Assembly: GCA_020850015.1 (NCBI GenBank)
Contig: JADZFF010000102.1
Span: 128-64,127 of the forward strand
Reading direction: 5' to 3'
Source of the DNA: Bdellovibrionales bacterium
Lineage (GTDB): Bacteria > Bdellovibrionota > UBA1018 > JADZFF01
Length of the DNA stretch: 64,000 nucleotides
Shown here: piece after piece, positions 1 through 64,000 of the stretch
How positions within the stretch are numbered: position 1 is the first letter of the stretch
Layout of the letters: the number at the start of each line of letters is the position of its first letter
The notes under the pieces: model-generated
The model's database searches: none
What the model saw: the letters and a program-made list of their open reading frames with translations, nothing else
Told to the model about the DNA's origin: nothing
Made by a program: the position numbers and the translations under genes

Positions 1-500
1 GCTGGCAGTACCCCGACTTCTGGGTCAACGGGCTGATCAAGGGCCGGCAGAAGAAGGTGAAGAAGGCGATGCCCTTCATCATCGATCTGCTCGCGCTCTC
101 CACGGAGGCGGGTCTCGATTTCGTGGGCGCCATGGCGAAGGTCGTGGAAAAGGCCGCCCCCAGCCCACTCGTGGAGGAGTTCGGGCAGGTTCTGAAGGAG
201 ATCAAGGTTGGGTCCTCGCGCCAGGCGGCCCTCAGGGAGATGGCGGCGCGCGTGGACATGCCGGAGATCGGCTCGTTCGTCGCGATCCTGATCTCAGCCG
301 AGCAGATGGGAGCCTCGATCGGAAAGATCCTGCGTCAGCAGTCAGAGATGATCCGAATCGAGCGGTTCGTCATGGCGGAGCGGGCGGGCGCCATCGCCGG
401 CCAGAAGCTGATCCTACCGATCGTTCTGATCGTTCTTCCCGCCGTGATGCTGATGATTTCCGCGCCGTTCGCCCTCCAGTTCCTGGGCGGGGGCGGGTGA
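1..500 (+). CDS. tadC: Flp pilus assembly platform protein, TadC-like (T2SS-F family), 5' end cut by window edge
   Basis: The frame is open from base 3. The last 147 aa show the GspF/TadC pattern (LALSTEAGLDF, ISAEQMGASIG, terminal TM helix LILPIVLIVLPAVMLMI). Confidence 0.75.
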   Translation, partial: WQYPDFWVNGLIKGRQKKVKKAMPFIIDLLALSTEAGLDFVGAMAKVVEKAAPSPLVEEFGQVLKEIKVGSSRQAALREMAARVDMPEIGSFVAILISAEQMGASIGKILRQQSEMIRIERFVMAERAGAIAGQKLILPIVLIVLPAVMLMISAPFALQFLGGGG

Positions 501-901
501 TAGGGGGGGCGAGAATGAGCCGTCAAAGAATCGTCGCCATCCGAATTCTCAGAACGGACCGGGTAATTGCCGACAAGTGTCAGGTAGCGGAGCGCTTTCT
601 TCCGCGCTTCCTGGGCTTGATGGGAAAAGGGGGGTTGGGACCGGGCGAGGCGATGCTTTTTCCGCGCTGCGGAAGCGTGCATATGTGGTTCATGAGGTTC
701 CCCATCGACGTGGTGTTCCTCAAGACGGAGTCCGGCGCGGACGGGGGTTCCACCCATCGCGTGGTTTCTGTCCGTGCGCACGCGCGGCCCTGGCGGCCGT
801 TGCCGCTCACCGAGCTTGGCGCGGATGACACGCTCGAGCTGCCCGCCGGTGCGGCGGACGGCGCGGGGCTCGCTCCCGGGGAGCTTCTATGTATAAAGTA
901 A
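497..901 (+). CDS. DUF192 (COG1430) family protein
   Basis: Contains FLGLMGK..L.PGEAMLFPRCGSVHMWFMRFPIDVVFL and a C-terminal LELPAG....GL.PGE, the DUF192 pattern. The GTG at 497 overlaps the tadC stop (GTGA); an alternative ATG lies at 515. Confidence 0.7.
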   Translation: MIGGARMSRQRIVAIRILRTDRVIADKCQVAERFLPRFLGLMGKGGLGPGEAMLFPRCGSVHMWFMRFPIDVVFLKTESGADGGSTHRVVSVRAHARPWRPLPLTELGADDTLELPAGAADGAGLAPGELLCIK

Positions 902-2526
902 CCGTCATCTCCGGGCCGAACCGAGGCACGAGCTACGTCTTGAACGAGGGCGAGACCACCGTGGGCCGTCAGGCCGGCAACGTGATCGTGCTGCCCTCGG
1001 GGAAAGTCTCCAAACGCCACTGCGCCTTCGTGATGACGAACGGCCAGCTCAGCGTGGCCGACAAGGGATCCTCCAACGGAACCTTCGTGAACGGCGTGCT
1101 CAGCAAGGCGCGTCCGATCCGCGAGGGCGATCGCGTGAGCGTCGGGGACATCGTATTCGAGGTTGGACGCCCGGCCGCGAAACGATCGGTGCCCGCCGCC
1201 GCGCCGGCGCTCGGTGGGTTCGGCTTTCCCCAGCAGAGGGGGGGCGCCGGGCTCACGGGCTTGGGTTCCCTGGGCGCCTCTTCGGCGCCCGTGGTGGATC
1301 AGGACGTTTCTGGAAGCAGCTCAGTAGAGGCGCCCGTTCCCACGGACCTGAAAGGTCGCCTGGTCTGGATCTTCGAGCGCTCCGTCATGCCGCTCTTTTA
1401 CGGCGCCAACCTGAAAAACGAATGGAAGACCATCATCGTAGGGATGTTCTCGGTCTTCGTCGTGCTTTCGATGGGGATCTCCATGTATCCGCTGCTGATG
1501 GCGAACCAGCAGACCGTAATCAACGAGACGGGCGGCCGGGCGCGCTTCATGGCCCGCCAGATCATCGAGAAGAACGCCGGCGCCATCGCCGCCCAGGCGG
1601 AATCCAAGGCTGAGATCGGGGGGATCGCGCGGGAGGACGGGGTGATCCTCGCGGTCCTGACGGATCTCGACAACCGGATCATCGCGCCCGCTTCGAACGC
1701 CAATAGCCATCTGAGCGCCGGAAACATCGGCCTAGTTGCGCGGAAGGCGGCCAAGAAGTTCCAGGAGGGTACCGAGACGGGGTTCATCCTCAAGGCCGAT
1801 GAGAGCACCATCGTCGCAGTCGAGCCGCTGAAGATCCTCCACCCCAGGGCGGGCAGGAACGTCACCGTGGCGATGGCGGTTGTGGCCATCGATCTCACGC
1901 TCTCGACTCCGAGCATCAGCACGATAGCGGTGACTTACTCGCACAGCTTCGTCATCACGTCCATTCTCGGGGCGCTGCTCCTGATCGTGCTCTATCGGCT
2001 CACCCTCAAGCGTTTCGAGGTGCTGAACGAGGACATCGACAAGGTGCTGAAGGGCGAGATGTCGTCCGTCACCAACGAGTTCAAGGCGGAGGAGTTCAAT
2101 CAGCTCTGGGACGTCATCAACTCGGCCATGCAGCGGCTTCCGAAGGATGGTGGCGACGGCGCCCAGAGCGGGCCTTCGTCTGACCCCACGGAGGAGTTCC
2201 TCGGTCCGGCGAAGATGATGGGGGAGGTATCGCCCTTCGGCGTCCTGGTCTGCGACGTCGACAAGAAGATCCTCTACACCAACAGGATCTTCGAGGAAGT
2301 GGCCGGGATTCGCGCTTCGGACGTGGCGGGGCAGGAGATCTCCGCGGCCGCGCGCGACCAGGCCTTCGCCATGTTGGTCACCGATCTCTTCTCGCAGGCG
2401 AAGGGAGGCGTCCTCGCCTCGGAGGATTTCGAGTTTTCTGGTGTTCCGTTCCGCGTACAGGCTTCCGCGTTTGGAGGCTCCAACGCCAAGGGCTACCTGT
2501 TGGTAGCGGTCAAGGCGGAGGGGTGA
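889..2526 (+). CDS. FHA-domain membrane sensor-like protein (FHA, TM, extracytoplasmic loop, TM, HAMP-like, PAS-like; no catalytic output)
   Basis: N-terminal FHA pattern (TTVGRQAGNVIVLPSGKVSKRHC...ADKGSSNGTFVNG). Two hydrophobic helices flank a ~130 aa loop, followed by an amphipathic linker and a C-terminal PAS-like segment. Its start overlaps the DUF192 stop. Confidence 0.8.
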   Translation: MYKVTVISGPNRGTSYVLNEGETTVGRQAGNVIVLPSGKVSKRHCAFVMTNGQLSVADKGSSNGTFVNGVLSKARPIREGDRVSVGDIVFEVGRPAAKRSVPAAAPALGGFGFPQQRGGAGLTGLGSLGASSAPVVDQDVSGSSSVEAPVPTDLKGRLVWIFERSVMPLFYGANLKNEWKTIIVGMFSVFVVLSMGISMYPLLMANQQTVINETGGRARFMARQIIEKNAGAIAAQAESKAEIGGIAREDGVILAVLTDLDNRIIAPASNANSHLSAGNIGLVARKAAKKFQEGTETGFILKADESTIVAVEPLKILHPRAGRNVTVAMAVVAIDLTLSTPSISTIAVTYSHSFVITSILGALLLIVLYRLTLKRFEVLNEDIDKVLKGEMSSVTNEFKAEEFNQLWDVINSAMQRLPKDGGDGAQSGPSSDPTEEFLGPAKMMGEVSPFGVLVCDVDKKILYTNRIFEEVAGIRASDVAGQEISAAARDQAFAMLVTDLFSQAKGGVLASEDFEFSGVPFRVQASAFGGSNAKGYLLVAVKAEG

Positions 2527-2598
2527 GCGACGGCATGAGGTGAGATGGGATCAGCGGTCCGATACAAACACACGGACGTCCCCCGCCAACCCGGGGAG

Positions 2599-3585
2599 AT
2601 GGCCAGGTTCAAGGTCGTGCAAGGGCCCGATCAGGGAGCGGTGTACGTATTGACGGGACCGAAGGCGACGGTAGGCCGGGGCGAATCGAACGATCTGGTG
2701 GTTTCGGACCTGAAGGCCTCACGGCTTCACGCCGAGATCTCCCAGGTTGGGCCGGACTGGGTGGTGAAGGACCTCGGGAGCGTCAATGGGATCCTTTACA
2801 ATGGGAAGGCCTCGAAATCCGCCACGCTTCGCATGGGCGACACGTTCACGTTGGGAGAGACCACGCTTGAGTTCATGAGCGCCGAGGCGGGCACGATGAT
2901 GCTGCGGGCGCCGGCGAAGAGCGTGGTCCAGGTGCGGGAGAATCTGCAGGCGGTGGAAGGGCAGAAGGAGCGCGTCCGCAAGATGACCACCTTCGGCGGG
3001 CTCAAGGAGTTCGCCGCAGGGCTGGGCGGCGGAGATACCGGCGCCATGGGCCAGGAGCAGAAGAAGAAGCTCATGATTCGCGTCGTCGCCGGGCTGGTCA
3101 TCGCCTGGTTCCTGATGGACGAGATGTTCCCCTCCGCCCCGCAGAAGCCGGAGGGGCGAAAACCCGCCGCCATCTCGGCGAACAAGGAAGCCGAGGACCT
3201 CGGAAAATACCTGCCGAAACCCGACAGCCCCGAAATCAACCGGGCCGCTGACATGTTCTTCAAACAGGGGTTCCGGGAGTTCCGCGAGAAGAACTACCTC
3301 CGCGCCAAAGCGAATTTCGAGAACGTGCTGCGGGTCGACCCGGGGCATCGGCTCGCGCGGCTCTACCTGCAGAACTCCACCATGGCGATTGCGGAAGACA
3401 CGAAGAGCCTTCTGGAGCAGGGAAAACGCTCGATGACCTCCGGGAAATATCGGGACGCAAAGGGGGCCTTCGAGAGCGTGCTTCGCCTCTTGTATTACGA
3501 CCAAAGCAACCCGGCCTATGAAGAGGCCAAGGAGCAGCTGCAGAAGGTGAAGGATAAGATGGCTGGCGCGGAGGCGACGAGTTGA
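2599..3585 (+). CDS. FHA-domain protein with TM helix and C-terminal TPR repeats
   Basis: FHA pattern ATVGRGESNDLVVSDLKASRLHAEI...KDLGSVNGILYNG, a TM helix (LMIRVVAGLVIAWFLM), and TPR-like YLRAKANFENVLRVDPGH. The ATG at 2599 has a GGGGAG RBS, although the ORF opens at 2545. Confidence 0.8.
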   Translation: MARFKVVQGPDQGAVYVLTGPKATVGRGESNDLVVSDLKASRLHAEISQVGPDWVVKDLGSVNGILYNGKASKSATLRMGDTFTLGETTLEFMSAEAGTMMLRAPAKSVVQVRENLQAVEGQKERVRKMTTFGGLKEFAAGLGGGDTGAMGQEQKKKLMIRVVAGLVIAWFLMDEMFPSAPQKPEGRKPAAISANKEAEDLGKYLPKPDSPEINRAADMFFKQGFREFREKNYLRAKANFENVLRVDPGHRLARLYLQNSTMAIAEDTKSLLEQGKRSMTSGKYRDAKGAFESVLRLLYYDQSNPAYEEAKEQLQKVKDKMAGAEATS

Positions 3586-3586
3586 T

Positions 3587-5959
3587 ATGTCGGCCGCGCT
3601 GAAGCTCAAGATCTTCAAGGACGGCGCTCAGGTGAGGGAGGACCTCATCTCGGACAAGCTTGACGTCGGGCGGGGCGACGACTGCGTGATCCAGCTCGAC
3701 GACCGCGCAATCTCCCGGCGCCATGTCTCGATCCGGCCCGTGGATGGTGGCCTCGAGGTGGAGAAGCGCAGCGAGTTCGCGCCTCTTTCCGTGAACGGCG
3801 CCGAGTGCACGCGGGCCCTGGTGAAGGGCGGGGACGTGATCCAGATCGGCCCCTATCTGGCCCGCGTCGAGGAGCAGGCCACACAGCCCTCGCCGGCCGC
3901 GAAGCCGGCTCAGCGCGCGGCCGCGCCCCCGGCGGCTGACCCTCCCACCGCGATTCTGCCTTTGGAGAGTCCGGAGATGGCGCCCGTCGCCGAGCTCGTC
4001 GTCGAGCCCGAGCCTCAGACGGGGCAGGAAGGTGAGCTGCCTGAGCTGGCGCCCTTGGACCTTCCGGCGGCCGAGATCGCGCAGGAACAGGCGAGCGCCC
4101 TCGAGGAGGTGCCGGCGATGGAGGGCGATGGAGCCCTTGACGGCCTCGCCGCGCCCATCGAGGCCTCCTCCGGCGATGGGGACGAGTTCGCGGCCGCGCC
4201 GGCGATGGAGGATCCCGCCGGGGTGGCGGACCCCTATCCCGACGAGGACGGGGCTACGCGGCTGACTCCGATGGGCAACGTGCGCGTGATGCTGACGCTC
4301 GATCCTGGAAAAGCCAACGTCACGGAGTTCGAGATCAAGGGCAACGAGGTGATCCTGGGCCGCAGCAAAAATTGCGAGATCGTTCTCGAGGACAAAAAGG
4401 CATCGAGGAAGCACACGCTCGTGCGCAAGGCCGGATTGAATTTCGTGGTGAAAGACCTCGATTCGGCGAATGGGACATATCTGAATGGAGTGAAGATCCA
4501 GGAGCAGGAGCTCTCCGGGGACGACGTGATCCGCATCGGGGATACCGACATCCGATTCGTGGCTCTGAGCACCGAATACGAGGCGAACCAGGCCCAGTAC
4601 GAAAGCGTGCCGGAGGAGCAGGAATCGCCAGTGGGCGATGCGATGGGCGAGCAGCCGCTGGATCCCGGCCAGGGAGCGCTGATGGAGCAGCCAGGGGGAG
4701 ACATGCAGATGCTGGCCCCTGGTGGCCTCTCCATGGATCCCGGAGCGGGGGTCATCCAGGGCGCCCCCATCCTCGGAGCGCCGGCCATCGGCGAGGAACC
4801 GAAGAGCCTCATCGCGAAATTTCGCGCCATGGATCCGAAGAAGCGCCGCAAGCTGGTGATCTACATCGCCATCGGGGTGCTTCTGATCGACGAGGTCTTC
4901 CCTGATCCGGAACCTCCGAAGCCGAAGGCGGCCGCGGTCCAGAAGAAGAAAGCGGATCCCGGAGCGAAGACGGGAAAAAGAACCTTCGACGAGCTCTCCG
5001 ACGAGCAGAAGCGCTTCGTGGAGGCTCAGCACGCGCTTTCGTTCGAGAAATACAGGGGACAGGATTTCGATCAGGCGCTCTACGAGATCCAGAAGATCTT
5101 CGATCTGGTGGATGAGTACAAAAACTCCCGGGAGATCGAACGTTACGCCAAGGAGGGGAAGCGGAAGGCGGAGGTGATGAAGGAGGAGACGCGCAAGCGC
5201 GAGGAGGAGCAGCGTCTCAAGGACAAGATCGCGGAGCTGATCGACGAGGCCGGAAAGCTCATGGCGCAGAAGGCCTTCGACCAGGCCGAGCCGGTGTTCG
5301 GCCAGGTCCTGGCGCTGGATCCAGAGAACCAGGTTGTCCTGGCGTGGCAGCGCGAGATTCAGAAACACCGCGAGGAGCTAGCGGAGAAGGAGCGCGACCT
5401 CGAGATTCAGGCCCAAATCAACCAGAACGCCAAGGATCTGCTCGCCGAGGGGATCGCGCTGAAGGAGAAGGGCAAGATCTGGGAGGCCATCGAGAAGCTC
5501 GGCAAGGTCAAGGAGATCAACGCGAGCGACAGATCGATCGCGGCCGACGCTGAGACGAAGATCGAGGAGATCCGGTCCGAGATCAAAGCCAAGCTGGATC
5601 CGCTGATCGCCCAGGCGAAGGACAAAGAGGCCGCTTCCGAGCTCGGGGAGGCTTACCGACTCTTCGATGAAGCCACCAAGATCGACCCCCGCGATAAGCA
5701 GGGATTCGAGGGGATGGATCGAATCCGGGCCGTGCTCAACGACCAAGCCAAGGCGAAGTACGTGGAGGCCGTGGTGGCGGAGAGTTACAGCGACTTCGCG
5801 GTTTCCAAGAGGATCTTCGAGGAGATCGTCAAATCGGCCCCGCCGGGAACTCTTTATCATGAGCGCGCCAAGGCGAAGCTGAGACGCTACATCGTGCTGC
5901 CTCCCGAGGAGGATGGCGGCGGTTCCGGGGGCGGACCGCCCGCGGGGGGAGGAAACTGA
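3587..5959 (+). CDS. Dual-FHA membrane protein with acidic Pro-rich linker and long TPR/coiled-coil C-terminal region
   Basis: Two FHA patterns (LDVGRGDDCVIQLDDRAISRRHV... and VILGRSKNCEIVLEDKKASRKHT...KDLDSANGTYLNG) and a TM helix (LVIYIAIGVLLI), then about 330 aa of TPR-like/coiled-coil sequence. Confidence 0.8.
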   Translation: MSAALKLKIFKDGAQVREDLISDKLDVGRGDDCVIQLDDRAISRRHVSIRPVDGGLEVEKRSEFAPLSVNGAECTRALVKGGDVIQIGPYLARVEEQATQPSPAAKPAQRAAAPPAADPPTAILPLESPEMAPVAELVVEPEPQTGQEGELPELAPLDLPAAEIAQEQASALEEVPAMEGDGALDGLAAPIEASSGDGDEFAAAPAMEDPAGVADPYPDEDGATRLTPMGNVRVMLTLDPGKANVTEFEIKGNEVILGRSKNCEIVLEDKKASRKHTLVRKAGLNFVVKDLDSANGTYLNGVKIQEQELSGDDVIRIGDTDIRFVALSTEYEANQAQYESVPEEQESPVGDAMGEQPLDPGQGALMEQPGGDMQMLAPGGLSMDPGAGVIQGAPILGAPAIGEEPKSLIAKFRAMDPKKRRKLVIYIAIGVLLIDEVFPDPEPPKPKAAAVQKKKADPGAKTGKRTFDELSDEQKRFVEAQHALSFEKYRGQDFDQALYEIQKIFDLVDEYKNSREIERYAKEGKRKAEVMKEETRKREEEQRLKDKIAELIDEAGKLMAQKAFDQAEPVFGQVLALDPENQVVLAWQREIQKHREELAEKERDLEIQAQINQNAKDLLAEGIALKEKGKIWEAIEKLGKVKEINASDRSIAADAETKIEEIRSEIKAKLDPLIAQAKDKEAASELGEAYRLFDEATKIDPRDKQGFEGMDRIRAVLNDQAKAKYVEAVVAESYSDFAVSKRIFEEIVKSAPPGTLYHERAKAKLRRYIVLPPEEDGGGSGGGPPAGGGN

Positions 5960-6714
5960 TGCGCGGAAATCCGATGAAGGCGGTGACGGTGTTCACGAGC
6001 GCGGGCCAGTGCCCGTTCATCGAGGAGCACGCCGAGGTGAACCGCGACCGCGGGATCTTGGTGTTGGCGGATGGTTTCGGCGGTCCGGTGGCGGGCGCAG
6101 ACGCCGCCCGCTCGGCCTGCACGAGCGTACGCCAGTTTCTTGAGAAGGAGGCAGGCGACGAGGAGGCGACTCTGCCCTTTGTCCTCCGCGGATACTACTC
6201 GCTTGCCGGCAACGTGCTATTCAACGCGTTAGTACATGCGAACCGATCAGTTCGAAAGCTGAACGTTTCCCGCAACGTTCATGAGAAGGGAGGCGCCTCG
6301 GTTGCAGCGGGTTACCTGGATGGGAATCTGCTGGCGCTGGCCTCGGTGGGGGCCTGCCAGGCCTGGCTGTTTCGGGGCGGTAGGTCCGGGCGCCTGCTGA
6401 CTCCCAGGGACTACTCCTGGTTGCGTGATCCCCTGACCGAAGACCCGGAGCCCCAGTATCGCGCGCCCCTGGCCGCGCTGGGCATGCATGAGGACCTCGA
6501 GCCTGAGATCGTGGAATGCCAGGTGAGGCCGGGCGACTGGCTGCTGATCCACAGCGGGGGACTGGGTGGCGCCGCCCGGGGAAAACTACTGGAGCTCCAC
6601 CAGGACGCGGCGGACGAGCCCGGAGTTGCGGAAAGGGCCAGACGTGTCTTGGAAGACACCCAAAATCGGGGCGAATTTCAGTCTAACTGTTCGGCATTGC
6701 TTGCCTTATTTTAA
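5959..6714 (+). CDS. PP2C-like Ser/Thr phosphatase fold, possibly catalytically degenerate
   Basis: ILVLADGFGGPVAGADAA matches PP2C motif ADGMGG. The expected GDSR, SDGL and DNxT positions read GACQ, SGGL and SNCS. Its ATG overlaps the previous stop by 1 nt. Confidence 0.65.
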   Translation: MRGNPMKAVTVFTSAGQCPFIEEHAEVNRDRGILVLADGFGGPVAGADAARSACTSVRQFLEKEAGDEEATLPFVLRGYYSLAGNVLFNALVHANRSVRKLNVSRNVHEKGGASVAAGYLDGNLLALASVGACQAWLFRGGRSGRLLTPRDYSWLRDPLTEDPEPQYRAPLAALGMHEDLEPEIVECQVRPGDWLLIHSGGLGGAARGKLLELHQDAADEPGVAERARRVLEDTQNRGEFQSNCSALLALF

Positions 6715-6718
6715 TCCC

Positions 6719-6745
6719 TAAAACTTGACAGCAATACTCCGATAA
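6719..6745 (+). promoter_or_regulatory. Sigma-28 (FliA)-type promoter candidate upstream of flp1
   Basis: TAAAactt-N11-TCCGATAA compared with the consensus TAAAGTTT-N11-GCCGATAA, with exact spacing. It sits in the only AT-rich stretch before the pilin gene. A TTGACA at 6725-6730 overlaps it. Confidence 0.5.
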
Positions 6746-6829
6746 ATCATCATTGTAGGTAGGGTCCGGGCCCTCTTTGAGGCCTGGTCGGGCTCCCCGT
6801 CTGGGGCGGGGGATAAGGAGTAAGGGCTT

Positions 6830-7021
6830 ATGAAGTCATTGAAGAGCAAGCTTTTGAGCTTCCTGAGGGAAGAAGAAGGCCAGTCCACGACGGAATACAT
6901 TCTCATCTTGGCCGTCGTGATGGTGATCGCCATGAAGTTCAAGAGCGGCATCTCGGACCAGCTCGGGCGAGCCACCGAGAAGATCGGCGAGAAGATCGGG
7001 AACACGGTCGACGACATCTGA
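6830..7021 (+). CDS. flp: Flp/Fap family type IVb prepilin
   Basis: 63 aa with a basic leader, then the G/QSTTEY processing motif and a hydrophobic helix ILILAVVMVIAM. A GGAG RBS lies upstream. Confidence 0.85.
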   Translation: MKSLKSKLLSFLREEEGQSTTEYILILAVVMVIAMKFKSGISDQLGRATEKIGEKIGNTVDDI

Positions 7022-7039
7022 TCGCGGCCGGCGCGGGCA

Positions 7040-7058
7040 CCGGGCAATCTTTGCCCGG
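7040..7058 (+). terminator. Stem-loop just after flp1 (attenuator/terminator-like, no U tract)
   Basis: CCGGGCAA-tct-TTGCCCGG, 19 nt after the flp1 stop codon. Confidence 0.4.
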
Positions 7059-7088
7059 TCCCCCATCGCCTGACGGAGGCGCCGCTCA

Positions 7089-7098
7089 GGGGGGGGGG
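7089..7098. repeat. G10 homopolymer tract in the flp2 promoter region
   Basis: Ten consecutive G, counted directly. It ends 13 nt upstream of a TAGAAT hexamer (7112-7117), which lies 22 nt before the flp2 ATG. Confidence 0.9.
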
Positions 7099-7138
7099 CG
7101 CGCCTACGTGTTAGAATTCCTTTGTGGGGGTATCAGAA

Positions 7139-7390
7139 ATGTTCACGCTCGCACGTGCGCCCACGGCGCCGCGGGCCCATTCCCGTCGCTCGGGACTTGT
7201 CCGTGACGAAAGCGGCCAGTCGACGGTCGAGTACATTCTTCTTCTCGCCTTCGCCATGCTCATCGCGGTTGGGATGTTTTCCGCCCTCAACGAGGGGTTG
7301 AACGAGGGGGTGCTCGCTTTCGGCGCGGCGCTCGAACGCGATCTGCAGACGGGAGGCATGCCTGCTGGCGCATGGGCCGAGGCTCTCTGA
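7139..7390 (+). CDS. Flp-type prepilin paralog with long leader
   Basis: G/QSTVEY motif followed by ILLLAFAMLIAVGMF. The ATG is at 7139, with an alternative GTG at 7124. Confidence 0.7.
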   Translation: MFTLARAPTAPRAHSRRSGLVRDESGQSTVEYILLLAFAMLIAVGMFSALNEGLNEGVLAFGAALERDLQTGGMPAGAWAEAL

Positions 7391-7403
7391 GCTCGCACTC
7401 CTG

Positions 7404-7919
7404 GTGGTGAGCGCCGCCGCCCTCTTGGCGGCCGCTACGGATCTTTTCCGGGGGAAGATCTACAACTGGCTCACCTTTCCGGTGGCCGTGGCAGGGCTTG
7501 TCCATGGCGCCTGGGGCGGAGGCCTCGCGGGGCTGGGATCCGCCGCCGCGGGCCTGGGATTGGGGCTTCTGCTGCTCGGGTGGATGTACCCCATGGGATT
7601 CATGGGGGCCGGCGACGTGAAGCTCCTGGCGGCGCTCGGCGCCTGGATGGGGCCCGCCCTCACCGTGGAAACCGCGCTGGTCTCGATCGCGCTCGGAGGG
7701 GTGTTGGCGCTCCTGCTGCTCGCGGTCAGGGGGAAGATTCGCGCGTTCCTGTCCAGGGCCTATCTCTTCCTGGCGGGAATCTTCGTCAAACAGCTCGTCG
7801 CTGCGCCGATGACGATCGACAGGTCGCAGCGAATGGCCTTCGGCCTGCCTTTGGCAGCGGCGGCGATTCTCTGCGCCTGGGACGACCCGTTCGGGAGGCT
7901 CGGATGGCGGCTCTGGTGA
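7404..7919 (+). CDS. cpaA: Prepilin peptidase CpaA/TadV (A24 aspartic peptidase)
   Basis: Polytopic membrane protein carrying both catalytic Asp contexts (AATDLFRGKIYN and GAGDVKLLAALG). Confidence 0.85.
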   Translation: MVSAAALLAAATDLFRGKIYNWLTFPVAVAGLVHGAWGGGLAGLGSAAAGLGLGLLLLGWMYPMGFMGAGDVKLLAALGAWMGPALTVETALVSIALGGVLALLLLAVRGKIRAFLSRAYLFLAGIFVKQLVAAPMTIDRSQRMAFGLPLAAAAILCAWDDPFGRLGWRLW

Positions 7920-8179
7920 AAGGGAATTCGGGGCAGACCACGGTTGAGTACATCCTCGTGCTCGCCGTGGTGGTTTCGTTCTTCGTGATCGTCCAGCGGG
8001 GCCTTCTGGATTCGGGCGCGATGGGAAAGCTCGGGAACATCACCTCGCGCGGCTTCAAGCAGGCATACGAGTTTGGACATCCGCGCGCCCTGGGCCCGGA
8101 TGAGGGCGGGCCCGAGAAGCACATCAGGATCCCCGAGGGGAACAATTTCCGGATGTTCATCAATCCCAGGGCGAATTGA
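7904..8179 (+). CDS. Flp-like prepilin/pseudopilin with C-terminal extension
   Basis: MAALVKGNSG/QTTVEYILVLAVVVSFFVI. The ATG at 7904 overlaps the cpaA 3' end by 16 nt. 91 aa. Confidence 0.7.
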   Translation: MAALVKGNSGQTTVEYILVLAVVVSFFVIVQRGLLDSGAMGKLGNITSRGFKQAYEFGHPRALGPDEGGPEKHIRIPEGNNFRMFINPRAN

Positions 8180-8190
8180 AGGAGGAGACC

Positions 8191-8718
8191 ATGAAGCTGA
8201 GGAAAAACGAGTCGGGACAGGCCACGATCGAGTTCGCGCTGACCTTGATTCTTCTCCTGGTCTTCGTCTTCTTCTACGTCCAGCTCGGCCTGGTCATGGC
8301 CTTCGCGAATTACGTTCAATACGCCACTTTCATGTCTTCCAGGGCCCTGGTGTCTTCCGCCGCCACGGATCAGGAGCAGAACGAGGCCGCGACCCGCGTC
8401 CTCGGAAGCATGGTCAAGAAAGGGGCCTTCGATACGGGCTCCGACCGCTGGCCCAGCATCGCCAAGGGCGTGGAAGGGGATGCGGTCGTAGGGGCCACCA
8501 TCGGCTCGGGCCCGCTATTCGCCCCGAAAAATAAGGATCAGTCTTGGCAGGAGGGAGTCCGATACACCTTCAGGAGCCGACTGTTCCTGCTGCCGTTCGG
8601 TGACGTGCCGGGCGCCATAAAATTGACGTCAGAAAGCTGGCTAGGGCGCGAGCCCACGAAGAGCCAGTGCGAGACGTTCATGAGTGGCGTTGGGGGGATC
8701 ATCGACAATGGCTGCTGA
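8191..8718 (+). CDS. TadE-like pseudopilin
   Basis: N-terminal ESGQATIEFALTLILLLVFVFF (TadE N-terminal motif). A GGAGGAG RBS lies at 8181-8187. Confidence 0.75.
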   Translation: MKLRKNESGQATIEFALTLILLLVFVFFYVQLGLVMAFANYVQYATFMSSRALVSSAATDQEQNEAATRVLGSMVKKGAFDTGSDRWPSIAKGVEGDAVVGATIGSGPLFAPKNKDQSWQEGVRYTFRSRLFLLPFGDVPGAIKLTSESWLGREPTKSQCETFMSGVGGIIDNGC

Positions 8719-9295
8719 GGAAAAGCCGGCCCCGGAAAGGAAACGGAGCGTCCCTGCGGGGGGCGATGCGGGGGAGTCCGGGCAAAGCATCCTGGAGTTC
8801 CTGCTCATGGTGCCTCTGATGATCGGTCTTTCGACGCTCATGGTGAGGGTGAATACGGTGATTCAGGTTTCGATAGCCAATCAGAAGTACGCGCGTGCCC
8901 AGGCGTTCTTCCTGACTTACAACAGCCCCTATTACCCGGAGCTGCGTCTTCGGCAGCGCCTGGTGAACCAGGAATCCAATGAGATGATCATCGGCGTATC
9001 CGACAAGATCGCGCCGAAGAGCGAGGATCAGGCGGAGTACGACCCGGATCCCATCATCGTTCCGATCGTCTCGGCGTCTTCGCTGGCGGGCGAAAGCCAG
9101 GAACCCGAGCTGCCCCCCGAAGGCGGGAAGCGCGGCCGCGTGCGAGTCCGCACCACCGTCACGCTTTGCACGCAAGTGAACGTCGTCGAGACGGGCGACG
9201 GTTTCGTGCCCTACGACGGGTCTTCGATGCTCACTGAGACCCCCGTCGCCGGGCAGGTCACGTTCCCGTTCTGCAGGGGGGTATTCAGTGAATAA
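8708..9295 (+). CDS. TadE/TadF-like pseudopilin
   Basis: ESGQSILEFLLMVPLMIGLSTLM motif after a charged leader. The ATG at 8708 overlaps the previous gene. Confidence 0.65.
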   Translation: MAAEEKPAPERKRSVPAGGDAGESGQSILEFLLMVPLMIGLSTLMVRVNTVIQVSIANQKYARAQAFFLTYNSPYYPELRLRQRLVNQESNEMIIGVSDKIAPKSEDQAEYDPDPIIVPIVSASSLAGESQEPELPPEGGKRGRVRVRTTVTLCTQVNVVETGDGFVPYDGSSMLTETPVAGQVTFPFCRGVFSE

Positions 9296-10166
9296 TCGCG
9301 CGCTCACGCTATCCGTGGTCATGGGCATCCTCGCGGTGTTCTTCGTGCAAAGCTATGTGACGAGCATCGAGGACGGGGCCCGCAAGAAATTCGGCACCGA
9401 GGTGCTGGTCGTCGCCGCGAAGCAGGATATCGAGGAGATGGGCACGATCGACGAGACGATGCTCGAGCTCAAACCGATTCCCAAGACCTTCCTTGAGCCG
9501 GCCGCGATGGCCTATACCAAGGGCGAGGACGAGCAGGCGATCCAGGCCAAGATCAAGGAGCTGGCCGGCTACGTGGCCAGCGTACCGATCCGCCAGGGCG
9601 AGCAGCTGACGCTGAACAAGATCGTGGAGCCGAGCATCCGGACCGGCCTGGCCCCTCAGGTCACGCCCGGGCGCCGCGCGATCGCGATCCAGGTGAATGA
9701 CATCAGCGCGGTGAGCAAGCTGCTGAAGCCGGGCGACCGCGTGGATCTGACCGCGGTGGTCGAAGTCCAGGCGAACGCCCGGGCAAACCCGCTTGCCACG
9801 AAGCTCGCGAAAACGATCCTTCAGGACATCGTGATCCTGGCCGTGGGCCAATCGGTGACGAACAACGCTCCGCGGATCTTCGAGAAGGACGGCAGCTCCA
9901 CGAAGGCGCCCCTCAAGATGCGCTCGCTGGTGACCTACAATCAGTACACTACGGTGACGATCGAGGTGGAGCCCGCCCAGGCCCAGATGCTGGCCCTCCT
10001 GAACGCCGGCGCGCTCGTGCTCACGCTCCGAAACAACGACGACTCGGAACGCGTGGGCCTCGCCGGCATGACGATGATGGACGTGCTCGGGGCCGACGCG
10101 GTGAAGATCCTGCCGCCGCCGCCCCAGGCGGCGCCGGTGGCCAGGAAACCGGCGGGAGGAAAGTAA
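9288..10166 (+). CDS. cpaB: Flp pilus assembly protein CpaB/RcpC
   Basis: N-terminal TM anchor, then a SAF-like segment (VLVVAAKQDIEEMGTI) and an RcpC-like beta-rich region. It sits between the pseudopilin genes and the secretin gene. Confidence 0.8.
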   Translation: MNNRALTLSVVMGILAVFFVQSYVTSIEDGARKKFGTEVLVVAAKQDIEEMGTIDETMLELKPIPKTFLEPAAMAYTKGEDEQAIQAKIKELAGYVASVPIRQGEQLTLNKIVEPSIRTGLAPQVTPGRRAIAIQVNDISAVSKLLKPGDRVDLTAVVEVQANARANPLATKLAKTILQDIVILAVGQSVTNNAPRIFEKDGSSTKAPLKMRSLVTYNQYTTVTIEVEPAQAQMLALLNAGALVLTLRNNDDSERVGLAGMTMMDVLGADAVKILPPPPQAAPVARKPAGGK

Positions 10167-10170
10167 CGGC

Positions 10171-11847
10171 ATGAAACGGCTCCTCCTGGCGGCGCTTCCC
10201 CTTCTCTCGGCGGCCATCCTGGCCGCTGGGGGAATCGTGCGCGCGGAGGATGAGGCACCCGCTGAGGCGCCTTCGCCCGCGGCGGTTCCGTCTGAGGAGG
10301 CTCAGGCCGCGCCAGCGGCTGGCTCGGACGAGGGCGGAGCGGAACCCGGAAAGAGCCTGATCAGCACGAAGTCGGAGAAATCGGCGGAAAGGCGCCGGGA
10401 GCTCCTCACGATCGGCGAGGACAAGCTCGTCGACCTGGAGTTCGACGCGAACGTGTCAGGCAACGGCGTGATCGAAGGCAACAAGGCCGTGGCGACGGCT
10501 CAGCTCGTGCGCGTCCTGGGCAAACCGAAACAGGTGCTCTTCAAGCCTTTGAAAGAGGGCACTACCACGGTTACCATTCGCGACTCGGAGGCGAAGGTGA
10601 GGGTGATCTTCGACATCACCGTCACCTCGACCAACCTGGCTCAGCTCCTCAGGGAGCTCCAGGACCTGCTTCGCGACATCGAGGGGATCGAGCTGCGTGT
10701 GGTGGGGAAGAACATCCTCGTGGATGGCGAGGTGCTGACGCCCAACGACTACGGACGCCTCCTGGGCGTGATCGAGGAGCCCAACTCGCCCTACAAGGAC
10801 GTGGTGATGAACCTCGTCATGTTCTCGCCTCTCGCTCTCCAGTCGCTCGCCAAGCGCATCGAGGGAGACGTAAAATCCTTCGCTCCCGAGGTGCGGGCCA
10901 GGGTGGTCAACGGCAGGATATGGCTCACCGGATCCGTTGAAAATCGCGACCAGGCTCGAAGGGCCGTGGCGGTTGCGGAGCTCTACGTTCCGGAGGTCCG
11001 GCCGCAGGAGCCCCTCGAGAAGTTCGACGAGAACGCGAAACGGCTCACGCCCAAGCCGCTCATCCAGAATTTCATCACGATCAACGCGCCTCCTCAGAAG
11101 AAGGAGGAGAAGCTCATCAGGATGACCGTTCACTTCGTGGAGCTGAACAAGGACTATGCCCGGACCTTCGGGTTCAAGTGGCAGCCGGGCTTTACCCAGG
11201 ACGAGAGCATCACGCTCGCCACGCAGGAGGACGGGGACGCCGGCGCCGGCGGCTCCGGGAGCTTCACCGCCACCATCTCCAACCTCTTTCCCCGCCTCCA
11301 GAGCGCTCAGTCCGCCGGTTTCGCCCGCGTCCTGAAAACTGGAACGATCATGGTACGGAACGGCCAGGCCGCCTCGCTTCGCGATCTCTCGGGGTTCGCG
11401 TTCTCGCTGCCCAACGCCGGCGGCCAGAGCGGCAACGAGCAGGTCACCACCGGGATCAACGTGGCGGCCACGCCGAAGATCGTGGGCAAGACCGAGGACG
11501 TGGAGCTCGATCTCGATCTGAGGCAGGTCAACATCATCGGCATCACCGTGCAGGGCGCGCCGATCACCGCTACTCACGAAGTGAAGACGAAGATCTTCGT
11601 GCGTTCCAAGGAGAGCGCCGCAGTCGCCGCGGTGAACAGCGCGGAGATCACGACGGAGTTCAACAAGACGGATCCCGCGCCGGGCAGCTTCAGCGGTCAG
11701 ACCGGGCCGCTTTTCTCGCTTCTTCGGTCGAAGGATTACCGGAAGAAGAAGAACCAGGTGGTGATCTTCGTCACGCCGCAGATTGTCGAGAACGCCTCCG
11801 ATGGAACCGCGGACCTCAAGAAGAACTTCAGGGTGAAGGCGGAGTGA
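10171..11847 (+). CDS. cpaC: Tad secretin CpaC/RcpA
   Basis: Signal peptide, BON-like N-domain and a secretin C-domain (ARVLKTGTIMVRNGQAASL...GPLFSLLRSKDYRKKKNQVVIFVTPQIV). Confidence 0.9.
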   Translation: MKRLLLAALPLLSAAILAAGGIVRAEDEAPAEAPSPAAVPSEEAQAAPAAGSDEGGAEPGKSLISTKSEKSAERRRELLTIGEDKLVDLEFDANVSGNGVIEGNKAVATAQLVRVLGKPKQVLFKPLKEGTTTVTIRDSEAKVRVIFDITVTSTNLAQLLRELQDLLRDIEGIELRVVGKNILVDGEVLTPNDYGRLLGVIEEPNSPYKDVVMNLVMFSPLALQSLAKRIEGDVKSFAPEVRARVVNGRIWLTGSVENRDQARRAVAVAELYVPEVRPQEPLEKFDENAKRLTPKPLIQNFITINAPPQKKEEKLIRMTVHFVELNKDYARTFGFKWQPGFTQDESITLATQEDGDAGAGGSGSFTATISNLFPRLQSAQSAGFARVLKTGTIMVRNGQAASLRDLSGFAFSLPNAGGQSGNEQVTTGINVAATPKIVGKTEDVELDLDLRQVNIIGITVQGAPITATHEVKTKIFVRSKESAAVAAVNSAEITTEFNKTDPAPGSFSGQTGPLFSLLRSKDYRKKKNQVVIFVTPQIVENASDGTADLKKNFRVKAE

Positions 11848-11851
11848 GGTC

Positions 11852-13993
<2,142 letters not shown>

Positions 13994-14003
13994 GGGGAAG
14001 GGG

Positions 14004-14879
14004 ATGTTTTCGAGCTGGGAGGCTTTTCTGGGGATTCTGGGCATCGGCGTGGCCGTCGGTGGGATCTCCTATCGCTACAACAAGCGGTTCCTGGAGTGGC
14101 TCCGCTTCCACTCGATCGGCACCCGCGATTACATCGCCGAGCGGCTTTCCTCCATGTTCATCGAGATCCCGCCCAATACGATCTTGATCGGGCAGTTCAC
14201 GCTGAGTTTCGGGTTGGGGTCGGTTGTCTTCCTCCTCCTGCTCCCTAAGTGGTTCCTCGGCCTGTTATTGGGAGGGATTGTGATGATCGTCGGCTGGAAG
14301 GTGCCGAAGCCGGTGGTCGACATGATGTATTCCCGACGGGTCAGCAAGCTCGTGGCCCAGATGGTGGACGGCCTGGGATTGATGTCCAACGGGATGAAAT
14401 CAGGCCTGTCCGTGGTCCAGGCGATGGGCCTCGTGACGCAAGAGATGCAGAACCCCATCCGGCAGGAGTTCGAGCTCATCCTGAACGAAAACAAGTTGGG
14501 CGTCTCGCTGGAGGAGGCGTTCACGAATTTCTCGAAAAGGGTGAAATCGGACGACGTGGAGATGTTCGTCACCTCCGTGAACATCCTGAAGGAGACCGGC
14601 GGGAATTTGGCGGAAACCTTCGATACGATCGTCTCCACGATCCGCGAGCGCGTGAAAGTGGAGAACAAGATCAAGGCTTTGACCTCGCAGGGGCTCGTGC
14701 AGGGGATCTTCGTGATGTCCGTGCCCCCGGTCCTGGGGTTTCTGCTGTATCAGAGCGATCCGGACTTCATGCGGCCCCTGTTTACGACTACCATTGGATT
14801 GATTGTCTGCATGGTGATCGTCGTTCTGGAAGTGATCGCGTTCTTCATCATCAGGAAGATCGTCACGATCGACGTATAA
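14004..14879 (+). CDS. tadB: Flp pilus assembly platform protein TadB (T2SS-F family)
   Basis: A single T2SSF-type domain (LVAQMVDGLGLMSNGMKSGLSVVQAM...NILKETGGNLAETFDTI) flanked by TM helices. Confidence 0.8.
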   Translation: MFSSWEAFLGILGIGVAVGGISYRYNKRFLEWLRFHSIGTRDYIAERLSSMFIEIPPNTILIGQFTLSFGLGSVVFLLLLPKWFLGLLLGGIVMIVGWKVPKPVVDMMYSRRVSKLVAQMVDGLGLMSNGMKSGLSVVQAMGLVTQEMQNPIRQEFELILNENKLGVSLEEAFTNFSKRVKSDDVEMFVTSVNILKETGGNLAETFDTIVSTIRERVKVENKIKALTSQGLVQGIFVMSVPPVLGFLLYQSDPDFMRPLFTTTIGLIVCMVIVVLEVIAFFIIRKIVTIDV

Positions 14880-14922
14880 TGGTTTTCTGGGATTATTCCG
14901 ATCAGACCCATTAGGGGGGTAT

Positions 14923-16614
14923 ATGCATCGTCAAAAGTCCGCCACTCGCTCGCTTGGTATCTTCGCGGCCGCGCTTCTCCTAGGCGCCGCCGCGCCCGCC
15001 CTGGCGAACGTCAGCCTCCGAAACGGGAACTTCTTCATTGGATACACGGACATCATCTATCCGGGGGGGTTCGAGCCCAAGATCGAGCGTGTCTACAACT
15101 CGAAGTCCGGGTTCAGGGGGATCTTCGGCTGGGGTTGGGGAACCGAGTACGAGGTGCATCTCAAGGTGGCCGCCGACGGCAGCGTCGTGGCTCATGAGTA
15201 CGGCGGCGGCGCGGAGAACAGGTTTTCCCCCGTGGCTTTCAACCAGGCGCAGCTTCAGGGAGCGGCCGACGAGATCGCGGCGGCCGCTCAGAAAGCCGGC
15301 GCCGTGGGCAGCGCGGGCCAGTTGGCCGATCTTAAGAAAAGGCTCCTGGGCGACGCGCGTTTCCGCAACCAGGAATGGGAGAAGTACATCCAGCGCGGGC
15401 TCCTGAAGCCCCGGCAGCTTCCGGCGGGGACCCAGCTCACCTCGAATCGCTTCAGTTATCAATACATCACCAAGGTGAAGGACGGGTATGTCCGGAGCTA
15501 CGACAACGGGCGCGTGGAGCAGTTCGCCGAGAACGGCCGCCTCCTGAAGATCTCCGACAAGAACAACAACTTCATCCAGATCTCGTATTCGAAAGACGGC
15601 AAGGCCGACAAGATCGTCGACAACTTCAACCGCAAGATGTTCCTGACCTACAACGCCCAGGGGAACCTGGTGAAGATCCAGGGTGAGAACGGGAAGGAGG
15701 CCGCCTATACCTACGGTTCGCGTGGCGAGCTCCTTACGAGCAAGGACGTGGATGGCAACACCTACGCCTACACCTACGACAAGATCTACAACCTGACCCA
15801 GGTGAAGTACAAGGACGGGACGTCGATGGATATCGCCTACCTGGGCCGGGATCAGAACGATTCCGTGAGATCCGTGAAAGACCGGGATGGAACGCGCACC
15901 GACTACACCTACGACTGGAGCAAGAAGGAAACGGGTTTCCGCTCGGTGGGCGTGAAGGTTCTCGATAAGGATGGGAAGCGGGTCATCTCGCAGAGCGGAT
16001 ACGAGTACCACCTTAAGCGTAAGGCGAGCGGCGAGGAGTGGACCTACAAGATGGTCACCACCATCGACGGCGACCGCAGCGAGACGATCTACAACGAGTG
16101 TTGCGGCCTTCCGCTGATGATCAAACGCGGCGGCGAGGAAACCACTTTCGAGTACGACACGAAGGGGCACGTGACGAAGAAGACCACCCCCACCGAGACG
16201 ACCGTGCTCGCCTACGACCCGAAGCTGGGCAAGGTGACGAAGGTGATGCGCCAGTCGAAGGTGAGCAAGGCGAGCTCGAGTTGGTCGGAGTTCCAGTACG
16301 ACGGCAAGGGGAACCTGGTGTTCGCGAAGAACTCGACGAACAAGGGGGTCCGCCTGTTCTACGACGCCAACGGACGGATCAAGAGCATGGTGGACCAGGA
16401 CCGCCGCCGCATCGACTTCAAGTACAACGAGAACTCGAAGCCGGTGGAGATCACCGACCCCCAGCTCGGCACCATCCGCGTGAGCTACTCGAACAGCGGG
16501 GAGATCAAGAAGGTGGAGAGCACCGCGGGCCGGAAGATCGCGCTGCAGGTGACTTCGGCCTTCCAGAACCTGCTCGACATCATCCGCCCGGCGGGCGTGA
16601 GCCTGAGCTTCTAG
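14923..16614 (+). CDS. Secreted RHS/YD-repeat protein without recognisable C-terminal toxin or core
   Basis: Signal peptide (AAPALA/N) and a DUF6531-like start (GNFFIGYTD...RVYNS...GIFGWGWGTEYE). Many YD repeats follow (YTYGSRGELLTSKDVDGNTYAYTYD, FEYDTKGHVTK, FYDANGRIKS). It ends ...VSLSF. Confidence 0.8.
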   Translation: MHRQKSATRSLGIFAAALLLGAAAPALANVSLRNGNFFIGYTDIIYPGGFEPKIERVYNSKSGFRGIFGWGWGTEYEVHLKVAADGSVVAHEYGGGAENRFSPVAFNQAQLQGAADEIAAAAQKAGAVGSAGQLADLKKRLLGDARFRNQEWEKYIQRGLLKPRQLPAGTQLTSNRFSYQYITKVKDGYVRSYDNGRVEQFAENGRLLKISDKNNNFIQISYSKDGKADKIVDNFNRKMFLTYNAQGNLVKIQGENGKEAAYTYGSRGELLTSKDVDGNTYAYTYDKIYNLTQVKYKDGTSMDIAYLGRDQNDSVRSVKDRDGTRTDYTYDWSKKETGFRSVGVKVLDKDGKRVISQSGYEYHLKRKASGEEWTYKMVTTIDGDRSETIYNECCGLPLMIKRGGEETTFEYDTKGHVTKKTTPTETTVLAYDPKLGKVTKVMRQSKVSKASSSWSEFQYDGKGNLVFAKNSTNKGVRLFYDANGRIKSMVDQDRRRIDFKYNENSKPVEITDPQLGTIRVSYSNSGEIKKVESTAGRKIALQVTSAFQNLLDIIRPAGVSLSF

Positions 16615-16750
16615 GGCCATGCCCCGGAGGCCGACCAAGGATTCGACAGATAACAGCGTTCAGTCGGAGGCCGGGCCCATGTGTCGGGTCGGACACGGAA
16701 CTAAGGGCCTGGAATCAAAGGGGACCGAAATTCCCGCGCGAAGCGAGGCG

Positions 16751-16766
16751 TGGCACCGGAGTTGCT
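16751..16766 (+). promoter_or_regulatory. Sigma-54 promoter (-24/-12)
   Basis: TGGCAC-cggag-TTGCT, an exact match to TGGCAC-N5-TTGCW, 56 nt upstream of the ATG at 16822. An inverted repeat GTGTC-N6-GACAC lies at 16681-16696. Confidence 0.75.
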
Positions 16767-16821
16767 CTCTAGTAGGGCGTATCCGAAGTGATAGAATGAA
16801 AACGAGCAGAGGAGTTTCGAC

Positions 16822-17001
16822 ATGAACAAGCAATTTTCCCTGAAGGCCCTTTTCGCCCTCGTGCTGATCGCCGCGTCGATCTCCAGCGGTTCGGTGCTGG
16901 CCTGCGGCGGCACGAACGACTCGAGCGACTCTAACCCGCCGCCGGATGCCACGGGCACCGGTCCCGGCACCGGTGGCGGCGCAGGCGGCGCGAACCCGTA
17001 A
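16822..17001 (+). CDS. 59-aa predicted lipoprotein with disordered Gly/Pro/Thr-rich mature part
   Basis: ATG with an AGGAG RBS. The signal peptide ends in a lipobox-like VLAC. It is not in the ORF track (<60 aa). Its sequence is MNKQFSLKALFALVLIAASISSGSVLACGGTNDSSDSNPPPDATGTGPGTGGGAGGANP. Confidence 0.5.
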   Translation: MNKQFSLKALFALVLIAASISSGSVLACGGTNDSSDSNPPPDATGTGPGTGGGAGGANP

Positions 17002-17034
17002 TCTCGCGGGACGAGCTCACAATCGATTTTCTTG

Positions 17035-17068
17035 GGAAGGGCGCGGGCCAGTCAGGCCGCGCCCTTCC
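17035..17068 (+). terminator. Strong GC stem-loop after the small lipoprotein gene
   Basis: GGAAGGGCGCGG ... CCGCGCCCTTCC (12-bp perfect stem), followed by a ~150-nt C-rich, G-poor tract. Confidence 0.5.
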
Positions 17069-17221
17069 TGCTTTCCGCCCGCCAACTGATCTCCCACCTC
17101 TGTCCAAGCACTAGCCACCCGCCAGCCTGGGTCACGGCTGACCTCCCCACCCCCCGATTCCGCTTCCCCGCGGGCACCTGAAAACCCCAATCATTTCCGA
17201 ACTTCACCGGGTGTGTCACTG

Positions 17222-17237
17222 TGGCACCACCGTTGCA
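17222..17237 (+). promoter_or_regulatory. Sigma-54 promoter (-24/-12)
   Basis: TGGCAC-caccg-TTGCA, an exact consensus match about 105 nt upstream of the ATG at 17343. Confidence 0.75.
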
Positions 17238-17282
17238 ACCCTTCCCTTCCGTGTAGTTCCGCTGGTTTTGAGAGAGCCCGCG

Positions 17283-17317
17283 GATGTTGAGTTGATGTTG
17301 AAGACACGTTGATGTTG
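17283..17317 (+). repeat. Three direct copies of GATGTTG (two as GTTGATGTTG) in the predicted 5' leader
   Basis: Copies lie at 17283-17289, 17294-17300 and 17311-17317, between the sigma-54 promoter and the RBS of the 17343 ORF. Confidence 0.8.
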
Positions 17318-17342
17318 CTCGCAGAGCGGAAGTGGAGTGCAG

Positions 17343-17618
17343 ATGAATAAGCGCCTTGTTTCGATCATGATGTTCGGTGTGTTTCTTTCCCCCAACGTCC
17401 TGGCCGTTTCCTCGGGAGCCGGTCATGTCGTGCTGTTTGAAGCCAGCGAAGAAGAACGTCCCTCGGGCCGCGCGGCGGGCCGCGACGCCGGTGAGATGAC
17501 CCTGTCCGAGCATTCGGGCAAGGACGCTCAGTGCGCGTTCGATGCGAACCCCCGCCACGCGTTGCTGGAGCGCTCTGGCGACTCCGGCGCCGCGGGACGC
17601 GGCTCGCGCGCGCTCTAA
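17343..17618 (+). CDS. Small (91 aa) secreted hypothetical protein, low complexity
   Basis: GGAG RBS, and the signal-peptide-like MNKRLVSIMMFGVFLSPNVLAVSS. The mature part is charged and Gly/Ala/Ser-rich. No recognisable family. Confidence 0.45.
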   Translation: MNKRLVSIMMFGVFLSPNVLAVSSGAGHVVLFEASEEERPSGRAAGRDAGEMTLSEHSGKDAQCAFDANPRHALLERSGDSGAAGRGSRAL

Positions 17619-17736
17619 GCGCTCGAGTCCGAGATAGGTTGAACCGGGCCCGGCCGGCGTGAACGTTACCTGAGTTAAAAGCGGTACGTAACGCCGGAAG
17701 TTGATGATTGCCGGCCGGCCCGGAAAGACCTCGCTC

Positions 17737-17997
17737 TTACTTCGACGGCTTCGAGTTGAGCTCGCGAATGAGATCGCGCAGCTTCTGGCGCTCGGTGGTG
17801 AGCAGCTCCTCGGCCGATTTCAGGCCCTTCGCCGCGGGAGTGTCCCCCGAAAGCTCCCGCTCCGCCGCCGCCATCCCGGACTTCACGTGATCGGAAACCG
17901 TGCGTCCGTCCCATCGCAGCCAATGGCCCACCGCGAGCACGATCAGGGCAAAAGCAGCCACCTTCAACAGCGTCCAAACGGCTTTAAGCATGCGCAT
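17737..17997 (-). CDS. Small single-pass membrane protein with C-terminal coiled coil
   Basis: MRMLKAVWTLLKVAAFALIVLAVGHW gives a TM helix. Its start overlaps the stop of the upstream CheX-like gene. Last gene of the operon. Confidence 0.45.
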   Translation of the reverse strand: MRMLKAVWTLLKVAAFALIVLAVGHWLRWDGRTVSDHVKSGMAAAERELSGDTPAAKGLKSAEELLTTERQKLRDLIRELNSKPSK

Positions 17998-18442
17998 CTC
18001 CAGGGAGCGAGGCATCGCGCTCCGTGACCACGATGATCTCCCGGCCTGCGGCTCCGCCGGGCAGGTGAAGGTATCGGATGATTTCGGCCTCCGGGGTGGC
18101 GGCGAGCCGCATGGCCAGGGCTACGGCGTCGGACTCGCGTTTCAAGGAGGGCGGAGAGGGAAGCCCGGCCCAGAGATCGGCCAGCCGGCTTGCCAGGAGG
18201 TTTCCGAGCTCGCACCAGGGTGAGGCATCGCCGTCGTCCTCGAAGAAGACATGAAGCAGCGCGGAGCCATCCAGGCCGTGCACGGAAAAGCTGGCGCAGG
18301 CCGGGCGCAGGAAGGCGTCCGCGGGGTTGCGCTCATCCGTTGGCGCGGGGGCGCCGTCGCCCCCCGCGCGTTCCACGCGCCCAAGCCCGTAGAAATCGAA
18401 CGCCAGAGGCAGGAGTTCAGACGCTGAGTGGGCGGAGCTCAT
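17984..18442 (-). CDS. CheX/CheC-like phosphatase candidate
   Basis: SPWCELGNLLASRLA fits the CheC/CheX active-site motif S-x3-E-x2-N (compare ELGNMTAGKLA in CheX). Size ~150 aa. An ATGA overlap joins it to the upstream CheY-like gene. Confidence 0.4.
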   Translation of the reverse strand: MSSAHSASELLPLAFDFYGLGRVERAGGDGAPAPTDERNPADAFLRPACASFSVHGLDGSALLHVFFEDDGDASPWCELGNLLASRLADLWAGLPSPPSLKRESDAVALAMRLAATPEAEIIRYLHLPGGAAGREIIVVTERDASLPGDAHA

Positions 18443-18852
18443 GTCGCGTTCTTCGGGGATGGGTGGGGCCGGGCCTCCACGCGTTCGCTGCCCGTGAGCG
18501 CGTGTTCCAACGTCTTCAGGACATCATCCTTCGTGAAAGGCTTCAGGATGTAATCTTTGGCGCCGGCGTTGATCGCTTCCATCACCAGGTTTTCCTGGCC
18601 CATGGCGGAGATGATCACCACCTTGGCCTCCTTATCGAGCTTCATGATCCGGCGGGTGGCCTCGATTCCGCTGAGCTTCGGCATCACCACGTCCATGGTC
18701 ACCAGATCGGGCTGGAGCTGGCGGTAAAGCTCCACGGCGTGCAGGCCGTCCTCCGCCTCGCCCACCACCTGATAGTGACCCTCGGAGAGGATCTGGGTGA
18801 GCGTGCGCCGCACGAAGGCCACGTCATCAACAATGAGGACAGTACGAGCCAT
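18439..18852 (-). CDS. cheY: Single-domain CheY-like response regulator
   Basis: VLIVDDVAFVR...DLVTMDVVMPKLSG...VIISAMG...DYILKPF, so all receiver signature residues are present. A GGAGGG RBS precedes the ATG at 18852. Confidence 0.85.
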   Translation of the reverse strand: MARTVLIVDDVAFVRRTLTQILSEGHYQVVGEAEDGLHAVELYRQLQPDLVTMDVVMPKLSGIEATRRIMKLDKEAKVVIISAMGQENLVMEAINAGAKDYILKPFTKDDVLKTLEHALTGSERVEARPHPSPKNAT

Positions 18853-18929
18853 CCCTAGCCCTCCAGGTGAATAGTGTACTGGGAAGACCCGGAAGGGCAA
18901 AGGGGGGACGGCGAATTGACGGCGGCCCC

Positions 18930-21413
18930 CTAGGCCGCTCTGCCCCGGCGCAGGCCCGGACTGGCCGGCGCTGCGGCGATCTCACCCGAGGCCGCCGAGG
19001 GCATGCGTTTCCCGGTCTGGCGGGTGCTTCCGCCCGAGGCCTTGCCCGTGGATCGCGGCATGGTCTTGATCTTCTTCACCAGGACGAAGTCGAGCACCTC
19101 GTCGATGGTTTTCACCGGGATGAAATTCAGCTTCTCGCGGTACTCCTCGGGAATGTCCTCGAGGTCCTTCTTGTTCTTGTCCGGGATGATGATGTTGGTC
19201 ACCCCATGGCGCATGGCCGCGAGGGCCTTGTCCTTCAGGCCGCCGATCGGAAGCACGCGCCCCGTGAGGGTGATCTCGCCCGTCATCGCCACGTCCTTGC
19301 GGACCGGGATCCCCGTGAGCCGCGAGATGATCGCGGTGGCCATGGTGATGCCGGCGGAAGGCCCGTCTTTCGGCACCGCCCCCGCGGGGAAGTGCACGTG
19401 GATGTCGGTCTTGGCGAACACGTCCTCGGAGAGCCCGAAGTCCCGGGCGCGCCACCGGATGAGCCCCAGCGCCGCCTGTCCGGATTCCTTCATCACGTCG
19501 CCGAGCTGGCCCGTGAGCATGATCCCGCCGCGGCCGCGCATCGTGGTCGCTTCCACGTAGAGGATCTCGCCGCCCACGGAGGTCCAGGCCAGGCCGGTGG
19601 CGATCCCCACCTCGTCCTTTTCCTGCTCGTCCTCGCGGGTGTAAGGCGCCGGTCCGAGGAATTTGTAGACGGCCTCCCGGTCCACGATAGTCTCGTCCTT
19701 CTTGCCCTCGGCCACCTGGCGGGCGGTCTTCCGGCAAAGGGTGGCCACGTAGCGCTCCAGGTTCCGCAGCCCGGCTTCCCGGGTGTATTGCGAGATCACG
19801 GTGCGGATGGCCTCTTCGGTCAGGTCGATCTGCTCGTCCTTCAGGCCGTTTTCCTTGATCTGCTTCGGGATCAGGTACTTGTTCGCGATGAAGAACTTCT
19901 CCTCCTCGGTGTACCCCGAGAGCTGGATGATCTCCATGCGGTCGCGAAGCGGGCCAGGAATCGTGTCGAGCGAGTTGCAGGTGGCGATGAACATCACGTT
20001 CGACAGATCGAACGGCACGTTCAGGTAGTGGTCGCGGAAGCTGTAGTTCTGCTCCGGGTCGAGCACCTCGAGGAGCGCCGCCGATGGATCGCCGCGGAAG
20101 TCACTGCCGAGCTTGTCGATCTCGTCGAGGACGAAGATCGGGTTGTTCGTCTTCGCCTGCTTCAGGCCCTGGATCACGCGGCCCGGGAGCGCGCCCACGT
20201 AGGTGCGCCGATGGCCGCGGATCTCGGCCTCGTCCTTCACGCCGCCCAGGGAAATCCGCACGAACTGGCGGCCCAGGGCGCGGGCGATTGACTTTCCGAG
20301 CGAGGTCTTGCCGACCCCGGGGGGGCCCGCGAAACACAGGATCGGGCCCTTCATCTTGTCTTTCAGCTTGCGGACCGCGAGATACTCGAGAATCCGTTCC
20401 TTGATCTTGGCCAGGTTGTAGTGATCCTCGTCGAGGATCGCCTTCGCGCGGGCCAGGTCCAGGTTGTCCTTCGTGGTCTTCGACCACGGCGTGTCCACGA
20501 GCCACTCGATGTAGGTGCGGAGCATGGAGGCCTCGGAGGCCTCAGGGTGCATGCGCTCAAGCCGGTTGAGCTGCTTGATCGCCTCCTGCTCCACCTCGGG
20601 CGGCATCTTTTGTGACGAGATCTTCTCGCGAAGCTCCTCGATCTCCTCGCCCTTGGGGTCCGAGTCGCCGAGCTCTGACTTTATTGCCCTGATCTGCTCC
20701 CGGAGGAAGTATTCCTTCTGGGACTTGCTCATCTCATCCTTGGCCTGCGAGCGGATCTTGGCCTGAATGGTCAGGACCTCGATCTCGCGGGTGAGGATGT
20801 CGTGGATTTTCTGAAGGCGCTCCGCCGGATTGTAGGTCTCGAGGAGGTTCTGCGCCTCGCTGACCTTCAGGCCGAGGTTCGAGGCCACGAGGTCGGACAT
20901 GCGGCCCGGCGAGCTGATGTCGTCGAGCACCATGAGGATATCGGGCGAAAGCACCTTGCCGAGCGAGATCACCTTTTCGAGCTTCTCGCGGATGGTGCGC
21001 ATGAGCGCTTCCGTCTCGGAGATCTGGCCGTCGCCGGGATCCTCAACCTTGTCCACGGCGACCTGGAAATAGGGATCCGTCTGAGAGAATTCCTTGATCT
21101 TGGCCTTGCAGAGGCCCTGCGTGAGGATCTTGATGCGGCCGTCGGGCAGCTTGCGCATGCGCATGATCATCGCGACGGTGCCGACCTCGTAGATTCCCTC
21201 GGAGGAGGGATGCTCGTCGGCGATGTCCTTCTGCGAAGCCAGGAAGATGAGCCGGTCGGTCTTCGCGAGAGCCTCCTCCACGCTCCGGATCGAAGCATCC
21301 CGGCCCACGAAGAGCGGGATGATCATGTACGGGAACACAACGATGTCCCGCACAGGCAATAGAGGTAGGGTTTTTGGAATCTCGATCTGCTCGCCGTCGT
21401 AGTTGGTCACCAT
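18930..21413 (-). CDS. lon: ATP-dependent Lon protease
   Basis: LON N-domain ([23 protein letters not shown]), Walker [14 protein letters not shown] and catalytic [11 protein letters not shown]. It has a basic ~45-aa C-terminal tail. The ORF stays open to 21473. Confidence 0.95.
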
Positions 21414-21582
21414 GTTTCCCCGCGCCCTCCGGTGGTCATGCACCGGTGTAGTCTCTGAGAAACGGATCGACACTTCGGGGGGGGCCCTTTAGGAGAGATC
21501 TGCCGATCTCGCGAAAGGATTGATCCTCACAAACCTCTGAAAATAGGGGAAAAACAAGGGATTGACGCAAAGACTCAGCGCA

Positions 21583-22266
21583 CTAAGCGAGGTGAGCGAC
21601 GGCCCATTGACGGCCTTCGCCCGGTTTGTAGCGGTGGCTAAAGAAGGCAGGCGGACCTTCCGAGCCCGATCCCTCGCGGGAGCAACGCGTGCAGAGCTCG
21701 ATCGTTTCCACCTGCGAGAACCCCAGCTCCCGCAGCTGAAGGGCATTCACCTGCTGGAGATCGAGGAAGCGCTCGTTCGTCAGGAAACTGGCGGCCCCCT
21801 TCCGGGTGAATCGCTCCCGAAACTGGACCGCGAGCTCGGGGCTCACCTCATAGCAGCAGCCTCGGATGCTCGGCCCGATGGCCACCTTCCAGTGGCCAGG
21901 CTCCGCGCCGTGGGGCCTGAGCGCCTTCCACATGGCGCCTACGATCCCCGCGTAGGTGCCTTTCCAGCCCGCATGCACCGCCGCGACGGCGCCGCCGTCC
22001 TCGCGCGCAAAGAGCAGAGGCACGCAGTCGGCGGTCTGCACGGCGACGGGAAGCTGTCGCGCCAGGGTGAAAATCCCGTCGCAGTCGCCCAGATCCTGGC
22101 CGGGCGCAATAGCTTCCGCAACTTCGGCGCCGTGGACTTGGCGCCACCTCGGGCGCTTCGGTTCCCAGAGCGGCGCCGAGCCGCGCGGAACAGGTTCAGC
22201 GCGCGTTCCGAAGCCGTGGATCAGGCCCGGAACCTCGGAGAGCAGCCGACTCTGGATAGCTTCCAT
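21583..22266 (-). CDS. pgeF: Peptidoglycan editing factor PgeF / YfiH (DUF152, laccase-domain) family
   Basis: GFGTR...QVHG...DG......QTADCVPLL......AAVHAGWKG, then GPSIRGCCYEV, the typical YfiH motifs. Confidence 0.85.
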   Translation of the reverse strand: MEAIQSRLLSEVPGLIHGFGTRAEPVPRGSAPLWEPKRPRWRQVHGAEVAEAIAPGQDLGDCDGIFTLARQLPVAVQTADCVPLLFAREDGGAVAAVHAGWKGTYAGIVGAMWKALRPHGAEPGHWKVAIGPSIRGCCYEVSPELAVQFRERFTRKGAASFLTNERFLDLQQVNALQLRELGFSQVETIELCTRCSREGSGSEGPPAFFSHRYKPGEGRQWAVAHLA

Positions 22267-22281
22267 CTCGTTCTCGGTCCC

Positions 22282-23334
22282 TCAGGGAAGGGCATACCGT
22301 TTCAAAGCCTCGCGGAGCAAGCGGAAGGCGTCGGGCTCAGGCGCTTCGACGCGAACCCGCGCACCGGTAACCGGGTGCAGAAAGCCGAGCACGCGCGCGT
22401 GGAGAGCCTGCCCGGGGAGCGAAAGTACCCGCTCGCGGACCTCCTCCGGGAGCGCGAGCCACTTGGCCGCGCGATCAGTCGGGTGGCCGTAGGCTGGATC
22501 CCCGAGCAGGGAGTGTCCTTCCGAAGTGAGATGCACGCGAACCTGATGGGTGCGCCCCGTCTCGAGCCGCGCTCGCACCCAGGCGGCGAACGGGGCAGCC
22601 CGGCCTCCGGGAGAGCCGTATCTCGCCTCCACAGCGGCATGGGTGATGGCCATCCTTCCGCCCGGTACCCCCGCCGCCATTCGTTTTCGGTCGGCGGGAT
22701 TCCGGCCGATCGTGCCCTCGATTCTCTTCTCGCCCTTCCAGGAAGGCGCGCCGTACACGAGCGCCCAATATTCCCGGTCGATCTCATGCCTGGCGAAAAT
22801 CCTCGAAAGCCCGTGGTGGGCGCGGTCGGTCTTGGTGATCACGAGCGCGCCGCTCGTGTCCTTGTCGATCCGGTGGACGATGCCCGGGCGCTCCACGCCG
22901 CCGATGCCGCTCAGCCCCTTCACGTGATGGAGCAGGCGGTTCACCAGAGTGTCGCCCGTCTGGTGCTCAGTGGGGTGAACGGTCAGGCCAGGCGGCTTGT
23001 TCACGATCAGCAGCTCGGCATCCTCGTAGAGCACCGCTATCGGGAGATCCTCCGGCAGGATCGTCATGGGCCGAGGCGCCGGAATCGAGGCCCGGATCTC
23101 CGCGCCGGGGCGGAGCCGGTCGCCCGCCTTGAGCGCGGCTCCGGCCATGGTGATGCGGCCTTCCTTGATCAGGGCCTGCACGCGGCTTCGCGAGAGATCC
23201 GTGCCATCCGGGAGCGAGCCGCCCTCCCAGCGCCCCTGTCCCGAACGGATCGCCTCGTGCACGGCGACGTCGGCGCGCGCGGAAGCGGCTCCGTCCTTCG
23301 GCACGGTCCAGAGCCACACGGAATCGGCGCCCAA
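22282..23334 (-). CDS. rluD: 23S rRNA pseudouridine synthase, RluD/RluA family
   Basis: S4-like N-terminus (SRSRVQALIKEGRITMAG), the catalytic HRIDKDTSGALV, and the THQVRVHL motif. Confidence 0.9.
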   Translation of the reverse strand: MGADSVWLWTVPKDGAASARADVAVHEAIRSGQGRWEGGSLPDGTDLSRSRVQALIKEGRITMAGAALKAGDRLRPGAEIRASIPAPRPMTILPEDLPIAVLYEDAELLIVNKPPGLTVHPTEHQTGDTLVNRLLHHVKGLSGIGGVERPGIVHRIDKDTSGALVITKTDRAHHGLSRIFARHEIDREYWALVYGAPSWKGEKRIEGTIGRNPADRKRMAAGVPGGRMAITHAAVEARYGSPGGRAAPFAAWVRARLETGRTHQVRVHLTSEGHSLLGDPAYGHPTDRAAKWLALPEEVRERVLSLPGQALHARVLGFLHPVTGARVRVEAPEPDAFRLLREALKRYALP

Positions 23335-23338
23335 GGCC

Positions 23339-24190
23339 TCAGTCCTTGTCCGGGAGGGACGACCGGTACCGGGCCAGATAGGCCGTCGCCGCCCGCTCGT
23401 GGGGAATCCTCAGCTTCTTCGCGATCTGCACCACGAAGCCCCTGAGGTAAACGGGCGCGGGGAGCGAGGCATAGTCCTCGTCCTCAATGGCCCGGATGTA
23501 TTTCTTGGTGATCTTCGTATACTCGGAGAGCTCCTCTAGCGACAGACCCTGAAGCTCCCTCACCTTCCGGATCACGGGTCCGTGCCACTCGCTCTCGCCG
23601 TCGAGGATACGGCTGAGCTCGTCGCGCGATGGAGCCGTGGCGCCGGCGCCGGCATGCGCCACCCGCGGTTGAACCCCCGCAGCGGACGAAGGCACGGGTG
23701 CCGCGGACTCGTGAATCGCGCGGGCGGCCGCGCCCGCGGGAAGCACCTCAGCCATGGCCGCCTGGGGCACCGGGGCCAGGGCCGGCTGCGCGATCGGCTG
23801 TCCGCTGAAGTCCGTCCGGGGGGCGACGAGCGGGTCGCCTTCGTCGCCGGTGTCTTCCATGGGCGGCACCCGGTCGATGGAGATGATCTTCTGTTGTCCC
23901 GTGCCGAATCGGAAAGCGCTCGGCGCGAACTCCTGCCCGTCTTCCATCAGACGGTGGTTGCGGTCGTACTCCTTCCGCTTCTCTGGATTGGAGAGAACGT
24001 GGTAGGCCTGCTCGATGCGGCGGAGCATTCCCTCGGTCTCTTCCTTCGAGATCAAAGTGTAGAGCGCGACGCTGTCCCGGCTGTAAGCCGACTTCAGGCG
24101 CAGGTAGGCCTCGCGGATCTCCTGAGGCGAGGAGTCCGGGCTGACCTCCAGGACGTCGTAGTACGTCGAGTCATCATCTTCCAGAATCAT
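23339..24190 (-). CDS. J-like domain protein (HPD motif replaced) with C-terminal RodZ-type HTH
   Basis: YYDVLEVSPDSSPQEIREAYLRLKSAYSRDS, with SRD where HPD is expected, plus NPEKRKEYD. The C-terminus LSLEELSEYTKITKKYIRAIEDEDYASLPAPVYLRGFV resembles the RodZ HTH. The ATG is at 24190. Confidence 0.7.
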   Translation of the reverse strand: MILEDDDSTYYDVLEVSPDSSPQEIREAYLRLKSAYSRDSVALYTLISKEETEGMLRRIEQAYHVLSNPEKRKEYDRNHRLMEDGQEFAPSAFRFGTGQQKIISIDRVPPMEDTGDEGDPLVAPRTDFSGQPIAQPALAPVPQAAMAEVLPAGAAARAIHESAAPVPSSAAGVQPRVAHAGAGATAPSRDELSRILDGESEWHGPVIRKVRELQGLSLEELSEYTKITKKYIRAIEDEDYASLPAPVYLRGFVVQIAKKLRIPHERAATAYLARYRSSLPDKD

Positions 24191-24225
24191 GTTTTTCTCG
24201 TCCAGGCTCGGCCGGAGCGGGGATC

Positions 24226-25317
24226 TCAGATGAAGTTGTTCCTGAGATGCCCGTGCCGCTTCACCAGGTAATTGGAAATCCTCTCGATGCTGGATACGAG
24301 CCGCGAGTTCGGGAACTCCAGCATCAGCGGGCGCTTTCGCCGCACCGCCTGCCATACAGCGCTGTCGTAATCCAGGTAGCCGACGTAATCCATCTCGATT
24401 CCGAAGTATTTCTTGCAGACGCTTTTCACCGAGAAGCCGATGTCGACGTCCGTGTGCGTGCGGGCCTGGTTCACCACGAGCTTGGGGCGAAGTTTCTCGA
24501 TCTCGGCCTTCAGGTGCATCCCGGCTTCCGGGTTCGCTTTGTTCACCTCGCGGAAAAGGTCGGCAGGGGTGCGGATCCCGTGCTCGCCCTTGCCTCGCAT
24601 GGCGGCGTCGATCAGGTGCTGGACTTTCCGAAGCTTGGGCGAGAGCTTGAGGCGGCGGTAGTAGATGCTCTTGATGAATCGGTAGGCGTTCTCGATCGAC
24701 GTCGGCTCAGGGAGCAGCGTGATGATGCCGATGTCGGCGTAGATGAAGAAATCGAGTGTGTTGAAGTTGGTGCCGGCACCCAGATCGAAAACGACGTAGT
24801 CCGTGTCGAGCTCGCGGAGCTGTTGGAGGAGGCGGGTTTTCTGCTCAATGGGAAGGTTCGAGACACCGACCGCGTCCTGCGCCCCGCTGATGATGTCGAG
24901 ATTGGGCACTCCCGAGGGCGAAAGGCAGTCTCCCAGGCTAGCGATCTGCCCCGTGAGAAAGTCGCTGAGGGTGCGTTTCGGCGGTTCCACTCCGAGAGCC
25001 GTGTGCAGGTTCGCGGCGCCGAGGTCGAGGTCGATCGCGGCCACCTTGTTTCCCATGCGTGCGAGCGCGATGGCGAGGCTCGAGGCCACGAGGCTCTTGC
25101 CCACGCCGCCCTTTCCGCCTCCGATGGCCCATACTTGTTTCACGCGGCTGGTGCCGGGCACGGCCACGCGCTCGAAGGGATTTTCTTCGCGTCCTGAAGG
25201 CAGCGCCTCGGAGTCGGGTTCGGCAATCGGCGGATTGGGAAGTTCGCCGGGCGGAGTCAACCCGCTCGAGGATTCGTCGTCGCCACTGGAGGCTTCAGAA
25301 GAAGAAGAGTGAACCAC
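24226..25317 (-). CDS. ParA/MinD-family P-loop ATPase with acidic Ser-rich N-terminal extension
   Basis: Deviant Walker A GGGKGGVGKS, DLDLGAANLH and VVFDLGAG. GTG start with a GGAGG RBS. Confidence 0.85.
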   Translation of the reverse strand: MVHSSSSEASSGDDESSSGLTPPGELPNPPIAEPDSEALPSGREENPFERVAVPGTSRVKQVWAIGGGKGGVGKSLVASSLAIALARMGNKVAAIDLDLGAANLHTALGVEPPKRTLSDFLTGQIASLGDCLSPSGVPNLDIISGAQDAVGVSNLPIEQKTRLLQQLRELDTDYVVFDLGAGTNFNTLDFFIYADIGIITLLPEPTSIENAYRFIKSIYYRRLKLSPKLRKVQHLIDAAMRGKGEHGIRTPADLFREVNKANPEAGMHLKAEIEKLRPKLVVNQARTHTDVDIGFSVKSVCKKYFGIEMDYVGYLDYDSAVWQAVRRKRPLMLEFPNSRLVSSIERISNYLVKRHGHLRNNFI

Positions 25318-25604
25318 GGTCCTGCGCTGCCTCCATCCCTGGAAGGGGGACTCATCCCGGACGGCGTCCCGGCCGCATCATGCGACCGTCGCCTCTCTCC
25401 AGGATCGGGGTCGGCCAGACCCGTGTCAAGGTGCGAAGACTTCTACGCAGTCGGGTTCAGGCTTGGAAGGAAACTACCCACATCCACAGACTAATAAGGT
25501 CGGATACTAGAGAGGGGGATGAAAGTGCGTCCCTGCGCTCTGCACTAAGTGGTGGAGATCCTTGGTGGCTAGAAGCACCGTGCCAATTATTGCTGAATTT
25601 TGCC

Positions 25605-25620
25605 TGGCACTTCAATTGCT
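25605..25620 (+). promoter_or_regulatory. Sigma-54 promoter (-24/-12)
   Basis: TGGCAC-ttcaa-TTGCT, an exact consensus match 38 nt upstream of the ATG at 25658. An inverted repeat AGTGC-N13-GCACT lies at 25524-25546. Confidence 0.75.
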
Positions 25621-25657
25621 TAGCCCAATCCTTTCCGCAATCGGAGAGGACCGCCTC

Positions 25658-26368
25658 ATGAAGAGTTCGAGCGAAGCTGTTCGGCCGTATGTTTCTTCAG
25701 GCGCGGCGCGCGCGATGGCAACGGACGTTGTCTCCGCGGTGCGCCTCCGGCCTCGGCATGATCTGCACCTTCTGAGGAAGGCCTGGCACCTCGGGATGGG
25801 GCTTCTCATGGTGGGCATCTATCAGCACAGCATGTCGCGCGAGATGGCGGTGACGGTGTTGGGTTCGGTGCTCGCAGGATTCCTCATGATCGAGTCGGCC
25901 CGTCTTCGGATTCCGGCCCTGAATGCGGTCAGCATGCGGGTCTGGGGCCCTCTGATGCGCAAGGGCGAGGAAACACGGATGAGCGGCCTGCCCTATTACG
26001 TGGGCGCAACTCTTCTCGCGATCGCGATTTTCCCTAAGCCGGTCGCGGTTCTCTGCGTGATGTTCCTCGCCATCGGGGATCCGCTCGCCTCCCTCGTGGG
26101 CATTCTTTATGGCGATCGCGGACCCCGGTTCGCGAGCGGCAAGTCGCTCATCGGCACGGCGGCGGGTGTTGCCGCCTGCATCACCGTGGCGCTTCTTTTC
26201 CTGAATGGCCTCTCGATGGACGTCCTCACTTGGCTTACCGTCTCCGTGATCGGCGGCTTCGTGGGCGGCACGGTGGAACTTCTCCCCTTCGAGGTGGACG
26301 ACAATTTCTCGATTCCGGTCGTTTCCGGCTTCGTGCTTTGGCTCCTCTTCCTCCTGGCAGGGGTCTGA
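25658..26368 (+). CDS. Polytopic membrane protein of the dolichol/polyprenol (phytol) kinase - CdsA superfamily
   Basis: Multiple TM helices, plus FLAIGDPLASLVGILYG....F..GKSLIGTAAG, typical of COG0170-type CTP-dependent kinases. The ATG has a GGAGAGGA RBS. Confidence 0.6.
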   Translation: MKSSSEAVRPYVSSGAARAMATDVVSAVRLRPRHDLHLLRKAWHLGMGLLMVGIYQHSMSREMAVTVLGSVLAGFLMIESARLRIPALNAVSMRVWGPLMRKGEETRMSGLPYYVGATLLAIAIFPKPVAVLCVMFLAIGDPLASLVGILYGDRGPRFASGKSLIGTAAGVAACITVALLFLNGLSMDVLTWLTVSVIGGFVGGTVELLPFEVDDNFSIPVVSGFVLWLLFLLAGV

Positions 26369-26469
26369 TTCGCCTCACCAGACGGTAAAGTCTTCCTCGC
26401 CTGTCTAGGCTCTGAACAGGGGCCTTGCTTTAACTCATTGAATTCCCATCTTATTTTGCGGCCCCTGGG

Positions 26470-26485
26470 CGGCATGTAGCTTGCT
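26470..26485 (+). promoter_or_regulatory. Sigma-54-type promoter candidate
   Basis: cGGCAT-gtagc-TTGCT, with invariant GG and GC at the correct spacing, 66 nt upstream of the ATG at 26551. A CCTGT-N11-ACAGG inverted repeat lies at 26400-26420. Confidence 0.6.
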
Positions 26486-26550
26486 CAACCGGGGGTTGGG
26501 AGGCCTCCGTCCGGGGTCGTACCCGGCTTTCAGCTGGCTTTGGTGAAATT

Positions 26551-27420
26551 ATGAATAAAACCAGACACTTGCAGTTGTCGCGCTCCTGGGGCGGCCGGTT
26601 GACGGCCGGGGCCCTGGTTTGCGCGTTGCTGCAGGGGTCGGCCCTGGGGGCTCCGATCCGGTTCAGCCCTGATTGGAGCGCCGGAGCCGAGCAGGTTGCC
26701 CCGAACCAGAGCTTCCTGGATAACCTTTCCACTGGCCCCGCAGGGGCCTGGGATCCAGAAGCCATTCTCGACGCCCAATCGACCGAGAAGATCCGCCTTC
26801 AGTACGAAACCATGACCCGGACTCAGCGCCTGCGCGAGGACTACAGCCTCACGACTCCGATGGAGGAGCGCTCGCATATGTCCCGCATGGGCGACTTCAC
26901 CAGGCACGTGCTCAGGACGATCTTCCAGTATCACGTTCAGGATCGCGTGAAGCGCGCCGAGAGGAATTCGGCCGAGGTGCGCACCTTCCGCACGGTATCG
27001 CAGTCGATGGAAAAGATGACGGTGAAGGTGGACGAGGGGATCGAGTTCGGCACCCGCACGGACATTCCCAACCAGAAGGGAACGCTCTGGGCGCGTTCGC
27101 CGTATCTCGACGCCTCGTTCGACATGAACCTGGGATCGGCCTGGGCGGATCCCCTTCAGCAGAATCCCGACAAGGTGGATCCGCGTTCGGCGAACAACGA
27201 GCGTTTTCGCATTGCCGTTTCCCGCAGGCTTCCGGTGCTGGCCCTCCGCGCCGGAGTGACCTACGGGATCGACAGTACGCTGCTCACAGCCTCGCTTTCG
27301 CGAAGGCTGACCCCGAACCTCACCGCAGAAGTCTTGAACCGCCAGGGACTGAATCAGTCGCGCTCGGGCCTGACGGGGGCTGAGCAGGCGGTGAAAATGA
27401 ACTACGGGATCGCCTTCTGA
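26551..27420 (+). CDS. Secreted / outer-membrane hypothetical protein
   Basis: Signal peptide (ALLQGSALG/AP). The C-terminal half has alternating beta-like segments and ends ...MNYGIAF, an aromatic terminal residue typical of OMPs. Confidence 0.55.
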   Translation: MNKTRHLQLSRSWGGRLTAGALVCALLQGSALGAPIRFSPDWSAGAEQVAPNQSFLDNLSTGPAGAWDPEAILDAQSTEKIRLQYETMTRTQRLREDYSLTTPMEERSHMSRMGDFTRHVLRTIFQYHVQDRVKRAERNSAEVRTFRTVSQSMEKMTVKVDEGIEFGTRTDIPNQKGTLWARSPYLDASFDMNLGSAWADPLQQNPDKVDPRSANNERFRIAVSRRLPVLALRAGVTYGIDSTLLTASLSRRLTPNLTAEVLNRQGLNQSRSGLTGAEQAVKMNYGIAF

Positions 27421-28814
27421 ATCCCGAGTTCCTTCATCTTGAGTTGAAGCCCCTTCCTTGAGAGCCCGAGCCTCTCCGCGGCACGAGTGACATTGCCCTC
27501 GGTTTCCTCGAGCGCGCGCTCGAGGAAACCGCGCTCGAGGTCCTGCATCCTCCGGCGCACGATGTCCTTGAAGTTGGAAAGGTCCTGGATCTCCTCGGGC
27601 GTGGGGTTTCCCGATGGGCCCGAGCCCGCGTCCTTCACCGGGTCCGGGAGAGCGTCGTAGGTGAGCATGTCGGCATCCGCCAAGAGCACCATGCGTTCGA
27701 TCAGGTTCTCGAGCTGCCGGATGTTTCCCGGCCAGGCGTAGGAGCGGAGGGCGGCGAAACACCGCGGCTCGATCCGAGAGACCGTTTTTCCCAGACGGGT
27801 GTTGAAGCGCTCGATGAAGTATCCGATCAAGGTCACCAGGTCGTCGCGCCGCTCCCTGAGCGGGGGCAGCCGAAGCGGAACTACGTTCAATCGGTAGAAG
27901 AGGTCCTCCCGGAAGCGGCCCTCCGCCACCTCTTTCTCCAGATCCTTGTTGGTGGCCGCGATGATCCGAACATCCACACGAACGGAGGTTACGCCCCCTA
28001 CGCGCTCGATCTCCTTTTCCTGGAGCGCGCGAAGGAGCTTCACCTGCATCTCCTGCGGCATGTCGGCCACCTCGTCGAGAAAAAGGGTGCCTTCATGCGC
28101 AAGCTCGAAGCGGCCCGGCTTGGAGCCTACCGCGCCTGTGAACGCTCCGCGCTCGTATCCGAATAGCTCGCTCTCGATCAGGGTAGAGGGGATCGCGGCG
28201 CAGTTCACTTTGATGAAGGGCTTCTTCACGCGGTCGGACCGCGTGTGCACCGCGAGCGCCACGAGCTCTTTCCCCGTGCCGCTCTCGCCGGTGATCAGCA
28301 CGGTGGTCGGCGATGGCGCGATCTTGCCGATCACCTTGTAGATCTCCTGCATCTGGGGGCTCGCGCCCACGAGGGGGTTCACGAGCGTGCCGGTTTCGTC
28401 CGATTCCAGGGATGGCGCCGGGAGCGCGATCGGCTCGTTCCGGCTGCGGCGATGGGTTTCCGTCGCCTTCCGCGCCACGCTCAGGAGCTCCTGTTGATCG
28501 AAGGGTTTAGTGATGAAGTCGAAGGCGCCGCGCTTGAGGGCGGAAACCGCGCTTTCAACGGTTCCGTGAGCCGTGATCATTACCACCGGGAGCTGGGGGA
28601 AGTGCCGCGCGCAATGATCCAGAATTTCCATGCCGTTCACCTCCGGCATCATGAGATCCGTAATCACCAGGTCCGGGGATTCGGCCTCGATCATCCCGTA
28701 GGCCGCCCTGGAATCGTTGATAGTAACGACATCGAATCCCGCTTTCTGAAGCATGGCCGTGACGACGAACGCCACGTTCTTTTCGTCGTCGATCACCAAT
28801 ACCTTCGAGCTCAT
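27402..28814 (-). CDS. NtrC-family sigma-54-dependent response regulator (REC-AAA+-Fis HTH)
   Basis: Receiver (VLVIDDE...DLVITDLMMP), Walker A GESGTGKE, an intact GAFTGA loop (ERGAFTGAVG) and a C-terminal HTH (GNVTRAAERLGLSRKGL). Confidence 0.9.
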   Translation of the reverse strand: MSSKVLVIDDEKNVAFVVTAMLQKAGFDVVTINDSRAAYGMIEAESPDLVITDLMMPEVNGMEILDHCARHFPQLPVVMITAHGTVESAVSALKRGAFDFITKPFDQQELLSVARKATETHRRSRNEPIALPAPSLESDETGTLVNPLVGASPQMQEIYKVIGKIAPSPTTVLITGESGTGKELVALAVHTRSDRVKKPFIKVNCAAIPSTLIESELFGYERGAFTGAVGSKPGRFELAHEGTLFLDEVADMPQEMQVKLLRALQEKEIERVGGVTSVRVDVRIIAATNKDLEKEVAEGRFREDLFYRLNVVPLRLPPLRERRDDLVTLIGYFIERFNTRLGKTVSRIEPRCFAALRSYAWPGNIRQLENLIERMVLLADADMLTYDALPDPVKDAGSGPSGNPTPEEIQDLSNFKDIVRRRMQDLERGFLERALEETEGNVTRAAERLGLSRKGLQLKMKELGIQKAIP

Positions 28815-30940
28815 TCGCCTTGCTCCTGTTGGGCCGCCAGAGGCAGGACCACGGTGAATCGTGTGTACCTGCCCTCCTCGCTTGCGGCTTCGATTCGTCC
28901 GCCGTGATTCTCGGCGATCTTCTGGCAGATGGAAAGGCCGAGCCCGGTCCCTCCCGTGGAGGTGGTGAAGAAAGGGATAAAGATCCTGGCCATGTGGGCG
29001 GGCGGGATTCCCCTCCCGTTGTCCTCCACCTCAATCACGGCAGAAGGGGCGGCGTCTACCGTCGCCACGCTCACCCTCACCACGACTCGCGGAGAGGGGC
29101 GCCCGCTGACCGCTCGCTCCGCGTTCTGCACGAGATTCACGAGCAACTGCTGGATCTGGACGGGCGCCCCCCGAAGTCGGACTGAACGCGCGCGAAGCTC
29201 GAGCCCGATGACGGAAGGGTCAGCGAGGCCGGGCCGGAGCGCTTCGACGGCGCGCTCCACCAGGCGGGAGAGCTCGAATTCCTCCACTTCCTGCGGGGCC
29301 GGCTTGGAGTACTCCAAGAACTGTCCCACCACGCGGTTGAGGCGGTCGACCTCTTCCACGATCACGCGGAGGAAACGGCCGTCGGGACGGTCTCCGTCGG
29401 GTTCCAGGAACTGGGCCGCGCCCTTGATCGCCCCAAGCGGGTTGCGGATCTCGTGAGCGAGGCCGGCCGCCATTTCGCCCAGGGCCGCCAGGCGTTCCTT
29501 CTCGCGCTGCCGCGCGAAGATCTCCATGTTTCGGAGCGTTTGCGCCGCCTGGTCGAAAAAGGGGTAAACCACCTGAAGCGCTCCCCAGTTGTTGCCCCAG
29601 GGGGCGGGCGGGGCGGCGGCCGCGATGGCCACGAAACCCAAGGGCCGGGAGCCGTCGAAAAGAGGGATCAAGAGATTGGCCTCAAGCGCGCGGAGCGCCT
29701 GGGCAAGCGCCGCGAGGCGTTCACGTTGGGTGCGGCTCGCCGATCGTTCGATCTCATTCTCCACGACCTGGTCGAGCAGGACGGGAAGCTCGCCCCGCCG
29801 GTGCAGCTCCACGCAGTGTTCGAGCAGCGGGTGATCGGCCAGGAGGTCCTGCAAGGGGGCGGTGGTCGGTGGGCGCTCATCCGGGGCCGGGGGATGGAAC
29901 TGGAGTGAGCGCGCGCGCTCGAACCGGGTGGCGTCCGCGGAGAGCAGGTAGAGAGAGGCGCGGTCGGGCCCGAGGAGCTGGTCCACCGTTCGCAGGAGCG
30001 TATCGGCGAAGGAGCGCAGGTCGGTGAGGCCGGCAAGCCGGATCTGCGCGTCCCGAATGAGCCCCACCAGCAGGCGTTGTCGGTGTGGGACTAGCTTTTG
30101 GGTCATGGTTCGCACCAGCGAGCGCAGAGGATCCAGGAGCACCACGAGGAGGAAGCTGATGATGAAGGAGTTGAGGAGAAAGAGGGCGGGCCGGTTCTTG
30201 ATCCAGGCGAACAGCAGGGAATAGACCCCCGTCAGGAGGAGGGAAATGGCGAGCAGGACAAGAAAACGGGAAATCAGGGCCTCGATATTCAGGAGCCGCT
30301 GCTGCGTGAGCGCCTGGCTCACGAAAAAGAGGTAGACGGTGAGGGCCAGGTTGCCGAGCGCGGGAAGGGTCCTTCCCGCCGCGGGAACGTGATCCATGAG
30401 CGAGGTGCAAAGAACGAATAGGGCGCCGAGATAGATGATCGCCCGGCGTCCCGGATCAAGTCCGACTGCCGGGCGTTTTTCTGGGCGCGGGCGGGCCGGC
30501 CTGGGGAGGCGCGCTCTGCGGTCGAGCCACATCAGCCGGAACATCTGAGCCACCAGGAAGGCTGGGGCGAGCAGGACCGCCGATCGCACCCAAGGTTCGC
30601 GGTCCAGCTGGAGCACCAGGGCAACCATCAGCGCCGTGGCCGCGCCTACGGCAAGATCCATCAGGCGCCGGCTCAGGCCGTCCCGAACACGCACGATACC
30701 TCGAACGAGCGCGATGCCTGCAGGAGCAAGCCACACGTGGGCCACCAGGTGCAGGCGGTAGAACATCTCCCGGTCCGTGAGCTCATGAAGAAAAAAGGAG
30801 AGCGCCCACGTGAAGATCAGCGCACAAAGCACCCCAAAGGCCAGATAGACCTTATTCCTAAGGTTTCTCGCTGCCACCGAGGCTCCGAGCGCAAGGCTGG
30901 TCACGGCTACCAGGAACGCACTTTGTCCAAGAGTATCCAT
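28811..30940 (-). CDS. Multi-TM sensor histidine kinase
   Basis: An N-terminal block of ~7-9 hydrophobic helices, a GAF-like middle, the HisKA H-box EMAAGLAHEIRNPL and an HATPase (EVEDNGRGIP...GGTGLGLS). It overlaps the regulator gene by 4 nt. The ATG is at 30940. Confidence 0.85.
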   Translation of the reverse strand: MDTLGQSAFLVAVTSLALGASVAARNLRNKVYLAFGVLCALIFTWALSFFLHELTDREMFYRLHLVAHVWLAPAGIALVRGIVRVRDGLSRRLMDLAVGAATALMVALVLQLDREPWVRSAVLLAPAFLVAQMFRLMWLDRRARLPRPARPRPEKRPAVGLDPGRRAIIYLGALFVLCTSLMDHVPAAGRTLPALGNLALTVYLFFVSQALTQQRLLNIEALISRFLVLLAISLLLTGVYSLLFAWIKNRPALFLLNSFIISFLLVVLLDPLRSLVRTMTQKLVPHRQRLLVGLIRDAQIRLAGLTDLRSFADTLLRTVDQLLGPDRASLYLLSADATRFERARSLQFHPPAPDERPPTTAPLQDLLADHPLLEHCVELHRRGELPVLLDQVVENEIERSASRTQRERLAALAQALRALEANLLIPLFDGSRPLGFVAIAAAAPPAPWGNNWGALQVVYPFFDQAAQTLRNMEIFARQREKERLAALGEMAAGLAHEIRNPLGAIKGAAQFLEPDGDRPDGRFLRVIVEEVDRLNRVVGQFLEYSKPAPQEVEEFELSRLVERAVEALRPGLADPSVIGLELRARSVRLRGAPVQIQQLLVNLVQNAERAVSGRPSPRVVVRVSVATVDAAPSAVIEVEDNGRGIPPAHMARIFIPFFTTSTGGTGLGLSICQKIAENHGGRIEAASEEGRYTRFTVVLPLAAQQEQGE

Positions 30941-30971
30941 AGTTAGGGGCTCGCCTTTCCATAGCACATGG

Positions 30972-31049
30972 AAGGGGTCGGTGCCTTTTCTGCGTAACGG
31001 CGCGTCATCGCAATGACGCGCCGTTACGCAGAAAAGGCTCCGACCCCTT
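30972..31049. repeat. 78-bp near-perfect palindrome (37-bp arms, 1 mismatch, 4-nt centre)
   Basis: AAGGGGTCGGTGCCTTTTCTGCGTAACGGCGCGTCAT-cgca-ATGACGCGCCGTTACGCAGAAAAGGCTCCGACCCCTT, in the divergent intergenic region between the kinase gene and the 31093 gene. Confidence 0.9.
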
Positions 31050-31092
31050 AAAGCCTGACAGGGGGTCAAGAATCCGACCGATAGGCAACCGT

Positions 31093-31608
31093 ATGAGTCC
31101 CTCTTCTGAGAAGACGCGTTTTCGTCTGAACCCTGTGGAATTGATGATCTTTGGAGCGATGGCGGTTGTCTTGGCGAACTCCGTCTACCATCTCTTTTAC
31201 GACTGGGGTGGCGTGCGGCCCGTAGCCGTGGGGCAGCTTCCGGAGAGGGACCCCAACGATCCGGCCGGCGACCGCCGGGTAGCCTCGCTTCCCTCCGCGC
31301 CTTCGGTGGTCAGCTTGAACGTGAGCTGCGGCTCGCAGGCACAAATCCCCACTTCGGCCGAAAGGGTTCGGTTGAGCGGAGGTCTTTGCGGTCTTCCCAC
31401 GGGATCGGGTTCGGAAGGGCTGATCAAGACGGAGATCGTGAATCAGACCAACCGCACGGCGGCGACGGTTTTCACCGACGTGACGGCTGGAAAATTCTCC
31501 ACTGACTTCATCCCGCTCAACCCCGGCCTGAACCGGCTCGAACTGAAGTTCGTGCATCAGGGCGGGAAGACCGTCGTGGAGCGCGTTCAAATCATGCGTA
31601 CAGAATGA
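31093..31608 (+). CDS. Membrane-anchored hypothetical protein with C-terminal beta-sandwich-like domain
   Basis: N-terminal TM helix (LMIFGAMAVVLANSVYHLF), a Pro-rich linker, and a beta-rich C-terminus (VRLSGGLCG...TEIVNQTN...LNRLELKFVHQGG). No family recognised. Confidence 0.55.
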   Translation: MSPSSEKTRFRLNPVELMIFGAMAVVLANSVYHLFYDWGGVRPVAVGQLPERDPNDPAGDRRVASLPSAPSVVSLNVSCGSQAQIPTSAERVRLSGGLCGLPTGSGSEGLIKTEIVNQTNRTAATVFTDVTAGKFSTDFIPLNPGLNRLELKFVHQGGKTVVERVQIMRTE

Positions 31609-31638
31609 GGCGTCAGCCCCCCAAGAGGCGATTGACCT

Positions 31639-32961
31639 TTAGGGGTACAGCCCGCGCAAGAGCATCGCCTTGGACAGGTTCTCGATGGCCGAGATCAGCG
31701 CCGCGGACTTCATCCCGCAGTTGTAGCGCTCCTTCACTCCGATCACCTTTTTGAAGGCGCGAGCCATCACGTGCGCAAGCCGGGCGTTCACCTCGGCCTC
31801 GGTCCAGAAGAAGCTCTGAATGCCCTGCACCCACTCGAAGTAGGACACGATCACGCCGCCGGCGTTGCAGAGGATGTCGGGGATGATGAACACGCCGCGC
31901 GCCTCGAGCTTCTGCTGGGCGACCGAGCTCGTGGGGCCGTTGGCGCCCTCGGCGATCATGCGGGCCTTCACGCGGTCGACGTTTTTTTCGGTGATCACGT
32001 CGTCCACTGCGGCGGGGATGAGGATGTCGACGTCGAGCTCCAGGAGCTGCTCGTTCGAGATCCACTCAGCGCCGGGGAAACCCTTCACCACGCGGTTGTT
32101 GTAGATCCAGTCTTTGATCTTCGGGATATCGAGGCCCTTGGGGTTGTAGATGCCGCCCGAAACATCGGACACGGCCACAACTTTCACCCCGCGCATGTGG
32201 AGCTCCTCGGCGGCCACGGCGCCGACCTTACCGAAGCCGTGAATGGCGACGGTGGTGCTGCCATCCATCTTCGGATGCGGTTTGCCCTTGGACTCCAAGT
32301 ACTTTACCGAGTGTTCGATCGTGTACACCACGCCACGGCCCGTGCTCTCCGCGCGGCCCAAGCTCCCGCCGATCTCCACGGGTTTGCCGGTCACCACGCC
32401 GTGAACGGCGTGGCCCTTGCCCTGGGAGTAGGTGTCCATGATCCAGGCCATGGTCTGGCCGTCGGTGCCGATGTCCGGAGCCGGCACGTCGGACTCGGGG
32501 CCGAACACCGTCATGAGTTCCATGGTGTAGCGGCGGGTGAGCGCCTGCGTCTCGGCGCGCGAAAGCTGCGTGTGGTCCACTCGGATGCCGCCCTTCGCTC
32601 CGCCCAGCGGGAGCTCCATGAGCGAGCACTTGAAGGTCATGAGCATCGCAAGGCCCGCGGTCTCGGACAGGTTCACGTGGTGGTGATAGCGGATGCCGCC
32701 CTTGCCCGGCCCGAGCGTGATGTTGTGGAGCACGCGGTAGCCTTCGAACACACGCACGCTGCCGTCGTCCATGCGCACGGGCACGCTCACGATCACCGCG
32801 CGGCGCGGAACCTTGAGCCTCGTCATCACGTTGCGATCGAGATCCATGACGGTCGCCGCGTTCTCGAGGTCCATCACCGCGTTGCGGTAGAGCTCGCTGC
32901 CCTCCCAGAGGTGCGAGCTGAGGCTGGACGTGGAGCTTTGCTGAATGGATGGCGTCGACAT
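31639..32961 (-). CDS. gdhA: Glutamate dehydrogenase (Glu/Leu/Phe/Val dehydrogenase family)
   Basis: Catalytic region LGPGKGGIRYH...KCSLMELPLGGAKGGI and a Rossmann GFGKVG motif. The ATG at 32961 gives 440 aa. Confidence 0.9.
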   Translation of the reverse strand: MSTPSIQQSSTSSLSSHLWEGSELYRNAVMDLENAATVMDLDRNVMTRLKVPRRAVIVSVPVRMDDGSVRVFEGYRVLHNITLGPGKGGIRYHHHVNLSETAGLAMLMTFKCSLMELPLGGAKGGIRVDHTQLSRAETQALTRRYTMELMTVFGPESDVPAPDIGTDGQTMAWIMDTYSQGKGHAVHGVVTGKPVEIGGSLGRAESTGRGVVYTIEHSVKYLESKGKPHPKMDGSTTVAIHGFGKVGAVAAEELHMRGVKVVAVSDVSGGIYNPKGLDIPKIKDWIYNNRVVKGFPGAEWISNEQLLELDVDILIPAAVDDVITEKNVDRVKARMIAEGANGPTSSVAQQKLEARGVFIIPDILCNAGGVIVSYFEWVQGIQSFFWTEAEVNARLAHVMARAFKKVIGVKERYNCGMKSAALISAIENLSKAMLLRGLYP

Positions 32962-33075
32962 GGCGGAATTCCCCTGAAAGCGCAGTGATCGCGCGGTGTT
33001 TGGGCCGAAACTACTGGGGATGAGGTGGTGAATCAAGGAGGTTTTGGCTACACTGTGGCCTTACCTGGGGGGACG

Positions 33076-34221
33076 ATGACGAAGCCTACGAAGCGGTTGC
33101 GGGTGGCGGTGCTCTACGGGGGGCGTTCCGGTGAGCACGAGATCTCCCTGATCTCGGCGGCCTCGGTAATTCGGAACCTGGATCCGACCCGCTACGAAGT
33201 CATTCCGGTGGGAATCGACAAGGAGGGGGTCTGGCACCTGAACGACTTGAAGCTGATCGAGTCGCACCTGCAGAAGGCCCTACCCGTCTTTATGGATACC
33301 CCCCGCGTGATGCTGCCCCCAACGACGGATTCCGGGGGAGCTGGTGCGCTGGTCGCCTTGGGGGGGGTGGGGAGTGCCACGCCGCAGCGGCCCATCGACG
33401 TGGTCTTTCCCGTGATGCACGGGCCCCTGTGCGAGGACGGCACGATCCAAGGATTACTGGAGCTTGCCGGTGTGCCATTCGTGGGCGCAGGCGTCCTGGG
33501 ATCCGCCGTGGGGATGGACAAAGGGGTGTCCAAGCGCCTGGTATCGGCTGCCGGGATCGACACGGCTGAATTCCGCACCTTCCGCTGGGACGACTGGAAG
33601 CACGGCCGCGCCCGGGTGCTCGACGAGATCAAGCGCAGCTTACCCTATCCGATGTTCGTGAAGCCCGTGAACCTGGGTTCCAGCGTGGGCATCCACAAGG
33701 TGAAGTCGGCCGGGGAGCTCGAGCCCGCGCTCGAGGATGCGTTCCGGTACGACTCGAAGGTTCTGGTGGAGCGTGGCATCGCCGCGCGCGAGATCGAGCT
33801 CTCGGCGCTCGAGAACGTGGACGGCGGCGAGCCGCTCATCAGCGTCGCGGGCGAGATCATTCCCACGCACGAGTTCTACTCCTACGAGGCAAAATACCTG
33901 GATGAGGGGGGCGCGGCTCTGGAGATCCCCGCCAAGATCTCGGAGGCCCAGCAGAAGGAGGCGAGGGCGATCGCGGCCAAGGTGTTCCGGGCACTCGAGC
34001 TCGAGGGCATGGCCCGCGTGGATCTCTTCCTGGACAAGAACACCGGAAAATTCCTTTTCAACGAGGTGAACACCATTCCGGGTTTCACCTCCATCAGCAT
34101 GTACCCGAAGCTTTGGGAGGCGTCTGGAATCGGCTCTTCGGACCTCCTGAACCGGCTCATCGAGCTCGCGATCGCCCGCCACGGCCGGAGCAACGCCCTC
34201 AAGCGCGACTGGAAGTCCTAG
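33076..34221 (+). CDS. ddl: D-alanine--D-alanine ligase
   Basis: VAVLYGGRSGEHEISLISA, HGPLCEDGTIQGLLE, an ATP-grasp region and EVNTIPGFTSISMYPKLW. Confidence 0.95.
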   Translation: MTKPTKRLRVAVLYGGRSGEHEISLISAASVIRNLDPTRYEVIPVGIDKEGVWHLNDLKLIESHLQKALPVFMDTPRVMLPPTTDSGGAGALVALGGVGSATPQRPIDVVFPVMHGPLCEDGTIQGLLELAGVPFVGAGVLGSAVGMDKGVSKRLVSAAGIDTAEFRTFRWDDWKHGRARVLDEIKRSLPYPMFVKPVNLGSSVGIHKVKSAGELEPALEDAFRYDSKVLVERGIAAREIELSALENVDGGEPLISVAGEIIPTHEFYSYEAKYLDEGGAALEIPAKISEAQQKEARAIAAKVFRALELEGMARVDLFLDKNTGKFLFNEVNTIPGFTSISMYPKLWEASGIGSSDLLNRLIELAIARHGRSNALKRDWKS

Positions 34222-35123
34222 GCGCGGCGGGCGCTGAGAAGGGCGCCCGACCGAAGCAGGAGCCCGTCGTCGAGGCGTGCTTCCACCCACTCGAACAGCG
34301 GTCCGGGCTGCCAGCCCGCGGCCAGTGCTCGGTCCACGAGTTCCGCGAGAGCAAATCCTCCTCGCTCCTGCGTGAGCGCCGCCGCCTGCGCGAGCAGGCG
34401 AGCTTCCGGCGTATCGGCCGCGGCCCCGTAGACCAGTTCGCTGCCTCTTTTGAATTCGAACCAGGCAAAATCCAGGTTGTGCGGGCCCCAGAAGGGCTGG
34501 GCGCAGCGCTCATCGAGGAGCTTCTGGTTTCCGGCAAGACGGGGATCGCCCGGCACGCAGGGGGAGGCGAAGACTGGAACATGATGGTCGAAGGCCCATC
34601 GCGCGGTATTGAGCGTGCCCGAGGACTCCGCCGCCTCGACCACGAGGACGGCGCGGACGCATGCGCCGAGAAATCGGTTTCGCTGGCGGAAATGCCAGGC
34701 CTGAGTGCGTTCGCCATCCTTCCTTTCACTGATCACCAACCCTCCCGCCGCGAGGATGCGCGCGCGCAGCGCCTCCCGTTGAGCTCCCAGGGAGTCGTTC
34801 AGAGGCGTGCCGAGGATCGCGATCGTCGGGAGGCCGCTGGCGATCGCCGCCTCATGGGCGGCGGAGTCCGCTCCGCGCGCCAGCCCTGATACGATGATGA
34901 GGTTCTTTCGGCGCGAGATCTCGGTGATCCAGGATCGAACGAGCTGGATCGTGCGGGGGAGCGGATCACGGGAGCCCACGACGGAAAGTCCCCGTTCGGG
35001 GAGCCGGCCCAGGAGCGCGAGCGCCGAAGCCGATCCTTCCACGTAGAGGGCTCGCGGCGGCATGTCGACCGACCAGAAAGGAAGTTCAGGATGGGACTCC
35101 GGACTGAGCTCGTAGCGAAGCAC
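34218..35123 (-). CDS. dprA: DNA processing protein DprA (Smf)
   Basis: VVGSRDP...IVSGLARGADSAAHEAA......TIAILGTPL, the DprA Rossmann-like signature. Confidence 0.85.
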   Translation of the reverse strand: MLRYELSPESHPELPFWSVDMPPRALYVEGSASALALLGRLPERGLSVVGSRDPLPRTIQLVRSWITEISRRKNLIIVSGLARGADSAAHEAAIASGLPTIAILGTPLNDSLGAQREALRARILAAGGLVISERKDGERTQAWHFRQRNRFLGACVRAVLVVEAAESSGTLNTARWAFDHHVPVFASPCVPGDPRLAGNQKLLDERCAQPFWGPHNLDFAWFEFKRGSELVYGAAADTPEARLLAQAAALTQERGGFALAELVDRALAAGWQPGPLFEWVEARLDDGLLLRSGALLSARRA

Positions 35124-35160
35124 GGCAGGGCACGAAGCACGGCCCGTGCCGAGGGATCGT

Positions 35161-36903
35161 TCAGTTCCCGAAGGGATCGTTGACCGACTCGCCCTCTTCG
35201 ATGGGCTCCACCCCCGGCTCGCCCGCTTCGGGAGAGGGGGGCGGCGGAGGGAGCTCCTCGGTCGGCGTTTCGCCGGACGGAACCTGGTCAGTCACCTGGG
35301 GGGTTTCGCCCTCGGAGGGGGTGATCTCGCCTTCGGAGGGAAGCTCCGACTCTGGGACCGCCGGCGCCGCCTCTCCGCCCTCGGGCGGGGGCGCTCCGAA
35401 GAGCTCTTCGTCCGAACCGCCACCCGTGGGCGGAGGCGGAACCTCGCCCTCGGGCGCTCCACCGTCGAGCTCATCGTCGGTGGGGGCGGCCCCGCCCTCG
35501 GGGGGGTTGGACTGCCACTGTTCCAGCTGTTTCAGCTCGCGTTCCTCGTCGGGCCCCAGCCCGGAGGCGGGATCGAGGCGGTCGAGGTTGTCGAGCTCGT
35601 CGTCCAGCGCCCTCTGCTCGGGATCGCGCTCCTGGATGCCGCCGCTTCGGAGGAGGTCCGTGACGTCGGTGAGCAGGACCACCGTGTCATTCTCGTAGAC
35701 CTGCACGAGCGAGCGGATCGAGAGCGCGATCGAGATCGATTCGGTGGTCTGCAAGACCATGAAATCCGCGTTGATGATGAAGTCTGCGTTCGTGATCGTG
35801 GAGTCGTTCGTCGGATCGCGGTGCTGGTAGGCCCGGAACACCATGCCGGGCTGCACGCCGTCGGCCGACCCGCGGTCGATGTATACCAGCTTGTGCTGGG
35901 CAGTCGTGTAGGTGGAGATGTTGCGGTCGAGGATCAGAACTCCTTCGAGCGCGCGCGGCCCGGGGATGGGCGTGACGTTTACCACCCGGGGAACAAGCGG
36001 GATCACATAGGCGCCACGCTCGATGAAGGCTTTGCCGCTCACGATCTCGGCGACGAAGAGGCCGTCGCGGACCGCGATCACCTTGATCGTGCCCAGGTTG
36101 AGGTAGGAGTAACCCGCGCGGTCTGATTTGCGGGACTTCAGGAAGTAGGGGTCCTTGGTGATGGTGTAGCGTTCACCCACCTGCATGCCATCGCGGGGTT
36201 CGACGAACACCGTGTCGCCCATCGAGAGGTATCGCCCGTCCGAGCGGGAGCCGCGGATCTCGCCCAGCGCGGAGAGCTTCTGCGAGGAGGGAAAGGCCTC
36301 GGTTTCGAACCCCGTGGAGGTGTGTCGCACCACCTTGCTCCGGCGGTCGAAACCCAACGGATCGACCTCTGAGGGCAGCGCCAGGTGGACCGTTTCCCAG
36401 TCCTGGACCGGGAGGTCCTTCCACTCCTTGGAGCGCCCCTGAGGGACGGCGGGCGTGGCGGAGTTGTCGGCGACCTGCACGGCCTCGCCGGAGGAAAGTG
36501 CGTCCGATACCGTGCCGCCCAGACCGAAGGCGGGCAGGGAGCTGCCCGTGCCGGGCATGAAGGCGACGGCTTGCCCCGGCAGGATCACGTGCGGGTTCGC
36601 GATCTTCCCGTTATTCAGCGCCCAGACCTTTGGCCAGTACTTCGCGTCGCCGAAGAGGCGGGCTGAGATGTCGTAGAGGGTATCGCCCTTCACGACCTGG
36701 TACTCCTCGCTGACCTTTCCGCCCGCGATGAGCTTCCAGTCGTCGTCGGAGATGGGCTTGAGGAGCTTGGACACCTGAAATGTCTGCTCCTCGGGGCTGG
36801 GCGCGGCGAGCGTGGAGGGGCCGGACGCGGCCGCGAGCGCGGCGAGCGCGGCGGCCAGGCGCCTGCGCGCCCGTTCAGGTTTCTGGGTGGGCTGGCGGGG
36901 CAT
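35161..36903 (-). CDS. LysM-domain periplasmic protein with very acidic Pro/Glu-rich C-terminal tail
   Basis: Signal peptide and a LysM domain (YQVVKGDTLYDISARLFGDAKYWPKVWALN...ILPGQAV). The C-terminal ~150 aa are E/D/P/G-rich. Confidence 0.8.
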   Translation of the reverse strand: MPRQPTQKPERARRRLAAALAALAAASGPSTLAAPSPEEQTFQVSKLLKPISDDDWKLIAGGKVSEEYQVVKGDTLYDISARLFGDAKYWPKVWALNNGKIANPHVILPGQAVAFMPGTGSSLPAFGLGGTVSDALSSGEAVQVADNSATPAVPQGRSKEWKDLPVQDWETVHLALPSEVDPLGFDRRSKVVRHTSTGFETEAFPSSQKLSALGEIRGSRSDGRYLSMGDTVFVEPRDGMQVGERYTITKDPYFLKSRKSDRAGYSYLNLGTIKVIAVRDGLFVAEIVSGKAFIERGAYVIPLVPRVVNVTPIPGPRALEGVLILDRNISTYTTAQHKLVYIDRGSADGVQPGMVFRAYQHRDPTNDSTITNADFIINADFMVLQTTESISIALSIRSLVQVYENDTVVLLTDVTDLLRSGGIQERDPEQRALDDELDNLDRLDPASGLGPDEERELKQLEQWQSNPPEGGAAPTDDELDGGAPEGEVPPPPTGGGSDEELFGAPPPEGGEAAPAVPESELPSEGEITPSEGETPQVTDQVPSGETPTEELPPPPPSPEAGEPGVEPIEEGESVNDPFGN

Positions 36904-37798
36904 CTTCAGTCGATTCCTCGGGGAGCGTGTTCAGGGGCGCCGTGATCGGCGGGGCGTCGATTCCAGATCCCAGCGGTTCCGGAGCGAAATTTTCCGCGGG
37001 CGCGGCCTTGGCCTCCGTCAGAGCGGGTTTCTCTTTCCGGCCCACGGGGCTCGTGACCACCGAACGGGCGGCTGGCGACTGCGGGAAGAGCGACAGAAGG
37101 GACTGCCGCGAACGCTCAGCACCGTCGCGGTCCTGCAGGTGCTCATCCGCCTCGGACAGGAGAGCCAGGGAGTCCGCTACGTGGCGGCCACGGGGGTACG
37201 CGGAGAGGGAGCGGCTCAGTTCCTCCCGTGCGAGCTTGTATTCACGATTCTTCAGGTAGGCGGCGCCGATGAAGTGCTGGGCGGAGCCGGCCAGCGCATG
37301 GTCCGGGAATCGTTTCAGGAAGCCGGAAAACGCAAGGATCGAGTCGGAGAATTGCCCGGCCTCGAATCCGATCAAAGCATCGCGGTAAGCCTGCACCGCC
37401 GGGTCGCGCGAGAAGCTCATGATCGGCCCGCCGCGGTGATCGGGAGTGTCTGGAGAGGCGCCGCGCGCCGAGCTGGGGTGCACTGAAACGGGTGTCGCGC
37501 GATCGCCCTTGCGCAAGAGCTGGTCCATTCCCTCGCGGGCGAAGTTGGCTTTTTCGCCCACCGAAGCGAGCTTGTCTTCGAGGTCCTGCACCTTCGCGGT
37601 CATCGCGGTCAGGGATTCGCGGAGGCGCTCCACCTGCGCGGGAAGCTCGTCCGAGCCGGCCGCTGACGCATCCTTCGAGGCCGTGGTTTCCTTGGGCGCG
37701 CTCGAATCCGTGGTGGCGCATCCCGACGCGGCGAAAATCAGGAAGGCGAGCGCCGTCGTCACGCGGGAGGGGCTGAATAATATTGGAAAAAGTCCCAT
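36875..37798 (-). CDS. cpoB: Tol-Pal associated TPR lipoprotein CpoB/YbgF-like
   Basis: Lipobox IFAASGC, an N-terminal coiled coil and C-terminal TPRs (YRDALIGFEAGQFSDSILAFSGFLKRFPDHALAGSAQHFIGAAY). Confidence 0.7.
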   Translation of the reverse strand: MGLFPILFSPSRVTTALAFLIFAASGCATTDSSAPKETTASKDASAAGSDELPAQVERLRESLTAMTAKVQDLEDKLASVGEKANFAREGMDQLLRKGDRATPVSVHPSSARGASPDTPDHRGGPIMSFSRDPAVQAYRDALIGFEAGQFSDSILAFSGFLKRFPDHALAGSAQHFIGAAYLKNREYKLAREELSRSLSAYPRGRHVADSLALLSEADEHLQDRDGAERSRQSLLSLFPQSPAARSVVTSPVGRKEKPALTEAKAAPAENFAPEPLGSGIDAPPITAPLNTLPEESTEDAPPAHPET

Positions 37799-37875
37799 GA
37801 TTTTAGGATAAGGGCCCGGCGCGCTTGCCGCAAGCAACCGCGTGGTTCAGAGTGCATCTCCGAGACGACGGAAAC

Positions 37876-38130
37876 ATGACGCAGACTCCGCAGAATGACC
37901 CCTCGGGCGTGGCCACCTGGACCTTGCGCACCCGCAAGGAGGACTCGGCCTTCCTTTACACCGTGCTCGAAGCCACGGAGGGGATCGCCAGTTTCACGAC
38001 GCTGCCTCACGCGCCTGGCGAGGCGGACCGCACGGTGGAGCTCCTGATCCCCGTGAGCCGGCTTCCGGAGGCGGAGCAGCTGGTGTGCAGCCTGGGTGCG
38101 GTCATCGTCGAGGCGAGAAAGGATCTCTGA
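37876..38130 (+). CDS. DUF4911-like small protein
   Basis: 84 aa. RTRKEDSAFLYTVLEATEGIASFTTL....RTVELLIPVS resembles the DUF4911 pattern. This is a memory-based assignment. Confidence 0.45.
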   Translation: MTQTPQNDPSGVATWTLRTRKEDSAFLYTVLEATEGIASFTTLPHAPGEADRTVELLIPVSRLPEAEQLVCSLGAVIVEARKDL

Positions 38131-38171
38131 GCTTTCGCACCTGGCATGGCCGTTGCTCTCCGTTCCCGCGC

Positions 38172-39206
38172 GTGAACTCCTCCTCACTTTGGTTTCTCTC
38201 CTCCCTCGCGTTGTTGCTTTCGCTGCGGTCGGCGGCGCCGCGAGTCCTCCGCGCGGCGGGAGGGGGCGAGGGGGCGCGGTTGCTCAGGGAAAGCCGAAAC
38301 GCGGCCGCGGAGTTTCAGCGCCTGGCTGACTGCGTGCGGGGGGGGCTTCTGCCCTCGCCATCGGATTGGGAGGCACTGGAGGGGTTGCCCGGGAATTGGG
38401 GCGCCTTCCTCGGGCGGGCGGTGAGGGAGCTCAGAGCGTCGGGAGGGGAGGTTCTTCCCACCTTGAACCGCGCGAGCGCGTTGGCCGTGGAGGAGGAGCG
38501 CTCTCTTTGGAGCGCGCGTGAGAAGGCTGGGCAGGCGACGGCTCAGGCGGGGGCCCTCGTGGTGCTGACTCCCCTCACGGGGATGGCGCTCTACTGGCTG
38601 GTTCCCGAGCTCGACCGCGCGCTCTTCGCCTGGACGACGGCCTGCGCGCTCGCGACCGCCCTTTCCGTGGGCGGCGCGGCTTGGCTGCTGGCCACCGCGG
38701 ATCGCGCGCGATGGGGCGGAGCGAAGGGGCTGGAGCGCCAGTGGCGCGCGCTGCTTGCCTGCGCGGGGGAGAGATTGGCCGCGAGAGTGCGGGGAGGGAC
38801 CCCTCCTGATCTGGCCTGGGAGGACGTTCACGCCGCCCTTTCCGCGAGGGACCTGGACCTCGGTGCGATCTGGGGCGCTTCCATCTGGGGCGAGACGGGG
38901 CCCTCGATCCGAATGAAGGCGCCGATGGTACAGGCCTGTGTCTCGCTTCCCGGGCGCCTTCGGGCGGCGGCACGGGTCTCCGTCATGGAGGGCACGCCTT
39001 GCCTGGAAAGGCTGGAGTCCGGGCTGGAGGCCTTTAGGCGGGAGACCGAAGGGGCCGTGGCCCGCGAGCTCGCGCGGCTTCCGGTGCGCGCGCTCCAGCC
39101 TCTTTTCCTCTGCCAGGCTCCGGCGTTGGTGGCGCTGCTGGCGGGCGCCATGCTCGCGGCCTTCCTGGGCCCGGGTGTGTTGCCGGATTCCTCGGGGGGC
39201 CTCTGA
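38172..39206 (+). CDS. Polytopic membrane protein with two GspF/T2SS-F-like repeats (divergent platform protein candidate)
   Basis: Two repeats of the pattern ...G(G/T)..L..L......(E)ER......(A/E)..A...A.....L.PL + TM (SGGEVLPTLNRASALAVEEERSLWSAREKAGQATAQAGALVVLTPL and EGTPCLERLESGLEAFRRETEGAVARELARLPVRALQPLFL). The ORF is open from 38085; a GTG lies at 38172. Confidence 0.4.
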   Translation: MNSSSLWFLSSLALLLSLRSAAPRVLRAAGGGEGARLLRESRNAAAEFQRLADCVRGGLLPSPSDWEALEGLPGNWGAFLGRAVRELRASGGEVLPTLNRASALAVEEERSLWSAREKAGQATAQAGALVVLTPLTGMALYWLVPELDRALFAWTTACALATALSVGGAAWLLATADRARWGGAKGLERQWRALLACAGERLAARVRGGTPPDLAWEDVHAALSARDLDLGAIWGASIWGETGPSIRMKAPMVQACVSLPGRLRAAARVSVMEGTPCLERLESGLEAFRRETEGAVARELARLPVRALQPLFLCQAPALVALLAGAMLAAFLGPGVLPDSSGGL

Positions 39207-39353
39207 CCGCGGTAAGGGCTTTTTTCGAGTTCTGCGCGTGGATGCTCGCCTTCGCGATCGCGATGTCCGGCCGCCCCTGGGCCTTTCCCCAAAGGGGAAA
39301 AAGCCTTGTTGAGGCCATCGAGGCCTCTGGGTCCGTCGCGGGAGCCGCGGGTC

Positions 39354-40343
39354 TCAGCCCAGCGAGCTTACGTAGGGATTCTTCTCGCGGTTCACGATCT
39401 CGAGGGCAGCGCAGTCGCGCCCAACGTGCGCGCTCTCGAGTTTTCCGCCCCGGTAAATCGCCACGTGCAGATCAACAAGCGCGGCCACGGAGCAGGAAAG
39501 CAGCGAGCCGTCCGTATCCTCGATCGAGAGGCCGGCGAAGTCCTTGAGGCTGGCGCGGAAGTGCCCACGGAAACTGAGATCTCCTCGGTCCGCCTGGAAT
39601 CGCCACTCGGTCAGGCTCTGCGATGAGCGGATGCGAATCGAGTCCAGGAGTCCGTTGAACTCATGGGGCTGGCCCCGGTAGTGGAAGTACATCGCGGATA
39701 GGCGGGGAGAGCGGAGCCCGCCGGGGAGCCGAGCCCTGGCGGTAAGGCCGTCGAAGATGAGGTCCGAGGGAGCCCCTTCGGCGTCGCGGAAATGGTTGCA
39801 GTGCCCCCAGATCCAGGAATGAGCGTGAGTGGGGCCGGAGATGGCTCCCCACATTCCCGGCACCGCTTCCACCTGAAAAGACCTGCCGTCCACGGAATAA
39901 GATCCCGTGAACAGGAGCAGTTCCTCGCAGGTCACCGCGCGATTCCTCACCAGGCCGGACCTCGCGAGGTTCTCGGATACGAAATCAAAGGACTGGCCAC
40001 CGGCCGTCTTCAGGGCGAAGTCCCAAGAGATCGCCGAGCCCTTGGACTGGGCGGCGCCCCGCAGGCGGGAGCCGGAGAATTCGCAGTCGCCGAGGCGGGC
40101 CTGGTCCGGCGAGGCGATCAGCTCCTCCAGGTCAGATCCGCGTTTCACAGCGGACTTTTCCACCTCGCCGCTCTCGAGCTTTCTCCAAAACACGGCGGAA
40201 ACCTCGGCCGACCGGCGGAAGCCGTTGCGGCTCGCGAGCACGGTGAATCGGATGAGCAGGGCCTGCCGCCTCGAAGGATCGTTCAGTTTGAAGTACCACT
40301 CGTGGTGATAACCCGTGCGGGCCGCTGCGTCTGGAATGGTCAC
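39354..40343 (-). CDS. Hypothetical beta-rich protein, weakly AttH/CrtC/tocopherol-cyclase-like at the N-terminus
   Basis: The GTG at 40343 overlaps the ATPase stop (GTGA); an alternative ATG is at 40397. GYHHEWYFKLND resembles the (E/G)WWYF start of the AttH/tocopherol-cyclase fold. No signal peptide was seen. Confidence 0.6.
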   Translation of the reverse strand: MTIPDAAARTGYHHEWYFKLNDPSRRQALLIRFTVLASRNGFRRSAEVSAVFWRKLESGEVEKSAVKRGSDLEELIASPDQARLGDCEFSGSRLRGAAQSKGSAISWDFALKTAGGQSFDFVSENLARSGLVRNRAVTCEELLLFTGSYSVDGRSFQVEAVPGMWGAISGPTHAHSWIWGHCNHFRDAEGAPSDLIFDGLTARARLPGGLRSPRLSAMYFHYRGQPHEFNGLLDSIRIRSSQSLTEWRFQADRGDLSFRGHFRASLKDFAGLSIEDTDGSLLSCSVAALVDLHVAIYRGGKLESAHVGRDCAALEIVNREKNPYVSSLG

Positions 40344-41338
40344 CGGAATCGGGAGGGCGCCGCGGGTCGGGCGGGGGTCTCTGTGGGCTGCGGCCATGCT
40401 CTTCTTAGTAACACCGGTCTCAACATGACGGTATCCCCCTCCCGGCCCTCGATTCGGCAGAGCTCCGAGATGAACCGAGCGGAACCCGCGCGCTCCACAT
40501 GTGCCACCCAGCGCAGCCCGGAGGCGATGAGCTCCCGGATGAGCGAGGTTCCGATCGCCCCGCCGCTCGCCAGGAGACAGAGGAGCTCGATGCGTCTGAG
40601 AGCATCGCGGGCGGAATCGGCGTGTAGGGTGGCGAAGGCTCCGCCGTGGCCAGTGTTCAGGGCCTGAAGCAGCTCGAGCACCTCGGTTCCCCTGCACTCA
40701 CCGAGCACGATCCGATCCGGTCTCATTCTTAGGCTCTGGCGGAGCAGGTCGCGGACCGTGATCTCGCCGAAGCCGTCGGCGTTCGCGGGCCGCGAGACGA
40801 GGCTGAGAAAATGGGGATGGCGGGGAGCGAGCTCGGGCACGTCCTCCAGGGCGACGATGCGTTCTCCCGCGCCGAGGCTGCCCAGGAGCTCCGAAACCAA
40901 AGTCGTCTTTCCGCTTCCGGTGGCTCCCGAGACGACGATCGACTCCCTGGAGCGCGCCGCCTCAAGCACGCGGGCATAGGCCGGATCGGCGGACCAGCGC
41001 GGGGGGGCGGCCTCGTCGGATCTGGCAAGCCGCCTGAGAGAAACCAGTACTCCTCGGGGCGAGGCCGGCGGAAAGACGGCGTGAAGCCGGATCCCACCCG
41101 GGAGGAGGGCGTCGGCATAAGGCGAGCGCGCGTCCCAGCTTCTGCCCGCGGCGGCGAGCTGGTGCACGGCCCAGTCCCGGACCCAGTCTTTGCCTGGACC
41201 ACGGGCATCGGCCGAGGGGATGCTCACCGGACTCCACTCTCCCCGGCGGTCGGCCCAGGCTTCGGTCGAGCCGTTGATGCAGACATCGGTGACGTCGGGA
41301 TCCCTCAGGAGGGCCTGAAGCCAGTCAGGCGTGGTCAC
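40340..41338 (-). CDS. Compact CpaF/VirB11-class secretion ATPase (T2SS-E family)
   Basis: Walker A VSGATGSGKTTLVS, IVALEDVPEL, RMRPDRIVLGECRGTEV and NTGHGGAFATLHADS. An ATGA overlap joins it to the upstream secretin gene. Confidence 0.85.
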   Translation of the reverse strand: MTTPDWLQALLRDPDVTDVCINGSTEAWADRRGEWSPVSIPSADARGPGKDWVRDWAVHQLAAAGRSWDARSPYADALLPGGIRLHAVFPPASPRGVLVSLRRLARSDEAAPPRWSADPAYARVLEAARSRESIVVSGATGSGKTTLVSELLGSLGAGERIVALEDVPELAPRHPHFLSLVSRPANADGFGEITVRDLLRQSLRMRPDRIVLGECRGTEVLELLQALNTGHGGAFATLHADSARDALRRIELLCLLASGGAIGTSLIRELIASGLRWVAHVERAGSARFISELCRIEGREGDTVMLRPVLLRRAWPQPTETPARPAAPSRFR

Positions 41339-42822
41339 TGGAACGCGCTCCAGGGATAGGTCGGGTCGGAGTGGATCGCCTGGAATTCCTGGGGCGAAAG
41401 CCAGTTTCGGGGCGCGGGAACGGGCCCGGAGGGAAATTCGGCTTCTGAAACCTTCGCGAGTGGCGCGGAGGGAGCGGAGCGGTGGGGAATCAGTATGGCC
41501 AGGAGTTCGGAGCGCTCCTCGCCCCGCGCATGGACCCCGAACAGAGGGCCGAGCAGGGGCAAGTCGGACAGGAAGGGGATTCCGCTGGAGCCGGAGCGAC
41601 GGACTTCGCGGCTGAGGCCGGAGAGGAGCAATGGCCGTCCGTAGCGCGCGTCGACCTCTGTCTGGATTCGGTTCGCGCGCAGGCGTGGTAGCTCGGAGCC
41701 TCCCGAGGCGCCCGGATCAAGCTCGCTGACCTCCGTGGCGACGTTGAGGCGCAAACCGCGTGAGCCGCCTCTGGAGGTGACGATCTTGAGCGATACCCCG
41801 TGTGGGCGCCAGCTGACCTCGGAGCTGTGGCGGGAACGCACGCGGTAGGCGACTTCACCGCCCGAGAACAGGAGCGCCTCGCCGGGCACGCGCACCGAGA
41901 TTGAAGGGCGGGCGAGCACTTTCAGCTTCCCGCGTTTGGAGAGCGCGCGAAGCGAGGCCTCCACGTCGAAGCCCGCGCTCGCCGGCCAGCGAGTGATCTT
42001 CAGGGCGCCGGGCGCTTCGGAGGGCCAGTCCACGCCGAGTTCCAGGGCCTCGGTGTCGGAGGATTCCAGGAGGAAGGCTCGGAGAAAGACCGCGGGCGCC
42101 TGGCCGTCGCTCTGGTCCCATTCGATCGTCAGGGGGGGCCAGATCGCGCGCGCGGCCTTCTCCCAGGCGGAGGCCTGGGAGGGCGAGCTGGGTTGGCCGT
42201 AGATCCTGAGCTGAGAACCCTCGCGGTCCACCTGGGGTAGGGCGCCGCGGTCGCCCGTGAGCCTTTGGCTCCAGCCCCGAAGGGCGTGTTCGGCGGTTTG
42301 GAGGAGCTCGGGCGCGGGCTGGGTCAGATCGCGGACCGACCCATCGAAGCGGGAAACGAGCTCTTGGACCGCGGCGGCCTCGGAAAGGGTTCGGAACTGC
42401 CCTCTCAGGATCAGGATCTCGCCCATCGCGATCACCTCTACCTCCCGCAGGCTCCCGGCCGCGCGCATCAGCGGCGACGGCGAGCTACGGGCGCTCCAGG
42501 CCATGATTCGCACGGGGCGTCGTTCAGGTGCCGCATGGCGTCGCCAGATCCAAAGGTCGCATACTCCCGCGCGAATGGCCCGGACCAGAAGGGAATCCGG
42601 GGAGTCCGGCGGGACGGTGGCCTTGAGCGCATCGCAGCCGGGGGAGTAGCGGATCAGTTCGGGCGTGGAAAGAAGCCGCTGTTCCCCCACCGAGAGGTAA
42701 ACCGGGGCCAGCTCCAGGGGGAGTTTTCCCTCGGCGAAGCAGGGGCCGGCGAAGGCGAGTGCGAGAAGGGCAAAGGCAGGATGTGTGCGCATGGAGAGAC
42801 CGCAAAGCAATCGTCGAGCCAC
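41335..42822 (-). CDS. Secretin-family outer-membrane protein (CpaC-like)
   Basis: Signal peptide (ALAFAGPCFA/EG) and a C-terminal secretin pattern (GRPLLLSGLSREVRRSGSSGIPFLSDLPLLGPLFG....SELLAILIPH). The start is either GTG at 42822 or ATG at 42792. Confidence 0.75.
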   Translation of the reverse strand: MARRLLCGLSMRTHPAFALLALAFAGPCFAEGKLPLELAPVYLSVGEQRLLSTPELIRYSPGCDALKATVPPDSPDSLLVRAIRAGVCDLWIWRRHAAPERRPVRIMAWSARSSPSPLMRAAGSLREVEVIAMGEILILRGQFRTLSEAAAVQELVSRFDGSVRDLTQPAPELLQTAEHALRGWSQRLTGDRGALPQVDREGSQLRIYGQPSSPSQASAWEKAARAIWPPLTIEWDQSDGQAPAVFLRAFLLESSDTEALELGVDWPSEAPGALKITRWPASAGFDVEASLRALSKRGKLKVLARPSISVRVPGEALLFSGGEVAYRVRSRHSSEVSWRPHGVSLKIVTSRGGSRGLRLNVATEVSELDPGASGGSELPRLRANRIQTEVDARYGRPLLLSGLSREVRRSGSSGIPFLSDLPLLGPLFGVHARGEERSELLAILIPHRSAPSAPLAKVSEAEFPSGPVPAPRNWLSPQEFQAIHSDPTYPWSAFQ

Positions 42823-42901
42823 GGGCTCGGGAGGAGTCCGGTTGACTCAGGCGGAGGGGGGGGCTAGGAAGAGGTTTCCTGAATCAGAACGGAGAACTAC
42901 C

Positions 42902-43024
42902 ATGGCTTCAAAGACCACAGTGACCCGCACCGTGCGCGCCCGCAAGAAATCCCAGCGGGGAAAAGTCCGTAAGAAGAAGAACCGGGCCAAAGGCACCACG
43001 CCGAAGTTTCCCATCCACGGGTAG
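42902..43024 (+). CDS. 40-aa highly basic small ORF upstream of metK
   Basis: GGAGAA RBS 6 nt before the [43 protein letters not shown]. It stops 4 nt before the metK ATG. Confidence 0.3.
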
Positions 43025-43028
43025 AACG

Positions 43029-44186
43029 ATGTCGAGCCCACAGCTGTTCACGTCGGAATCGGTCTCCGAGGGCCACCCGGACAAGATGGCGGACCAGGTC
43101 TCGGACGCCGTCCTGGATGCCATCCTGGCTCAAGACCCCAAGGCCCGCGTGGCCTGCGAAACCTTGCTGACCACCCAGCTCGTAGTGCTGGCCGGCGAGA
43201 TCACCACGACCGCGAAAAACGTGGATTACGTGGCGATCGCCCGGAACAAGATCCGCGAGATCGGCTACGACTCCCTCGACAAGGGCTTCGATTACCGCAC
43301 CTGCCATGTGATGACCGCTCTGGGCACCCAGAGCCCGGATATCTCCATGGGCGTGACGGCCGACGCGAACAGGGAGCAGGGCGCCGGTGACCAAGGCCTG
43401 ATGTTCGGATACGCGGTCAACGAGTCTGAGTCGTTGATGCCGCTCTCCATCGACCTTTCGCACAAGTTGGTGAAGAATCTCGCTGAGGCCCGCCACTCCG
43501 GAAAGCTTTCCTGGGCGCGTCCCGACGCGAAGTCGCAGGTGACGATCGAGTACGAGAACGGCAAGCCCAAGCGCGCGCATACTGTGGTGATCAGCACGCA
43601 GCATGATCCCTCGGTTTCGCAGGCGCAGATCAAGGAAGCCGTGATCGAGGAGATCGTGAAGAAGACGATTCCGTCCAGCCTTCTCGATTCCAAGACCGTT
43701 TACTACGTGAACCCCACCGGCCGTTTCGTCGTCGGCGGGCCCATGGGCGACTGCGGCCTCACCGGTCGCAAGATCATCGTGGACACCTACGGGGGTCACG
43801 GCGGGCACGGCGGCGGCGCGTTTTCGGGCAAAGACCCGTCGAAAGTGGACCGTTCGGCCTGTTACATGGCCCGTTACGTGGCGAAGAACATCGTGGCGGC
43901 CGGGCTCGCGGACCGTTGCCTCGTGCAGCTCGCTTACGCCATCGGAGTGGCGGAGCCCGTGAGCGTGATGGTGAATGCCTTCGGCACCGAGAAGATGTCG
44001 ATCGATCGCCTGGAAAAGGGCGTACGCTCGATCTTCAAATTGAGGCCGGCAGGAATTATCGAATCGTTGAATCTGTTGCGCCCGATCTACGCGAAAACCG
44101 CGGCCTACGGGCACTTCGGACGCAACGAGCCTGAGTTCACCTGGGAGCGCACCGACAAGATCGAGGCGCTTCGGGCGTTGAAATAG
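43029..44186 (+). CDS. metK: S-adenosylmethionine synthetase
   Basis: [37 protein letters not shown] and [16 protein letters not shown], the canonical MetK motifs. Confidence 0.97.
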
Positions 44187-44190
44187 GTAC

Positions 44191-44412
44191 ATGCCGTTTC
44201 TGCATACGCTGCTTCGTCTTTATCCGTTCTGGGCCGTTCCGCTCGGTCTGCTGCTCATCGAGATCGGCGTGTTTCTCAAGCGGCGGCGCACGAGCGGGCA
44301 TATCCAGAGCTGGGTTGGGGCTGGATTTCTGCTCGCCACTTCCATCGCATGGATGGTGATGCGGGGGGATCGGTACTCCGATGACTGGCTCCGCCGGATG
44401 TTCATGTCCTGA
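44191..44412 (+). CDS. Small two-TM membrane protein
   Basis: 73 aa with two hydrophobic helices. It starts 4 nt after the metK stop. Confidence 0.45.
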   Translation: MPFLHTLLRLYPFWAVPLGLLLIEIGVFLKRRRTSGHIQSWVGAGFLLATSIAWMVMRGDRYSDDWLRRMFMS

Positions 44413-44707
44413 AAAATCGTGTCGAATTTCTTCTCTTGAAGTGCTGCGTTGAAGTGGAGCGCTTCGCCCGACCATTTTTAGCGTCAGTAATTTCACTGTG
44501 ACTTCAGAGGGTTATTGACGTTCTTAGAAAAGATTTTGACAGGGGTGCAGAAGACCCTTAGCCTCTTTTTAGGCACCGCGTTCCCCGGCGGAGGATCCTC
44601 CGGGGAAGACGGTACCTGCCACGGAAGTGGCGATCCGGTGGGCAGCAGGGAGCGCTGCGCTAATGGGAGTGGAACTCCCCTCGCCCGCAACAACTCATGG
44701 AAGGGTA

Positions 44708-45724
44708 ATGGCGATGGAACCGATGAAATCCTCGTTCGTGGGCGAGAGCCCCGCGATTCAAGACATCCTCAATCAAATCGATCAATACAGCCTAACGGAC
44801 CAGCACCTGCTGATCAGGGGTGAGAGCGGCACGGGCAAGGAGCTCGTGGCGCAGGCGATCCACGCGGGGTCGAGCCGCCGCAACGGCGCGATGATCTCCG
44901 TGAGCTGCGGAGCGATCCCGGGCGACCTGCTGGAGGCCGAGCTGTTCGGGCTCTACAAGGGCGGTCAGGGGCGTTTCGAGATCGCTCAGGGCGGAACTCT
45001 CTATCTCGACGAGATCAATGAGATGCCCCTCCACGTGCAGGCCAAGCTGCTGCGCGCGCTCCAGACCCGCCAGGCGGAAGTGGCGGGTGGCGGACGGAGC
45101 TACGAGTTCAATGTTCGGGTGATCGCGGCGACGTCGGCGGACCTCGAAGGCGCCGTGAGCCGCAGGGAGTTCCGCGAGGATCTCTATCACCGGTTCAGCG
45201 GGGCCGTGATGCGGATCCCGGCGCTGCGCGCCCGCAAGAGCGATATTCCGGTGCTCACCAAGGCGTTCGTTCAACGCTTCAATGCGCTGACGGGACACTC
45301 GGTAAGCACCCCTGACGGTAAAGTGATGGATGCCCTGATGGCCTACGACTGGCCGGGTAACGTGCGTGAACTGGAGAATCTGATGGAACGACTGGTGATC
45401 ATGAAGAACAACGGCGGCATCGAGCTCGAGGATCTTCCCACGAAGGTCTTCCGCAAGTACGCCGAGGATCAATCCCCGGGTGCCGGCGCGGTATCGGAAT
45501 GGGATTTCCCCCGCATGATGCTGCCCCAGAACGGGCTCGACCTGAAGGTGATCGTCTCGGCCTTCGAGAACCACCTGATCGACCAGGCTCTGACCCGCAC
45601 GCACGGGAACAAGAACAAGGCGAGCGAGCTGCTGCAGATGAACCGCACCACGCTGGTGGAGAAGCTGCGCCGCCGGGGCATGATCACGCCCCTCAAGAAG
45701 AAAGAGATCGAAGGGACGTCCTGA
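44708..45724 (+). CDS. Receiver-less bEBP-like AAA+ transcription regulator lacking the GAFTGA loop
   Basis: Walker A GESGTGKE, RVIAAT, an R-finger region and WPGNVRELEN, plus a C-terminal HTH (GNKNKASELLQMNRTTL). Where ELFGxxxGAFTGA....G.FE is expected, the sequence reads ELFGLYKGGQGRFE. Confidence 0.8.
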   Translation: MAMEPMKSSFVGESPAIQDILNQIDQYSLTDQHLLIRGESGTGKELVAQAIHAGSSRRNGAMISVSCGAIPGDLLEAELFGLYKGGQGRFEIAQGGTLYLDEINEMPLHVQAKLLRALQTRQAEVAGGGRSYEFNVRVIAATSADLEGAVSRREFREDLYHRFSGAVMRIPALRARKSDIPVLTKAFVQRFNALTGHSVSTPDGKVMDALMAYDWPGNVRELENLMERLVIMKNNGGIELEDLPTKVFRKYAEDQSPGAGAVSEWDFPRMMLPQNGLDLKVIVSAFENHLIDQALTRTHGNKNKASELLQMNRTTLVEKLRRRGMITPLKKKEIEGTS

Positions 45725-45757
45725 GCTTCTCGCTCGCGGACGAACCGTGTTGTTGAG

Positions 45758-45800
45758 CAGGGGCGCGCCTCGGGAGACCGGGGCGCGCCCCTGGTCTTTT
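45758..45800 (+). terminator. Rho-independent terminator
   Basis: CAGGGGCGCGCC ... GGCGCGCCCCTG (12-bp stem) followed by GTCTTTT. It lies between convergent genes. Confidence 0.75.
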
Positions 45801-45809
45801 CGGCGCGCG

Positions 45810-46631
45810 CTACTTCTTCTTTTTCGGGGGAGGCGCGTCGGCGGCCTCGTTGTCCTCGAGGGTCTTGCGGACCAGGTTGCGCATGATGCGGTTCCGGTTG
45901 GCGCCGCCGACGAGGCTCTTGGCGTCGTAGTACAGGCCTGGATCGTTGATGAGGGCGCCCAGCGAGCCCGTCCCGTTGTTCACCTTCTCGAGAATGCCGT
46001 TGAGATTGTCGATGGCGGCCTTGAGCTTGCCTCCGTCTAGGGCTTCATCGAGCTTTTGGGTGGCCTGGGCCATGTTCTTTGCCGTCTTGGCCATGCCATC
46101 GAAGAAGATCTCGCTCCGCTGCTCGTTTTCGAAGGTCTTGAGCAGGCGCTCAAGCGAGGAGGCGATGGAGTTCAGCGAGGTCATGAGGGTTTTCCCGCTG
46201 GTGAAGAGCTGGTCGATGCCCTCGGCGCCGCCCCGGGCGATCATGCTGCCGGCGGCGAGCGCCGGCTTGGCCTGGGTTCCGCCGCGGATGGAGACGTACT
46301 TGTCGCCCAGCACCCCCTGGGTGGCCATCTCGGCCACGGAGTCCTCGCGGATCCAGTCGGCGTAGGCGGTGTCCACGCTCATGTCCACCCGGATCTCGCG
46401 GGTCTCCTCGTCGAACTCGATCTCGTCCACCGTGCCGACGCGGATGCCGTTGAGCATCACCTTCGCCCCCTGGATCAGGCCGTCCACGCTGCCGAACCGC
46501 GTGTAATAGGTGTTCTTGCGGACGAGCAGGGTGTCGGCCCCGCCCAGGGTGAAAACGGCGAGCATCACCAGGAGCGCACCCACGGTGACGAAGAGCCCGA
46601 CCTTGATTTCCGTTTCCAGACCTTTCCTCAT
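45810..46631 (-). CDS. mlaD: MCE-domain lipid transport protein MlaD
   Basis: N-terminal TM (IKVGLFVTVGALLVMLAVF) and an MCE fold pattern (YYTRFGSVDGLIQGAKVMLNGIRVGTV). Confidence 0.85.
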   Translation of the reverse strand: MRKGLETEIKVGLFVTVGALLVMLAVFTLGGADTLLVRKNTYYTRFGSVDGLIQGAKVMLNGIRVGTVDEIEFDEETREIRVDMSVDTAYADWIREDSVAEMATQGVLGDKYVSIRGGTQAKPALAAGSMIARGGAEGIDQLFTSGKTLMTSLNSIASSLERLLKTFENEQRSEIFFDGMAKTAKNMAQATQKLDEALDGGKLKAAIDNLNGILEKVNNGTGSLGALINDPGLYYDAKSLVGGANRNRIMRNLVRKTLEDNEAADAPPPKKKK

Positions 46632-46651
46632 GCTTGCTCCCGCTTCCTCGG

Positions 46652-47461
46652 TCAGTGGTGGTGAATGATGGCTTCGCTGATGAACGACCGCACCAGGGGG
46701 TCCTTGGATTCCTTGATGTTATCCACTGTGTCGCAGACTTTGATCCTGCCCTCGTGGAGGATCGCGATCCGGTCCGCGATCTCGAAGGCGCTCGGGATGT
46801 CGTGCGTGACGAACACGCCCGTGATCCCCGTTTTCTTGAGCTTCTTGATGTTCTCGAGCAGGCGCTTGGTGTTGATCGGGTCGAGGCCCGCGGTGGGCTC
46901 GTCGAAAAGGATCACCTTGGGTTCGAGGATGATCGCGCGGGCGAGCCCGGCCCTTTTCTGCATGCCCCCGGACAGCTCGGCCGGGAGCAGGTCGTTGCTT
47001 CCCGGCATGTCGATCGTGACGAGCATCTCCTGGACCTTCTTGTGGATCTGGCCCGGGCTGAGCGCGGTGTGCTCTTCCAGGGGATACGAGAGGTTCTCCT
47101 CCACGGTAAGCGAGTCGAAGAGCGCGCCGTTCTGGAACACATAGCTGATCCGGGTGCGGTAGGGCATGAGCTCGCGCTCGGTGAGCTGGGTGAGGTCCTT
47201 GCCCTCGAACAGGATCTGCCCCTCGTCCGGCCGCTCCAGCCCGATCAGAGAGCGCAGCACCACGCTCTTTCCGCTGCCCGAGCCTCCGAACAGGCCAAGG
47301 ATCTCGCCCTCGTAGACGCGGAAGCTCACTCCTCGGTGAACGCGCTTCTCGCCATAGGCTTTGTGGAGCTCCACCACGTCCAGGGCGAGCTTCCTTTTCC
47401 CGCCGTAGGGGTCCACCCTGCCTGCGTCCTCCGCGCTTTCTGTGGAGTTCCTGCCGCCCAT
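46652..47461 (-). CDS. mlaF: ABC transporter ATP-binding protein MlaF
   Basis: Walker A GGSGSGKS, the signature LSGGMQKRAGLARA and Walker B ILFDEP. Confidence 0.9.
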   Translation of the reverse strand: MGGRNSTESAEDAGRVDPYGGKRKLALDVVELHKAYGEKRVHRGVSFRVYEGEILGLFGGSGSGKSVVLRSLIGLERPDEGQILFEGKDLTQLTERELMPYRTRISYVFQNGALFDSLTVEENLSYPLEEHTALSPGQIHKKVQEMLVTIDMPGSNDLLPAELSGGMQKRAGLARAIILEPKVILFDEPTAGLDPINTKRLLENIKKLKKTGITGVFVTHDIPSAFEIADRIAILHEGRIKVCDTVDNIKESKDPLVRSFISEAIIHHH

Positions 47462-47468
47462 CCGCTCC

Positions 47469-48305
47469 TCAGCCCTCGTTGTAGACCGTGATGATGAAAA
47501 GCTTCGTGAGAAACACGTCGGCCACCATGATGAAGATGCTCGAGGCCACCACGACCCAGGTCGTGGAGTTGCCCACGCCCTGGGTGCCGCCCTCGGTGTT
47601 GAGCCCCTTCCAGCAGGCGCAAAGCGAGATGAAGAACGCGAACACGACGGTCTTGGCCATGCCGGTGAGGAGATCGGCCATCTGGAGCGTCTCGATGACC
47701 TTGGCGAAGAAGAACTCGCTCTTGATGTTGAGCTCGTGGCTGGCCACCACCATCGCTCCGTAGAGGGCGATGTAGTCGGCGAATAGGGTGAGCACCGGGA
47801 GGGCGATCAGGCAGGCCAGAACCCGGGGAATCACGATTCGCTTGATGGGGCTCGTGCCGAGGGCGCGGATCGCGTCGATCTGCTGGGTAACCTTCATGGA
47901 CGCGATCTCGGAGGCCATTCCCGAGCCGATCCGCCCGGCCACGAGCAGGCTCGTGAACACGGGGCCCATCTCGCGCGACACGGTGAGCGCGACTACTTTC
48001 GGCACGTACAGAGTGCCGCCGAACTTCGCGAGGCCGTATCCGAACTGGAGCGACATGACGGTTCCAACCGCGAGGCCCGTGACCGCGACCAGGAGAAAGC
48101 TCTGGATGCCGATGTAATAGATCTGCTGGATCGTGAGCCTGAAATAGAACGGGGGATAGAGGAGCTCGCGGAACATCTGGGCCGTGAGCAGCGCGATTCC
48201 ACCGCAAAATTGCACCAACGAGATCAGTTTAGCGCCCATTCGCGAGAACGCCGTCGTCAGTAGGTTCAGTTGCCGGGAGCTGCTCCCGGTCGCGGATCCG
48301 GCCAT
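47469..48305 (-). CDS. mlaE: ABC transporter permease MlaE
   Basis: Polytopic membrane protein with the MlaE pattern (REMGPVFTSLLVAGRIGSGMASEIASMKVTQQIDA). Confidence 0.85.
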   Translation of the reverse strand: MAGSATGSSSRQLNLLTTAFSRMGAKLISLVQFCGGIALLTAQMFRELLYPPFYFRLTIQQIYYIGIQSFLLVAVTGLAVGTVMSLQFGYGLAKFGGTLYVPKVVALTVSREMGPVFTSLLVAGRIGSGMASEIASMKVTQQIDAIRALGTSPIKRIVIPRVLACLIALPVLTLFADYIALYGAMVVASHELNIKSEFFFAKVIETLQMADLLTGMAKTVVFAFFISLCACWKGLNTEGGTQGVGNSTTWVVVASSIFIMVADVFLTKLFIITVYNEG

Positions 48306-48359
48306 GGATTCAGATTACCGTGGGGCAGGCGGTGGGCACATGGGCACCTTTTTCCGGGA

Positions 48360-48932
48360 TCAGTCGTCGCCGTCGAAGCGGAGGGAGCCCACCAGGGAGC
48401 TGAAGGCGGAGGCGTTGCTTTCGAACTTGGCCGGCTTCGCGACGTACATCAGGTCGTAGAGGCACTGCCCCCTTCGCGTGACGACCGCGCGGAACTTGAC
48501 GGGGACGCCGTCCATCCGCGCCTCGGCGGTCGTCTCGAGCGCGTCCTCCCTCTGAAGGGGGAACCGGCGCTCCTGGCGGGACTTCAGGTCGCTGAACCCC
48601 AGGAACAGGAGGTCGGTGTATTGCCGCAGATCCTCGGCCGAATAGGCGTGGCGCGGCCGACAGGCGCTGTTGATGGAGAGGATGGCACCCGTCTTCTGGT
48701 GCTGCCAGCTGCGGTCCGAGACGTCCACCTCAGGCGCCAGAGGCTCGGCGCCCCCTTCGAACTCCCCTTGCTCGACCGCCTTCCATTCGGCGTCGGCCTT
48801 GCTGGGAGCCGTGAATCGGTAGCCCTCGGACTTGCCCTCGATGGGCTTCACGGATCCGAAAAGGATCCCGCAGCCGGAAAGGGCTCCGGCAAGCGCGGGC
48901 ATCAGGAGGACTGAAACGAGGTTTCTCTTCAT
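48360..48932 (-). CDS. Hypothetical lipoprotein, first gene of the mla operon
   Basis: Lipobox LSGC after the signal peptide MKRNLVSVLLMPALAGA. No family recognised. Confidence 0.6.
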   Translation of the reverse strand: MKRNLVSVLLMPALAGALSGCGILFGSVKPIEGKSEGYRFTAPSKADAEWKAVEQGEFEGGAEPLAPEVDVSDRSWQHQKTGAILSINSACRPRHAYSAEDLRQYTDLLFLGFSDLKSRQERRFPLQREDALETTAEARMDGVPVKFRAVVTRRGQCLYDLMYVAKPAKFESNASAFSSLVGSLRFDGDD

Positions 48933-49040
48933 GGCGGAGCCAGCCCCAGTTTAGCAGCGAGTCCCGTCAATGCATTATCGAAAAGCGCCGCTCGGCGAGG
49001 AAACGCCCCGGGATGGGGCAAAATTTCCGCCGGGCTACCC

Positions 49041-49067
49041 TTGCATCCGGAAACTTTCTGCTACAAT
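49041..49067 (+). promoter_or_regulatory. Sigma-70-type promoter candidate
   Basis: TTGCAT-N15-TACAAT about 100 nt upstream of the TPR gene. The spacer is short, so this is tentative. Confidence 0.35.
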
Positions 49068-49169
49068 CAGCAAAGGTGAGCGCTTTGCCGCCCGGCAAGA
49101 CGCGAACCGCCGGCCCCCGTCAGGACGACGCGGGCGAGAGGAGAGAGGCCGAATCCATCCCCATCGCGG

Positions 49170-51977
49170 GTGGTGAGGACTCTGAGCAGGGAGGCTCGTA
49201 TTCGTTCTCTCAGGGCTTGTACCTTCATTGTGGCGTTCTTCGCGGCGGCCGGAGCGGCGGCCGCGGCGATATCCGCCCGTGCCGAGACGCCGTCCTCAGT
49301 GGACGCCTCGCTCCTCCCCAAACTCGAGCTGAAGTCCTTCGAGTCGCACAGCCGGATGAGCATTCCCGTGGATCGCGGCGTGGCCGCCGAGCTCAAGGTC
49401 GGGCCGAAGGGGTTCGACCTCCTCCTGAAGGACATCACCTTCCTCGACCTGGGCGTGCCATTCGGAGGCGAGCGCGCTTTCCTGGATGCGGTGGGGCAGG
49501 TGGGCGACGCGCGGACCGGTGGGATCACGGCCTCGGAGGAGCGTGGGGGCGTGAGGATCAGCGGCTCCTGGAAATACGCCACGGGCGAGCAGGCGCCGGC
49601 CGACCCGGGCATGATGACCTTCGACTTCCGGACGGAAACGCCGCCGGCCTACGTTCTGGATTTCTGGCCGAAGAAGGGCCCCACGGTGGCCGAGGCGCGG
49701 AAGGAGCAGGCCAGGCTCAGGCAGCTCGAGGCTTTGCAGAAGGCCCAGGCCACGGCCGAGCGCCGGAGCAAGCGGCGGATCGCGAGCCTGAAGCGCCAGA
49801 GCGACGTCGCCGACGCCGGCAAGTACTGCAAGGAGCCGCTGACCGACTCGCGGGACGTGTTCGTGGAGTTCCGGCCGGCCCGTGAGGAGATCGACTTCAC
49901 GCGATGGTTCCAGGTCACGACGGCGGACACGGAATATCCCTATTTCGAGCCGAAGGGCGAGGGGGAGGACGGCCAGTTCCTCCGCCTGGCGTTGGACCTT
50001 TACCGTTCGGGCAAGCTGGCGCTCGCCGTGCGCACGGCGGAGTTTTTCGAAAAGGAGCACGTCTCCTCGCCCCTCAAAGATGAGATGAAGTTCCTGCGGG
50101 CGAACGCGCTCCTGAAGCTGGGCTACGGCCCGGAGGCGGAGCGCCTGCTGCGGGAGCTAGTGGTGGACTCGGCAGGTTCTCCGGCCGCGCTGCACGCGGG
50201 AATCTACCTCGCCATCCAGGCCTTCAGGAACAAGGACGCCCTTCGCGCGCTCGAGAGCTTCCTCTGGCTGGATCAACGCTATCCGAACCACCGGCTGCAC
50301 TGGGTGTTCCGCCTGGGCGCGGCCGAGGCGATGTACTGGCTCCGCGAGACGGACAAGGCCTCGAAGGCCTATCAGTGGGTCGTGGAAAACGCGCCCGATC
50401 GCGCCTCGCAGGCCGAGGCTGGGCTCCGGATCGGCGACCTGTTCATGGAGCGCCGCCAGTACGCCCAGGCCCTCGCCGCCTACTACAAGGCGCTGAAATA
50501 CTACGGAGACCTCGCTACGAAGGTGCCGACCTCGCTCGTGAACCGCGCCGAGGCGCTCTACTGGCTGGGCCAGTACGACCGCGCCGAGAAGTCCTTCCAG
50601 GAATTCCGCGACGCCCATGCCGGGCATCCGGCCGCCTGGAGGGCCGTGTTCCGCTTGGCCGAGATCCAGGCGCGCAAATCGGGCGAGTCCTTCAGCGGAG
50701 AGGCCCGGAAGCTCTTCTACGAGACCGTGAACCGCTATCCCTTCAGCCCCGGCGCCACGCTCGCCCGCCTGCGTCTCCTGCCCTGCGGAGACCACGGAGG
50801 CTTCGGCCTCGCGAAGGCCGCGAGCTTCCTCGAGGGCGAGGCTTCCGCTTTCGACGGCGGCGAGGAAGTGTTCATGGATCGTTATCCCGATCTCCTGAGC
50901 CTCGCGCACGTTCGGACCCTGGTTTCCCTGGATCAGGAGGAGCGGGCGATCGAGGCAGTCACGACGCGGATGTCATCCGCCTCGGACGAACGAACGCGCG
51001 AGGTCCTCGTTGCCACCGCCAGGATCGCGCTCCGGGCGCTCGTGAACCGGCTCATGGACGCCGGGAAGTCGTACGAGGCCGTGGTGTTCTTCCGGAAGTA
51101 CGACTGGGTGGTGCCTGAGCAGGGCGACCCGAGCCTCTTCGATTTCATGCTCCGCCTCTCGCGCGACGCGGCCGACCTCGGCCTGGGCGCTTTCGCCGAG
51201 TCGGTCGCGGCACGGTACGCCCGTCTCTCTCCGGTGTCGCAACCCATGGGAGGGCGCCTTCCGGCCGCCGAGGAGCCGGAAGACATCGAAGACCGGATGA
51301 AGCGCGCCGAGGAAAGCTACAGCCGCGCGAAAGCCCTTTGGGTGGAGAAGGGCGTTGGGGCGGCCGCGGATGTCCGCCAGCTTCTCGATCGGGTGACGGA
51401 TGAGAGCCCTTTCTCAGCGGAGAAGCAGGTGCTTCTGGGGTTGCTCGACGAGCGCGCGAAGGAGCCGGGAGGCGCGCTGGGCCGCGCCTCAAAGGCCGAG
51501 CTCCTGCTTCCGCCGGCCGAGCAGACCGCGCACCTGCGGCTCCGCTACTGGATGGCGCGCTTGAACGTCGCTCAAGGAGAGACGGAGGCGGCGGCGCGGC
51601 TGTACTCCGAGCTCCAGAAGTCAATGCTTGCTGGGGCGCCTCAGGCAGGCCCCGCCGACCGGCGATGGGATTCCCTGGGGCTGCCGCCGCTGCCGTCCGC
51701 CGAGGCGCTGGTGGTGGAGCATGCGCTATTTCATGAGGCGGCCGGGCGATGGGCCGAGGCCGCCGCCGCCTACGGCTCAGGCGCGGACGCGGACGTGGGC
51801 GGAAACCGAGTTTTGTTCGGGTACGCGCGGGCGCTGCTCAAGGCAGGCGCTCCTGAGGGCCGCAAAACGGCCCAAGGTGTTTTGAAGAAGATCGCGGGAA
51901 GCAAGGAGGACGACTTCTGGAAGAAGATGGCCTCGCAAAGCGACCCGGGTAGCGAAGAGTCAGTGGATTTCCAATAA
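49170..51977 (+). CDS. Large exported TPR-repeat protein
   Basis: Signal-like N-terminus (FIVAFFAAAGAAAAAISARA), then >800 aa of TPR-like helical repeats (LALDLYRSGKLALAV, YAQALAAYYKALKYY, AEALYWLGQYDRAEKSF). Confidence 0.75.
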   Translation: MVRTLSREARIRSLRACTFIVAFFAAAGAAAAAISARAETPSSVDASLLPKLELKSFESHSRMSIPVDRGVAAELKVGPKGFDLLLKDITFLDLGVPFGGERAFLDAVGQVGDARTGGITASEERGGVRISGSWKYATGEQAPADPGMMTFDFRTETPPAYVLDFWPKKGPTVAEARKEQARLRQLEALQKAQATAERRSKRRIASLKRQSDVADAGKYCKEPLTDSRDVFVEFRPAREEIDFTRWFQVTTADTEYPYFEPKGEGEDGQFLRLALDLYRSGKLALAVRTAEFFEKEHVSSPLKDEMKFLRANALLKLGYGPEAERLLRELVVDSAGSPAALHAGIYLAIQAFRNKDALRALESFLWLDQRYPNHRLHWVFRLGAAEAMYWLRETDKASKAYQWVVENAPDRASQAEAGLRIGDLFMERRQYAQALAAYYKALKYYGDLATKVPTSLVNRAEALYWLGQYDRAEKSFQEFRDAHAGHPAAWRAVFRLAEIQARKSGESFSGEARKLFYETVNRYPFSPGATLARLRLLPCGDHGGFGLAKAASFLEGEASAFDGGEEVFMDRYPDLLSLAHVRTLVSLDQEERAIEAVTTRMSSASDERTREVLVATARIALRALVNRLMDAGKSYEAVVFFRKYDWVVPEQGDPSLFDFMLRLSRDAADLGLGAFAESVAARYARLSPVSQPMGGRLPAAEEPEDIEDRMKRAEESYSRAKALWVEKGVGAAADVRQLLDRVTDESPFSAEKQVLLGLLDERAKEPGGALGRASKAELLLPPAEQTAHLRLRYWMARLNVAQGETEAAARLYSELQKSMLAGAPQAGPADRRWDSLGLPPLPSAEALVVEHALFHEAAGRWAEAAAAYGSGADADVGGNRVLFGYARALLKAGAPEGRKTAQGVLKKIAGSKEDDFWKKMASQSDPGSEESVDFQ

Positions 51978-51993
51978 GCCAAGGAGGGCAGAC

Positions 51994-52962
51994 GTGACGG
52001 AGATCATTACAGCGGACCGTAGGATGCGGGAGCTGATTCAGTTGGCGACGACGGTGGCACAAAGCAAGGCCACGGTGCTGATTCAGGGCGAGAGCGGCAC
52101 GGGCAAGGAGCTCGTGGCGGCCCTGATCCACGAGAAAAGCAACCGGGCGGGTCGACCCTTCGTGGCGATCAACTGCGCGGCGATCCCGGACAACCTCCTC
52201 GAGTCGGAGCTCTTTGGGTACGAGAGAGGTGCCTTCACCGGAGCGGTGAACAGCCACGCCGGCAAGTTCGAGCTCGCCAACGGCGGCACGATCCTGCTGG
52301 ATGAGGTGTCTGAGATGGACGTCCGACTCCAGGCCAAGCTCCTGCGCGTGATCCAGGAGGGCCAAGTGGACCGCATCGGCGGCAAGAAGCCGATTCACGT
52401 GGATGTGCGAATCGTGGCGACCACGAATCGGAATCTCACGGACGCGGTGCGGGACGGCACCTTCCGCGAGGATCTCTACTACCGCCTCAACGTGGTGAAC
52501 TTCAGTCTTCCGTCGCTTCGGGAGCGCACGGGCGACGTGCGCCTCCTGGCCTCGTACTTCCTCCAGATCTACGCCCGGCGGAATGACCGCTTCCTGGCGG
52601 GTTTCACCGACGAGGCGCTGCAGATCATGGACTCGCACTCCTGGCCCGGAAACATCCGCGAGCTCGAGAACGTCGTGGAGCGTTCCGTGATCACGGCCAC
52701 GGGCGAGCGGGTGTCGGCTCGGGATCTCCAGATCCTGACCCGGGCGGGTACGCCCTCCTCGACGATCGACCTGGCCGAGGCCCCGTCGAACACGTCCTGG
52801 AGCCCAGGCCAGACCTTGGACGAGATCGAGCGCCGCGTGATCATGGATGCGTTGAGCTACCACAAGGGCAACCGCACCCATACGGCGCGCGCTCTCGGGA
52901 TCTCGATCCGGACGCTGCGGAACAAGCTGGCCGACTTCCGGAAAATGGGAATCTACCTCTGA
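51994..52962 (+). CDS. Receiver-less sigma-54-dependent activator (AAA+ and Fis-type HTH only)
   Basis: GESGTGKE, an intact GAFTGA (ERGAFTGAVN), WPGNIRELEN and an HTH (GNRTHTARALGISIRTL). GTG start. It begins directly at the AAA+ domain. Confidence 0.85.
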   Translation: MTEIITADRRMRELIQLATTVAQSKATVLIQGESGTGKELVAALIHEKSNRAGRPFVAINCAAIPDNLLESELFGYERGAFTGAVNSHAGKFELANGGTILLDEVSEMDVRLQAKLLRVIQEGQVDRIGGKKPIHVDVRIVATTNRNLTDAVRDGTFREDLYYRLNVVNFSLPSLRERTGDVRLLASYFLQIYARRNDRFLAGFTDEALQIMDSHSWPGNIRELENVVERSVITATGERVSARDLQILTRAGTPSSTIDLAEAPSNTSWSPGQTLDEIERRVIMDALSYHKGNRTHTARALGISIRTLRNKLADFRKMGIYL

Positions 52963-52978
52963 TTGCGTACTCGGCAAT

Positions 52979-53005
52979 CCCTGCCCACGTCCATCGTGGG
53001 CAGGG
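52979..53005 (+). terminator. Stem-loop between the activator gene and flgB (no U tract)
   Basis: CCCTGCCCACG-tccat-CGTGGGCAGGG (11-bp stem), 17 nt after the stop codon. Confidence 0.4.
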
Positions 53006-53059
53006 GCTGCCGGGCCGCGGACGCTGCGCATTGCGCTAGAATGGGAGCGAGGAGCCAGG

Positions 53060-53476
53060 ATGGCCGACTCGATCTTTGACCCCACGATGGGATCCCTGAA
53101 CACGTCCATGAACCTGCGCCTCGCGCAGCAGAACGTGATCAGCTCCAACATCGCGAACGCCGACACGCCGGGCTTCAAGGCCAAGGCGATGGAGTTCGAG
53201 AGCGCCTTCCGCGAGGCGCTGGGCGCGGGCGATCTTCTGCCCATGAGCGCAACCGAGGACGGCCATGTCGTTCCCCGTGAGACCGATCCGATTTATCCCG
53301 AGATCTACGACGATCCAAACGGGGTGGAATCGCTCGACGGCAACACCGTGAACCGGTCGGCCGAGATGACCAAGCTGGCAGAGAACCAGCTGATGTACGA
53401 CGCCTCGGCGGAGCTCGTGCGCAGGAAGCTCGGACTTCTCAAGTACTCGATCACGGAAGGCGGGGGTAACAGGTAA
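53060..53476 (+). CDS. flgB: Flagellar basal-body rod protein FlgB
   Basis: N-terminal rod motif (RLAQQNVISSNIANADTPGFK) and a C-terminal LAENQLMYDA. Confidence 0.9.
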   Translation: MADSIFDPTMGSLNTSMNLRLAQQNVISSNIANADTPGFKAKAMEFESAFREALGAGDLLPMSATEDGHVVPRETDPIYPEIYDDPNGVESLDGNTVNRSAEMTKLAENQLMYDASAELVRRKLGLLKYSITEGGGNR

Positions 53477-53913
53477 TGGATTTCTTCTCCTCGATGCGGG
53501 TGAGCGCTTCGGGCCTCGAGGCCCAGATGAAGCGCATGAACACGATCTCATCGAACATCGCCAACGCGGAGACCACCCGCACGGCCGAGGGCGGGCCGTA
53601 CCAGCGCCAGGACCCGGTATTCGCCGCGGTCACCGATCGGGAGAGTTTCGGGGAAATCCTCTCCAACGAGCTCGATGAGAACGTGCAGGGCGTTCAGGTG
53701 CAGCAGATCCAGAAGGACGAGCGGCCGCCCAGGATGGTTTACAACCCGTCGCACCCGGACGCGAACGCGGACGGGTACGTGGCGATGCCGAACGTGAACA
53801 CGGTGGAGGAGATGGCGAACATGATCAGCGCCCAACGCTCCTACGAGGCGAACGTGACGGCGATGGGGGCCGCGAAGTCCATGGCCCAGAAGGCCCTGGA
53901 GATCGGGCGTTAA
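53476..53913 (+). CDS. flgC: Flagellar basal-body rod protein FlgC
   Basis: SASGLEAQMKRMNTISSNIANAETT and the C-terminal VNTVEEMANMISAQRSYEANV. Confidence 0.95.
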   Translation: MDFFSSMRVSASGLEAQMKRMNTISSNIANAETTRTAEGGPYQRQDPVFAAVTDRESFGEILSNELDENVQGVQVQQIQKDERPPRMVYNPSHPDANADGYVAMPNVNTVEEMANMISAQRSYEANVTAMGAAKSMAQKALEIGR

Positions 53914-53926
53914 GGGGGAATGAACG

Positions 53927-54310
53927 GTGGCCGGACTCAACTCCATTGAAGGCTTGAACCAGCTGATCCCGGTGGATCCTTCGCCGATGGGCGGGGGTCT
54001 GGGGCCGGCCGGCGGAGTGGCCTCCGATGCGCTCGCGCGCCGAGAGATGGATCTGAACGGGCTCGAGGCCCCCGACGCGGGCGTCTCGGGCAAAGGCTTC
54101 CTCAAGATGCTCAGCGAGTCCGTGATGGACGTGAACCAGGATCAGGCGAGCGCGGACTACGCCATCCAGGAGCTGCTCGCGGGCCGGACGAAGAACATCC
54201 ACGAAACGATGCTCGCGGTGGAGCGCGCGGACGCCTCCTTGAAGATGATGATGCAGGTGCGGAACAAGCTGCTCGAGGCGTACCGGGAAGTCATGAGAAT
54301 GCAAGTTTAG
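53927..54310 (+). CDS. fliE: Flagellar hook-basal body complex protein FliE
   Basis: C-terminal IHETMLAVERADASLKMMMQVRNKLLEAYREVMRMQV. It sits after flgC. Confidence 0.85.
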   Translation: MAGLNSIEGLNQLIPVDPSPMGGGLGPAGGVASDALARREMDLNGLEAPDAGVSGKGFLKMLSESVMDVNQDQASADYAIQELLAGRTKNIHETMLAVERADASLKMMMQVRNKLLEAYREVMRMQV

Positions 54311-54369
54311 GTGAGGCTTTGAGCTGAGCAGGATGCGAGGCGGGGTTTCATCTTCGGGGGTATGAGAGC

Positions 54370-56049
54370 GTGAACGAGTACTTTAAAAAAGTTGGGCGCC
54401 AGATCTACGACTTCATGACCGGTCTCTCGCCGATGAAGAAGCTCGCCATGGTCACCACGGGGATTGCCATAGGCGGGATCCTTTTCGCGCTTTTCCGCTG
54501 GGCGGGTGAGACGGCTTACCGGCCCCTGATGACGAACCTGGCGCCGGAAGACGCCACGAACATCATCCGGATCCTCCGGGAAAGGAAAATCCCCTTCAAC
54601 GTGGATCCCACCGGCAGGAACATCGAGGTGCCGCCGGAGCGGATCTACGATCTGCGGCTGGAGCTGGCCACCCAGGGGCTACCGGAGTCCGGGAACGTGG
54701 GTTACGAGGTTTTCGACAAGCAGGCGCTCGGCACCACGAGTTTCGTCCAGAACGTGAACCTGAAGCGGGCGCTCGAAGGCGAGCTCACGCGCACCATCCA
54801 GACCATCAAGGGCGTGAAGCGGGCCCGGGTTCACCTGGCCATGCCGAAGAAAAGCACCTTCGTGGAGGACCAGAAGGAGCCCACGGCATCGGTGGTGCTT
54901 GATCTCGAGCCCGGGACGCAGCTGGGCGAAAAGCAGGTGTACGGCATCGGAGTCATGGTTTCGAGCGCCGTGGAGGGCTTGGATCACTCAGCCGTAAGGA
55001 TCGTGGATTCCAACGGAAAGATGCTCTCCAAGGGCTCGCGCGACTCCATGGTTTCCATGAGCGCCGACCAGCAGGAGTACAAGGCCAAGCTGGAGGAGGA
55101 CCTTCAGCGGCGCGTGGAAGAAATGCTGGGCCGGGTCGTGGGCGACGGGCGCGTCGTGGCCCGCGTCACCGCCGAGATGGACTTCTCGCAGGTTACGGAG
55201 ACGCAGACTCTGTACGACGCGGACGGCGCCGCGGTTCGCTCCGTGCAGAAGAACCAGGAGGAAATGCAGGGTCGCAGACCCGGGGCCATGGGCTCCGCGG
55301 GCGCGGCGTCCAACCTCCCCGGTCAAAACCCGGCGACCGCGACCGAGATCCGCAGCGACACCAACAAGGTCCGCGAGATCACCAACTACGAGGTGCCGCA
55401 GACCGTCCGGAAGGTGGTGAAGCCCTTCGGGAGCGTGAGCAAGCTCAGCGTGGCGGTGATCGTCGACGGAAAGCACACGAAGGAGCAGAAGGACGGCGAG
55501 GTGCTCTCGAAGGTCGAGCCCTGGTCGCCAGAGAAGCTCAAGGAGTTCGAGACCATGATCGCGGGCGCCCTGGGAGTCGATCCCAAGCGCGGCGACAAGG
55601 TGGAGATCCGCCACATGGAGTTCGCCAGCGAGGACTTCGATGAGGCGGCCCGCCTGCTCGAGCAGACCGAGCGCCGGGCCTACATGCAGAATCTCCTGCT
55701 CTACTCGGTAATCGGCGTGATCATCGTGCTGTTCTTCTTCTTCGTGGTGCGCCCCTACATCAAGTGGGTCACGGAGAATACCATCGACAGCGTGGACTCC
55801 TTCCTGCCTCAGACGATCGAGGAGCTCGAGAGGATGCAGAAGGACTCCCCCCTCGTGGGCCTGGAGGACTCGATGCCCAGCATCCCGGAGAAGATAGATC
55901 CGGAGAAGGTGGAGGGCGAGATGATCAAGGAGAAGGTCATCACGCTCGTGGACTCGAATCCGCACAAGGCGGCACTGATCCTGAGGGACTGGGTGAAGGG
56001 CGAGAAACCAGCGGCCGCTCCCGCGGCTGATAAGCAGGGGACGGCCTGA
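54370..56049 (+). CDS. fliF: Flagellar MS-ring protein FliF
   Basis: N-terminal TM, YscJ/FliF ring motifs (LELATQGLPESG..GYEVFD, RARVHLAMPKKSTFV) and a second TM near the C-terminus. Confidence 0.95.
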   Translation: MNEYFKKVGRQIYDFMTGLSPMKKLAMVTTGIAIGGILFALFRWAGETAYRPLMTNLAPEDATNIIRILRERKIPFNVDPTGRNIEVPPERIYDLRLELATQGLPESGNVGYEVFDKQALGTTSFVQNVNLKRALEGELTRTIQTIKGVKRARVHLAMPKKSTFVEDQKEPTASVVLDLEPGTQLGEKQVYGIGVMVSSAVEGLDHSAVRIVDSNGKMLSKGSRDSMVSMSADQQEYKAKLEEDLQRRVEEMLGRVVGDGRVVARVTAEMDFSQVTETQTLYDADGAAVRSVQKNQEEMQGRRPGAMGSAGAASNLPGQNPATATEIRSDTNKVREITNYEVPQTVRKVVKPFGSVSKLSVAVIVDGKHTKEQKDGEVLSKVEPWSPEKLKEFETMIAGALGVDPKRGDKVEIRHMEFASEDFDEAARLLEQTERRAYMQNLLLYSVIGVIIVLFFFFVVRPYIKWVTENTIDSVDSFLPQTIEELERMQKDSPLVGLEDSMPSIPEKIDPEKVEGEMIKEKVITLVDSNPHKAALILRDWVKGEKPAAAPAADKQGTA

Positions 56050-56050
56050 T

Positions 56051-57073
56051 ATGGCAGCGGTGACACCATTGGCATTCGAAGAGCTGACCGGCGTGGACCG
56101 CGCGGCCATCCTCCTGAACGCGCTGGGAAACCAGGTCACGGCGCAGATCTTTCAGAAGATGAAAGACAACGACGTGAAGCGCCTCGTGAACGCCATGGGG
56201 CAGGTGACGAAGGTGCAGATCTCGCTCGTGAAGCGGGTGCTGGAGGAGTTTTACTCCGAGATCTCGGAAGAGGAGGTGCTGATCTTCGGCCATGCGCAGG
56301 GCCGCCAGTTCATCCTGGAGACCTTGGGCGAGGACCGGGCCAAGACGGTCCTGGGGCAGCTCTCGGTCATCGAAGGCAGCCGCACCCTGGAGGCCCTGGA
56401 GCTCGTAGACCCGCGTACCCTGGCCAACTTCCTGGTCAACGAGCATCCGCAGACGATCGCCTTCGTGCTCGCGCACCTCGACGCCGGCAAGAAATGCGAC
56501 GTCCTGAAGCGCCTGCCAGAGGCTCTGCAGACCGAGGTCGTGCTCCGGATCGCGAACCTGGATTACATCTCTCCGAACCTCATCGCGCAGGTGGACGAGG
56601 TGCTCAAGCAGGAGCTCGCCACACTGGGTTCCATCGACACCCAGCAGCTGGGCGGCGTGCAGCCGATCGCAGAGATGCTCAACGTCATGGACAAGAACAG
56701 CGAGCAGAACATCATGGCCCGCGTGGAGGAGAAGGATCCACAGCTCGCCGAGGAGATCCGCAAGCTCATGTTCGTGTTCGAGGACATCATCTACATCGAC
56801 GACCGAGGGATGCAGCTTCTGCTCAAGGAGGTGGCGAACGACAAGCTGGTGCTCGCCCTCAAGACGGCCCCGGACGAGATCAAGGACAAGATCTTCCGGA
56901 ACATCTCCAAACGCGCGGCAGACCTGCTTCGCGAGGACCTCGAGGCCATGGGGCCGGTGCGCCTCTCGGACGTGGAAGGGGCGCAGCAGGAGATCGTCAA
57001 CGTGGCGAAGCGCCTCGAGGCGGAAGGCAAGATCATCATCAGCCGTGGAGGCGAGGCCGACGCCCTCGTGTAA
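56051..57073 (+). CDS. fliG: Flagellar motor switch protein FliG
   Basis: LTGVDRAAILLNALG, EHPQTIAFVLAHL, MFVFEDI and the C-terminal torque-helix region. Confidence 0.95.
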   Translation: MAAVTPLAFEELTGVDRAAILLNALGNQVTAQIFQKMKDNDVKRLVNAMGQVTKVQISLVKRVLEEFYSEISEEEVLIFGHAQGRQFILETLGEDRAKTVLGQLSVIEGSRTLEALELVDPRTLANFLVNEHPQTIAFVLAHLDAGKKCDVLKRLPEALQTEVVLRIANLDYISPNLIAQVDEVLKQELATLGSIDTQQLGGVQPIAEMLNVMDKNSEQNIMARVEEKDPQLAEEIRKLMFVFEDIIYIDDRGMQLLLKEVANDKLVLALKTAPDEIKDKIFRNISKRAADLLREDLEAMGPVRLSDVEGAQQEIVNVAKRLEAEGKIIISRGGEADALV

Positions 57074-57079
57074 TCGCCA

Positions 57080-57928
57080 ATGCCCATCAAGGACCGCATC
57101 AAAAAATTCGACATCCGCGAGGAACCCGCGCCCCAAAGCGACTTCCGTGTGGCCTCGATCGACGGGCCGAAGAAGATGGAGTGGCGCGAGTTCGAGATGC
57201 CCAAGATCCAGAGAGCGGGAGAAGGGGACTACTCGAGCGTGCGGCGGAGGTTCGGCTCACTTGCGGCCACCGACTCCGAGCGGCGGGAGCGCGAACGGAA
57301 GGACAGCCGCTTTTCCGTGAACCCGCTTCTGAAGGAGCCCCTCTCGATCGAGGAGGAGGAACGCCGCGCCGTGGAGGAGCGGGTGAAGGCCCGGGTGAGC
57401 GAGGTGTCTGCAAAGGTGCGGGAGGCCTCTCATGCCGAGGGCTATCAGGCGGGACTGAAGCAGGGCCATGACGAGGCCTATGCGCGCGCCGCCACCGAAG
57501 CGAAGCAGCGAATCGAGCGATTCGACGCCTTCCTTGTCGCCTGCGAGCAGGCGAAGGACGAGATTTTCCGCGCGAACGAACGTTTCGTGGTGGAGACGGT
57601 ATTCAGGGTGGCCCGGATGGTGCTCCTGCGGGAGGCAGCCTTGGACAAGGACCTGGTGCTGAGAATGGCCAAGGGCATCCTCGAGCGCGTGGGGGTGAGG
57701 GAGAACATCAAGATCGCGATCCATCCGAAGGACCGCGAGATGATCGATCTTCTCCGCTCGGGCCTCGAGGACGCAATCGGCAAGCTTCAGAACCTCTCGA
57801 TCGAGGTTTCTGAGGAGGTAGGCGAGGGCGGCTGCACGGTGGAAACCCAGTGGAACGCCATCGACGCGTCGATCGACACGCAGCTCGGCAATCTCCACAA
57901 GGCCCTGCTCGGGGAGGGCGGGTCTTGA
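57080..57928 (+). CDS. fliH: Flagellar assembly protein FliH
   Basis: Charged coiled-coil N-terminal half and a FliH/YscL-type C-terminus. It sits between fliG and fliI. Confidence 0.8.
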   Translation: MPIKDRIKKFDIREEPAPQSDFRVASIDGPKKMEWREFEMPKIQRAGEGDYSSVRRRFGSLAATDSERRERERKDSRFSVNPLLKEPLSIEEEERRAVEERVKARVSEVSAKVREASHAEGYQAGLKQGHDEAYARAATEAKQRIERFDAFLVACEQAKDEIFRANERFVVETVFRVARMVLLREAALDKDLVLRMAKGILERVGVRENIKIAIHPKDREMIDLLRSGLEDAIGKLQNLSIEVSEEVGEGGCTVETQWNAIDASIDTQLGNLHKALLGEGGS

Positions 57929-59313
57929 GCTGGACGCTCGACGAGGCCAAGTACGCGGAGCGGCTCAACTCCGCTCTCCTCTACAAGGAGGCCGGCAAGA
58001 TCACGAAGTCCATGGGCCTGCTCTACGAGGCTCATCTGCCCGGCGCATCGGTGGGCAGCCTCTGCCAGATCTCCTCGGGCGCGGAGGCCGAGGTCATCGG
58101 ATTCCGCGACAAGCGCGTTCTTCTCATGCCCTTCGACCAGGCCCAGGGCGTGAACAACGACAGCCAGGTGCTGCTGGTGCAGCGGTCCTCCGCCGTGCGG
58201 GTGGGCCATCCGCTTTTGGGGCGCGTGATCGACGCCCGCGGGCGTCCGATCGACGATCTCGGACCGGTAGACTGGACCTCGGGCCACTCCCAGGAGATGA
58301 GCCTCTACCGCGCGCCGTCGCACGTGCTCCGCCGGCAGACCGTCAGGGAACCCCTGGACCTCGGGATCCGCTCGCTGAAGGGGCTCCTGACCTGCGGAAA
58401 GGGCCAGCGCCTGGGGATCATGGCCGGCTCGGGCGTGGGCAAATCGGTGCTGCTGGGGATGATGGCCCGCTACACCTCCGCTGACATCAACGTGATCGCC
58501 CTGATCGGGGAACGGGGCCGCGAGGTGAAGGAATTCATCGAGCGGGATCTCGGGCCCGAGGGGCTTCGGCGCTCGGTGGTGGTGGTGGCGACCTCCGACG
58601 CCTCGCCTCTGCTGCGCATGCGTGGGGCATTTCTTGCCGCGTCGATCGCGGAATACTTCAGAGACCAGCGGAAAAGCGTTCTCCTGCTCATGGACTCCGT
58701 GACCCGCTTCGCGATGGCCCAGAGGGAGATCGGCCTATCGCTCGGCGAGCCGCCCGCCTCCAAGGGGTATACGCCCAGCGTGTTCGCCACGCTGCCTAAG
58801 CTGCTGGAGCGCGCGGGAACGGGCGAGCGGGAAGGGAGCATCACCGGCCTTTACACCGTGCTCGTCGAGGGCGACGACATGGACGAGCCGATCGCCGACG
58901 CGGCCCGATCGATTCTCGACGGCCACGTGGTGCTTTCGCGCCGATTGGCTCAGAGAAACCAGTATCCGGCCGTGGACGTGCTCCAGAGCGCGAGCCGGGT
59001 GATGAGCTCGGTGACGACAGTCGAGCACCGGGAGTGGGCGGCCCGGATCCGGGAGTGGATGGCCGTGTACGCCCAGGCCGAAGACCTCATCAACATCGGG
59101 GCCTACGTGCGCGGCACGAGCCCCAAGATCGACCAGTCCATCGCGGTTCACGACCGGATCGAGTCCTTCCTGCGCCAGGGCGTGCAGGAACGGGCCACCC
59201 TCGCCGAGACTCTGGCCCAGATGCACGCGATCTGCCGGGCGGCGGAAGGCCAGGCACAGGCCGCGCAGGCCACCCGCGCGCCCGCCGCGCCCGCGCGGCC
59301 CGGCAACCGGTAG
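57925..59313 (+). CDS. fliI: Flagellum-specific ATPase FliI
   Basis: Walker A GSGVGKSVLLGM, Walker B LLLMDSVTRFA, and the F1/FliI-type motifs. The TTG start overlaps the fliH stop (TTGA), and the ORF is open from 57850. Confidence 0.95.
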   Translation: MSWTLDEAKYAERLNSALLYKEAGKITKSMGLLYEAHLPGASVGSLCQISSGAEAEVIGFRDKRVLLMPFDQAQGVNNDSQVLLVQRSSAVRVGHPLLGRVIDARGRPIDDLGPVDWTSGHSQEMSLYRAPSHVLRRQTVREPLDLGIRSLKGLLTCGKGQRLGIMAGSGVGKSVLLGMMARYTSADINVIALIGERGREVKEFIERDLGPEGLRRSVVVVATSDASPLLRMRGAFLAASIAEYFRDQRKSVLLLMDSVTRFAMAQREIGLSLGEPPASKGYTPSVFATLPKLLERAGTGEREGSITGLYTVLVEGDDMDEPIADAARSILDGHVVLSRRLAQRNQYPAVDVLQSASRVMSSVTTVEHREWAARIREWMAVYAQAEDLINIGAYVRGTSPKIDQSIAVHDRIESFLRQGVQERATLAETLAQMHAICRAAEGQAQAAQATRAPAAPARPGNR

Positions 59314-59402
59314 CCCGGGGCAATCCCTGCCCGGTCCCTTTCTACCCGGGAAATTCGTTCAGTCTGGCGGTGCCGTAGCGACACCGTGAGAATGAAAGGG
59401 AG

Positions 59403-59867
59403 ATGGCAAGGTTCCGATTCAAATTCGAAGCCGTAGGGAAGCTGAAAAAGCAGAAGGAGCAGGACGCTCTTCGGCTCTTCGGCGAGGCGCAGGGCCTTCT
59501 TAAGGCTGAAATCGAGCGGCGCGAGCAGCTCGAGTTCGATCTCGCCTCCGCGCTTTCCCGCCGCGAAGCGCTCGGGGAAACCGCCGTGTCACCGATCCTG
59601 TTCCGCACCGAAGAGGATTTCATCACCGGCACGAAGGCGCGGATCATCCAAGCCCAGCACGCGATCGAACGCGCGCGCCGCCGCGTGGAGCGCGCGATGA
59701 TGGGTTACCTCGTGGCCCGCCGCGAGCTCCTGAAGGTGGAGCGCCTCCGCGAGAAGGCCACGGCCGATTTCAAGCGCGAGCAGTCGAAGCTCGAGCAGAA
59801 GCGCCTCGACGACCTCTACGTCATGCGCGCCCGGCTCAACGGAAACGAAGAGGAGGGCGCCGCTTGA
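59403..59867 (+). CDS. fliJ: Flagellar export chaperone-escort FliJ
   Basis: 154-aa all-coiled-coil protein directly after fliI. AGGGAG RBS. Confidence 0.75.
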   Translation: MARFRFKFEAVGKLKKQKEQDALRLFGEAQGLLKAEIERREQLEFDLASALSRREALGETAVSPILFRTEEDFITGTKARIIQAQHAIERARRRVERAMMGYLVARRELLKVERLREKATADFKREQSKLEQKRLDDLYVMRARLNGNEEEGAA

Positions 59868-60436
59868 CGACGGCCCTGCCCGTTTCCGCGCTTTTGCTGG
59901 CTGGTGGGCTCTGGCTCTCGGCCCCCTCCGTCTCGGGCGAGGAGCCGGCCGCAGCGGCGCCCGCCCAGGAGACCCAGGTTTTCTCCAAGATGGATTCCGT
60001 CTGCGTCTCCGACCAGCACCTCATCGAAGACCTGCGCGCCCGCGAGAAGAAGCTCGAGGAGGAGCGCCTGGGCCTGGCATCCAAGGAAGCCGAGCTCCTG
60101 GCCCGCGAGGCGGCCGTGAACGAGCAGATCCAGAAGCTCGAGGAGATCCGGAAACAGATCTCGGGGATGGAGTCCATCCGCGAGGCCAAGCAGGAGGAGC
60201 AGGTCGGGAAGCTCGTGCAGACCATGGAGCGCATGAGCCCCAAGGCGGCGGCGGGCCTGATCGACCAGCTGGACGAGAAGCTCGCGGTCTCCGCGATGGT
60301 TCGCATCGAGACCTCTCGGCTCGCGAAGATCATGAACGTGCTTAGTCCCGAGAAGTCCTCGCGCCTTTCGGAGATCATGACCACGGGCAGGGCCTCCAAG
60401 CGTGATCCAGCCGCGGCGAAAGGAGGCAACGGGTGA
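59864..60436 (+). CDS. Flagellar-operon protein with MgtE_N-like domain (MotE/FlbB-like)
   Basis: N-terminal signal/anchor, a coiled coil, then MERMSPKAAAGLIDQLDEKLAVSAMVRIETSRLAKIMNVLSPEKSSRL (MgtE N-domain-like). Confidence 0.5.
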   Translation: MTTALPVSALLLAGGLWLSAPSVSGEEPAAAAPAQETQVFSKMDSVCVSDQHLIEDLRAREKKLEEERLGLASKEAELLAREAAVNEQIQKLEEIRKQISGMESIREAKQEEQVGKLVQTMERMSPKAAAGLIDQLDEKLAVSAMVRIETSRLAKIMNVLSPEKSSRLSEIMTTGRASKRDPAAAKGGNG

Positions 60437-62115
60437 TCGAAGGCGTGAACTTCCAGGTTCCCGTTTCCGGAGCGCCGGCCCAGGGCCGGGGTGCGCCCGC
60501 TCGGAAGGACGGAGAGGAGTCCTCCGCGGCCTCCGAAGGAAATGCGTTCGCCGAGATGCTCGCGGGAGGAGCGGCGGCGCAGGCGCCCGTGGCACCGGTT
60601 ACCCCTCAGTCAGGGCAGGTGCCGGTGCCGGTTGAGACGTCGCCGGGCGGGCAGCCGCAGACAGCTGCTTTGCCAGAGGCGCCGGCCGCGACAAAGGCCA
60701 AAACTCTACAGAATTCGAATCCGGTAACGGCGGAGGCTCTGAGCCTGGGCGGAGCCGGCGCCGGTGCTTCCGCCATTCAGAGTCGCTTGGGTGGCGTGAA
60801 TCCCTGGGATTCCGCCTGGATCCGGGGCGGCGGCGTTCCGGAGCAGATTCAGGTGGGGCGCCAGCCGGCCCTGGAGGCCGCTCCGAATCCGACCACGCCT
60901 TCGACCACGCCTCCGGGCGCCCTTCCGGGCGCCGCGCCCCAGGCGGCCGTCCCGGCCCCGGCGGCGGCTTTACCGCTTCTGGCGGGAATGCGGAATCTCG
61001 GCGCGCCTCCCGCGGCGCAAACCTTGAAACCGCAAGCGGCCGGCGGAGCCCAGGGCAAGGCCGTGGGCACGCCCGCGGCTTCACTGGCGGGTACCCCGGC
61101 GCAAGGTCAGGCCGAGCTCGCCTCGCTCATGCAGAGCGCGGGACTCGCCGCTTCGAGCGGCGCTCAGTGGGCGGAAATGGGCTCCGACGAGGAGTCCGCC
61201 GAGCTTCCGCCCGCCGCGCAGGCGCCCGTGAGGCTGGCCCCCGGGCTTTCCGGGGAGGAATTCCTGAATACGCGCCGCGCTCTCGAATCGCCCGTCTCGG
61301 GCGCGGGAGCCCTGGCCGCCATGCAAGGCGCGTCGCCGAGCGCGGCCGCGGCTCGCGTTCAGCCAGGCCAGGCCGCGCCGACGCCCATGCCCGCGCATCT
61401 GGTCACGAAGCCACAGATTCCTACGGGCTCTCAGGTTCTTGAGCGGAGGGCGCGGAACGCCGTCGGGTCGGAGGGCGAGCTCGCCGCGTCCGCGGGCGCC
61501 GCAGCCGGTACTCACGCGGCCGCGCGGCCCTTGGAATCCCCCCCCCAGCAGATCACGGCTCAGGTCGTCCCGGGGGCCATGGCCCGAGAACGCCTGGCCA
61601 CGGCGAGCGTGGGAACGATTTCCAGCGGGATCGGCAGCCTGAAGGAGCGCGGCGGCGGAGAGATCCGCTTGCGCTTGAACCCGGAACACCTCGGTGAGAT
61701 CCACCTCCGCGTGGCCACGCACGGGAACGAAGTAGCGATCCAGGTGCGGGCCTCGAACGACAAGGCCAAGGGTGTCCTGGAGGAAAGCCTGAGCGCGCTC
61801 AAGGAGAGCCTCGCGGGGCACCGCCTGGTGCTCGGGAAGGTGGAGATCCTGGGCGGAGTGAGCGCGGACGCCACGCTGGGAACCGGCGGTACGCAGCAGA
61901 ACACGCTCGACGCCTCGACTGATCAGCGCGGGAACCTCGCGCAGAACATGGCGCGCGAGTGGGGCGGCGGAGGCGATCGCCGCGGCTCGGGCCGCGAGGC
62001 GCCGGCGGATCGAGCCGAGCCGTCGGGCCTGGCCCGCGCGGCGATCCCTGGCGCGATTTCCACGCGCGGCAGCGCCGCGGTGGGAGCGACCGGGCGGCTG
62101 AACGTCCTGGCCTGA
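60433..62115 (+). CDS. fliK: Flagellar hook-length control protein FliK
   Basis: Long Ala/Pro/Gln-rich N-terminal ruler and a C-terminal Flg_hook domain (GEIRLRLNPEHLGEIHLRVATHGNEVAIQVRASN). Confidence 0.85.
   Translation: MIEGVNFQVPVSGAPAQGRGAPARKDGEESSAASEGNAFAEMLAGGAAAQAPVAPVTPQSGQVPVPVETSPGGQPQTAALPEAPAATKAKTLQNSNPVTAEALSLGGAGAGASAIQSRLGGVNPWDSAWIRGGGVPEQIQVGRQPALEAAPNPTTPSTTPPGALPGAAPQAAVPAPAAALPLLAGMRNLGAPPAAQTLKPQAAGGAQGKAVGTPAASLAGTPAQGQAELASLMQSAGLAASSGAQWAEMGSDEESAELPPAAQAPVRLAPGLSGEEFLNTRRALESPVSGAGALAAMQGASPSAAAARVQPGQAAPTPMPAHLVTKPQIPTGSQVLERRARNAVGSEGELAASAGAAAGTHAAARPLESPPQQITAQVVPGAMARERLATASVGTISSGIGSLKERGGGEIRLRLNPEHLGEIHLRVATHGNEVAIQVRASNDKAKGVLEESLSALKESLAGHRLVLGKVEILGGVSADATLGTGGTQQNTLDASTDQRGNLAQNMAREWGGGGDRRGSGREAPADRAEPSGLARAAIPGAISTRGSAAVGATGRLNVLA
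61538..61546. repeat. C9 homopolymer tract inside fliK
   Basis: Nine consecutive C (tcc ccc ccc cag, encoding SPPQ), counted directly. Confidence 0.9.
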
Positions 62116-62135
62116 CGGAAATGGGAGAGAAATAG

Positions 62136-63269
62136 GTGTTCATCGGAGGAAACGTAGCCCCGCCCCAGCAACCCCAGCAGACGCCGCAGGCGCCTGCCGG
62201 CGGGGCCGCGCGCGGAGCCGAGCCTACCGAGAGGCGCAGCTTCCAGGAGACCTGGGACCGCATCCAGGCCCAGTACGGTAAGCAACCCGAGAAGCAGAGG
62301 GAAGTGAAGAAGACCCTCGATAAAGACGACTTCATGCGCATCATGATCACGCAGATGCAGCATCAGGATCCGACGAAGCCCTTCGACGCCGACAAGATGG
62401 CCTCAGAGATCGCTCAGATCACCTCTTTCGAGGCGCTCTCGAATGTCGGCCGAGCGCTCGACAAGCTCTCCACCCAGAGCCGCCCGCTGGAGCGCCTGGC
62501 GATGACGAGCCTCATCGGGAAAGAGATCACGGTAGACCGCAGCCGCTTCACGCACGAGGGCGGAAAGAACTCCACGCTCTCTTTCCAGCTCCCTCAGGAC
62601 GCGGCGAGCGTGAAGGTGGCGCTCATCTCGGACAAGGGTGAGGTCGTCCTCGAGAAGGATCTCGGTCCGAGGGATCAGGGCGAGGCCTCCTTCACCTGGG
62701 ACGGCAAGCAGGCGAACACGGTGGCCGCGCCTACCGGCATCTACCTCATGAAGATCGCGGCCCTCGATTCGAAAGGCAACGCCATGCAGGTCGGCGGTGA
62801 GGCCAAGTCGCGCGTGATCGGCGTGAGCTTCCAGGGGCAGGATCCCGTGTTCATCGTGGGCGACGCCACCAAGCAGACGCGCGTGCCGCTCGACTCCGTG
62901 GTTCAGATCGACGACCTGGTGGCAGGGGGCCAGGGTGCCGGCGGTCTTCCACCGGGCTTTATCCCGCCTCCGCCCGGGCTGGTGCCGCAGGCGCAGGTCG
63001 AGCAACCTGCCCAGGCCGCTCAAGCCGCTCCGGCTCCCCCGACGGCGCCGGCGGCTCCCGTTGCTCCAGCCTCGAGCGGGATGTTCACCTTTCAGAGGGG
63101 AGTGGGCTCCATGCCCATGAATGGCGGAATGACCCCCGAGCAGCGGGCAGCCGCGATCAACGGTTACCAGGCTCAGATGCAGTCCGAAGGCAAGGGTTTC
63201 CCGAACGGGATGGCCGCTTACGGGCAGCAGGAACCACAGCAGACGGCGGAAGGAGGTGAAGGCAAATGA
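62136..63269 (+). CDS. flgD: Flagellar hook assembly/capping protein FlgD
   Basis: KDDFMRIMITQMQHQDPTKPFD (FlgD N-motif) and an Ig-like FlgD domain (ASVKVALISDKGEVV...FTWDGK). GTG start with a GGGAGAG RBS. Confidence 0.9.
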   Translation: MFIGGNVAPPQQPQQTPQAPAGGAARGAEPTERRSFQETWDRIQAQYGKQPEKQREVKKTLDKDDFMRIMITQMQHQDPTKPFDADKMASEIAQITSFEALSNVGRALDKLSTQSRPLERLAMTSLIGKEITVDRSRFTHEGGKNSTLSFQLPQDAASVKVALISDKGEVVLEKDLGPRDQGEASFTWDGKQANTVAAPTGIYLMKIAALDSKGNAMQVGGEAKSRVIGVSFQGQDPVFIVGDATKQTRVPLDSVVQIDDLVAGGQGAGGLPPGFIPPPPGLVPQAQVEQPAQAAQAAPAPPTAPAAPVAPASSGMFTFQRGVGSMPMNGGMTPEQRAAAINGYQAQMQSEGKGFPNGMAAYGQQEPQQTAEGGEGK

Positions 63270-63697
63270 GCGGAGGAGCGATTCTCTATCCCCAGGTCAC
63301 GTCGGTAGGACCGGCGTCCGGCCGGGCGGCACCGGATAGAACACGCCAGGAGACGATCGTCCCGGGCGAGTTCGACCAGATGCTCGACCGGCAGATCACG
63401 GGCACCGCGGAAGCGGGCGCGCGCGATCTGGGAAGCCTGAAGGCTCCGTTGAGATTCTCGGCCCACGCCGCGCAGAGACTTCAGTCCAGAAGCATCGATC
63501 TGCCACCCGAGCTGATGGCGAGGGTGACGGAGGCAGTGGACAAGTGCGACGCAAAGGGGGTCTACGACACCCTGGTGCTGGCCGGAAACACCGCTCTGAT
63601 CGTGAACGTGAAGAACCGGACCGTGGTTACCGCCATGGACCGGGAGCAGCTGAAAGGAAACGTGTTCACGAACATCGACGGCGCAGTGATCGTTTGA
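63266..63697 (+). CDS. Flagellar operon protein (TIGR02530-like) between flgD and flgE
   Basis: FSAHAAQRLQSRSIDLPPELMARVTEAVDK....G..DTLVL.....LIVNVKNRTVVTAMD, the pattern of the small conserved flagellar operon protein. Confidence 0.65.
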   Translation: MSGGAILYPQVTSVGPASGRAAPDRTRQETIVPGEFDQMLDRQITGTAEAGARDLGSLKAPLRFSAHAAQRLQSRSIDLPPELMARVTEAVDKCDAKGVYDTLVLAGNTALIVNVKNRTVVTAMDREQLKGNVFTNIDGAVIV

Positions 63698-63848
63698 TTG
63701 AGTCAGTAGGCAGTGAGTAGTGAGGTTCGAGGCTGGACCCCAAAAGGGAAGCCTCTCCCGGATCTGATTGATTGAGGATCCGGGGATCGTGATGAAGCTA
63801 GGGGACGGGCGGAGTTCCGTCCTTTAACCGACGCAAGGAGGCGTCTCT

Positions 63849-64000
63849 ATGGGTATTCTTTCATCTCTTTACACCGGTATCACCGGTCTTCAGGCCAACG
63901 GCGAGGCGTTGTCGATCTACGGCGACAACCTGGCCAACGCGAACACCACCGGCTTTAAAACCTCGCGACCTGAGTTTCAGGACGTCGTGGCGAAGTCGCT
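63849..64000 (+). CDS. flgE: Flagellar hook protein FlgE, 3' end cut by window edge
   Basis: MGILSSLYTGITGLQANGEALSIYGDNLANANTTGFK. AAGGAGG RBS. Confidence 0.9.
   Translation, partial: MGILSSLYTGITGLQANGEALSIYGDNLANANTTGFKTSRPEFQDVVAKS

Follow-up and report, generated by a model that had tools for sequence, protein, structure and literature searches.

The Tad pilus is needed by Bdellovibrio bacteriovorus to hold and invade its prey. Silencing of the secretin gene rcpA blocks prey invasion, and the TadZA fusion has already been described in this species. In strain HD100, the operon Bd0470–Bd0475 encodes a T2SSF protein (Bd0470), a DUF192 protein (Bd0471), three FHA proteins (Bd0472–0474) and Bd0475, which is annotated as hypothetical. 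All of these genes are attack-phase and predation-essential; the operon has been studied by genetics (PMC6561027) and by AlphaFold-Multimer and two-hybrid assays (PMC12034629). The Bd0470::tn mutant does not attach to prey. The Bd0474::tn mutant, which was complemented, attaches to prey and shows no invasion, rounding or killing (PMC6561027). Thus, at least some pilus function remains in the absence of Bd0474. Bd0474 binds Bd0075 through their periplasmic domains in BACTH, and Bd0473 and Bd0475 form an AlphaFold-Multimer pair with an ipTM of 0.60 (PMC12034629).

In Myxococcus, killing requires the FHA and TPR protein KilD, which forms clusters at prey contacts in the absence of the Tad core. 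Within Bdellovibrio, DgcB is a precedent for FHA–pThr control of invasion, and its candidate kinase is Bd3148. Since 2021, papers have reported that the Kil loci of Myxococcus and the Tad loci of BALOs are enriched in FHA domains (PMC8460266; PMC12428579; bioRxiv 10.64898/2026.07.08.737194). Since this enrichment and the matching HD100 operon were already in print, the novelty that the first-pass annotation of the present DNA saw in such a combination does not hold.

The DNA analysed here is a stretch of 64,000 nucleotides (the window) from a Bdellovibrionales MAG contig. Its left end carries the following features.

1–500, + strand: 3′ half of tadC (T2SSF platform protein), Bd0470 counterpart (Pfam T2SSF, E 1e-15)
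497–901, + strand: DUF192 protein, Bd0471 counterpart (Pfam DUF192, E 2e-14)
889–2526, + strand: FHA_A, 545 aa, Bd0472 counterpart (Pfam FHA, E 1e-14, aa 23–86)
2599–3585, + strand: FHA_B, 328 aa from the ATG at 2599, Bd0473 counterpart (Pfam FHA/Yop-YscD_cpl)
3587–5959, + strand: FHA_C, 790 aa, Bd0474 counterpart (Pfam, two FHA stretches, E 4e-26)
4256–4258, + strand: codon of Thr224 of FHA_C, candidate phospho-acceptor (Thr in 44/44 orthologs)
5959–6714, + strand: PPM/PP2C-family protein, 251 aa, Bd0475 counterpart (family profile)
6725–6753, + strand: promoter-like site TTGACA-17-CATCAT, the best of four sigma-70-like matches in 1–17500 (consensus match only)

FHA_A, FHA_B and FHA_C are membrane-spanning and, as the first-pass annotation had read them, hold four FHA domains in three consecutive genes (Pfam E 1e-14, 9e-14 and 4e-26, the second value being for the 2545/2599–3585 ORF, whose longest form starts at 2545). 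Four FHA domains within 5 kb are far beyond chance. The PP2C-family gene lies directly 3′ of FHA_C, and the block as a whole is flanked by tadC/DUF192 on one side and by a full Tad set on the other. Its genes are tightly joined: DUF192 starts at 497 and tadC stops at 500, FHA_A starts at 889 and DUF192 stops at 901, FHA_B stops at 3585 and FHA_C starts at 3587, and the stop of FHA_C and the start of the PP2C-like gene share nt 5959. The tadC gene is truncated by the left edge of the window, with its frame open from nt 3, and is 60–85% identical to the copies of relatives. In 43 of the 50 testable loci, tadC and DUF192 are directly upstream of FHA_A. A gap of 115 nt separates the PP2C-like gene from flp. 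Since this gap contains the best sigma-70-like site, the block looks, from its sequence, like the end of a tadC operon that borders on a flp operon. The overlapping junctions and the linkage to tad genes agree with the first-pass annotation; a position in the middle of one transcript is less likely.

The pilus genes follow.

6830–7021, within 7124–7390 and about 7904–8179, + strand: Flp-type pilin genes (Flp1_like at 6830–7021 by Pfam; motif)
7404–7919, + strand: prepilin peptidase cpaA (Peptidase_A24, Pfam)
8176–8718, + strand: tadE-like gene (Pfam)
8684–9295, + strand: second pseudopilin-like ORF (Pfam)
9288–10166, + strand: cpaB (RcpC and SAF, Pfam)
10171–11847, + strand: cpaC secretin (Secretin and BON, Pfam)
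11852–13993, + strand: tadZ-cpaF fusion 'TadZA', 713 aa (CbiA/ParA at aa 6–211, T2SSE at 363–638, Pfam)
14004–14879, + strand: tadB (T2SSF, Pfam)
14923–16614, + strand: secreted DUF6531/RHS-YD-repeat protein, 563 aa, Bd0109 counterpart (Pfam; NCBIfam YD repeat; signal peptide)

The window, which is from a bacterium of the Bdellovibrionota, therefore carries a Tad (type IVc) pilus locus. Its core is complete, with the CpaF/TadA ATPase, two T2SSF proteins, secretin, CpaB/RcpC, A24 peptidase and TadZ, and the pilins and TadE-like proteins that had been listed beside them were also found, by Pfam or by motif. All three Flp pilins carry GQ(S/T)T(T/V)EYIL in their translations, and the G/xxxxEY processing motif is present. 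TadZ is without the N-terminal receiver-like domain, its CbiA part beginning at aa 6. No Pfam or NCBIfam match to the TadD pilotin or TadG was obtained in the locus; both are accessory parts, and in Kil and HD100 they are also missing or encoded elsewhere. The RHS/YD gene is found at the same position in two related loci (L062 and L063), and its HD100 counterpart is the described hit-locus protein Bd0109 (PMC3818213).

About 58 Bdellovibrionota genomes share this gene order, and the pilus genes are colinear in relatives as well. FHA_B is in place in 47/50, FHA_C in 44/44, the PP2C-like gene in 38/40 and flp/cpaA downstream in 28/31. The synteny survey that had been named as a way to refute the first reading was thus strongly positive. 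Genes 497–6714 are the counterparts of HD100 Bd0471–Bd0475, as judged by order, lengths, domain content and NCBI names rather than by residue-level alignment, and form a phylum-conserved accessory module that starts with tadC. Residues were compared with HD100 over one 115-aa CpaF block; against the Kil supermatrix of Seef et al., this block is 53–57% identical to BALO, 41% to Myxococcus and 35% to Caulobacter. The suggested kinship to Kil-type predatory Tad machines is right.

FHA_A consists of an FHA domain (aa 1–95), a disordered linker, TM1 (181–199), a periplasmic PDC/PAS-like domain (about 205–340), TM2 (about 350–370), HAMP-like helices (373–416) and a cytoplasmic PAS domain (434–542). 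No enzymatic output domain was found by Pfam or in its AlphaFold model (pLDDT 77). The best long Foldseek match, spanning 392 columns, is to model 9a5d_A of the WalK sensor kinase, and the FHA part matches GarA, OdhI and DgcB. As modelled, FHA_A is a WalK-like sensor (TM-PDC-TM-HAMP-PAS) that has no kinase part and carries an FHA domain at its N-terminus, a reading of the 545-aa protein added here. Among its best 150 library matches, every full-length protein has the same N-terminal extension and none is a kinase-bearing relative. An FHA domain, a TM helix and a large extracytoplasmic part had been proposed for all three proteins; the topology was confirmed, except that the periplasmic part of FHA_A comprises only about 140 aa and its HAMP-like and PAS C-terminus is cytoplasmic.

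In FHA_B, the FHA domain (aa 5–94) is followed by a linker, a single TM (158–176) and a periplasmic TPR-like domain. The protein is paralogous to the FHA2-linker-TM part of FHA_C (BLASTP 7e-13). FHA_C starts with FHA1 (5–96), a disordered acidic/Pro linker (100–228), FHA2 (232–335) and a disordered stretch, and continues with a single TM (423–441) and a periplasmic all-helical repeat domain (472–765); the published Bd0474 has the same architecture. The folded parts of FHA_C have pLDDT above 90, and its periplasmic domain is large, well conserved and confidently folded (alignment and AlphaFold). The TPR-like helices, the lack of a TadD-like gene in the locus and a faint BamD/YfiO-like NCBIfam match in FHA_B would fit periplasmic parts of FHA_B and FHA_C that replace the missing TadD pilotin and aid secretin assembly. 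This is very unlikely: TadD is an outer-membrane lipoprotein, FHA_B and FHA_C have an inner-membrane anchor and FHA domains on the cytoplasmic side, and the Bd0474 mutant attaches whereas rcpA silencing blocks prey invasion.

All three proteins have a basic cluster before each TM (hydropathy; AlphaFold models), and their periplasmic parts are either all-helical and TPR-like (FHA_B, FHA_C) or PDC/PAS-like (FHA_A). Neither Pfam nor the AlphaFold models revealed an enzymatic or DNA-binding output domain in any of them, and the named matches include no full-length FHA_A or FHA_C homolog outside Bdellovibrionota. The sensor-like FHA_A, the flp genes probably under their own promoter, and the post-attachment phenotype of Bd0474 could suggest a signalling module merely riding with tadC and controlling c-di-GMP production, gliding or the attack-to-growth switch rather than the pilus motor, all the more as the block is split from the flp-tadZA genes in HD100 and three other genomes. 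We consider this improbable. The link to tadC by overlapping codons persists even where the block is split from the other pilus genes, 28/31 genomes keep the block beside them, and the missing output domains also argue against it.

The pThr-binding Gly-Arg, Ser-Arg/Lys-x-His and Ser-x-Asn-Gly(-Thr) loops are invariant in FHA_A, FHA_B and FHA2 of FHA_C; the Arg, Ser and Asn that contact pThr do not vary in these three of the four domains across 44–57 species. In FHA_A the invariant residues are G26, R27, S41, H44, S61, N63, G64 and T65, and GR, SR.H and GSxNG are kept in 48 FHA_B orthologs. FHA1 of FHA_C keeps GR, SR and H but is without the canonical S-x-N-G-T loop. The closest folds in a structure search are the pThr-dependent GarA, OdhI, FhaA and Bdellovibrio DgcB; T3SS-type FHA domains are poorer matches (rank 29–44, 18–19% identity). 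A possible ligand is Thr224 of FHA_C, whose invariance is newly described here. It lies within a [DE][DE]D-x-x-T-[KR]-[VIL] motif that closes the otherwise hypervariable linker, where pLDDT is below 50. The pT+3 residue varies among orthologs, which is atypical of FHA ligands. As first noted, the window has no Ser/Thr kinase: no Hanks kinase turned up when about 40 large ORFs were run against Pfam and all six frames were scanned for HRDxKxxN, nor was the kinase motif present within 10 kb in 61 related loci.

Taken as a single sequence, the PP2C-like protein stays under the Pfam cut-offs (PP2C_2 21.3 bits, cut-off 24; SpoIIE 20.5 bits). Its family profile matches tPphA over the full length (E 2.5e-16) and also Stp1, PstP and PppA (down to E 6.5e-8 for PppA 6jkv), and the NCBIfam Stp1_PP2C_phos match has E 2.6e-12. 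These profiles show the Bd0475 proteins to be genuine PPM phosphatases as a family, an identity added here. In the alignment, the family is also without the GDS Asp, a ligand of the third metal. At the metal-binding acids of motifs I, II, VIII and XI, D/D/D/D is found in 97 of 120 homologs and D/D/D/E in 14; only the window copy has the set E23, D38, G200 and S242. Because E23, G200 and S242 replace three of the four metal-binding Asp, a loss likewise added here, this copy is probably a catalytically dead pseudo-phosphatase. It is nevertheless conserved to the same degree as the neighbour genes, and therefore a phospho-cycle in cis is not obligatory. The PP2C call of the first-pass annotation is accordingly secure only by way of the family profile.

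We infer that pThr-dependent adaptor gating is the most likely mechanism. As the best explanation overall, slightly favoured over all others together, we propose a predatory Tad locus with a pThr-dependent envelope adaptor that gates a post-attachment step. The three FHA proteins would reside in the inner membrane beside the TadB/TadC platform. Their cytoplasmic FHA domains would dock onto phosphothreonines, likely including Thr224 in FHA_C's own linker, made by a Hanks kinase encoded elsewhere, for which the Bd3148 class is the published candidate. The periplasmic parts, a PDC-type sensor in FHA_A and helical TPR-like arrays in FHA_B and FHA_C, would extend to envelope or outer partners, a reach illustrated by the Bd0474–Bd0075 binding. 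Phosphorylation-dependent assembly of the adaptor may then license the step that follows attachment, either retraction of the pilus or entry into the prey. In most species, the PPM phosphatase would reset the adaptor; the window's copy has probably lost catalysis and would be only a binding partner. The absence of a kinase motif in cis, the non-canonical FHA1, the variable pT+3 and the degenerate phosphatase are points against this mechanism.

Several of the same observations would also suit FHA-TM proteins that are fixed basal-body parts of the Tad machine, with FHA domains as plain protein-protein modules independent of phosphorylation. They would form an inner-membrane/periplasmic alignment complex otherwise missing from Tad, like SctD or the Myxococcus gliding protein GltG, to both of which there are weak NCBIfam matches over the FHA part. 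The lack of a kinase motif in cis across the 61 loci, the FHA1 loop, the large and conserved periplasmic domain of FHA_C, the periplasmic Bd0474–Bd0075 contact and the retention of a degenerate phosphatase all fit such a scaffold. We nonetheless hold it to be unlikely, given the invariant pThr contacts of three FHA domains, the poorer match of T3SS-type domains, the co-inheritance of an intact-site phosphatase in most genomes, periplasmic folds that are not ring-building motifs, and the attachment of the Bd0474 mutant. It also overlaps the gated adaptor, as a phospho-regulated scaffold is possible.

The gated adaptor can be extended, tentatively and with considerable doubt, to a dedicated pThr-gated checkpoint of predatory Tad machines, formed by the three FHA proteins linked to tadC together with their PPM partner. 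FHA_A, a sensor with its histidine-kinase core swapped for an FHA output, would read the periplasmic prey or envelope state; a trans-acting Hanks kinase would phosphorylate the Thr224-type site; the assembly that then forms through the FHA domains would take the pilus from prey holding to prey entry; and lineages like that of the window may have made the phosphatase a non-catalytic clamp. If true, it would answer how contact triggers Kil/Tad machines, a question left open by the Kil and Bdellovibrio papers.

The canonical Aggregatibacter flp-tad and Caulobacter pilA-cpa loci share with the window the Flp pilins, A24 peptidase, TadE-like proteins, CpaB, CpaC, CpaF and TadB/C. The window adds the FHA module, the PPM gene, the RHS/YD gene and the TadZ-CpaF fusion, whereas TadD and TadG were not found in its locus.

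In the T3SS protein SctD (YscD/PrgH), too, an FHA fold in the cytoplasm is linked by one TM to a periplasmic part, and Pfam Yop-YscD_cpl matches. The earlier analogy with it holds for this layout only; SctD has periplasmic ring-building alpha/beta motifs after the TM, whereas the window proteins are without them, keep pThr-binding residues and have FHA domains nearer GarA, OdhI and FhaA. TIGR02500 matches over the FHA part alone, with 20–22 bits against a cut-off of 86.

The mycobacterial fhaA-fhaB(fipA)-pstP-...-pknA-pknB operon also has two FHA genes beside a PP2C gene, and FhaB/FipA is a membrane-anchored FHA protein. FhaB/FipA is the best NCBIfam match of all window FHA domains, far under the model cut-offs. 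The mycobacterial genes act in cell-wall growth and division, and their operon has its own kinases; the likeness is at domain level only.

In the Pseudomonas aeruginosa T6SS, PpkA-PppA-Fha1/TagH, an FHA protein and a PPM phosphatase are also encoded with a contact-fired envelope machine. The T6SS pathway has its kinase in cis, whereas the window has none and no T6SS genes, and its FHA proteins, unlike those of that pathway, span the membrane with large periplasmic parts.

Closer is the Kil system of Myxococcus xanthus (MXAN_3102–3108, MXAN_4648–4661), also a predator's Tad-derived machine with many FHA proteins. There too, an FHA and TPR gene and a PrgH-like FHA gene adjoin tadC (kilH), and TadD is missing. 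The Kil genes are divided up in another way, KilD has been described as a cytoplasmic protein, the KilF ATPase carries an N-terminal FHA whereas the window ATPase is fused to TadZ without FHA, and the PP2C gene, present in the window, is absent from the listed Kil clusters.

The closest counterpart is the HD100 Tad system. Both have the order T2SSF, DUF192, FHA, FHA, 2xFHA-TM-TPR and small protein, the genes from flp to TadZA and tadB followed by the RHS/YD protein, and a receiver-less TadZ. Identity is moderate only, 53% in the compared CpaF block, and a CpaA-type prepilin peptidase is present in the window, whereas the HD100 preprint reports none in the HD100 tad loci. In HD100 the tadC locus Bd0470–Bd0475, tad locus 1 (Bd0110–Bd0119) and the hit locus Bd0108–Bd0109 lie apart; in the window they are contiguous. 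The locus is thus a new example of a known predatory Tad system, not a new kind of machine, and contributes an unsplit arrangement that unites these three HD100 loci.

The Tad region of the window consists of consecutive genes on one strand with high third-position GC. In the Pfam search the order is the 3′ half of tadC (T2SSF), which is truncated by the window edge, DUF192, three FHA proteins and a weak match to PP2C_2/SpoIIE. Downstream follow a Flp1-like pilin, an A24 prepilin peptidase, TadE, CpaB (RcpC and SAF), a secretin with BON, a 713-residue fusion of ParA/CbiA and the T2SSE ATPase, TadB, and a DUF6531/RHS-repeat protein. The genes considered here are:

889–2526: FHA_A, 545 residues
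2599–3585: FHA_B, 328 residues
3587–5959: FHA_C, 790 residues, two FHA domains
5959–6714: PP2C-like protein, 251 residues
14923–16614: secreted DUF6531/RHS-YD protein directly after tadB, 563 residues with a signal peptide
16619–16825: ORF of 68 residues directly 3′ of the RHS/YD gene, no Pfam match

The gene coordinates of the first-pass annotation and the overlapping or 1-nt junctions were confirmed. Its four FHA domains were recovered by Pfam profile search with E-values from 1e-14 to 4e-26, which rules out chance, and its three Flp-type pilins were found by reading small ORFs, which carry the signature G-Q-S/T-T-x-E-Y-I-L.

A scan at one genome per species yielded 59 Bdellovibrionota loci. 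The named full-length homologs of FHA_A, FHA_C and the PP2C-like protein are all from Bdellovibrionota. With tblastn of 15 window proteins, gene order is near-uniform in the relatives wherever contigs are long enough. Counts were taken over 58 loci, with denominators that differ by gene. The tadC–DUF192 pair lies directly upstream of the block in 43/50 loci, FHA_B is kept in 47 of 50, FHA_C in all 44, and the PP2C-like gene in 38 of 40. The flp/cpaA and subsequent genes begin no more than 4 kb downstream in 28/31 loci; in three genomes the block is separated from the pilus genes. The FHA genes are colinear with the tad genes. Across Bdellovibrionota the FHA module is physically part of the Tad locus, to which it is ancestral. 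The genes of the FHA/PP2C-like block belong with tadC, the first gene of the unit. Conserved genes 5′ of tadC were considered as regulators and rejected; these housekeeping genes, on the opposite strand, encode a GH3 hydrolase and ABC permeases. In L062, a related locus of an Oligoflexia genome (1.68-Mb contig), an extra gene of 550 residues without a Pfam match lies between the PP2C-like gene and flp (nt 10810–12462).

The sole sizeable gap in the run is the 115 nt from the PP2C-like gene to flp. It contains TTGACA-17-CATCAT (nt 6725–6753), which scores best among the sigma-70-like sites in the first 17.5 kb, and no terminator-like site was found in the gap. The arrangement suggests two abutting transcription units, one from tadC to the PP2C-like gene and the other from flp to tadB plus the RHS gene. 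Because the promoter scan matches only a consensus, we infer these units rather than assert them. In B. bacteriovorus HD100 and three other genomes the locus is split at the same point as this promoter-like site.

The first-pass annotation was sound in the direction of its overall reading, but it overstated the novelty, since the system is known from the Kil work and from the HD100 tadC operon. The Kil apparatus of Myxococcus is Tad-like; Seef et al. (2021), who described it, stressed that FHA proteins are over-represented in it, including FHA+TPR and PrgH-like FHA genes beside kilH/tadC, and assigned the Bdellovibrionales and Bradymonadales systems to the same clade (PMC8460266). The Tad machine of B. 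bacteriovorus has a TadZA fusion and a separate tadC locus; genes with TPR, FHA, PAS and histidine-kinase domains neighbour its Tad genes and were left uncharacterised there (2026 preprint, bioRxiv 10.64898/2026.07.08.737194). The HD100 tadC operon is annotated as Bd0470 (T2SSF), Bd0471 (DUF192), Bd0472, Bd0473 and Bd0474 (FHA) and Bd0475 (hypothetical), and all six genes belong to the attack-phase, predation-essential set. The present analysis adds the unsplit arrangement of the locus, the statistics on synteny, the PPM assignment with its catalytic loss in the window, the kinase-less sensor architecture of FHA_A, and an invariant Thr.

Residue-level comparison with HD100 and Myxococcus was confined to the 115-residue CpaF block of the eLife supermatrix. 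The window block is nearest to those of the Bdellovibrio-like predators (BALOs), with 57% identity to Bacteriovorax stolpii, 55% to Halobacteriovorax marinus and 53% to B. bacteriovorus, against 41% to Myxococcus and 35% to Caulobacter. This affinity, together with gene content and order, indicates that what HD100 has as tadC locus, tad locus 1 and hit locus lies in a single piece in the window. The RHS-YD protein is the counterpart of Bd0109, the RHS/YD "hit locus" protein of B. bacteriovorus (PMC3818213), and its gene is found at the corresponding place in the distant relatives L062 and L063. The 68-residue ORF occupies the slot that Bd0108, the small partner of Bd0109, has in HD100.

Predation requires the HD100 counterparts, and the step at which Bd0474 acts comes after attachment. 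The Bd0470::tn mutant does not attach to prey; the Bd0474::tn mutant attaches without rounding or killing, and was complemented (PMC6561027). Bd0474 has a pair of FHA domains in the cytoplasm, then a TM, then a TPR domain outside the cytoplasm; two-hybrid work showed that it binds the TPR protein Bd0075, and a Bd0473–Bd0475 pairing was predicted by AlphaFold-Multimer (PMC12034629). A 935-residue TPR protein of the window (nt 49170–51977, plus strand) was tried as a Bd0075 homolog and rejected; BLASTP with the HD100 sequence from that paper's supplement gave E 0.03, which is TPR-level noise.

The AlphaFold model of FHA_A (pLDDT 77) starts with an FHA domain, from which a disordered linker leads to TM1; TM1 extends as a long helix, and an alpha/beta domain in the periplasm, TM2, a pair of HAMP-like helices and finally a PAS domain follow. 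Among the long Foldseek matches the best is to the sensor kinase WalK, with 392 columns aligned, and the FHA part matches GarA, OdhI and the FHA domain of Bdellovibrio DgcB. An exhaustive HMMER search with residues 150–545 returned 292 cluster representatives at E ≤ 1e-10. The best 150 of these include no kinase-bearing relative; the full-length proteins among them are all about 500–585 residues long, and the match begins near residue 120–180, so that in these proteins the sensor module always occurs with FHA and never with a kinase core. Model and homologs together mark the 545-residue FHA_A as a kinase-less sensor.

FHA_B is paralogous to the FHA2-linker-TM segment of FHA_C. In the FHA_C model both FHA domains are confident, two long stretches are disordered, and there is a single TM; the periplasmic domain is all-helical and likewise confident, with short helix pairs that alternate with helices of about 30–46 residues. 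Foldseek with the whole model is dominated by FHA domains, which make up all its top matches, and gave the periplasmic domain no fold match. In FHA_A, FHA_B and FHA2 of FHA_C the residues that contact pThr are invariant, and FHA1 of FHA_C retains GR, SR and H and lacks the S-x-N-G-T loop. Thr224 of FHA_C (nt 4256–4258) lies in a disordered linker that is hypervariable elsewhere, yet it is invariant in 44/44 orthologs within the motif [DE][DE]D-x-x-T-[KR]-[VIL].

The earlier call of a PP2C-like gene stood as to family. The single protein of 251 residues scores under the Pfam thresholds, but the profile built from 120 homologs gives full-length matches to bacterial PPM phosphatases, including tPphA (E 2.5e-16), Stp1, PstP and the T6SS phosphatase PppA. 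These profile matches make the family of Bd0475 and the window protein a real phosphatase family, and the HD100 label "hypothetical" conceals its PPM membership. The four core metal-binding positions are all Asp in 97 of the 120 homologs and D/D/D/E in 14 more. The window copy has E23, D38, G200 and S242, the sole such combination among the 120, and three independent substitutions exclude a sequencing slip. Its identity to the copy in the related locus L002 is 48%, vs 41–53% for the neighbouring genes; divergence is not above that of the neighbours, which argues that the copy is still under selection. The window lineage thus probably retains a non-catalytic PPM copy, a pseudo-phosphatase. Conservation in the family peaks outside the catalytic core, at residues 64–95 (nt 6148–6243), a block of which part is inserted as compared with tPphA. 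T71, P73, F74, Y79, S81, L82, N85, V86, F88 and N89 are invariant in it, and the sequence T71-L-P-F could be a docking site.

The claim that no Ser/Thr kinase lies in the window held: neither Pfam on about 40 large ORFs nor a six-frame catalytic-loop regex, which is blind to atypical kinases, found a Hanks kinase. The same regex, with the same blindness, found no kinase motif within 10 kb in 61 related loci. A kinase would have to act in trans. Judged from alignments, the FHA pockets are conserved, and so is the phosphatase site in most species. We propose that a trans-encoded Hanks kinase would phosphorylate sites that the FHA domains bind. Binding may assemble or rearrange an adaptor that lies in the inner membrane and periplasm around TadB/C and TadZA, which would license retraction or entry; FHA_A may sense the periplasm, and the PPM protein may reset the state. 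Bd3148, the published candidate kinase for the FHA-regulated invasion cyclase DgcB, is also on the predation-essential list. In Myxococcus, KilD (FHA+TPR) still forms clusters at prey contacts when the Tad core is missing, which fits an upstream, contact-responsive role. The main rival is a scaffold independent of phosphorylation; the lack of kinase motifs in the 61 loci and the retention of a probably dead phosphatase keep it viable. Scaffold and phospho-dependent adaptor are not mutually exclusive.

Other genes of the window are:

18439–18900, minus strand: lone receiver protein beside Lon
27402–31069, minus strand: GAF histidine kinase and sigma-54 response regulator
41335–42822, minus strand: second secretin, 495 residues, with GspD and PilQ model matches below threshold
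44627–45724, plus strand: sigma-54 activator without receiver
54370–62115, plus strand: flagellar gene run (FliF, FliI-type ATPase, FliK-like) in the rightmost part of the window

None of the regulators at 18439–18900, 27402–31069 and 44627–45724 is conserved beside the Tad locus in relatives. The second secretin is far from the Tad locus and adjoins ORFs 39354–40697 and 38085–39206, neither with a family match.

The window locus and its 58 relatives reveal no new system, and they sharpen the question of how predators sense contact and trigger the Tad/Kil machine. Published work already names FHA proteins as candidates for this triggering, without dissecting them. Thr224, as the single invariant Thr, is a target for mutation, and these points are testable in B. 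bacteriovorus HD100, whose orthologs are required for predation. FHA genes adjoining Tad-like loci are not restricted to predators: in L061 (Paenibacillus ginsengihumi, nt 51–10228), a DUF6382 protein of 596 residues with a C-terminal FHA domain comes after a Firmicute Tad-like locus that has CpaF, two T2SSF genes and an A24 peptidase.

The window locus lacks the FHA-fused ATPase specific to Kil and the kinase in cis of the T6SS pathway, and its FHA proteins lack the periplasmic ring-building motifs of SctD. It has the features of a Tad system and of a BALO-type Tad locus, and the architecture of FHA_C is exactly that of HD100 Bd0474.

Follow-up and report, generated by a model that had tools for sequence, protein, structure and literature searches.

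A toxin-less DUF6531/YD-repeat protein at the end of a Tad pilus operon: a probable counterpart of Bd0109 in an uncultured Bdellovibrionota lineage

In the window (the whole 64,000-nucleotide stretch of DNA analysed), a complete Flp/Tad pilus operon has as its last large gene one for an exported DUF6531/YD-repeat protein, here termed the RHS protein. Taken as a whole, the evidence is best explained by this ORF, 14923..16614, being the counterpart of Bd0109 in an uncultured high-GC lineage of Bdellovibrionota, a reading to which we assign a probability of roughly 0.8. In Bdellovibrio, Bd0109 and its neighbour Bd0108 stand where growth switches between prey-dependent and prey-independent. The toxin-less nature of Bd0109-type proteins, their linkage to Tad and their small secreted neighbours are already published, and no new type of system comes to light in this locus. 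The module recurs here in a distant high-GC lineage that is uncultured: the operon is laid out identically, the N-terminal domain and the C-terminal helix are deeply conserved, and small secreted partners are present. This argues for an origin of the module older than the genus Bdellovibrio; the comparative data gained, namely the invariant residues and the traits common to the partner peptides, could guide structural and binding work on Bd0109.

The Tad operon and its terminal gene

The operon upstream of the RHS gene is made up of the following components:

6830..7021, + strand: 63-aa pilin of the Flp type, opening the operon (match to Pfam Flp1_like at E 2e-7, short of the gathering cutoff; the translation shows a G/QSTTEY Flp motif)
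7124..7390, + strand: second Flp-like pilin, true start probably internal (translation contains ...GQSTVEYILLLAFAML; read by sequence only)
7404..7919, + strand: prepilin peptidase, TadV/CpaA-like (Pfam Peptidase_A24, E 1.4e-15)
8176..8718, + strand: TadE-like pseudopilin (Pfam TadE, E 8e-7), kept in related loci
8684..9295, + strand: conserved Tad-locus protein, found at the same place in related loci with 30-45% identity (no Pfam match)
9288..10166, + strand: RcpC/CpaB (Pfam RcpC, E 1e-20, plus SAF)
10171..11847, + strand: secretin, RcpA/CpaC-like (Pfam Secretin, E 1e-11, plus BON)
11852..13993, + strand: 713-aa fusion of a MinD/ParA-like (CpaE/TadZ-type) protein with the TadA secretion ATPase (residues 4-211 match Pfam CbiA/ParA and residues 363-638 match T2SSE; NCBIfam TadA-family, E 1e-94)
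14004..14879, + strand: TadB/TadC-type platform protein with a single T2SSF domain, 291 aa (Pfam T2SSF, E 2e-17)

The RHS gene starts 43 nt after the end of tadB, with a G-rich Shine-Dalgarno-like run just 5' of its ATG. The first-pass annotation had read this gene as an exported 563-aa protein with a DUF6531-like start and many YD repeats; the ORF and the Pfam and NCBIfam profiles bear this out. Its parts are:

14923..16614, + strand: toxin-less DUF6531/YD-repeat protein, Bd0109-type, 563 aa, ATG start
14923..15006, + strand: predicted signal peptide, residues 1-28, with putative cleavage after ALA
15010..15198, + strand: DUF6531 domain, residues 30-92 (Pfam PF20148, E 6e-12)
15244..15393, + strand: three-helix insert, residues 108-157 (AlphaFold helices at 108-125, 131-143 and 145-157)
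15433..16521, + strand: YD-repeat β-sheet, residues 171-533, about 34 strands (Pfam RHS_repeat, E 1e-22; NCBIfam YD_repeat_2x; DSSP; Foldseek)
16099..16104, + strand: vicinal Cys-Cys, residues 393-394, in a CCGxP motif; the sole cysteines of the protein
16528..16593, + strand: conserved C-terminal helix, residues 536-557, ...AFQNLLDIIRPAG (AlphaFold model)

The N-terminus, MHRQKSATRSLGIFAAALLLGAAAPALA followed by NVSL after the cleavage point, resembles by eye a Sec signal peptide in its succession of n-region, h-region and AxA, and the stretch is of low pLDDT in the AlphaFold model. Its cleavage site aligns with the SignalP site of Bd0109, which lies between AFA and LV (PMC3818213). Most of the deeply conserved residues of the family sit in the DUF6531 domain. 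At the other end, the C-terminal helix is near-invariant in the clade and its equivalent in Bd0109 is recognisable as TFNNLLDIIAPAT; the protein terminates in ...PAGVSLSF. An antisense ORF (14980..16638, - strand, 552 aa) was set aside as a high-GC mirror ORF, all the homology and domain evidence being on the + strand.

Conservation, synteny and the relation to Bd0109

Homologues of 541-595 aa with 60-69% identity to the RHS protein form more than 120 clusters, and this recurrence of same-length homologues places the gene far beyond chance. The length stays constant over many lineages, in the wider family down to about 30% identity, and a library clustered at 50% identity contains 977 representatives at E <= 1e-30. 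The gene for tadB lies immediately 5' of the RHS gene in 31 of the 33 informative metagenomic loci, and likewise in B. bacteriovorus, so that the co-conservation with tadB, which the first-pass annotation had proposed as a check, is indeed observed. In two fairly close relatives (L037 and L039) the RHS gene does not adjoin tadB.

[quoted passage not shown] The protein that we compared (P0292) was identified as Bd0109 by its mature N-terminus LVDMKNANYS and its C-terminus PATAELYL, which match the cloning primers in PMC3818213. In a BLASTP comparison, residues 12-561 of the RHS protein align colinearly with residues 5-549 of Bd0109 (34% identity, E 8e-99), essentially end to end, and the suggested link holds. 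Both proteins have the same Pfam architecture of DUF6531 followed by RHS_repeat. Bd0109 (UniProt Q68VD7 family; Capeness 2013, Prehna 2014) resembles the RHS protein in having a signal peptide, DUF6531, YD repeats and a C-terminal helix in about 550 aa, with neither a protease nor a toxin.

The likeness extends to the genes on both sides. In B. bacteriovorus, as in the window, the order runs from Flp pilins through RcpC, the secretin and the CpaE-TadA fusion (736 aa, against 713 aa in the window) to a T2SSF protein of 291 aa in both, directly 3' of which lies the gene for the RHS protein. Beyond this gene the order continues to match: small signal-peptide ORFs are followed by a convergent small membrane protein and a convergent CheY gene. 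There are also differences: the vicinal Cys-Cys pair is the only cysteine feature of the window clade, whereas Bd0109 has four dispersed cysteines; the host of the RHS gene belongs, unlike B. bacteriovorus, to an uncultured lineage of 64% GC; and the small protein 3' of the RHS gene has no detectable homology to Bd0108.

Short DUF6531-YD proteins also occur in non-Tad contexts. B. bacteriovorus itself has the paralogues bd1292, bd3309, bd0328 and bd2719 (PMC3818213). Two such proteins (P0229 and P0253) have the same length and domain architecture as the RHS protein, to which they are 30-31% identical, and by sequence the 34% identity with Bd0109 is not clearly above this level. They adjoin giant VIT/TPR or uncharacterised proteins, not tadB, and no small secreted ORF was noted directly 3' of them. 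A neighbour-joining tree of the family is star-like at depth, and its branching does not settle orthology with Bd0109; hence, it is synteny, and synteny only, that argues for orthology.

The RHS protein compared with classical Rhs toxins

The RHS protein is not a polymorphic toxin. Classical Rhs toxins (RhsA 7q97, Tse15 8uxt, RhsP 8h8a; B. subtilis WapA) have the YD-repeat β-sheet fold in common with it and are its best Foldseek and PDB sequence matches; Pfam, NCBIfam and Foldseek all recover the β-sheet shell of YD/RHS repeats, and DUF6531 is common to it and many Rhs proteins. In comparison to these toxins, however, it has about half the repeat length and is devoid of a PAAR/VgrG or other trafficking N-terminus, of the RHS-core aspartyl protease, of a variable toxin and of a cytoplasmic immunity gene; its C-terminus is conserved, not polymorphic.

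Several searches bear on these differences. The RHS-associated core (TIGR03696) gave no match among Pfam and NCBIfam profiles at E <= 0.01, and the only match named ‘RHS_core’ (NF041261) scores 51 bits against a cutoff of 2000 and spans the repeat region alone. The motif DPQLG at residues 512-516 falls within an ordinary YD repeat, and its D512 is an arginine in Bd0109. Pfam and NCBIfam profile searches found no toxin domain: only about 30 residues lie beyond the repeats, and these form the helix that is near-invariant across the family, with no variable toxin domain. The C-terminus is in fact among the best-conserved parts of the family. The absence of an RHS core and of a toxin tip, as originally read from the letters, accordingly stands. 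In place of a PAAR, VgrG-binding or T6SS/T7SS-signal N-terminus, none of which is present, there is a Sec-type signal peptide and then DUF6531. Directly 3' of the gene there is no cognate cytoplasmic immunity gene; the ORFs in this position have signal peptides and low-complexity mature regions. The earlier statement that no immunity-like ORF follows is therefore right with respect to immunity genes, but it overlooked two signal-peptide ORFs (16822..17001 and 17343..17618).

It may be asked if the protein is what decay or truncation has left of a classical Rhs toxin: an orphan piece of shell, now without core, toxin or immunity genes, that came to lie beside Tad by chance. Rhs toxins typically have RHS repeats and DUF6531, and some databases attach the name ‘WapA’ to homologues. 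Yet a full length of 541-595 aa is kept in 119 listed homologous clusters of 60-69% identity, the C-terminus is conserved, synteny with tadB is found in 31 of 33 loci, the N-terminus is a Sec signal peptide instead of one of the PAAR/VgrG type, and bd0109 appears essential. We consider this reading effectively refuted, with only a very slight chance left to it.

The AlphaFold model of the RHS protein (pLDDT 85.3, pTM 0.68) finds its top Foldseek matches among T6SS Rhs cocoons, teneurins and TcB/TcC. The best of these, Tse15 (8uxt), has a TM-score of 0.58 normalised on the query and only 0.25 on the target; over all, the scores range from 0.50-0.58 on the query versus 0.25-0.29 on cocoons of 1000-1400 residues. 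High values on the query combined with low values on the target imply that the model covers a part of a cocoon. By size and TM-score, the YD region of about 365 residues falls short of a closed cocoon of about 1000 residues. As the YD sheet is about half the size of an Rhs cocoon, we infer from the model that the monomer forms a curved half-shell that is open, where a toxin capsule would be closed; the term ‘open half-shell’ reflects the size of the sheet, its number of strands and the coverage in Foldseek rather than geometry. The structure prediction proposed by the first-pass annotation returned an Rhs-like YD sheet of about half the size of a cocoon and, like the other checks proposed there, favoured its interpretation. 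The TcB/TcC cocoon of ABC toxins and the teneurin YD shell have the same spiral sheet architecture of YD repeats, but are closed shells of about 800 to 2000 residues enclosing a toxin or a domain, for which the RHS monomer is too short.

Small secreted neighbours and a possible role

Downstream of the RHS gene the window contains the following features:

16822..17001, + strand: small secreted ORF s1, 59 aa, signal peptide, GAGGAG ribosome-binding site; positional counterpart of Bd0108
17034..17068, + strand: GC-rich hairpin 3' of s1 (RNA fold of 17000-17090, -42.3 kcal/mol, z = -3.4)
17343..17618, + strand: small secreted ORF s2, 91 aa, signal peptide, one Cys
17737..18015, - strand: convergent small membrane protein, 92 aa, its opposite-strand downstream position kept in about 15 related loci
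18439..18900, - strand: convergent CheY-like single-domain response regulator (Pfam Response_reg, E 3.5e-30)

The tiny secreted regulator which the first-pass annotation had placed at the edge of the B. bacteriovorus Tad-like cluster has a positional counterpart here in s1. Across the related loci a small ORF with a signal peptide occurs within 600 nt 3' of the RHS gene and on the same strand in 47 of 50, the corresponding figures being 2 of 50 for the opposite strand and 13% for shuffles; at least two such ORFs are present in 16 of the 39 loci having 1300 nt of downstream DNA. These one or two tiny secreted proteins are fast-evolving, of low complexity and usually contain a cysteine. In s1 the signal peptide is directly followed by a Cys (a lipobox-like LAC) and then by a Gly/Pro/Thr-rich tail; it is 45% identical to the matching ORF in one related locus (L002) and belongs to a 32-sequence cluster of first-position small ORFs. 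The homology search of small ORFs detected no relatives of s2. The hairpin after s1 has a weak T-run and was therefore passed over by the consensus scan for terminators, but its fold is stable; we infer that it likely marks the end of the operon. In B. bacteriovorus an 86-aa analogue takes the place of the 92-aa small membrane protein, and a CheY-like gene lies beside the locus both there and in related loci.

Like s1, the 101-aa, intrinsically disordered Bd0108 is encoded on the same strand right after the RHS gene, and combines a signal peptide with a small mature part that is of low complexity, appears disordered and contains cysteine. The two differ in length (59 aa against about 100), in their cysteines (a single, lipobox-like Cys abutting the signal peptide in s1, CxxC in Bd0108) and in the second small secreted ORF, s2, which follows s1 in the window; their sequences show no significant similarity. 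All-against-all phmmer comparisons returned no homology between the small downstream ORFs and Bd0108, and a profile of 31 first-position small ORFs hit Bd0108 at E 0.066 in a 75-sequence set, which is not significant.

The biology of the pair has been studied in B. bacteriovorus: bd0108 to bd0111 are co-transcribed, mutations in bd0108 alter piliation and permit prey-independent growth, and deletion of bd0109 was unsuccessful, such that the gene appears essential (PMC3818213). Bd0109 binds Bd0108 (PMC3818213; PMC4267844), with a low measured affinity (PMC4267844); its protease and toxin regions are missing and Bd0108 is intrinsically disordered (PMC4267844). The localisation of Bd0109 is known from E. 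coli only. By analogy, the RHS protein would most likely function as Bd0109 does: once exported, it would partner small disordered peptides and modulate the activity of the pilus. [quoted passage not shown]

Alternatively, as the first-pass annotation also considered, the RHS protein could be an adhesin, either secreted or at the cell surface, or else serve the Tad pilus by binding carbohydrate or cell wall, and would then not be a periplasmic regulator that binds peptides; for example, it might be exported via the secretin or displayed at the base or tip of the pilus, and bind prey envelopes. The Sec signal peptide and the membership of a pilus operon are compatible with this, sugar binding has been ascribed to YD repeats, Capeness et al. 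envisaged a role where the cell wall meets the pilus fibre (PMC3818213), and predation needs the Flp pilins of the same operon (PMC5430801). However, Pfam and NCBIfam searches brought up no adhesin, lectin or anchoring domain, nothing points to export past the periplasm, and the near-universal small secreted ORFs together with the demonstrated Bd0109-Bd0108 binding point to peptide binding. We regard an adhesin as unlikely, if worth keeping in view; the adhesin and peptide-binding roles are compatible, and neither excludes the other.

Prehna et al. hypothesised that Bd0109 encapsulates Bd0108 (PMC4267844). Applied to the RHS protein, at least two copies, or one copy with another partner, would close into a cocoon that encloses and releases the small disordered peptide. 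Besides this published precedent, the resemblance of the YD sheet to an Rhs cocoon and the small, disordered nature of the partner peptides speak for such a mechanism, and the conserved C-terminal helix and N-terminal domain could serve as plugs. We nevertheless deem it improbable: the sheet has only about 365 residues versus roughly 1000 in solved Rhs cocoons, there is no sign of oligomerisation and no protease for cargo release, and the affinity of Bd0109 for Bd0108 is low (PMC4267844).

To return to the peptide-binding role, the module may be described as a Flp/Tad operon ending in a YD half-shell, followed by one or two secreted disordered peptides, which are very fast-evolving and usually have a single Cys, and a convergent CheY. 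To our knowledge, Bd0108 is usually described as unique to a Bdellovibrio subgroup. We tentatively suggest, at somewhat less than even odds, that the hit-locus module is ancestral and conserved across the phylum Bdellovibrionota, with Bd0108 as a local version of phylum-wide peptide partners of the Bd0109 family. If so, the half-shell would be a general receptor or chaperone for peptides, gating pilus activity and growth signalling.

Of 120 homologues from the window clade, 102 have the CCGxP cysteine pair, versus 0 of 120 from the Bdellovibrio clade, and the cysteine counts of the homologues are mostly 0 or 2. Disulfides between this pair and the single Cys of the small peptides were considered and rejected: the two cysteines come and go as a pair, and single-Cys peptides persist at loci with a Cys-free RHS protein.

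The RHS protein and its family

The genes discussed here lie in a stretch where GC content across the window is 62-70%.

Features of the Tad locus and its downstream flank (window positions, strand, feature)
6830-7021, +, Flp pilin
+, second Flp-like ORF of the Tad set
7404-7919, +, A24 prepilin peptidase
+, TadE-like pseudopilin
+, RcpC/CpaB
+, secretin
11852-13993, +, MinD/ParA-like (CpaE/TadZ-type) and TadA ATPase, one 713-aa fusion
+, T2SSF (TadB/C-type) platform gene, 291 aa, ending 43 nt before the RHS start
14923-16614, +, RHS gene, 563 aa
16822-17001, +, small ORF, 59 aa, with a GAGGAG ribosome-binding site
17034-17068, stable GC-rich hairpin after the 59-aa ORF (-42 kcal/mol for a 91-nt stretch, z = -3.4)
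17343-17618, +, second signal-peptide ORF, 91 aa
17737-18015, -, membrane protein, 92 aa
17984-18442, -, 152-aa protein
18439-18900, -, CheY-like single-domain response regulator
beyond the CheY-like gene, -, Lon

The RHS protein has exactly the sequence of the NCBI entry 'MAG: RHS repeat protein [Bdellovibrionales bacterium]'. It opens with a Sec signal peptide of typical layout (MHRQKSATRS-LGIFAAALLLGAAAPALA/NVSL) and contains a DUF6531 domain (residues 30-92; Pfam, E 6e-12) and matches to RHS_repeat (Pfam, E 1e-22) and YD_repeat_2x (NCBIfam). Profile searches with Pfam and NCBIfam recovered neither the RHS-associated core (TIGR03696) nor a toxin domain; a match to NF041261 is weak (51 bits vs a cutoff of 2000) and confined to the repeats. 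The first-pass annotation, which described an exported DUF6531 protein with YD repeats and neither core nor toxin, is therefore accurate. The DPQLG at residues 512-516 was considered as a core motif and rejected: it sits in an ordinary YD repeat and its Asp is replaced by Arg in Bd0109, the RHS-type protein of the Bdellovibrio bacteriovorus hit locus. Likewise discarded was an antisense 552-aa ORF (14980-16638, -) mirroring the RHS gene, which is unsupported and typical for high-GC DNA.

Among the matches listed, 119 clusters (90% identity) from Bdellovibrionota/Oligoflexia MAGs, 524-595 aa long, are 60-69% identical to the RHS protein over essentially its full length. When all representatives at 50% identity were searched, 977 proteins scored E <= 1e-30; nearly all of the best 150 measure 540-600 aa, with end-to-end alignments down to ~30% identity. 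The last 30 residues (...AFQNLLDIIRPAGVSLSF) rank with the best-conserved parts of the family. Because length is fixed and the C-terminus conserved, this pattern is the opposite of that of a polymorphic toxin, and the same conservation refutes the reading of the gene as a decayed toxin.

An AlphaFold2 model (31-sequence alignment; pLDDT 85.3, pTM 0.68) places, past the signal peptide, a β-rich N-terminal domain, three helices (108-157), ~34 consecutive β-strands (171-533) and a C-terminal helix (536-557). The top Foldseek matches in the PDB are T6SS Rhs cocoons (7q97, 8qja, 8uxt, 8h8a), teneurins and TcB/TcC, with E down to 2e-23; the best superposition, on Tse15 (8uxt), covers 532 columns at an rmsd of 5.3 Å, with TM-scores of 0.58 (query-normalised) and 0.25 (target-normalised). 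The predicted fold is an Rhs-type YD sheet representing part of a cocoon only. On the question of whether a closed cocoon can form, for which structure prediction had been proposed, the modelled monomer appears unable to close, as judged by size and coverage and not by coordinates. A closed capsule delivering cargo is disfavoured on protein size.

The Tad operon and the relation to Bd0109

A complete Flp/Tad set precedes the RHS gene on the same strand, with a single T2SSF platform gene instead of the TadB and TadC pair of classical Tad loci. An ORF at 7580-8179 (+) overlaps the prepilin peptidase gene in a different frame, and tblastn matches its C-terminal part to related loci; the true gene within it probably begins around 7930, its product being a small conserved protein of the Tad locus. 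Directly 5' of the Flp pilin genes lie, in this order, a gene for a 790-aa protein (3587-5959, +), which has two FHA domains and also matches TPR weakly, and one for a weakly PP2C/SpoIIE-like phosphatase (5959-6714, +); the two products may regulate the Tad system in a phospho-dependent manner.

Bd0109 was traced by its termini, known from published expression primers (mature N-terminus LVDMKNANYS, C-terminus PATAELYL; PMC3818213): a representative with similar termini (P0210) led to P0292, the UniRef entry 'rhs family, Bdellovibrio bacteriovorus, Q68VD7', which has exactly the primer-derived termini and the AFA/LV cleavage site. Residues 12-561 of the RHS protein align with residues 5-549 of P0292 (34% identity, 53% positives, few gaps; E 8e-99), and both share the DUF6531 and RHS_repeat architecture. 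The B. bacteriovorus locus (L079) reads: Flp1-like pilin, four small genes, RcpC (298 aa), secretin (510), the same CpaE-TadA-type fusion as in the window (736), T2SSF (291), Bd0109 (551), a 96-aa signal-peptide protein (the Bd0108 orthologue, CKEC) and a 57-aa signal-peptide protein; beyond these small ORFs an 86-aa membrane protein and a response regulator follow on the opposite strand. Gene for gene, this is the order of the window. The near-full-length alignment, shared architecture and common gene order thus bear out the proposal that the RHS protein is a counterpart of Bd0109.

We compared 77 metagenomic loci. Of the 33 with enough upstream DNA, 31 have tadB directly 5' of the RHS gene (median gap ~32 nt), confirming that the two genes are co-conserved in relatives; the exceptions, L037 and L039, have unrelated genes upstream. 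The RHS protein is a member of a toxin-less family in a conserved neighbourhood. The homologues in these two loci (L037 646-2304; L039 2130-3845, after a 688-aa TPR protein) are fairly close (47-51% identical) and may be translocated copies or paralogues of the kind reported for B. exovorus.

The 34% identity to Bd0109 is little higher than the 30-31% to non-Tad proteins of the same architecture (P0229, P0253), whose genes precede giant VIT/TPR or uncharacterised proteins, and the neighbour-joining tree is star-like; for these reasons orthology to Bd0109 is positional. The non-Tad DUF6531-YD proteins (L080 6001-10754, L081 6001-11045, L082 2845-10301) are 560-574 aa and 30-31% identical, and the giant proteins directly 3' of their genes measure 1017 aa (VIT/TPR/YfaP_C), at least 1107 aa and at least 1911 aa. 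These neighbours may constitute a different partner system of the same half-shell.

Small secreted proteins and the proposed role

That no immunity-like ORF follows the RHS gene, as first annotated, holds for immunity genes, but the two small signal-peptide ORFs had been overlooked. The 59-aa product has a signal peptide, a Cys directly behind it (lipobox-like VLAC) and a tail rich in Gly/Pro/Thr/Ser. A same-strand small ORF with a signal-peptide-like N-terminus occurs within 600 nt 3' of the RHS gene in 47/50 loci (median length 76 aa, median gap 144 nt); the opposite strand gives 2/50 and shuffled sequences 13%. Where 1300 nt of sequence lie downstream (39 loci), 16 loci have at least two such ORFs. 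These ORFs (window, L002-L070) are a fast-evolving family with a shared plan: signal peptide, optional short linker (often G-Q/E), one conserved Cys and a low-complexity tail. Exactly one Cys lies outside the first 15 residues in 36 of 51, and the 59-aa ORF falls in a 32-member single-linkage cluster of first-position ORFs. The linker is absent in the window, L002, L008, L035 and L063, so that the Cys abuts the signal peptide; since this creates the lipobox-like VLAC, the peptide could, from its sequence, be a lipoprotein in the window lineage and soluble elsewhere.

None of the small ORFs, the window's included, has significant similarity to Bd0108, the small disordered secreted protein of the hit locus; hence they correspond to it by position and character rather than by demonstrated homology. 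The usual view is that only some Bdellovibrio have Bd0108; a tentative idea, against which we lean slightly, is that the fast-evolving small peptides serve as its functional equivalents throughout the phylum.

In B. bacteriovorus, bd0108 to bd0111 form one co-transcribed unit, bd0108 mutants show altered piliation and permit prey-independent growth, and deletion of bd0109 was not achieved (PMC3818213). Bd0109, noted in published work to be without protease and toxin regions (PMC4267844), binds intrinsically disordered Bd0108 with low affinity and has been proposed to regulate or monitor pili or to encapsulate Bd0108 (PMC3818213, PMC4267844); the bd0109-0119 TAD operon is within the attack-phase core of Bdellovibrio-like organisms (PMC3818213, PMC4267844, PMC5430801). 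By homology and synteny, the RHS protein most likely does what Bd0109 does: it would be an exported YD half-shell, produced along with the Tad machinery, that binds the adjacently encoded small secreted peptide(s), and this binding would, by analogy, modulate pilus activity and downstream signalling. A role at the pilus as an adhesin or in cell-wall binding could apply as well and is compatible with such a peptide-binding half-shell.

The main points of this finding are already published: Bd0109 is known to be toxin-less and linked to Tad genes in other bacteria, its Bacteriovorax homologue has small signal-peptide neighbours (PMC4267844), and in 20 Bdellovibrionales MAGs two or three short genes for secreted proteins are arrayed next to Bd0109 homologues (PMC10469934). 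The window contributes one further, rather divergent, Bd0109-type member and some comparative detail.

Convergent genes and cysteines

The small membrane protein and CheY-like regulator are convergent to the hit-like locus, and both B. bacteriovorus and many related loci have them in this place. Their retention suggests a link to signalling that has been conserved.

The RHS protein has no cysteines other than the vicinal Cys393-Cys394 (CCGxP; 16099-16104). The motif is present in 102 of 120 window-clade homologues and absent from the Bdellovibrio clade, which instead has four dispersed Cys. Disulfides between this pair and the single-Cys peptides were considered and rejected: cysteine counts in the RHS proteins are mostly 0 or 2, and the peptides keep their single Cys where the RHS protein has none. 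The predominance of 0 or 2 cysteines suggests a vicinal disulfide.

Follow-up and report, generated by a model that had tools for sequence, protein, structure and literature searches.

The window (the whole analysed stretch of DNA, 64,000 nt in length) carries a gene cluster in the order flp pilins, Tad genes, RHS gene and small genes, which faces a convergent CheY gene. The cluster is opened, on the plus strand, by a Flp-type pilin gene encoding 63 aa (6830..7021, ...EEGQSTTEYILILAVV...), in the translation of which the Flp motif G-xSTTEY is read, and by a second Flp-type pilin gene (7124..7390, ...ESGQSTVEYILLLAF...), again with the Flp motif in the translation and with a provisional start codon. 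They are followed on the same strand by genes encoding RcpC/CpaB (9288..10166, Pfam RcpC, 1.1e-20), a Tad secretin of the RcpA/CpaC-like type (10171..11847, Pfam Secretin, 1e-11, and BON), a TadZ/TadA-like CpaE-CpaF fusion ATPase (11852..13993, Pfam CbiA/ParA and T2SSE, 4.6e-62) and a TadB/C-type platform protein (14004..14879, Pfam T2SSF, 2.3e-17). The last gene of this same-strand Flp/Tad cluster, both here and in B. bacteriovorus, encodes a secreted RHS/YD-repeat protein of the Bd0109 type (14923..16614, plus strand, 563 aa, Pfam DUF6531 and RHS_repeat, with a signal peptide). The Pfam matches bear out the preliminary description, which placed the small ORFs next to a Tad locus and an RHS-like gene; both lie directly upstream. 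The order of RcpC, secretin, CpaEF, TadBC and RHS is invariant across the related loci.

On the minus strand, a convergent ORF from the ORF list (17737..18015) encodes a 92-aa membrane-anchored protein, for which no family match was found, while its homologues occupy the same place in 11 loci. Beyond it lies a convergent gene for a single-domain CheY-like response regulator (18439..18900, minus strand, Pfam Response_reg, 3.5e-30). This gene is a conserved neighbour, observed downstream in 29 loci, and its product is 41% identical (E 5e-29) to the receiver encoded 3' of the B. bacteriovorus hit locus.

Between the RHS gene and the convergent genes there are two small ORFs on the plus strand. 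ORF1 (16822..17001, 59 aa, MNKQFSLKALFALVLIAASISSGSVLAC...) starts 207 nt past the RHS stop, behind the RBS GAGGAG at 16809-16814, and consists of a predicted signal peptide and a 32-aa tail that begins at the single cysteine, Cys28, is rich in G, P, T, D and S, and has no hydrophobic residues at all. ORF2 (17343..17618, RBS GGAG at 17334-17337) encodes 91 aa from the ATG, or 93 aa from an alternative GTG start at 17337. Its signal peptide, MNKRLVSIMMFGVFLSPNVLA, is probably cleaved after VLA21, judging from the sequence, and is followed by an A/G/S/E/R-rich body of ~70 aa with 8 K+R, 11 D+E and one Cys (GEMTLSEHSGKDAQCAFDANP). GC3 is 0.83 in ORF1 and 0.75 in ORF2, compared with 0.78-0.90 in the neighbouring real genes, and only 0.45 and 0.59 in the alternative frames 16038-16772 and 16619-16825, respectively. 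Translation, RBS and GC3 agree with the 59-aa product with a Gly/Pro/Thr-rich tail that had been proposed for ORF1, and the 91-aa signal-peptide protein with a charged low-complexity body was likewise found as described.

In the closest relative, locus L049, the ORF1 homologue has equal length, 36% identity and 9 synonymous-only codon changes; ORF2 is 43% identical to its counterpart there, with 13 synonymous-only codon changes, and its mature part alone matches at E 1.5e-8. Pfam and NCBIfam assign neither ORF to a family, and a match of the ORF1/ORF2 set to 'invert_tail' was sub-threshold (18.9 bits vs the cut-off of 37) and is regarded as low-complexity noise. Both ORFs lack the Flp G-xxxx-EY motif and a class III leader, and hence are not pilins. 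The mature small proteins are probably disordered, as suggested by their composition and by a single-sequence AF2 run, which is weak evidence, as no alignment was used, and in which ORF2 is helical only in the signal peptide (pLDDT 56). Antisense ORFs at 16701-16970 and 17052-17558 were rejected as typical high-G+C shadows, the longer of them shrinking from 188 to 96 codons in L049. A direct repeat, GTTGATGTTG, in the ORF2 leader was also discarded, being absent from L049 and situated in an unstructured leader.

Each ORF is followed by a hairpin. The terminator-like one after ORF1 (17034..17069, plus strand) has a perfect 12-bp core, GGAAGGGCGCGG/CCGCGCCCTTCC, then UGCUUUCC (-31.3 kcal/mol, z -2.8). 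The long GC-rich hairpin in the gap between ORF2 and the convergent gene (17637..17729, plus strand, -44.2 kcal/mol, z -4.1) is likely a bidirectional terminator; in the comparison with L049, its inner part (17645-17697) has changed less than the coding sequence of ORF2. Both lack long U tracts, and a consensus scan of 16400-18200 found no T-tract terminator.

Predicted sigma-54 promoters and upstream palindromes

Two exact sigma-54 consensus elements are located on the plus strand, namely P1, TGGCAC-cggag-TTGCT (TGGCACCGGAGTTGCT, 16751-16766), beginning 137 nt past the RHS stop, with a predicted transcription start near 16777, and P2, TGGCAC-caccg-TTGCA (TGGCACCACCGTTGCA, 17222-17237), with a predicted start near 17248. 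The GG and GC doublets are exactly 10 nt apart in both. An RBS, a small ORF with a signal peptide and a terminator hairpin follow each element, the distance from the motif end to the ATG being 55 nt for P1/ORF1 and 105 nt for P2/ORF2, with the RBS in front of each ATG. The motif TGGCAC-N5-TTGCW occurs three times in the window vs 0.02 expected, and none of 100 shuffles reaches three. The third copy (25605-25620) is the predicted promoter of an unrelated membrane protein; all three lie between genes, in the right orientation ahead of an RBS and an ORF. No such motif is present at the Flp pilin genes (6830-7021 and 7124-7390), and no sigma-70 promoter was found on the plus strand of 16400-18200 by a consensus scan.

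L049 retains P1 and P2 base for base, while the flanks and the coding regions diverge: at P1, 19 nt are identical between diverged flanks, and at P2 a 33-nt block including GGGTGTGTCA is conserved. The earlier claim of two exact -24/-12 elements, each ahead of a small exported ORF, is confirmed by these data. Conservation of the ORFs in related genomes, on which that claim had been made to depend beforehand, was observed both in L049 and, at the level of the family, in 67 loci.

The enhancer-like element conserved in the family further upstream is a TGTC-N9-GACA-type palindrome with the motif CTGTCTAAAnTTTAGACAG, the words of which are enriched 14-23-fold at positions -160..-45 of the 67 family promoters (a set that includes P1 itself). 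A palindrome matching at 12 or more of 18 positions is found upstream of 50 of these 67 promoters vs 4.7% of random 200-nt windows, and its positions relative to the -24 box, -70/-90/-98/-111/-121, follow steps of about one helical turn. In the window, the centre of enhancer-like palindrome 1 (CCGACCAAGGATTCGACAG, 16631..16649, plus strand) lies 111 nt upstream of the P1 -24 box, and that of palindrome 2 (CTGTCCAAGCACTAGCCAC, 17100..17118, plus strand) 113 nt upstream of the P2 one; both copies are degenerate, each matching at 12/18 positions, a score also reached by ~5% of random windows. Their L049 counterparts are at -111 and -112.

The inverted repeat GTGTC-N6-GACAC (16681..16696, plus strand), previously suggested to be the enhancer site, is present, but the conserved element in this family is the palindrome ~111-113 nt upstream. 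The repeat has arms of only 5 bp, folds no better than shuffled sequences (z +0.31), and retains only its left half in L049. The form TGTC-N6-GACA occurs upstream of one of the 67 family promoters vs eight for TGTC-N9-GACA, and the repeat was rejected as a conserved enhancer. The words GTGTC/GACAC as such are 12-fold enriched upstream of the family promoters. In 17/67 promoters, vs 0.37 expected per 10-nt bin, GTGTC is also found in the 15 nt that precede the -24 box, typically at a distance of 4-5 nt; P2 belongs to a block of this kind, with TGTGTC 4 nt before the motif (TGTGTC-N4 plus P2, 17212..17237, plus strand).

An enhancer-binding protein (EBP) of the NtrC type is encoded in the window at 27402-28814 (Sigma54_activat, 1.6e-73), while rpoN, which in HD100 is bd0843, is absent from it. 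Candidates for a locus-linked EBP in related genomes were dismissed, as the apparent matches were merely the CheY receiver. The use of P1 and P2 by sigma-54 is putative, as is any identification of the activator, both being read from the DNA sequence.

Related loci and the Bdellovibrio hit locus

Around homologues of the window RHS gene, 79 loci were fetched, and the 71 with enough downstream DNA were counted. On the coding strand within 1.1 kb past the RHS stop, at least one sigma-54 motif is present in 44/71 loci, and two in 17/71; the remaining 27/71 have none at one mismatch or fewer. The motif density past the RHS gene is 0.80 per kb vs 0.014 per kb in the rest of these loci, a 57-fold enrichment. 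The motif is absent from L062, a locus that appears Halobacteriovorax-like by its small ORFs and G+C of 0.37, and a relaxed form of it is seen in six of the seven additional loci L080-L086, five of them from the Bdellovibrio clade and one, L080, from the L067 group.

A small signal-peptide ORF follows the RHS gene in 67 loci, and the ORFs preceded by motifs are signal-peptide ORFs of 59-134 aa. Exactly one cysteine is found in the mature part of 56/67 first ORFs and 31/32 later ones. The first ORF abuts the RHS stop (12-60 nt) in 24/67 loci, in none of which it has its own promoter, while in the other 43 it lies further off, with a sigma-54 motif in 32 of them. The arrangement of a promoter and a small secreted ORF after an orthologous RHS gene recurs in dozens of Bdellovibrionota genomes with 36-64% G+C. 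These comparisons show a widespread, fast-evolving module of RHS and small proteins, recognisable by its architecture (signal peptide, one Cys, low-complexity tail) rather than by sequence.

The window RHS protein is a full-length homologue of Bd0109 (UniRef Q68VD7), with 33.8% identity over 538 of 551 aa (E 4.9e-93). Bd0109 has been described as a protein of 551 aa and 62.8 kDa with 13 YD/YE repeats (PMC3818213, PMC4267844), and Bd0108 as a secreted disordered protein that binds Bd0109 (PMC4267844); bd0108 is reported not to be FliA-regulated (PMC5430801). Homologue searches with the window RHS and the L067 RHS had no Bdellovibrio proteins among the matches, and the genome scan patterns missed Bd0109. 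Ten cluster representatives of the 'GVNLKNGNFY' type led to Leeuwenhoekiella and Pleionea rather than Bdellovibrio, and the genus was reached by a profile from ten representatives of the 'VDMKNANY' type. The comparison is based on four genomes of the genus Bdellovibrio, two of them labelled B. bacteriovorus, standing in for HD100 itself.

Like the B. bacteriovorus hit locus (Bd0108, Bd0109 and Tad genes bd0110-bd0119), the window has flp, Tad, TadB/C and RHS genes, a small signal-peptide gene and a convergent CheY gene, and this gene order supports the window locus as its counterpart. By position, ORF1 is the counterpart of bd0108, and its product resembles Bd0108 in being predicted to be exported, low-complexity and cysteine-bearing. 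It differs in length (59 aa vs 101 aa), in having one Cys instead of CXXC, and in its own putative sigma-54 promoter, as bd0108 homologues are located 14-16 nt from the RHS gene and co-transcribed with it (PMC3818213). BLASTP of ORF1 and ORF2 against Bd0108 homologues from the four Bdellovibrio genomes and L086 gave a best E of 0.14-1.4, and CXXC is absent from both ORFs. Neither product is thus detectably similar to Bd0108, and what carries the analogy is the shared position and partner rather than the sequence. In these terms, the resemblance to Bd0108 noted earlier is upheld by an RHS protein homologous to Bd0109 and by the shared gene order, and the analogy of two predicted exported proteins, each with its own putative sigma-54 promoter, to Bd0108 beside Tad and RHS genes is supported.

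In the genomes of the genus Bdellovibrio, the homologue of bd0108 directly adjoins the RHS gene and has no sigma-54 promoter of its own. In all four loci it is followed by a terminator, the motif TGGCAC-N5-[CA]TGCA and a secreted single-Cys ORF of 57-66 aa. The -12 box of this second-unit promoter is non-consensus (CTGCA, ATGCA or TCGCT), and the leader is ~58 nt. Substitutions in the second ORF are concentrated at third codon positions (6/3/17), with 15 synonymous vs 7 non-synonymous codon changes and an in-frame 3-codon indel. Window ORF2 has no detectable sequence similarity to this ORF; by position, it is its counterpart.

The same place in HD100 is occupied by a 261-nt hit-locus transcript (bases 96455-96716, downstream of bd0108) called non-coding by Capeness et al. 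2013 (PMC3818213); it is up-regulated in every bd0108 mutant, and its promoter type is not given there (PMC3818213). Like the ORF2 unit, it comes second behind the RHS gene, has the same orientation as that gene and precedes the convergent genes, but it is described as non-coding, whereas ORF2 is read as a protein gene. In L081, the predicted start of the second unit is ~150 nt past the bd0108 stop and the start-to-stop distance is ~259 nt, while for HD100 the published coordinates (PMC3818213; PMC11323537 for bd0108) give ~155 nt and 261 nt, respectively. The HD100 RT-PCR primers have no match in the four strains at three mismatches or fewer; the best partial match, 14/20, lies in frame within the signal-peptide codons of the L082 ORF. 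Taken together, the sequence comparisons suggest that the HD100 "small RNA" is the messenger RNA of a second protein.

In Halobacteriovorax (Bacteriovorax) marinus SJ, small signal-peptide genes BMS0183/BMS0184 follow the Bd0109 homologue BMS_0182 (PMC3526173, PMC4267844). This is again a pair of tandem small exported proteins after the RHS gene of a Tad/hit locus, but that pair is read as a tandem duplication of hit, whereas ORF1 and ORF2 are mutually dissimilar.

Alternative readings of the small genes

The units behind the promoters could be small non-coding RNAs, like the HD100 transcript, and the ORFs incidental. The shortness of the ORFs and the fast evolution of their sequences are in line with this, as is the interpretation of Capeness et al. 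2013 (PMC3818213). Yet every unit has an RBS, a start codon and a Sec-type signal peptide, while the frame, the length class and the single Cys are kept from 36% to 64% G+C. The third-position and synonymous bias and in-frame indels in Bdellovibrio, together with the bias between the window and L049, also argue for translation. The window leaders contain no stable structure (z -0.3 and +1.6), and no Rfam family matches the window region or the Bdellovibrio 'sRNA' slot. We consider purely non-coding units unlikely; a dual-function RNA is possible.

Alternatively, the product of ORF1 could be a conventional lipoprotein of the outer membrane (a lipopeptide of 32 aa) and that of ORF2 a periplasmic protein unrelated to it, with both genes in a general sigma-54 envelope regulon that has no specific tie to RHS or Tad. 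Sigma-54 regulons are often rich in envelope functions (PMC3162934), and the third promoter in the window precedes an unrelated membrane protein. The lipoprotein assignment of ORF1 in the preliminary description is doubtful, however: because of Leu in position -2, SVLAC (-3 V, -2 L, -1 A) satisfies only the relaxed, PROSITE-type lipobox and fails the strict pattern [LVI][ASTVI][GAS]C, and the AXA-like VLA|C is also compatible with signal peptidase I. The lipobox is not conserved among ORF1 homologues, L049 having KAFAC, and the conserved Cys of most of the 67 homologous first ORFs is located 1-20 residues past an AXA signal-peptidase-I site. This Cys thus characterises the family and need not be lipidated. 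Nearly all loci have the small genes right behind the RHS gene, and the 24/67 first ORFs at 12-60 nt are translationally adjacent to it, which makes an unconnected envelope regulon improbable.

Immunity proteins are the classical products of small ORFs behind rhs genes, as has also been pointed out in PMC3818213, and the genes directly 3' of an RHS-repeat gene could accordingly serve an Rhs toxin cassette in immunity or as accessory genes. The window RHS protein, however, has neither a toxin tip nor a C-terminal extra domain: it ends in a family-conserved helix (…AFQNLLDIIRPAGVSLSF), lacks PxxxxDPxGL and a variable tip, and shares with its orthologues a conserved, non-polymorphic C-terminus. 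In the AF2 model (pLDDT 84.6), its best PDB matches are T6SS Rhs cores about twice its length, the PDB containing only generic Rhs cores and no structure of Bd0109. As the small proteins have signal peptides and the RHS gene is inside the Tad operon in all loci, a toxin cassette appears very unlikely.

Finally, the sigma-54 holoenzyme of E. coli occupies many sites non-productively (PMC4591121), and intragenic or orphan sites are common there, but a chance or non-functional origin of P1 and P2 is very improbable given the excess and orientation of the window motifs, their positional enrichment in 71 loci and their identity in L049 amid diverged flanks.

Proposed mechanism and biological meaning

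As a whole, the region is best explained, with good though not full confidence, as the far end of a locus of the hit (host-interaction) type in an uncultured member of Bdellovibrionota with high G+C. The Flp/Tad pilus operon ends in the gene for a secreted toxin-less RHS protein, and two mini-genes, read as independent, follow, each comprising an enhancer-like palindrome ~111-113 nt upstream, a putative sigma-54 promoter, a leader of ~45 or ~95 nt with an RBS, a small ORF and a terminator hairpin. In the proposed mechanism, sigma-54 RNA polymerase would be held closed at each promoter until an enhancer-binding ATPase at the palindrome opens it. Since opening needs this ATPase, both proteins would be made only on signal, apart from the pilus operon. 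Their products would be exported via Sec and the signal peptides cut, yielding low-complexity single-Cys peptides of 32 aa and ~70 aa in the periplasm or on the surface. By analogy with Bd0108-Bd0109, the RHS protein would be the most likely binding partner of these peptides, which would probably also tune the extrusion or retraction of pili and a downstream growth or lifestyle signal. The single free Cys that each small protein carries might form a pair with the RHS protein, which in the clade of the window has only two cysteines, adjacent to each other (NECCGLP in the window).

Control of pilA by sigma-54 and an enhancer via PilS-PilR is known, e.g., from Pseudomonas aeruginosa and Myxococcus xanthus. 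The PilS-PilR/pilA systems are similar to the predicted one in having small exported pilus-associated proteins, -24/-12 promoters and an upstream activator site, and differ from it in that ORF1 and ORF2 are not pilins.

More broadly, we regard it as an even bet that sigma-54 with an EBP is the missing transcriptional input of the hit locus in Bdellovibrionota, and that the HD100 261-nt 'sRNA' is the sigma-54-dependent mRNA of a second Hit-type secreted single-Cys protein, the counterpart of ORF2. As part of the same reading, the second gene would have kept its position, its type of promoter and the architecture of its product from the genus Bdellovibrio to distant uncultured clades.

The bd0108 gene is the best-known genetic handle on the switch of Bdellovibrio between obligate predation and prey-independent growth, and both the regulation of the hit locus and the role of the neighbouring "small RNA" have been standing questions since 2013. 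If sigma-54 dependence holds for the small genes, they can be expressed only via a signal-activated AAA+ activator, and if the HD100 "sRNA" is an mRNA, it encodes a second secreted hit component overlooked by genetic screens and models. Recognition by architecture also helps to annotate small proteins in MAGs.

Two small genes and their sigma-54 motifs

Two sigma-54 motifs follow the gene of the secreted 563-aa RHS protein (14923-16614, + strand; DUF6531 and RHS/YD repeats), and both match the consensus TGGCAC-N5-TTGCW exactly, as stated in the preliminary description. These are P1, TGGCACCGGAGTTGCT, in positions 16751-16766, and P2, TGGCACCACCGTTGCA, in positions 17222-17237, both on the plus strand. 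The whole window, with G+C content of 64%, contains three exact matches, compared to 0.02 expected from dinucleotide-preserving shuffles, and five matches when one mismatch is allowed (1.0 expected). The third exact motif, TGGCACTTCAATTGCT (25605-25620, +), is followed by GGAGAGG and ATG; it heads an ORF from the ATG at 25659 to 26368, whose product of about 236 aa is a polytopic membrane protein weakly matching CTP_transf_1, and this ORF is divergent from a ParA-like gene (24226-25317, -).

ORF1 (16822-17001, +; 59 codons; GAGGAG-N7-ATG) starts 55 nt past the P1 motif and is followed by a hairpin with a perfect 12-bp core (17034-17069; -31 kcal/mol, z -2.8). ORF2 (17343-17618, +; 91 codons; GGAG-N5-ATG) starts 105 nt past the P2 motif, and a long hairpin (17637-17729; -44 kcal/mol, z -4.1) separates it from the convergent gene. 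The inner part of this hairpin, 17645-17697 (CGGCGTGAACGTTACC…GGTACGTAACGCCG), is better conserved with L049, the closest related locus, than the ORF2 coding sequence, which suggests a role beyond that of a generic terminator, e.g. as a palindrome bound by a protein or as an element of the 3' UTR. The direct repeat GTTGATGTTG in the ORF2 leader (17291-17300 and 17308-17317) was rejected as a leader element, being missing from L049, and the leader structure is not significant (z -0.33).

The GC3 content is 0.83 in ORF1 and 0.75 in ORF2 (0.78-0.90 in the flanking genes), and it is lower in the overlapping alternative frames, 0.45 in 16038-16772 and 0.59 in 16619-16825. Hence, the two small signal-peptide ORFs claimed earlier, each behind its own sigma-54 motif, are present with ribosome-binding sites, coding-type GC3 and hairpins. 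Pfam and NCBIfam gave no family for either ORF, and no Rfam family is matched in their region.

Both products start with MNK followed by a hydrophobic signal-peptide core. The predicted mature ORF1 product consists of 32 aa, CGGTNDSSDSNPPPDATGTGPGTGGGAGGANP, none of them hydrophobic; that of ORF2 has about 70 aa, is rich in A, G, S, E and R, and contains a single Cys. The cysteines are Cys28 of ORF1 (16903-16905) and Cys63 of ORF2 (17530-17532). ORF1 had been described as a lipoprotein, and VLAC is indeed present, but this status is doubtful, since the strict lipobox fails at -2, cleavage between VLA and C fits signal peptidase I equally well, and the conserved Cys of ORF1 homologues lies at a variable distance past AXA.

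The region upstream of the RHS gene has the organization of a Tad locus. Two Flp pilin genes (6830-7021 and 7124-7390, +) with the G-xSTxEY motif are followed on the same strand by TadE-like genes, RcpC, a secretin, a CpaE-CpaF fusion ATPase and TadB/C. The stretch immediately before the flp genes (889-6714, +) encodes three FHA-domain proteins, of which one also has PAS and two have TPR, as well as a PP2C-type phosphatase. This recalls the FHA/Ser-Thr phospho-signalling attached to Tad-like Kil systems; these genes lie outside the 6-kb upstream flank covered for the related loci. The convergent genes downstream of the small genes encode a 92-aa membrane protein, a 152-aa protein, a CheY-like single-domain receiver (18439-18900, -) and Lon.

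The sole enhancer-binding protein seen in the window is an NtrC-type response regulator (27402-28814, -; receiver, Sigma54_activat 1.6e-73, HTH_8), which is encoded together with an adjoining histidine kinase (28811-31069, -) about 10 kb from the small genes. No evidence was seen of a tie between this regulator and P1 or P2, and no enhancer-binding protein gene linked to the locus was found in the related loci. The window also contains a second secretin gene (41335-42822, -) and flagellar genes (54370-62115, +), among them those for a FliF-type M-ring protein (54370-56049) and a FliK-like hook-length protein (60433-62115).

Promoters, small ORFs and upstream elements in related loci

The family of RHS proteins of about 560 aa comprises more than 150 clusters at 50% identity with full-length matches. 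A scan of one genome per species yielded 79 loci around RHS homologues (G+C 0.36-0.64), and the gene order RcpC, secretin, CpaEF, TadBC, RHS is constant in all fetched loci. Two of the loci, L035 and L003, come from Bdellovibrionota FG-1/FG-2, which are cultured relatives of the window's clade. Promoters were counted on the coding strand over the first 1.1 kb past the RHS stop codon, in the 71 loci whose sequence extends at least 400 nt beyond it; at most one mismatch was allowed, and GG and GC had to be intact. At least one motif was observed in 44 of these loci and two in 17, while in 27 of the 71 the motif is absent at this threshold. The motif density is 0.80 per kb after RHS, as against 0.014 per kb on both strands of the remaining sequence of these loci, and a chance origin of the motifs is disfavoured.

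Nearly all motifs precede a ribosome-binding site and an ORF of 59-134 aa, whose product has a signal peptide and a tail of low complexity. The first small ORF follows the RHS stop closely (12-60 nt) in 24 loci, always without a promoter of its own; in the other 43 it lies further from RHS, and a sigma-54 motif intervenes in 32 of them. The second small ORF, where found, is almost always behind a sigma-54 motif. Locus L062, with Halobacteriovorax-like small ORFs and G+C of 0.37, has no sigma-54 motif. The wider RHS family extends beyond predators, with close full-length members in Leeuwenhoekiella (Bacteroidota) and Pleionea (Gammaproteobacteria) (P0324, P0302). The Bacteroidota-labelled loci L072 and L075 contain neither small signal-peptide ORFs nor the sigma-54 motif downstream of RHS.

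Exactly one mature Cys is found in 56 of 67 first ORFs and in 31 of 32 later ORFs, most exceptions having three or five, and the second ORFs of the window's clade share a loose motif G-E-x(9-14)-C (e.g. GEMTLSEHSGKDAQC and GEKSASQMNGRMLAC). The view that the small proteins are unrelated envelope proteins is disfavoured.

In L049, the RHS protein, compared over its on-contig part only (residues 271-563), is 87% identical to that of the window. Both promoters are identical in blocks of 19 and 33 nt amid scrambled intergenic DNA, and ORF1 and ORF2 retain 36% and 43% amino acid identity, with 9 and 13 synonymous-only codon changes, respectively; the similarity of the mature parts is significant only for ORF2 (E 1.5e-8). 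By these comparisons, ORF1 and ORF2 are fast-evolving but real genes, and the action of the small units as non-coding RNAs is disfavoured. The preliminary description had made the case depend on conservation in relatives, and the small ORFs are kept in L049 and in many other loci.

The region from -160 to -45 of 67 family promoters was scanned for upstream elements. The words TAGACA, GTCTAA and AGACAG are over-represented 14-23 times, TGTC-N9-GACA precedes 8 of the 67 promoters (0.2 expected), and the motif underlying the enriched words is the palindrome CTGTCTAAAnTTTAGACAG. Sites with at least 12/18 matches are found at 50 of the 67 promoters, compared to 4.7% of random 200-nt windows. Their centres are at -70, -90/-91, -98, -111/-112 and -120/-121 from the TGGCAC start, and steps of about 10 nt, one helical turn, are consistent with a face-of-helix constraint, as expected of a looping activator. 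The window copies (16631-16649 and 17100-17118) are degenerate, 12/18, and lie 111 and 113 nt before the -24 boxes; their counterparts in L049 are at -111 and -112.

Moreover, GTGTC stands just 5' of the -24 box in 17 of the 67 promoters, including P2 (0.37 expected per 10-nt bin), and GTGTC/GACAC words are also enriched at about -60 to -90. The repeat GTGTC-N6-GACAC, earlier taken for a possible enhancer site, is present at 16681-16696 with 5-bp arms and contains these enriched words, but it is not a conserved enhancer-like site, as TGTC-N6-GACA precedes just one of the 67 promoters, P1 being among them.

Correspondence to the Bdellovibrio hit locus

The hit locus of Bdellovibrio encodes the secreted RHS protein Bd0109 (62.5 kDa), which lacks a toxin tip and whose gene adjoins the Tad genes bd0110-bd0119. 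It also encodes Bd0108, a secreted protein of 101 aa that is intrinsically disordered, carries C56xxC59 and binds Bd0109; mutation of bd0108 allows growth independent of prey (PMC3818213, PMC4267844). FliA drives the Tad operon from its flp1 end, and bd0108 is among the genes given as not regulated by FliA (PMC5430801). In Halobacteriovorax marinus, two small signal-peptide genes follow the Bd0109 homologue (PMC3526173, PMC4267844).

The profile of one subgroup of RHS family representatives matched the genus Bdellovibrio. The UniRef entry Q68VD7 ('rhs family', B. bacteriovorus; 551 aa, 62.8 kDa, 13 YD/YE) fits the published description of Bd0109, and the RHS protein of the window is 33.8% identical to it over 538 residues (E 4.9e-93). 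The CheY-like receiver is 41% identical (E 5e-29) to the one encoded in the B. bacteriovorus locus L081 (6690-7082, -). Such a receiver is found downstream in 29 related loci and is a candidate signalling partner of the locus. Since the RHS protein matches Bd0109 and the CheY-like gene is common to both, the window, as judged from sequence, holds a hit-type locus in which ORF1 occupies the bd0108 position. The hit-locus system is already known, and the feature of the window is its variant; the view of the small genes as Rhs immunity genes is disfavoured.

The analogy with Bd0108 drawn earlier holds for the position and the Bd0109-type RHS partner, but not for the sequence, as no similarity of ORF1 or ORF2 to Bd0108 is detectable. 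Unlike Bd0108 with its CXXC, the small proteins of related loci nearly always have exactly one mature Cys.

For the RHS protein, AF2 predicts an all-beta YD sheet together with a helical insert and a helix at the C-terminus (pLDDT 84.6). Its best matches in the PDB are Rhs cores, which at about 1,000 residues are roughly twice as long. The modelled fold would fit a role as binding surface or partial shell for a disordered partner, which has been proposed for Bd0109. In the window's clade, the RHS protein has just two cysteines, Cys393-Cys394 (16099-16104), adjacent in the near-invariant NECCGLP; this pair is a feature of the clade and not of the family, many wider-family representatives being Cys-free. 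As the small proteins have a single Cys, the RHS protein of this clade just two adjacent ones, and Bd0108 a CXXC, disulfide chemistry between the small proteins and the RHS protein might take place.

The second small gene in Bdellovibrio and the HD100 small RNA

Four Bdellovibrio loci were read: L081 (B. bacteriovorus, CP168971), L082 (B. bacteriovorus, LUKE01), L083 (a Logan assembly contig with the same RHS protein as Bdellovibrio sp. BCCA) and L084 (B. reynosensis). In all four, RHS is followed after 14-16 nt by the Bd0108 homologue (96-97 aa, CPEC or CKEC) and a classical terminator, then by TGGCAC-N5-CTGCA or TGGCAC-N5-ATGCA and a leader of about 58 nt with a ribosome-binding site. In this genus, bd0108 has no promoter of its own, and the -12 box of the second gene departs from the consensus. 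L086, which is more distantly related, shares this layout, its box being TGGCAC-N5-TCGCT. The box is found in the slot of about 200 nt in six of the seven added loci L080-L086, while the relaxed pattern is expected 1.3 times in all 120 kb of strand sequence.

The second ORF in all four loci encodes 57-66 aa with a signal peptide, [NQS]PKC[ANS]H[RQ] containing the sole Cys, and an S/T/K-rich tail. Between L081 and L084 it differs in 6/3/17 nucleotides at codon positions 1/2/3; 15 of the codon changes are synonymous-only and 7 non-synonymous, and a single indel of three codons keeps the frame. The bd0108 homologues follow the same pattern, with 10/4/41. By this pattern, the second ORF behaves as coding.

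In strain HD100, a 261-bp 'small non-coding RNA' has been described downstream of bd0108, between bd0103 and bd0108 (96455-96716), and it is up-regulated in all bd0108 mutants (Capeness et al. 2013, PMC3818213). Position c.127 of bd0108 lies at about 97050 (PMC11323537, Table 1), which places the bd0108 stop near 96871 and the RNA 5' end about 155 nt past it. In L081, the sigma-54 box predicts a start near 6108, 150 nt after the stop of the bd0108 homologue (5958), and the ORF stop at 6366 gives about 259 nt from predicted start to stop. Primer 103-108sRNAR in frame reads S-L-I-A-S-V, matching 14/20 nucleotides of the L082 signal-peptide codons T-M-I-A-S-G, and the reverse complement of 103-108sRNAF reads D-S-V-Q-T-R, resembling the C-terminal tails …TVRTGTK and …KTQSGVR. 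As judged from sister strains, the HD100 RNA is probably the sigma-54-dependent mRNA of the second small secreted protein.

A GTCTC-N5-GAGAC-like palindrome abuts the -24 box, exact in L083 (5060-5086) and L086 (5068-5086) and partial in L081 (6060-6081), L082 (6070-6097) and L084. It is a candidate operator, which could underlie the up-regulation of the RNA in bd0108 mutants. HD100 encodes an RpoN-like factor, bd0843 (PMC11209729). In the literature searched, we found no link of bd0108 or the hit locus to sigma-54/RpoN; among the later papers listed, just one mentions the HD100 small RNA, and it offers no reinterpretation.

The comparative evidence supports the main interpretation of the preliminary description, that is, small exported proteins with their own sigma-54 promoters in a hit-type context. 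In the best-supported mechanism, a signal would gate the two mini-genes via sigma-54 and an enhancer-binding protein. From export onward we infer the steps: the products would be exported as low-complexity, single-Cys peptides and, by analogy, may act with the Bd0109-type RHS protein, whose gene closes the Tad pilus operon. ORF1 is the positional equivalent of Bd0108, and ORF2 would be that of the overlooked second gene. Two features appear unreported in the literature searched: the predicted control of the small genes by sigma-54, conserved among loci, and a second small secreted protein that is likewise conserved and probably explains the HD100 'sRNA'.
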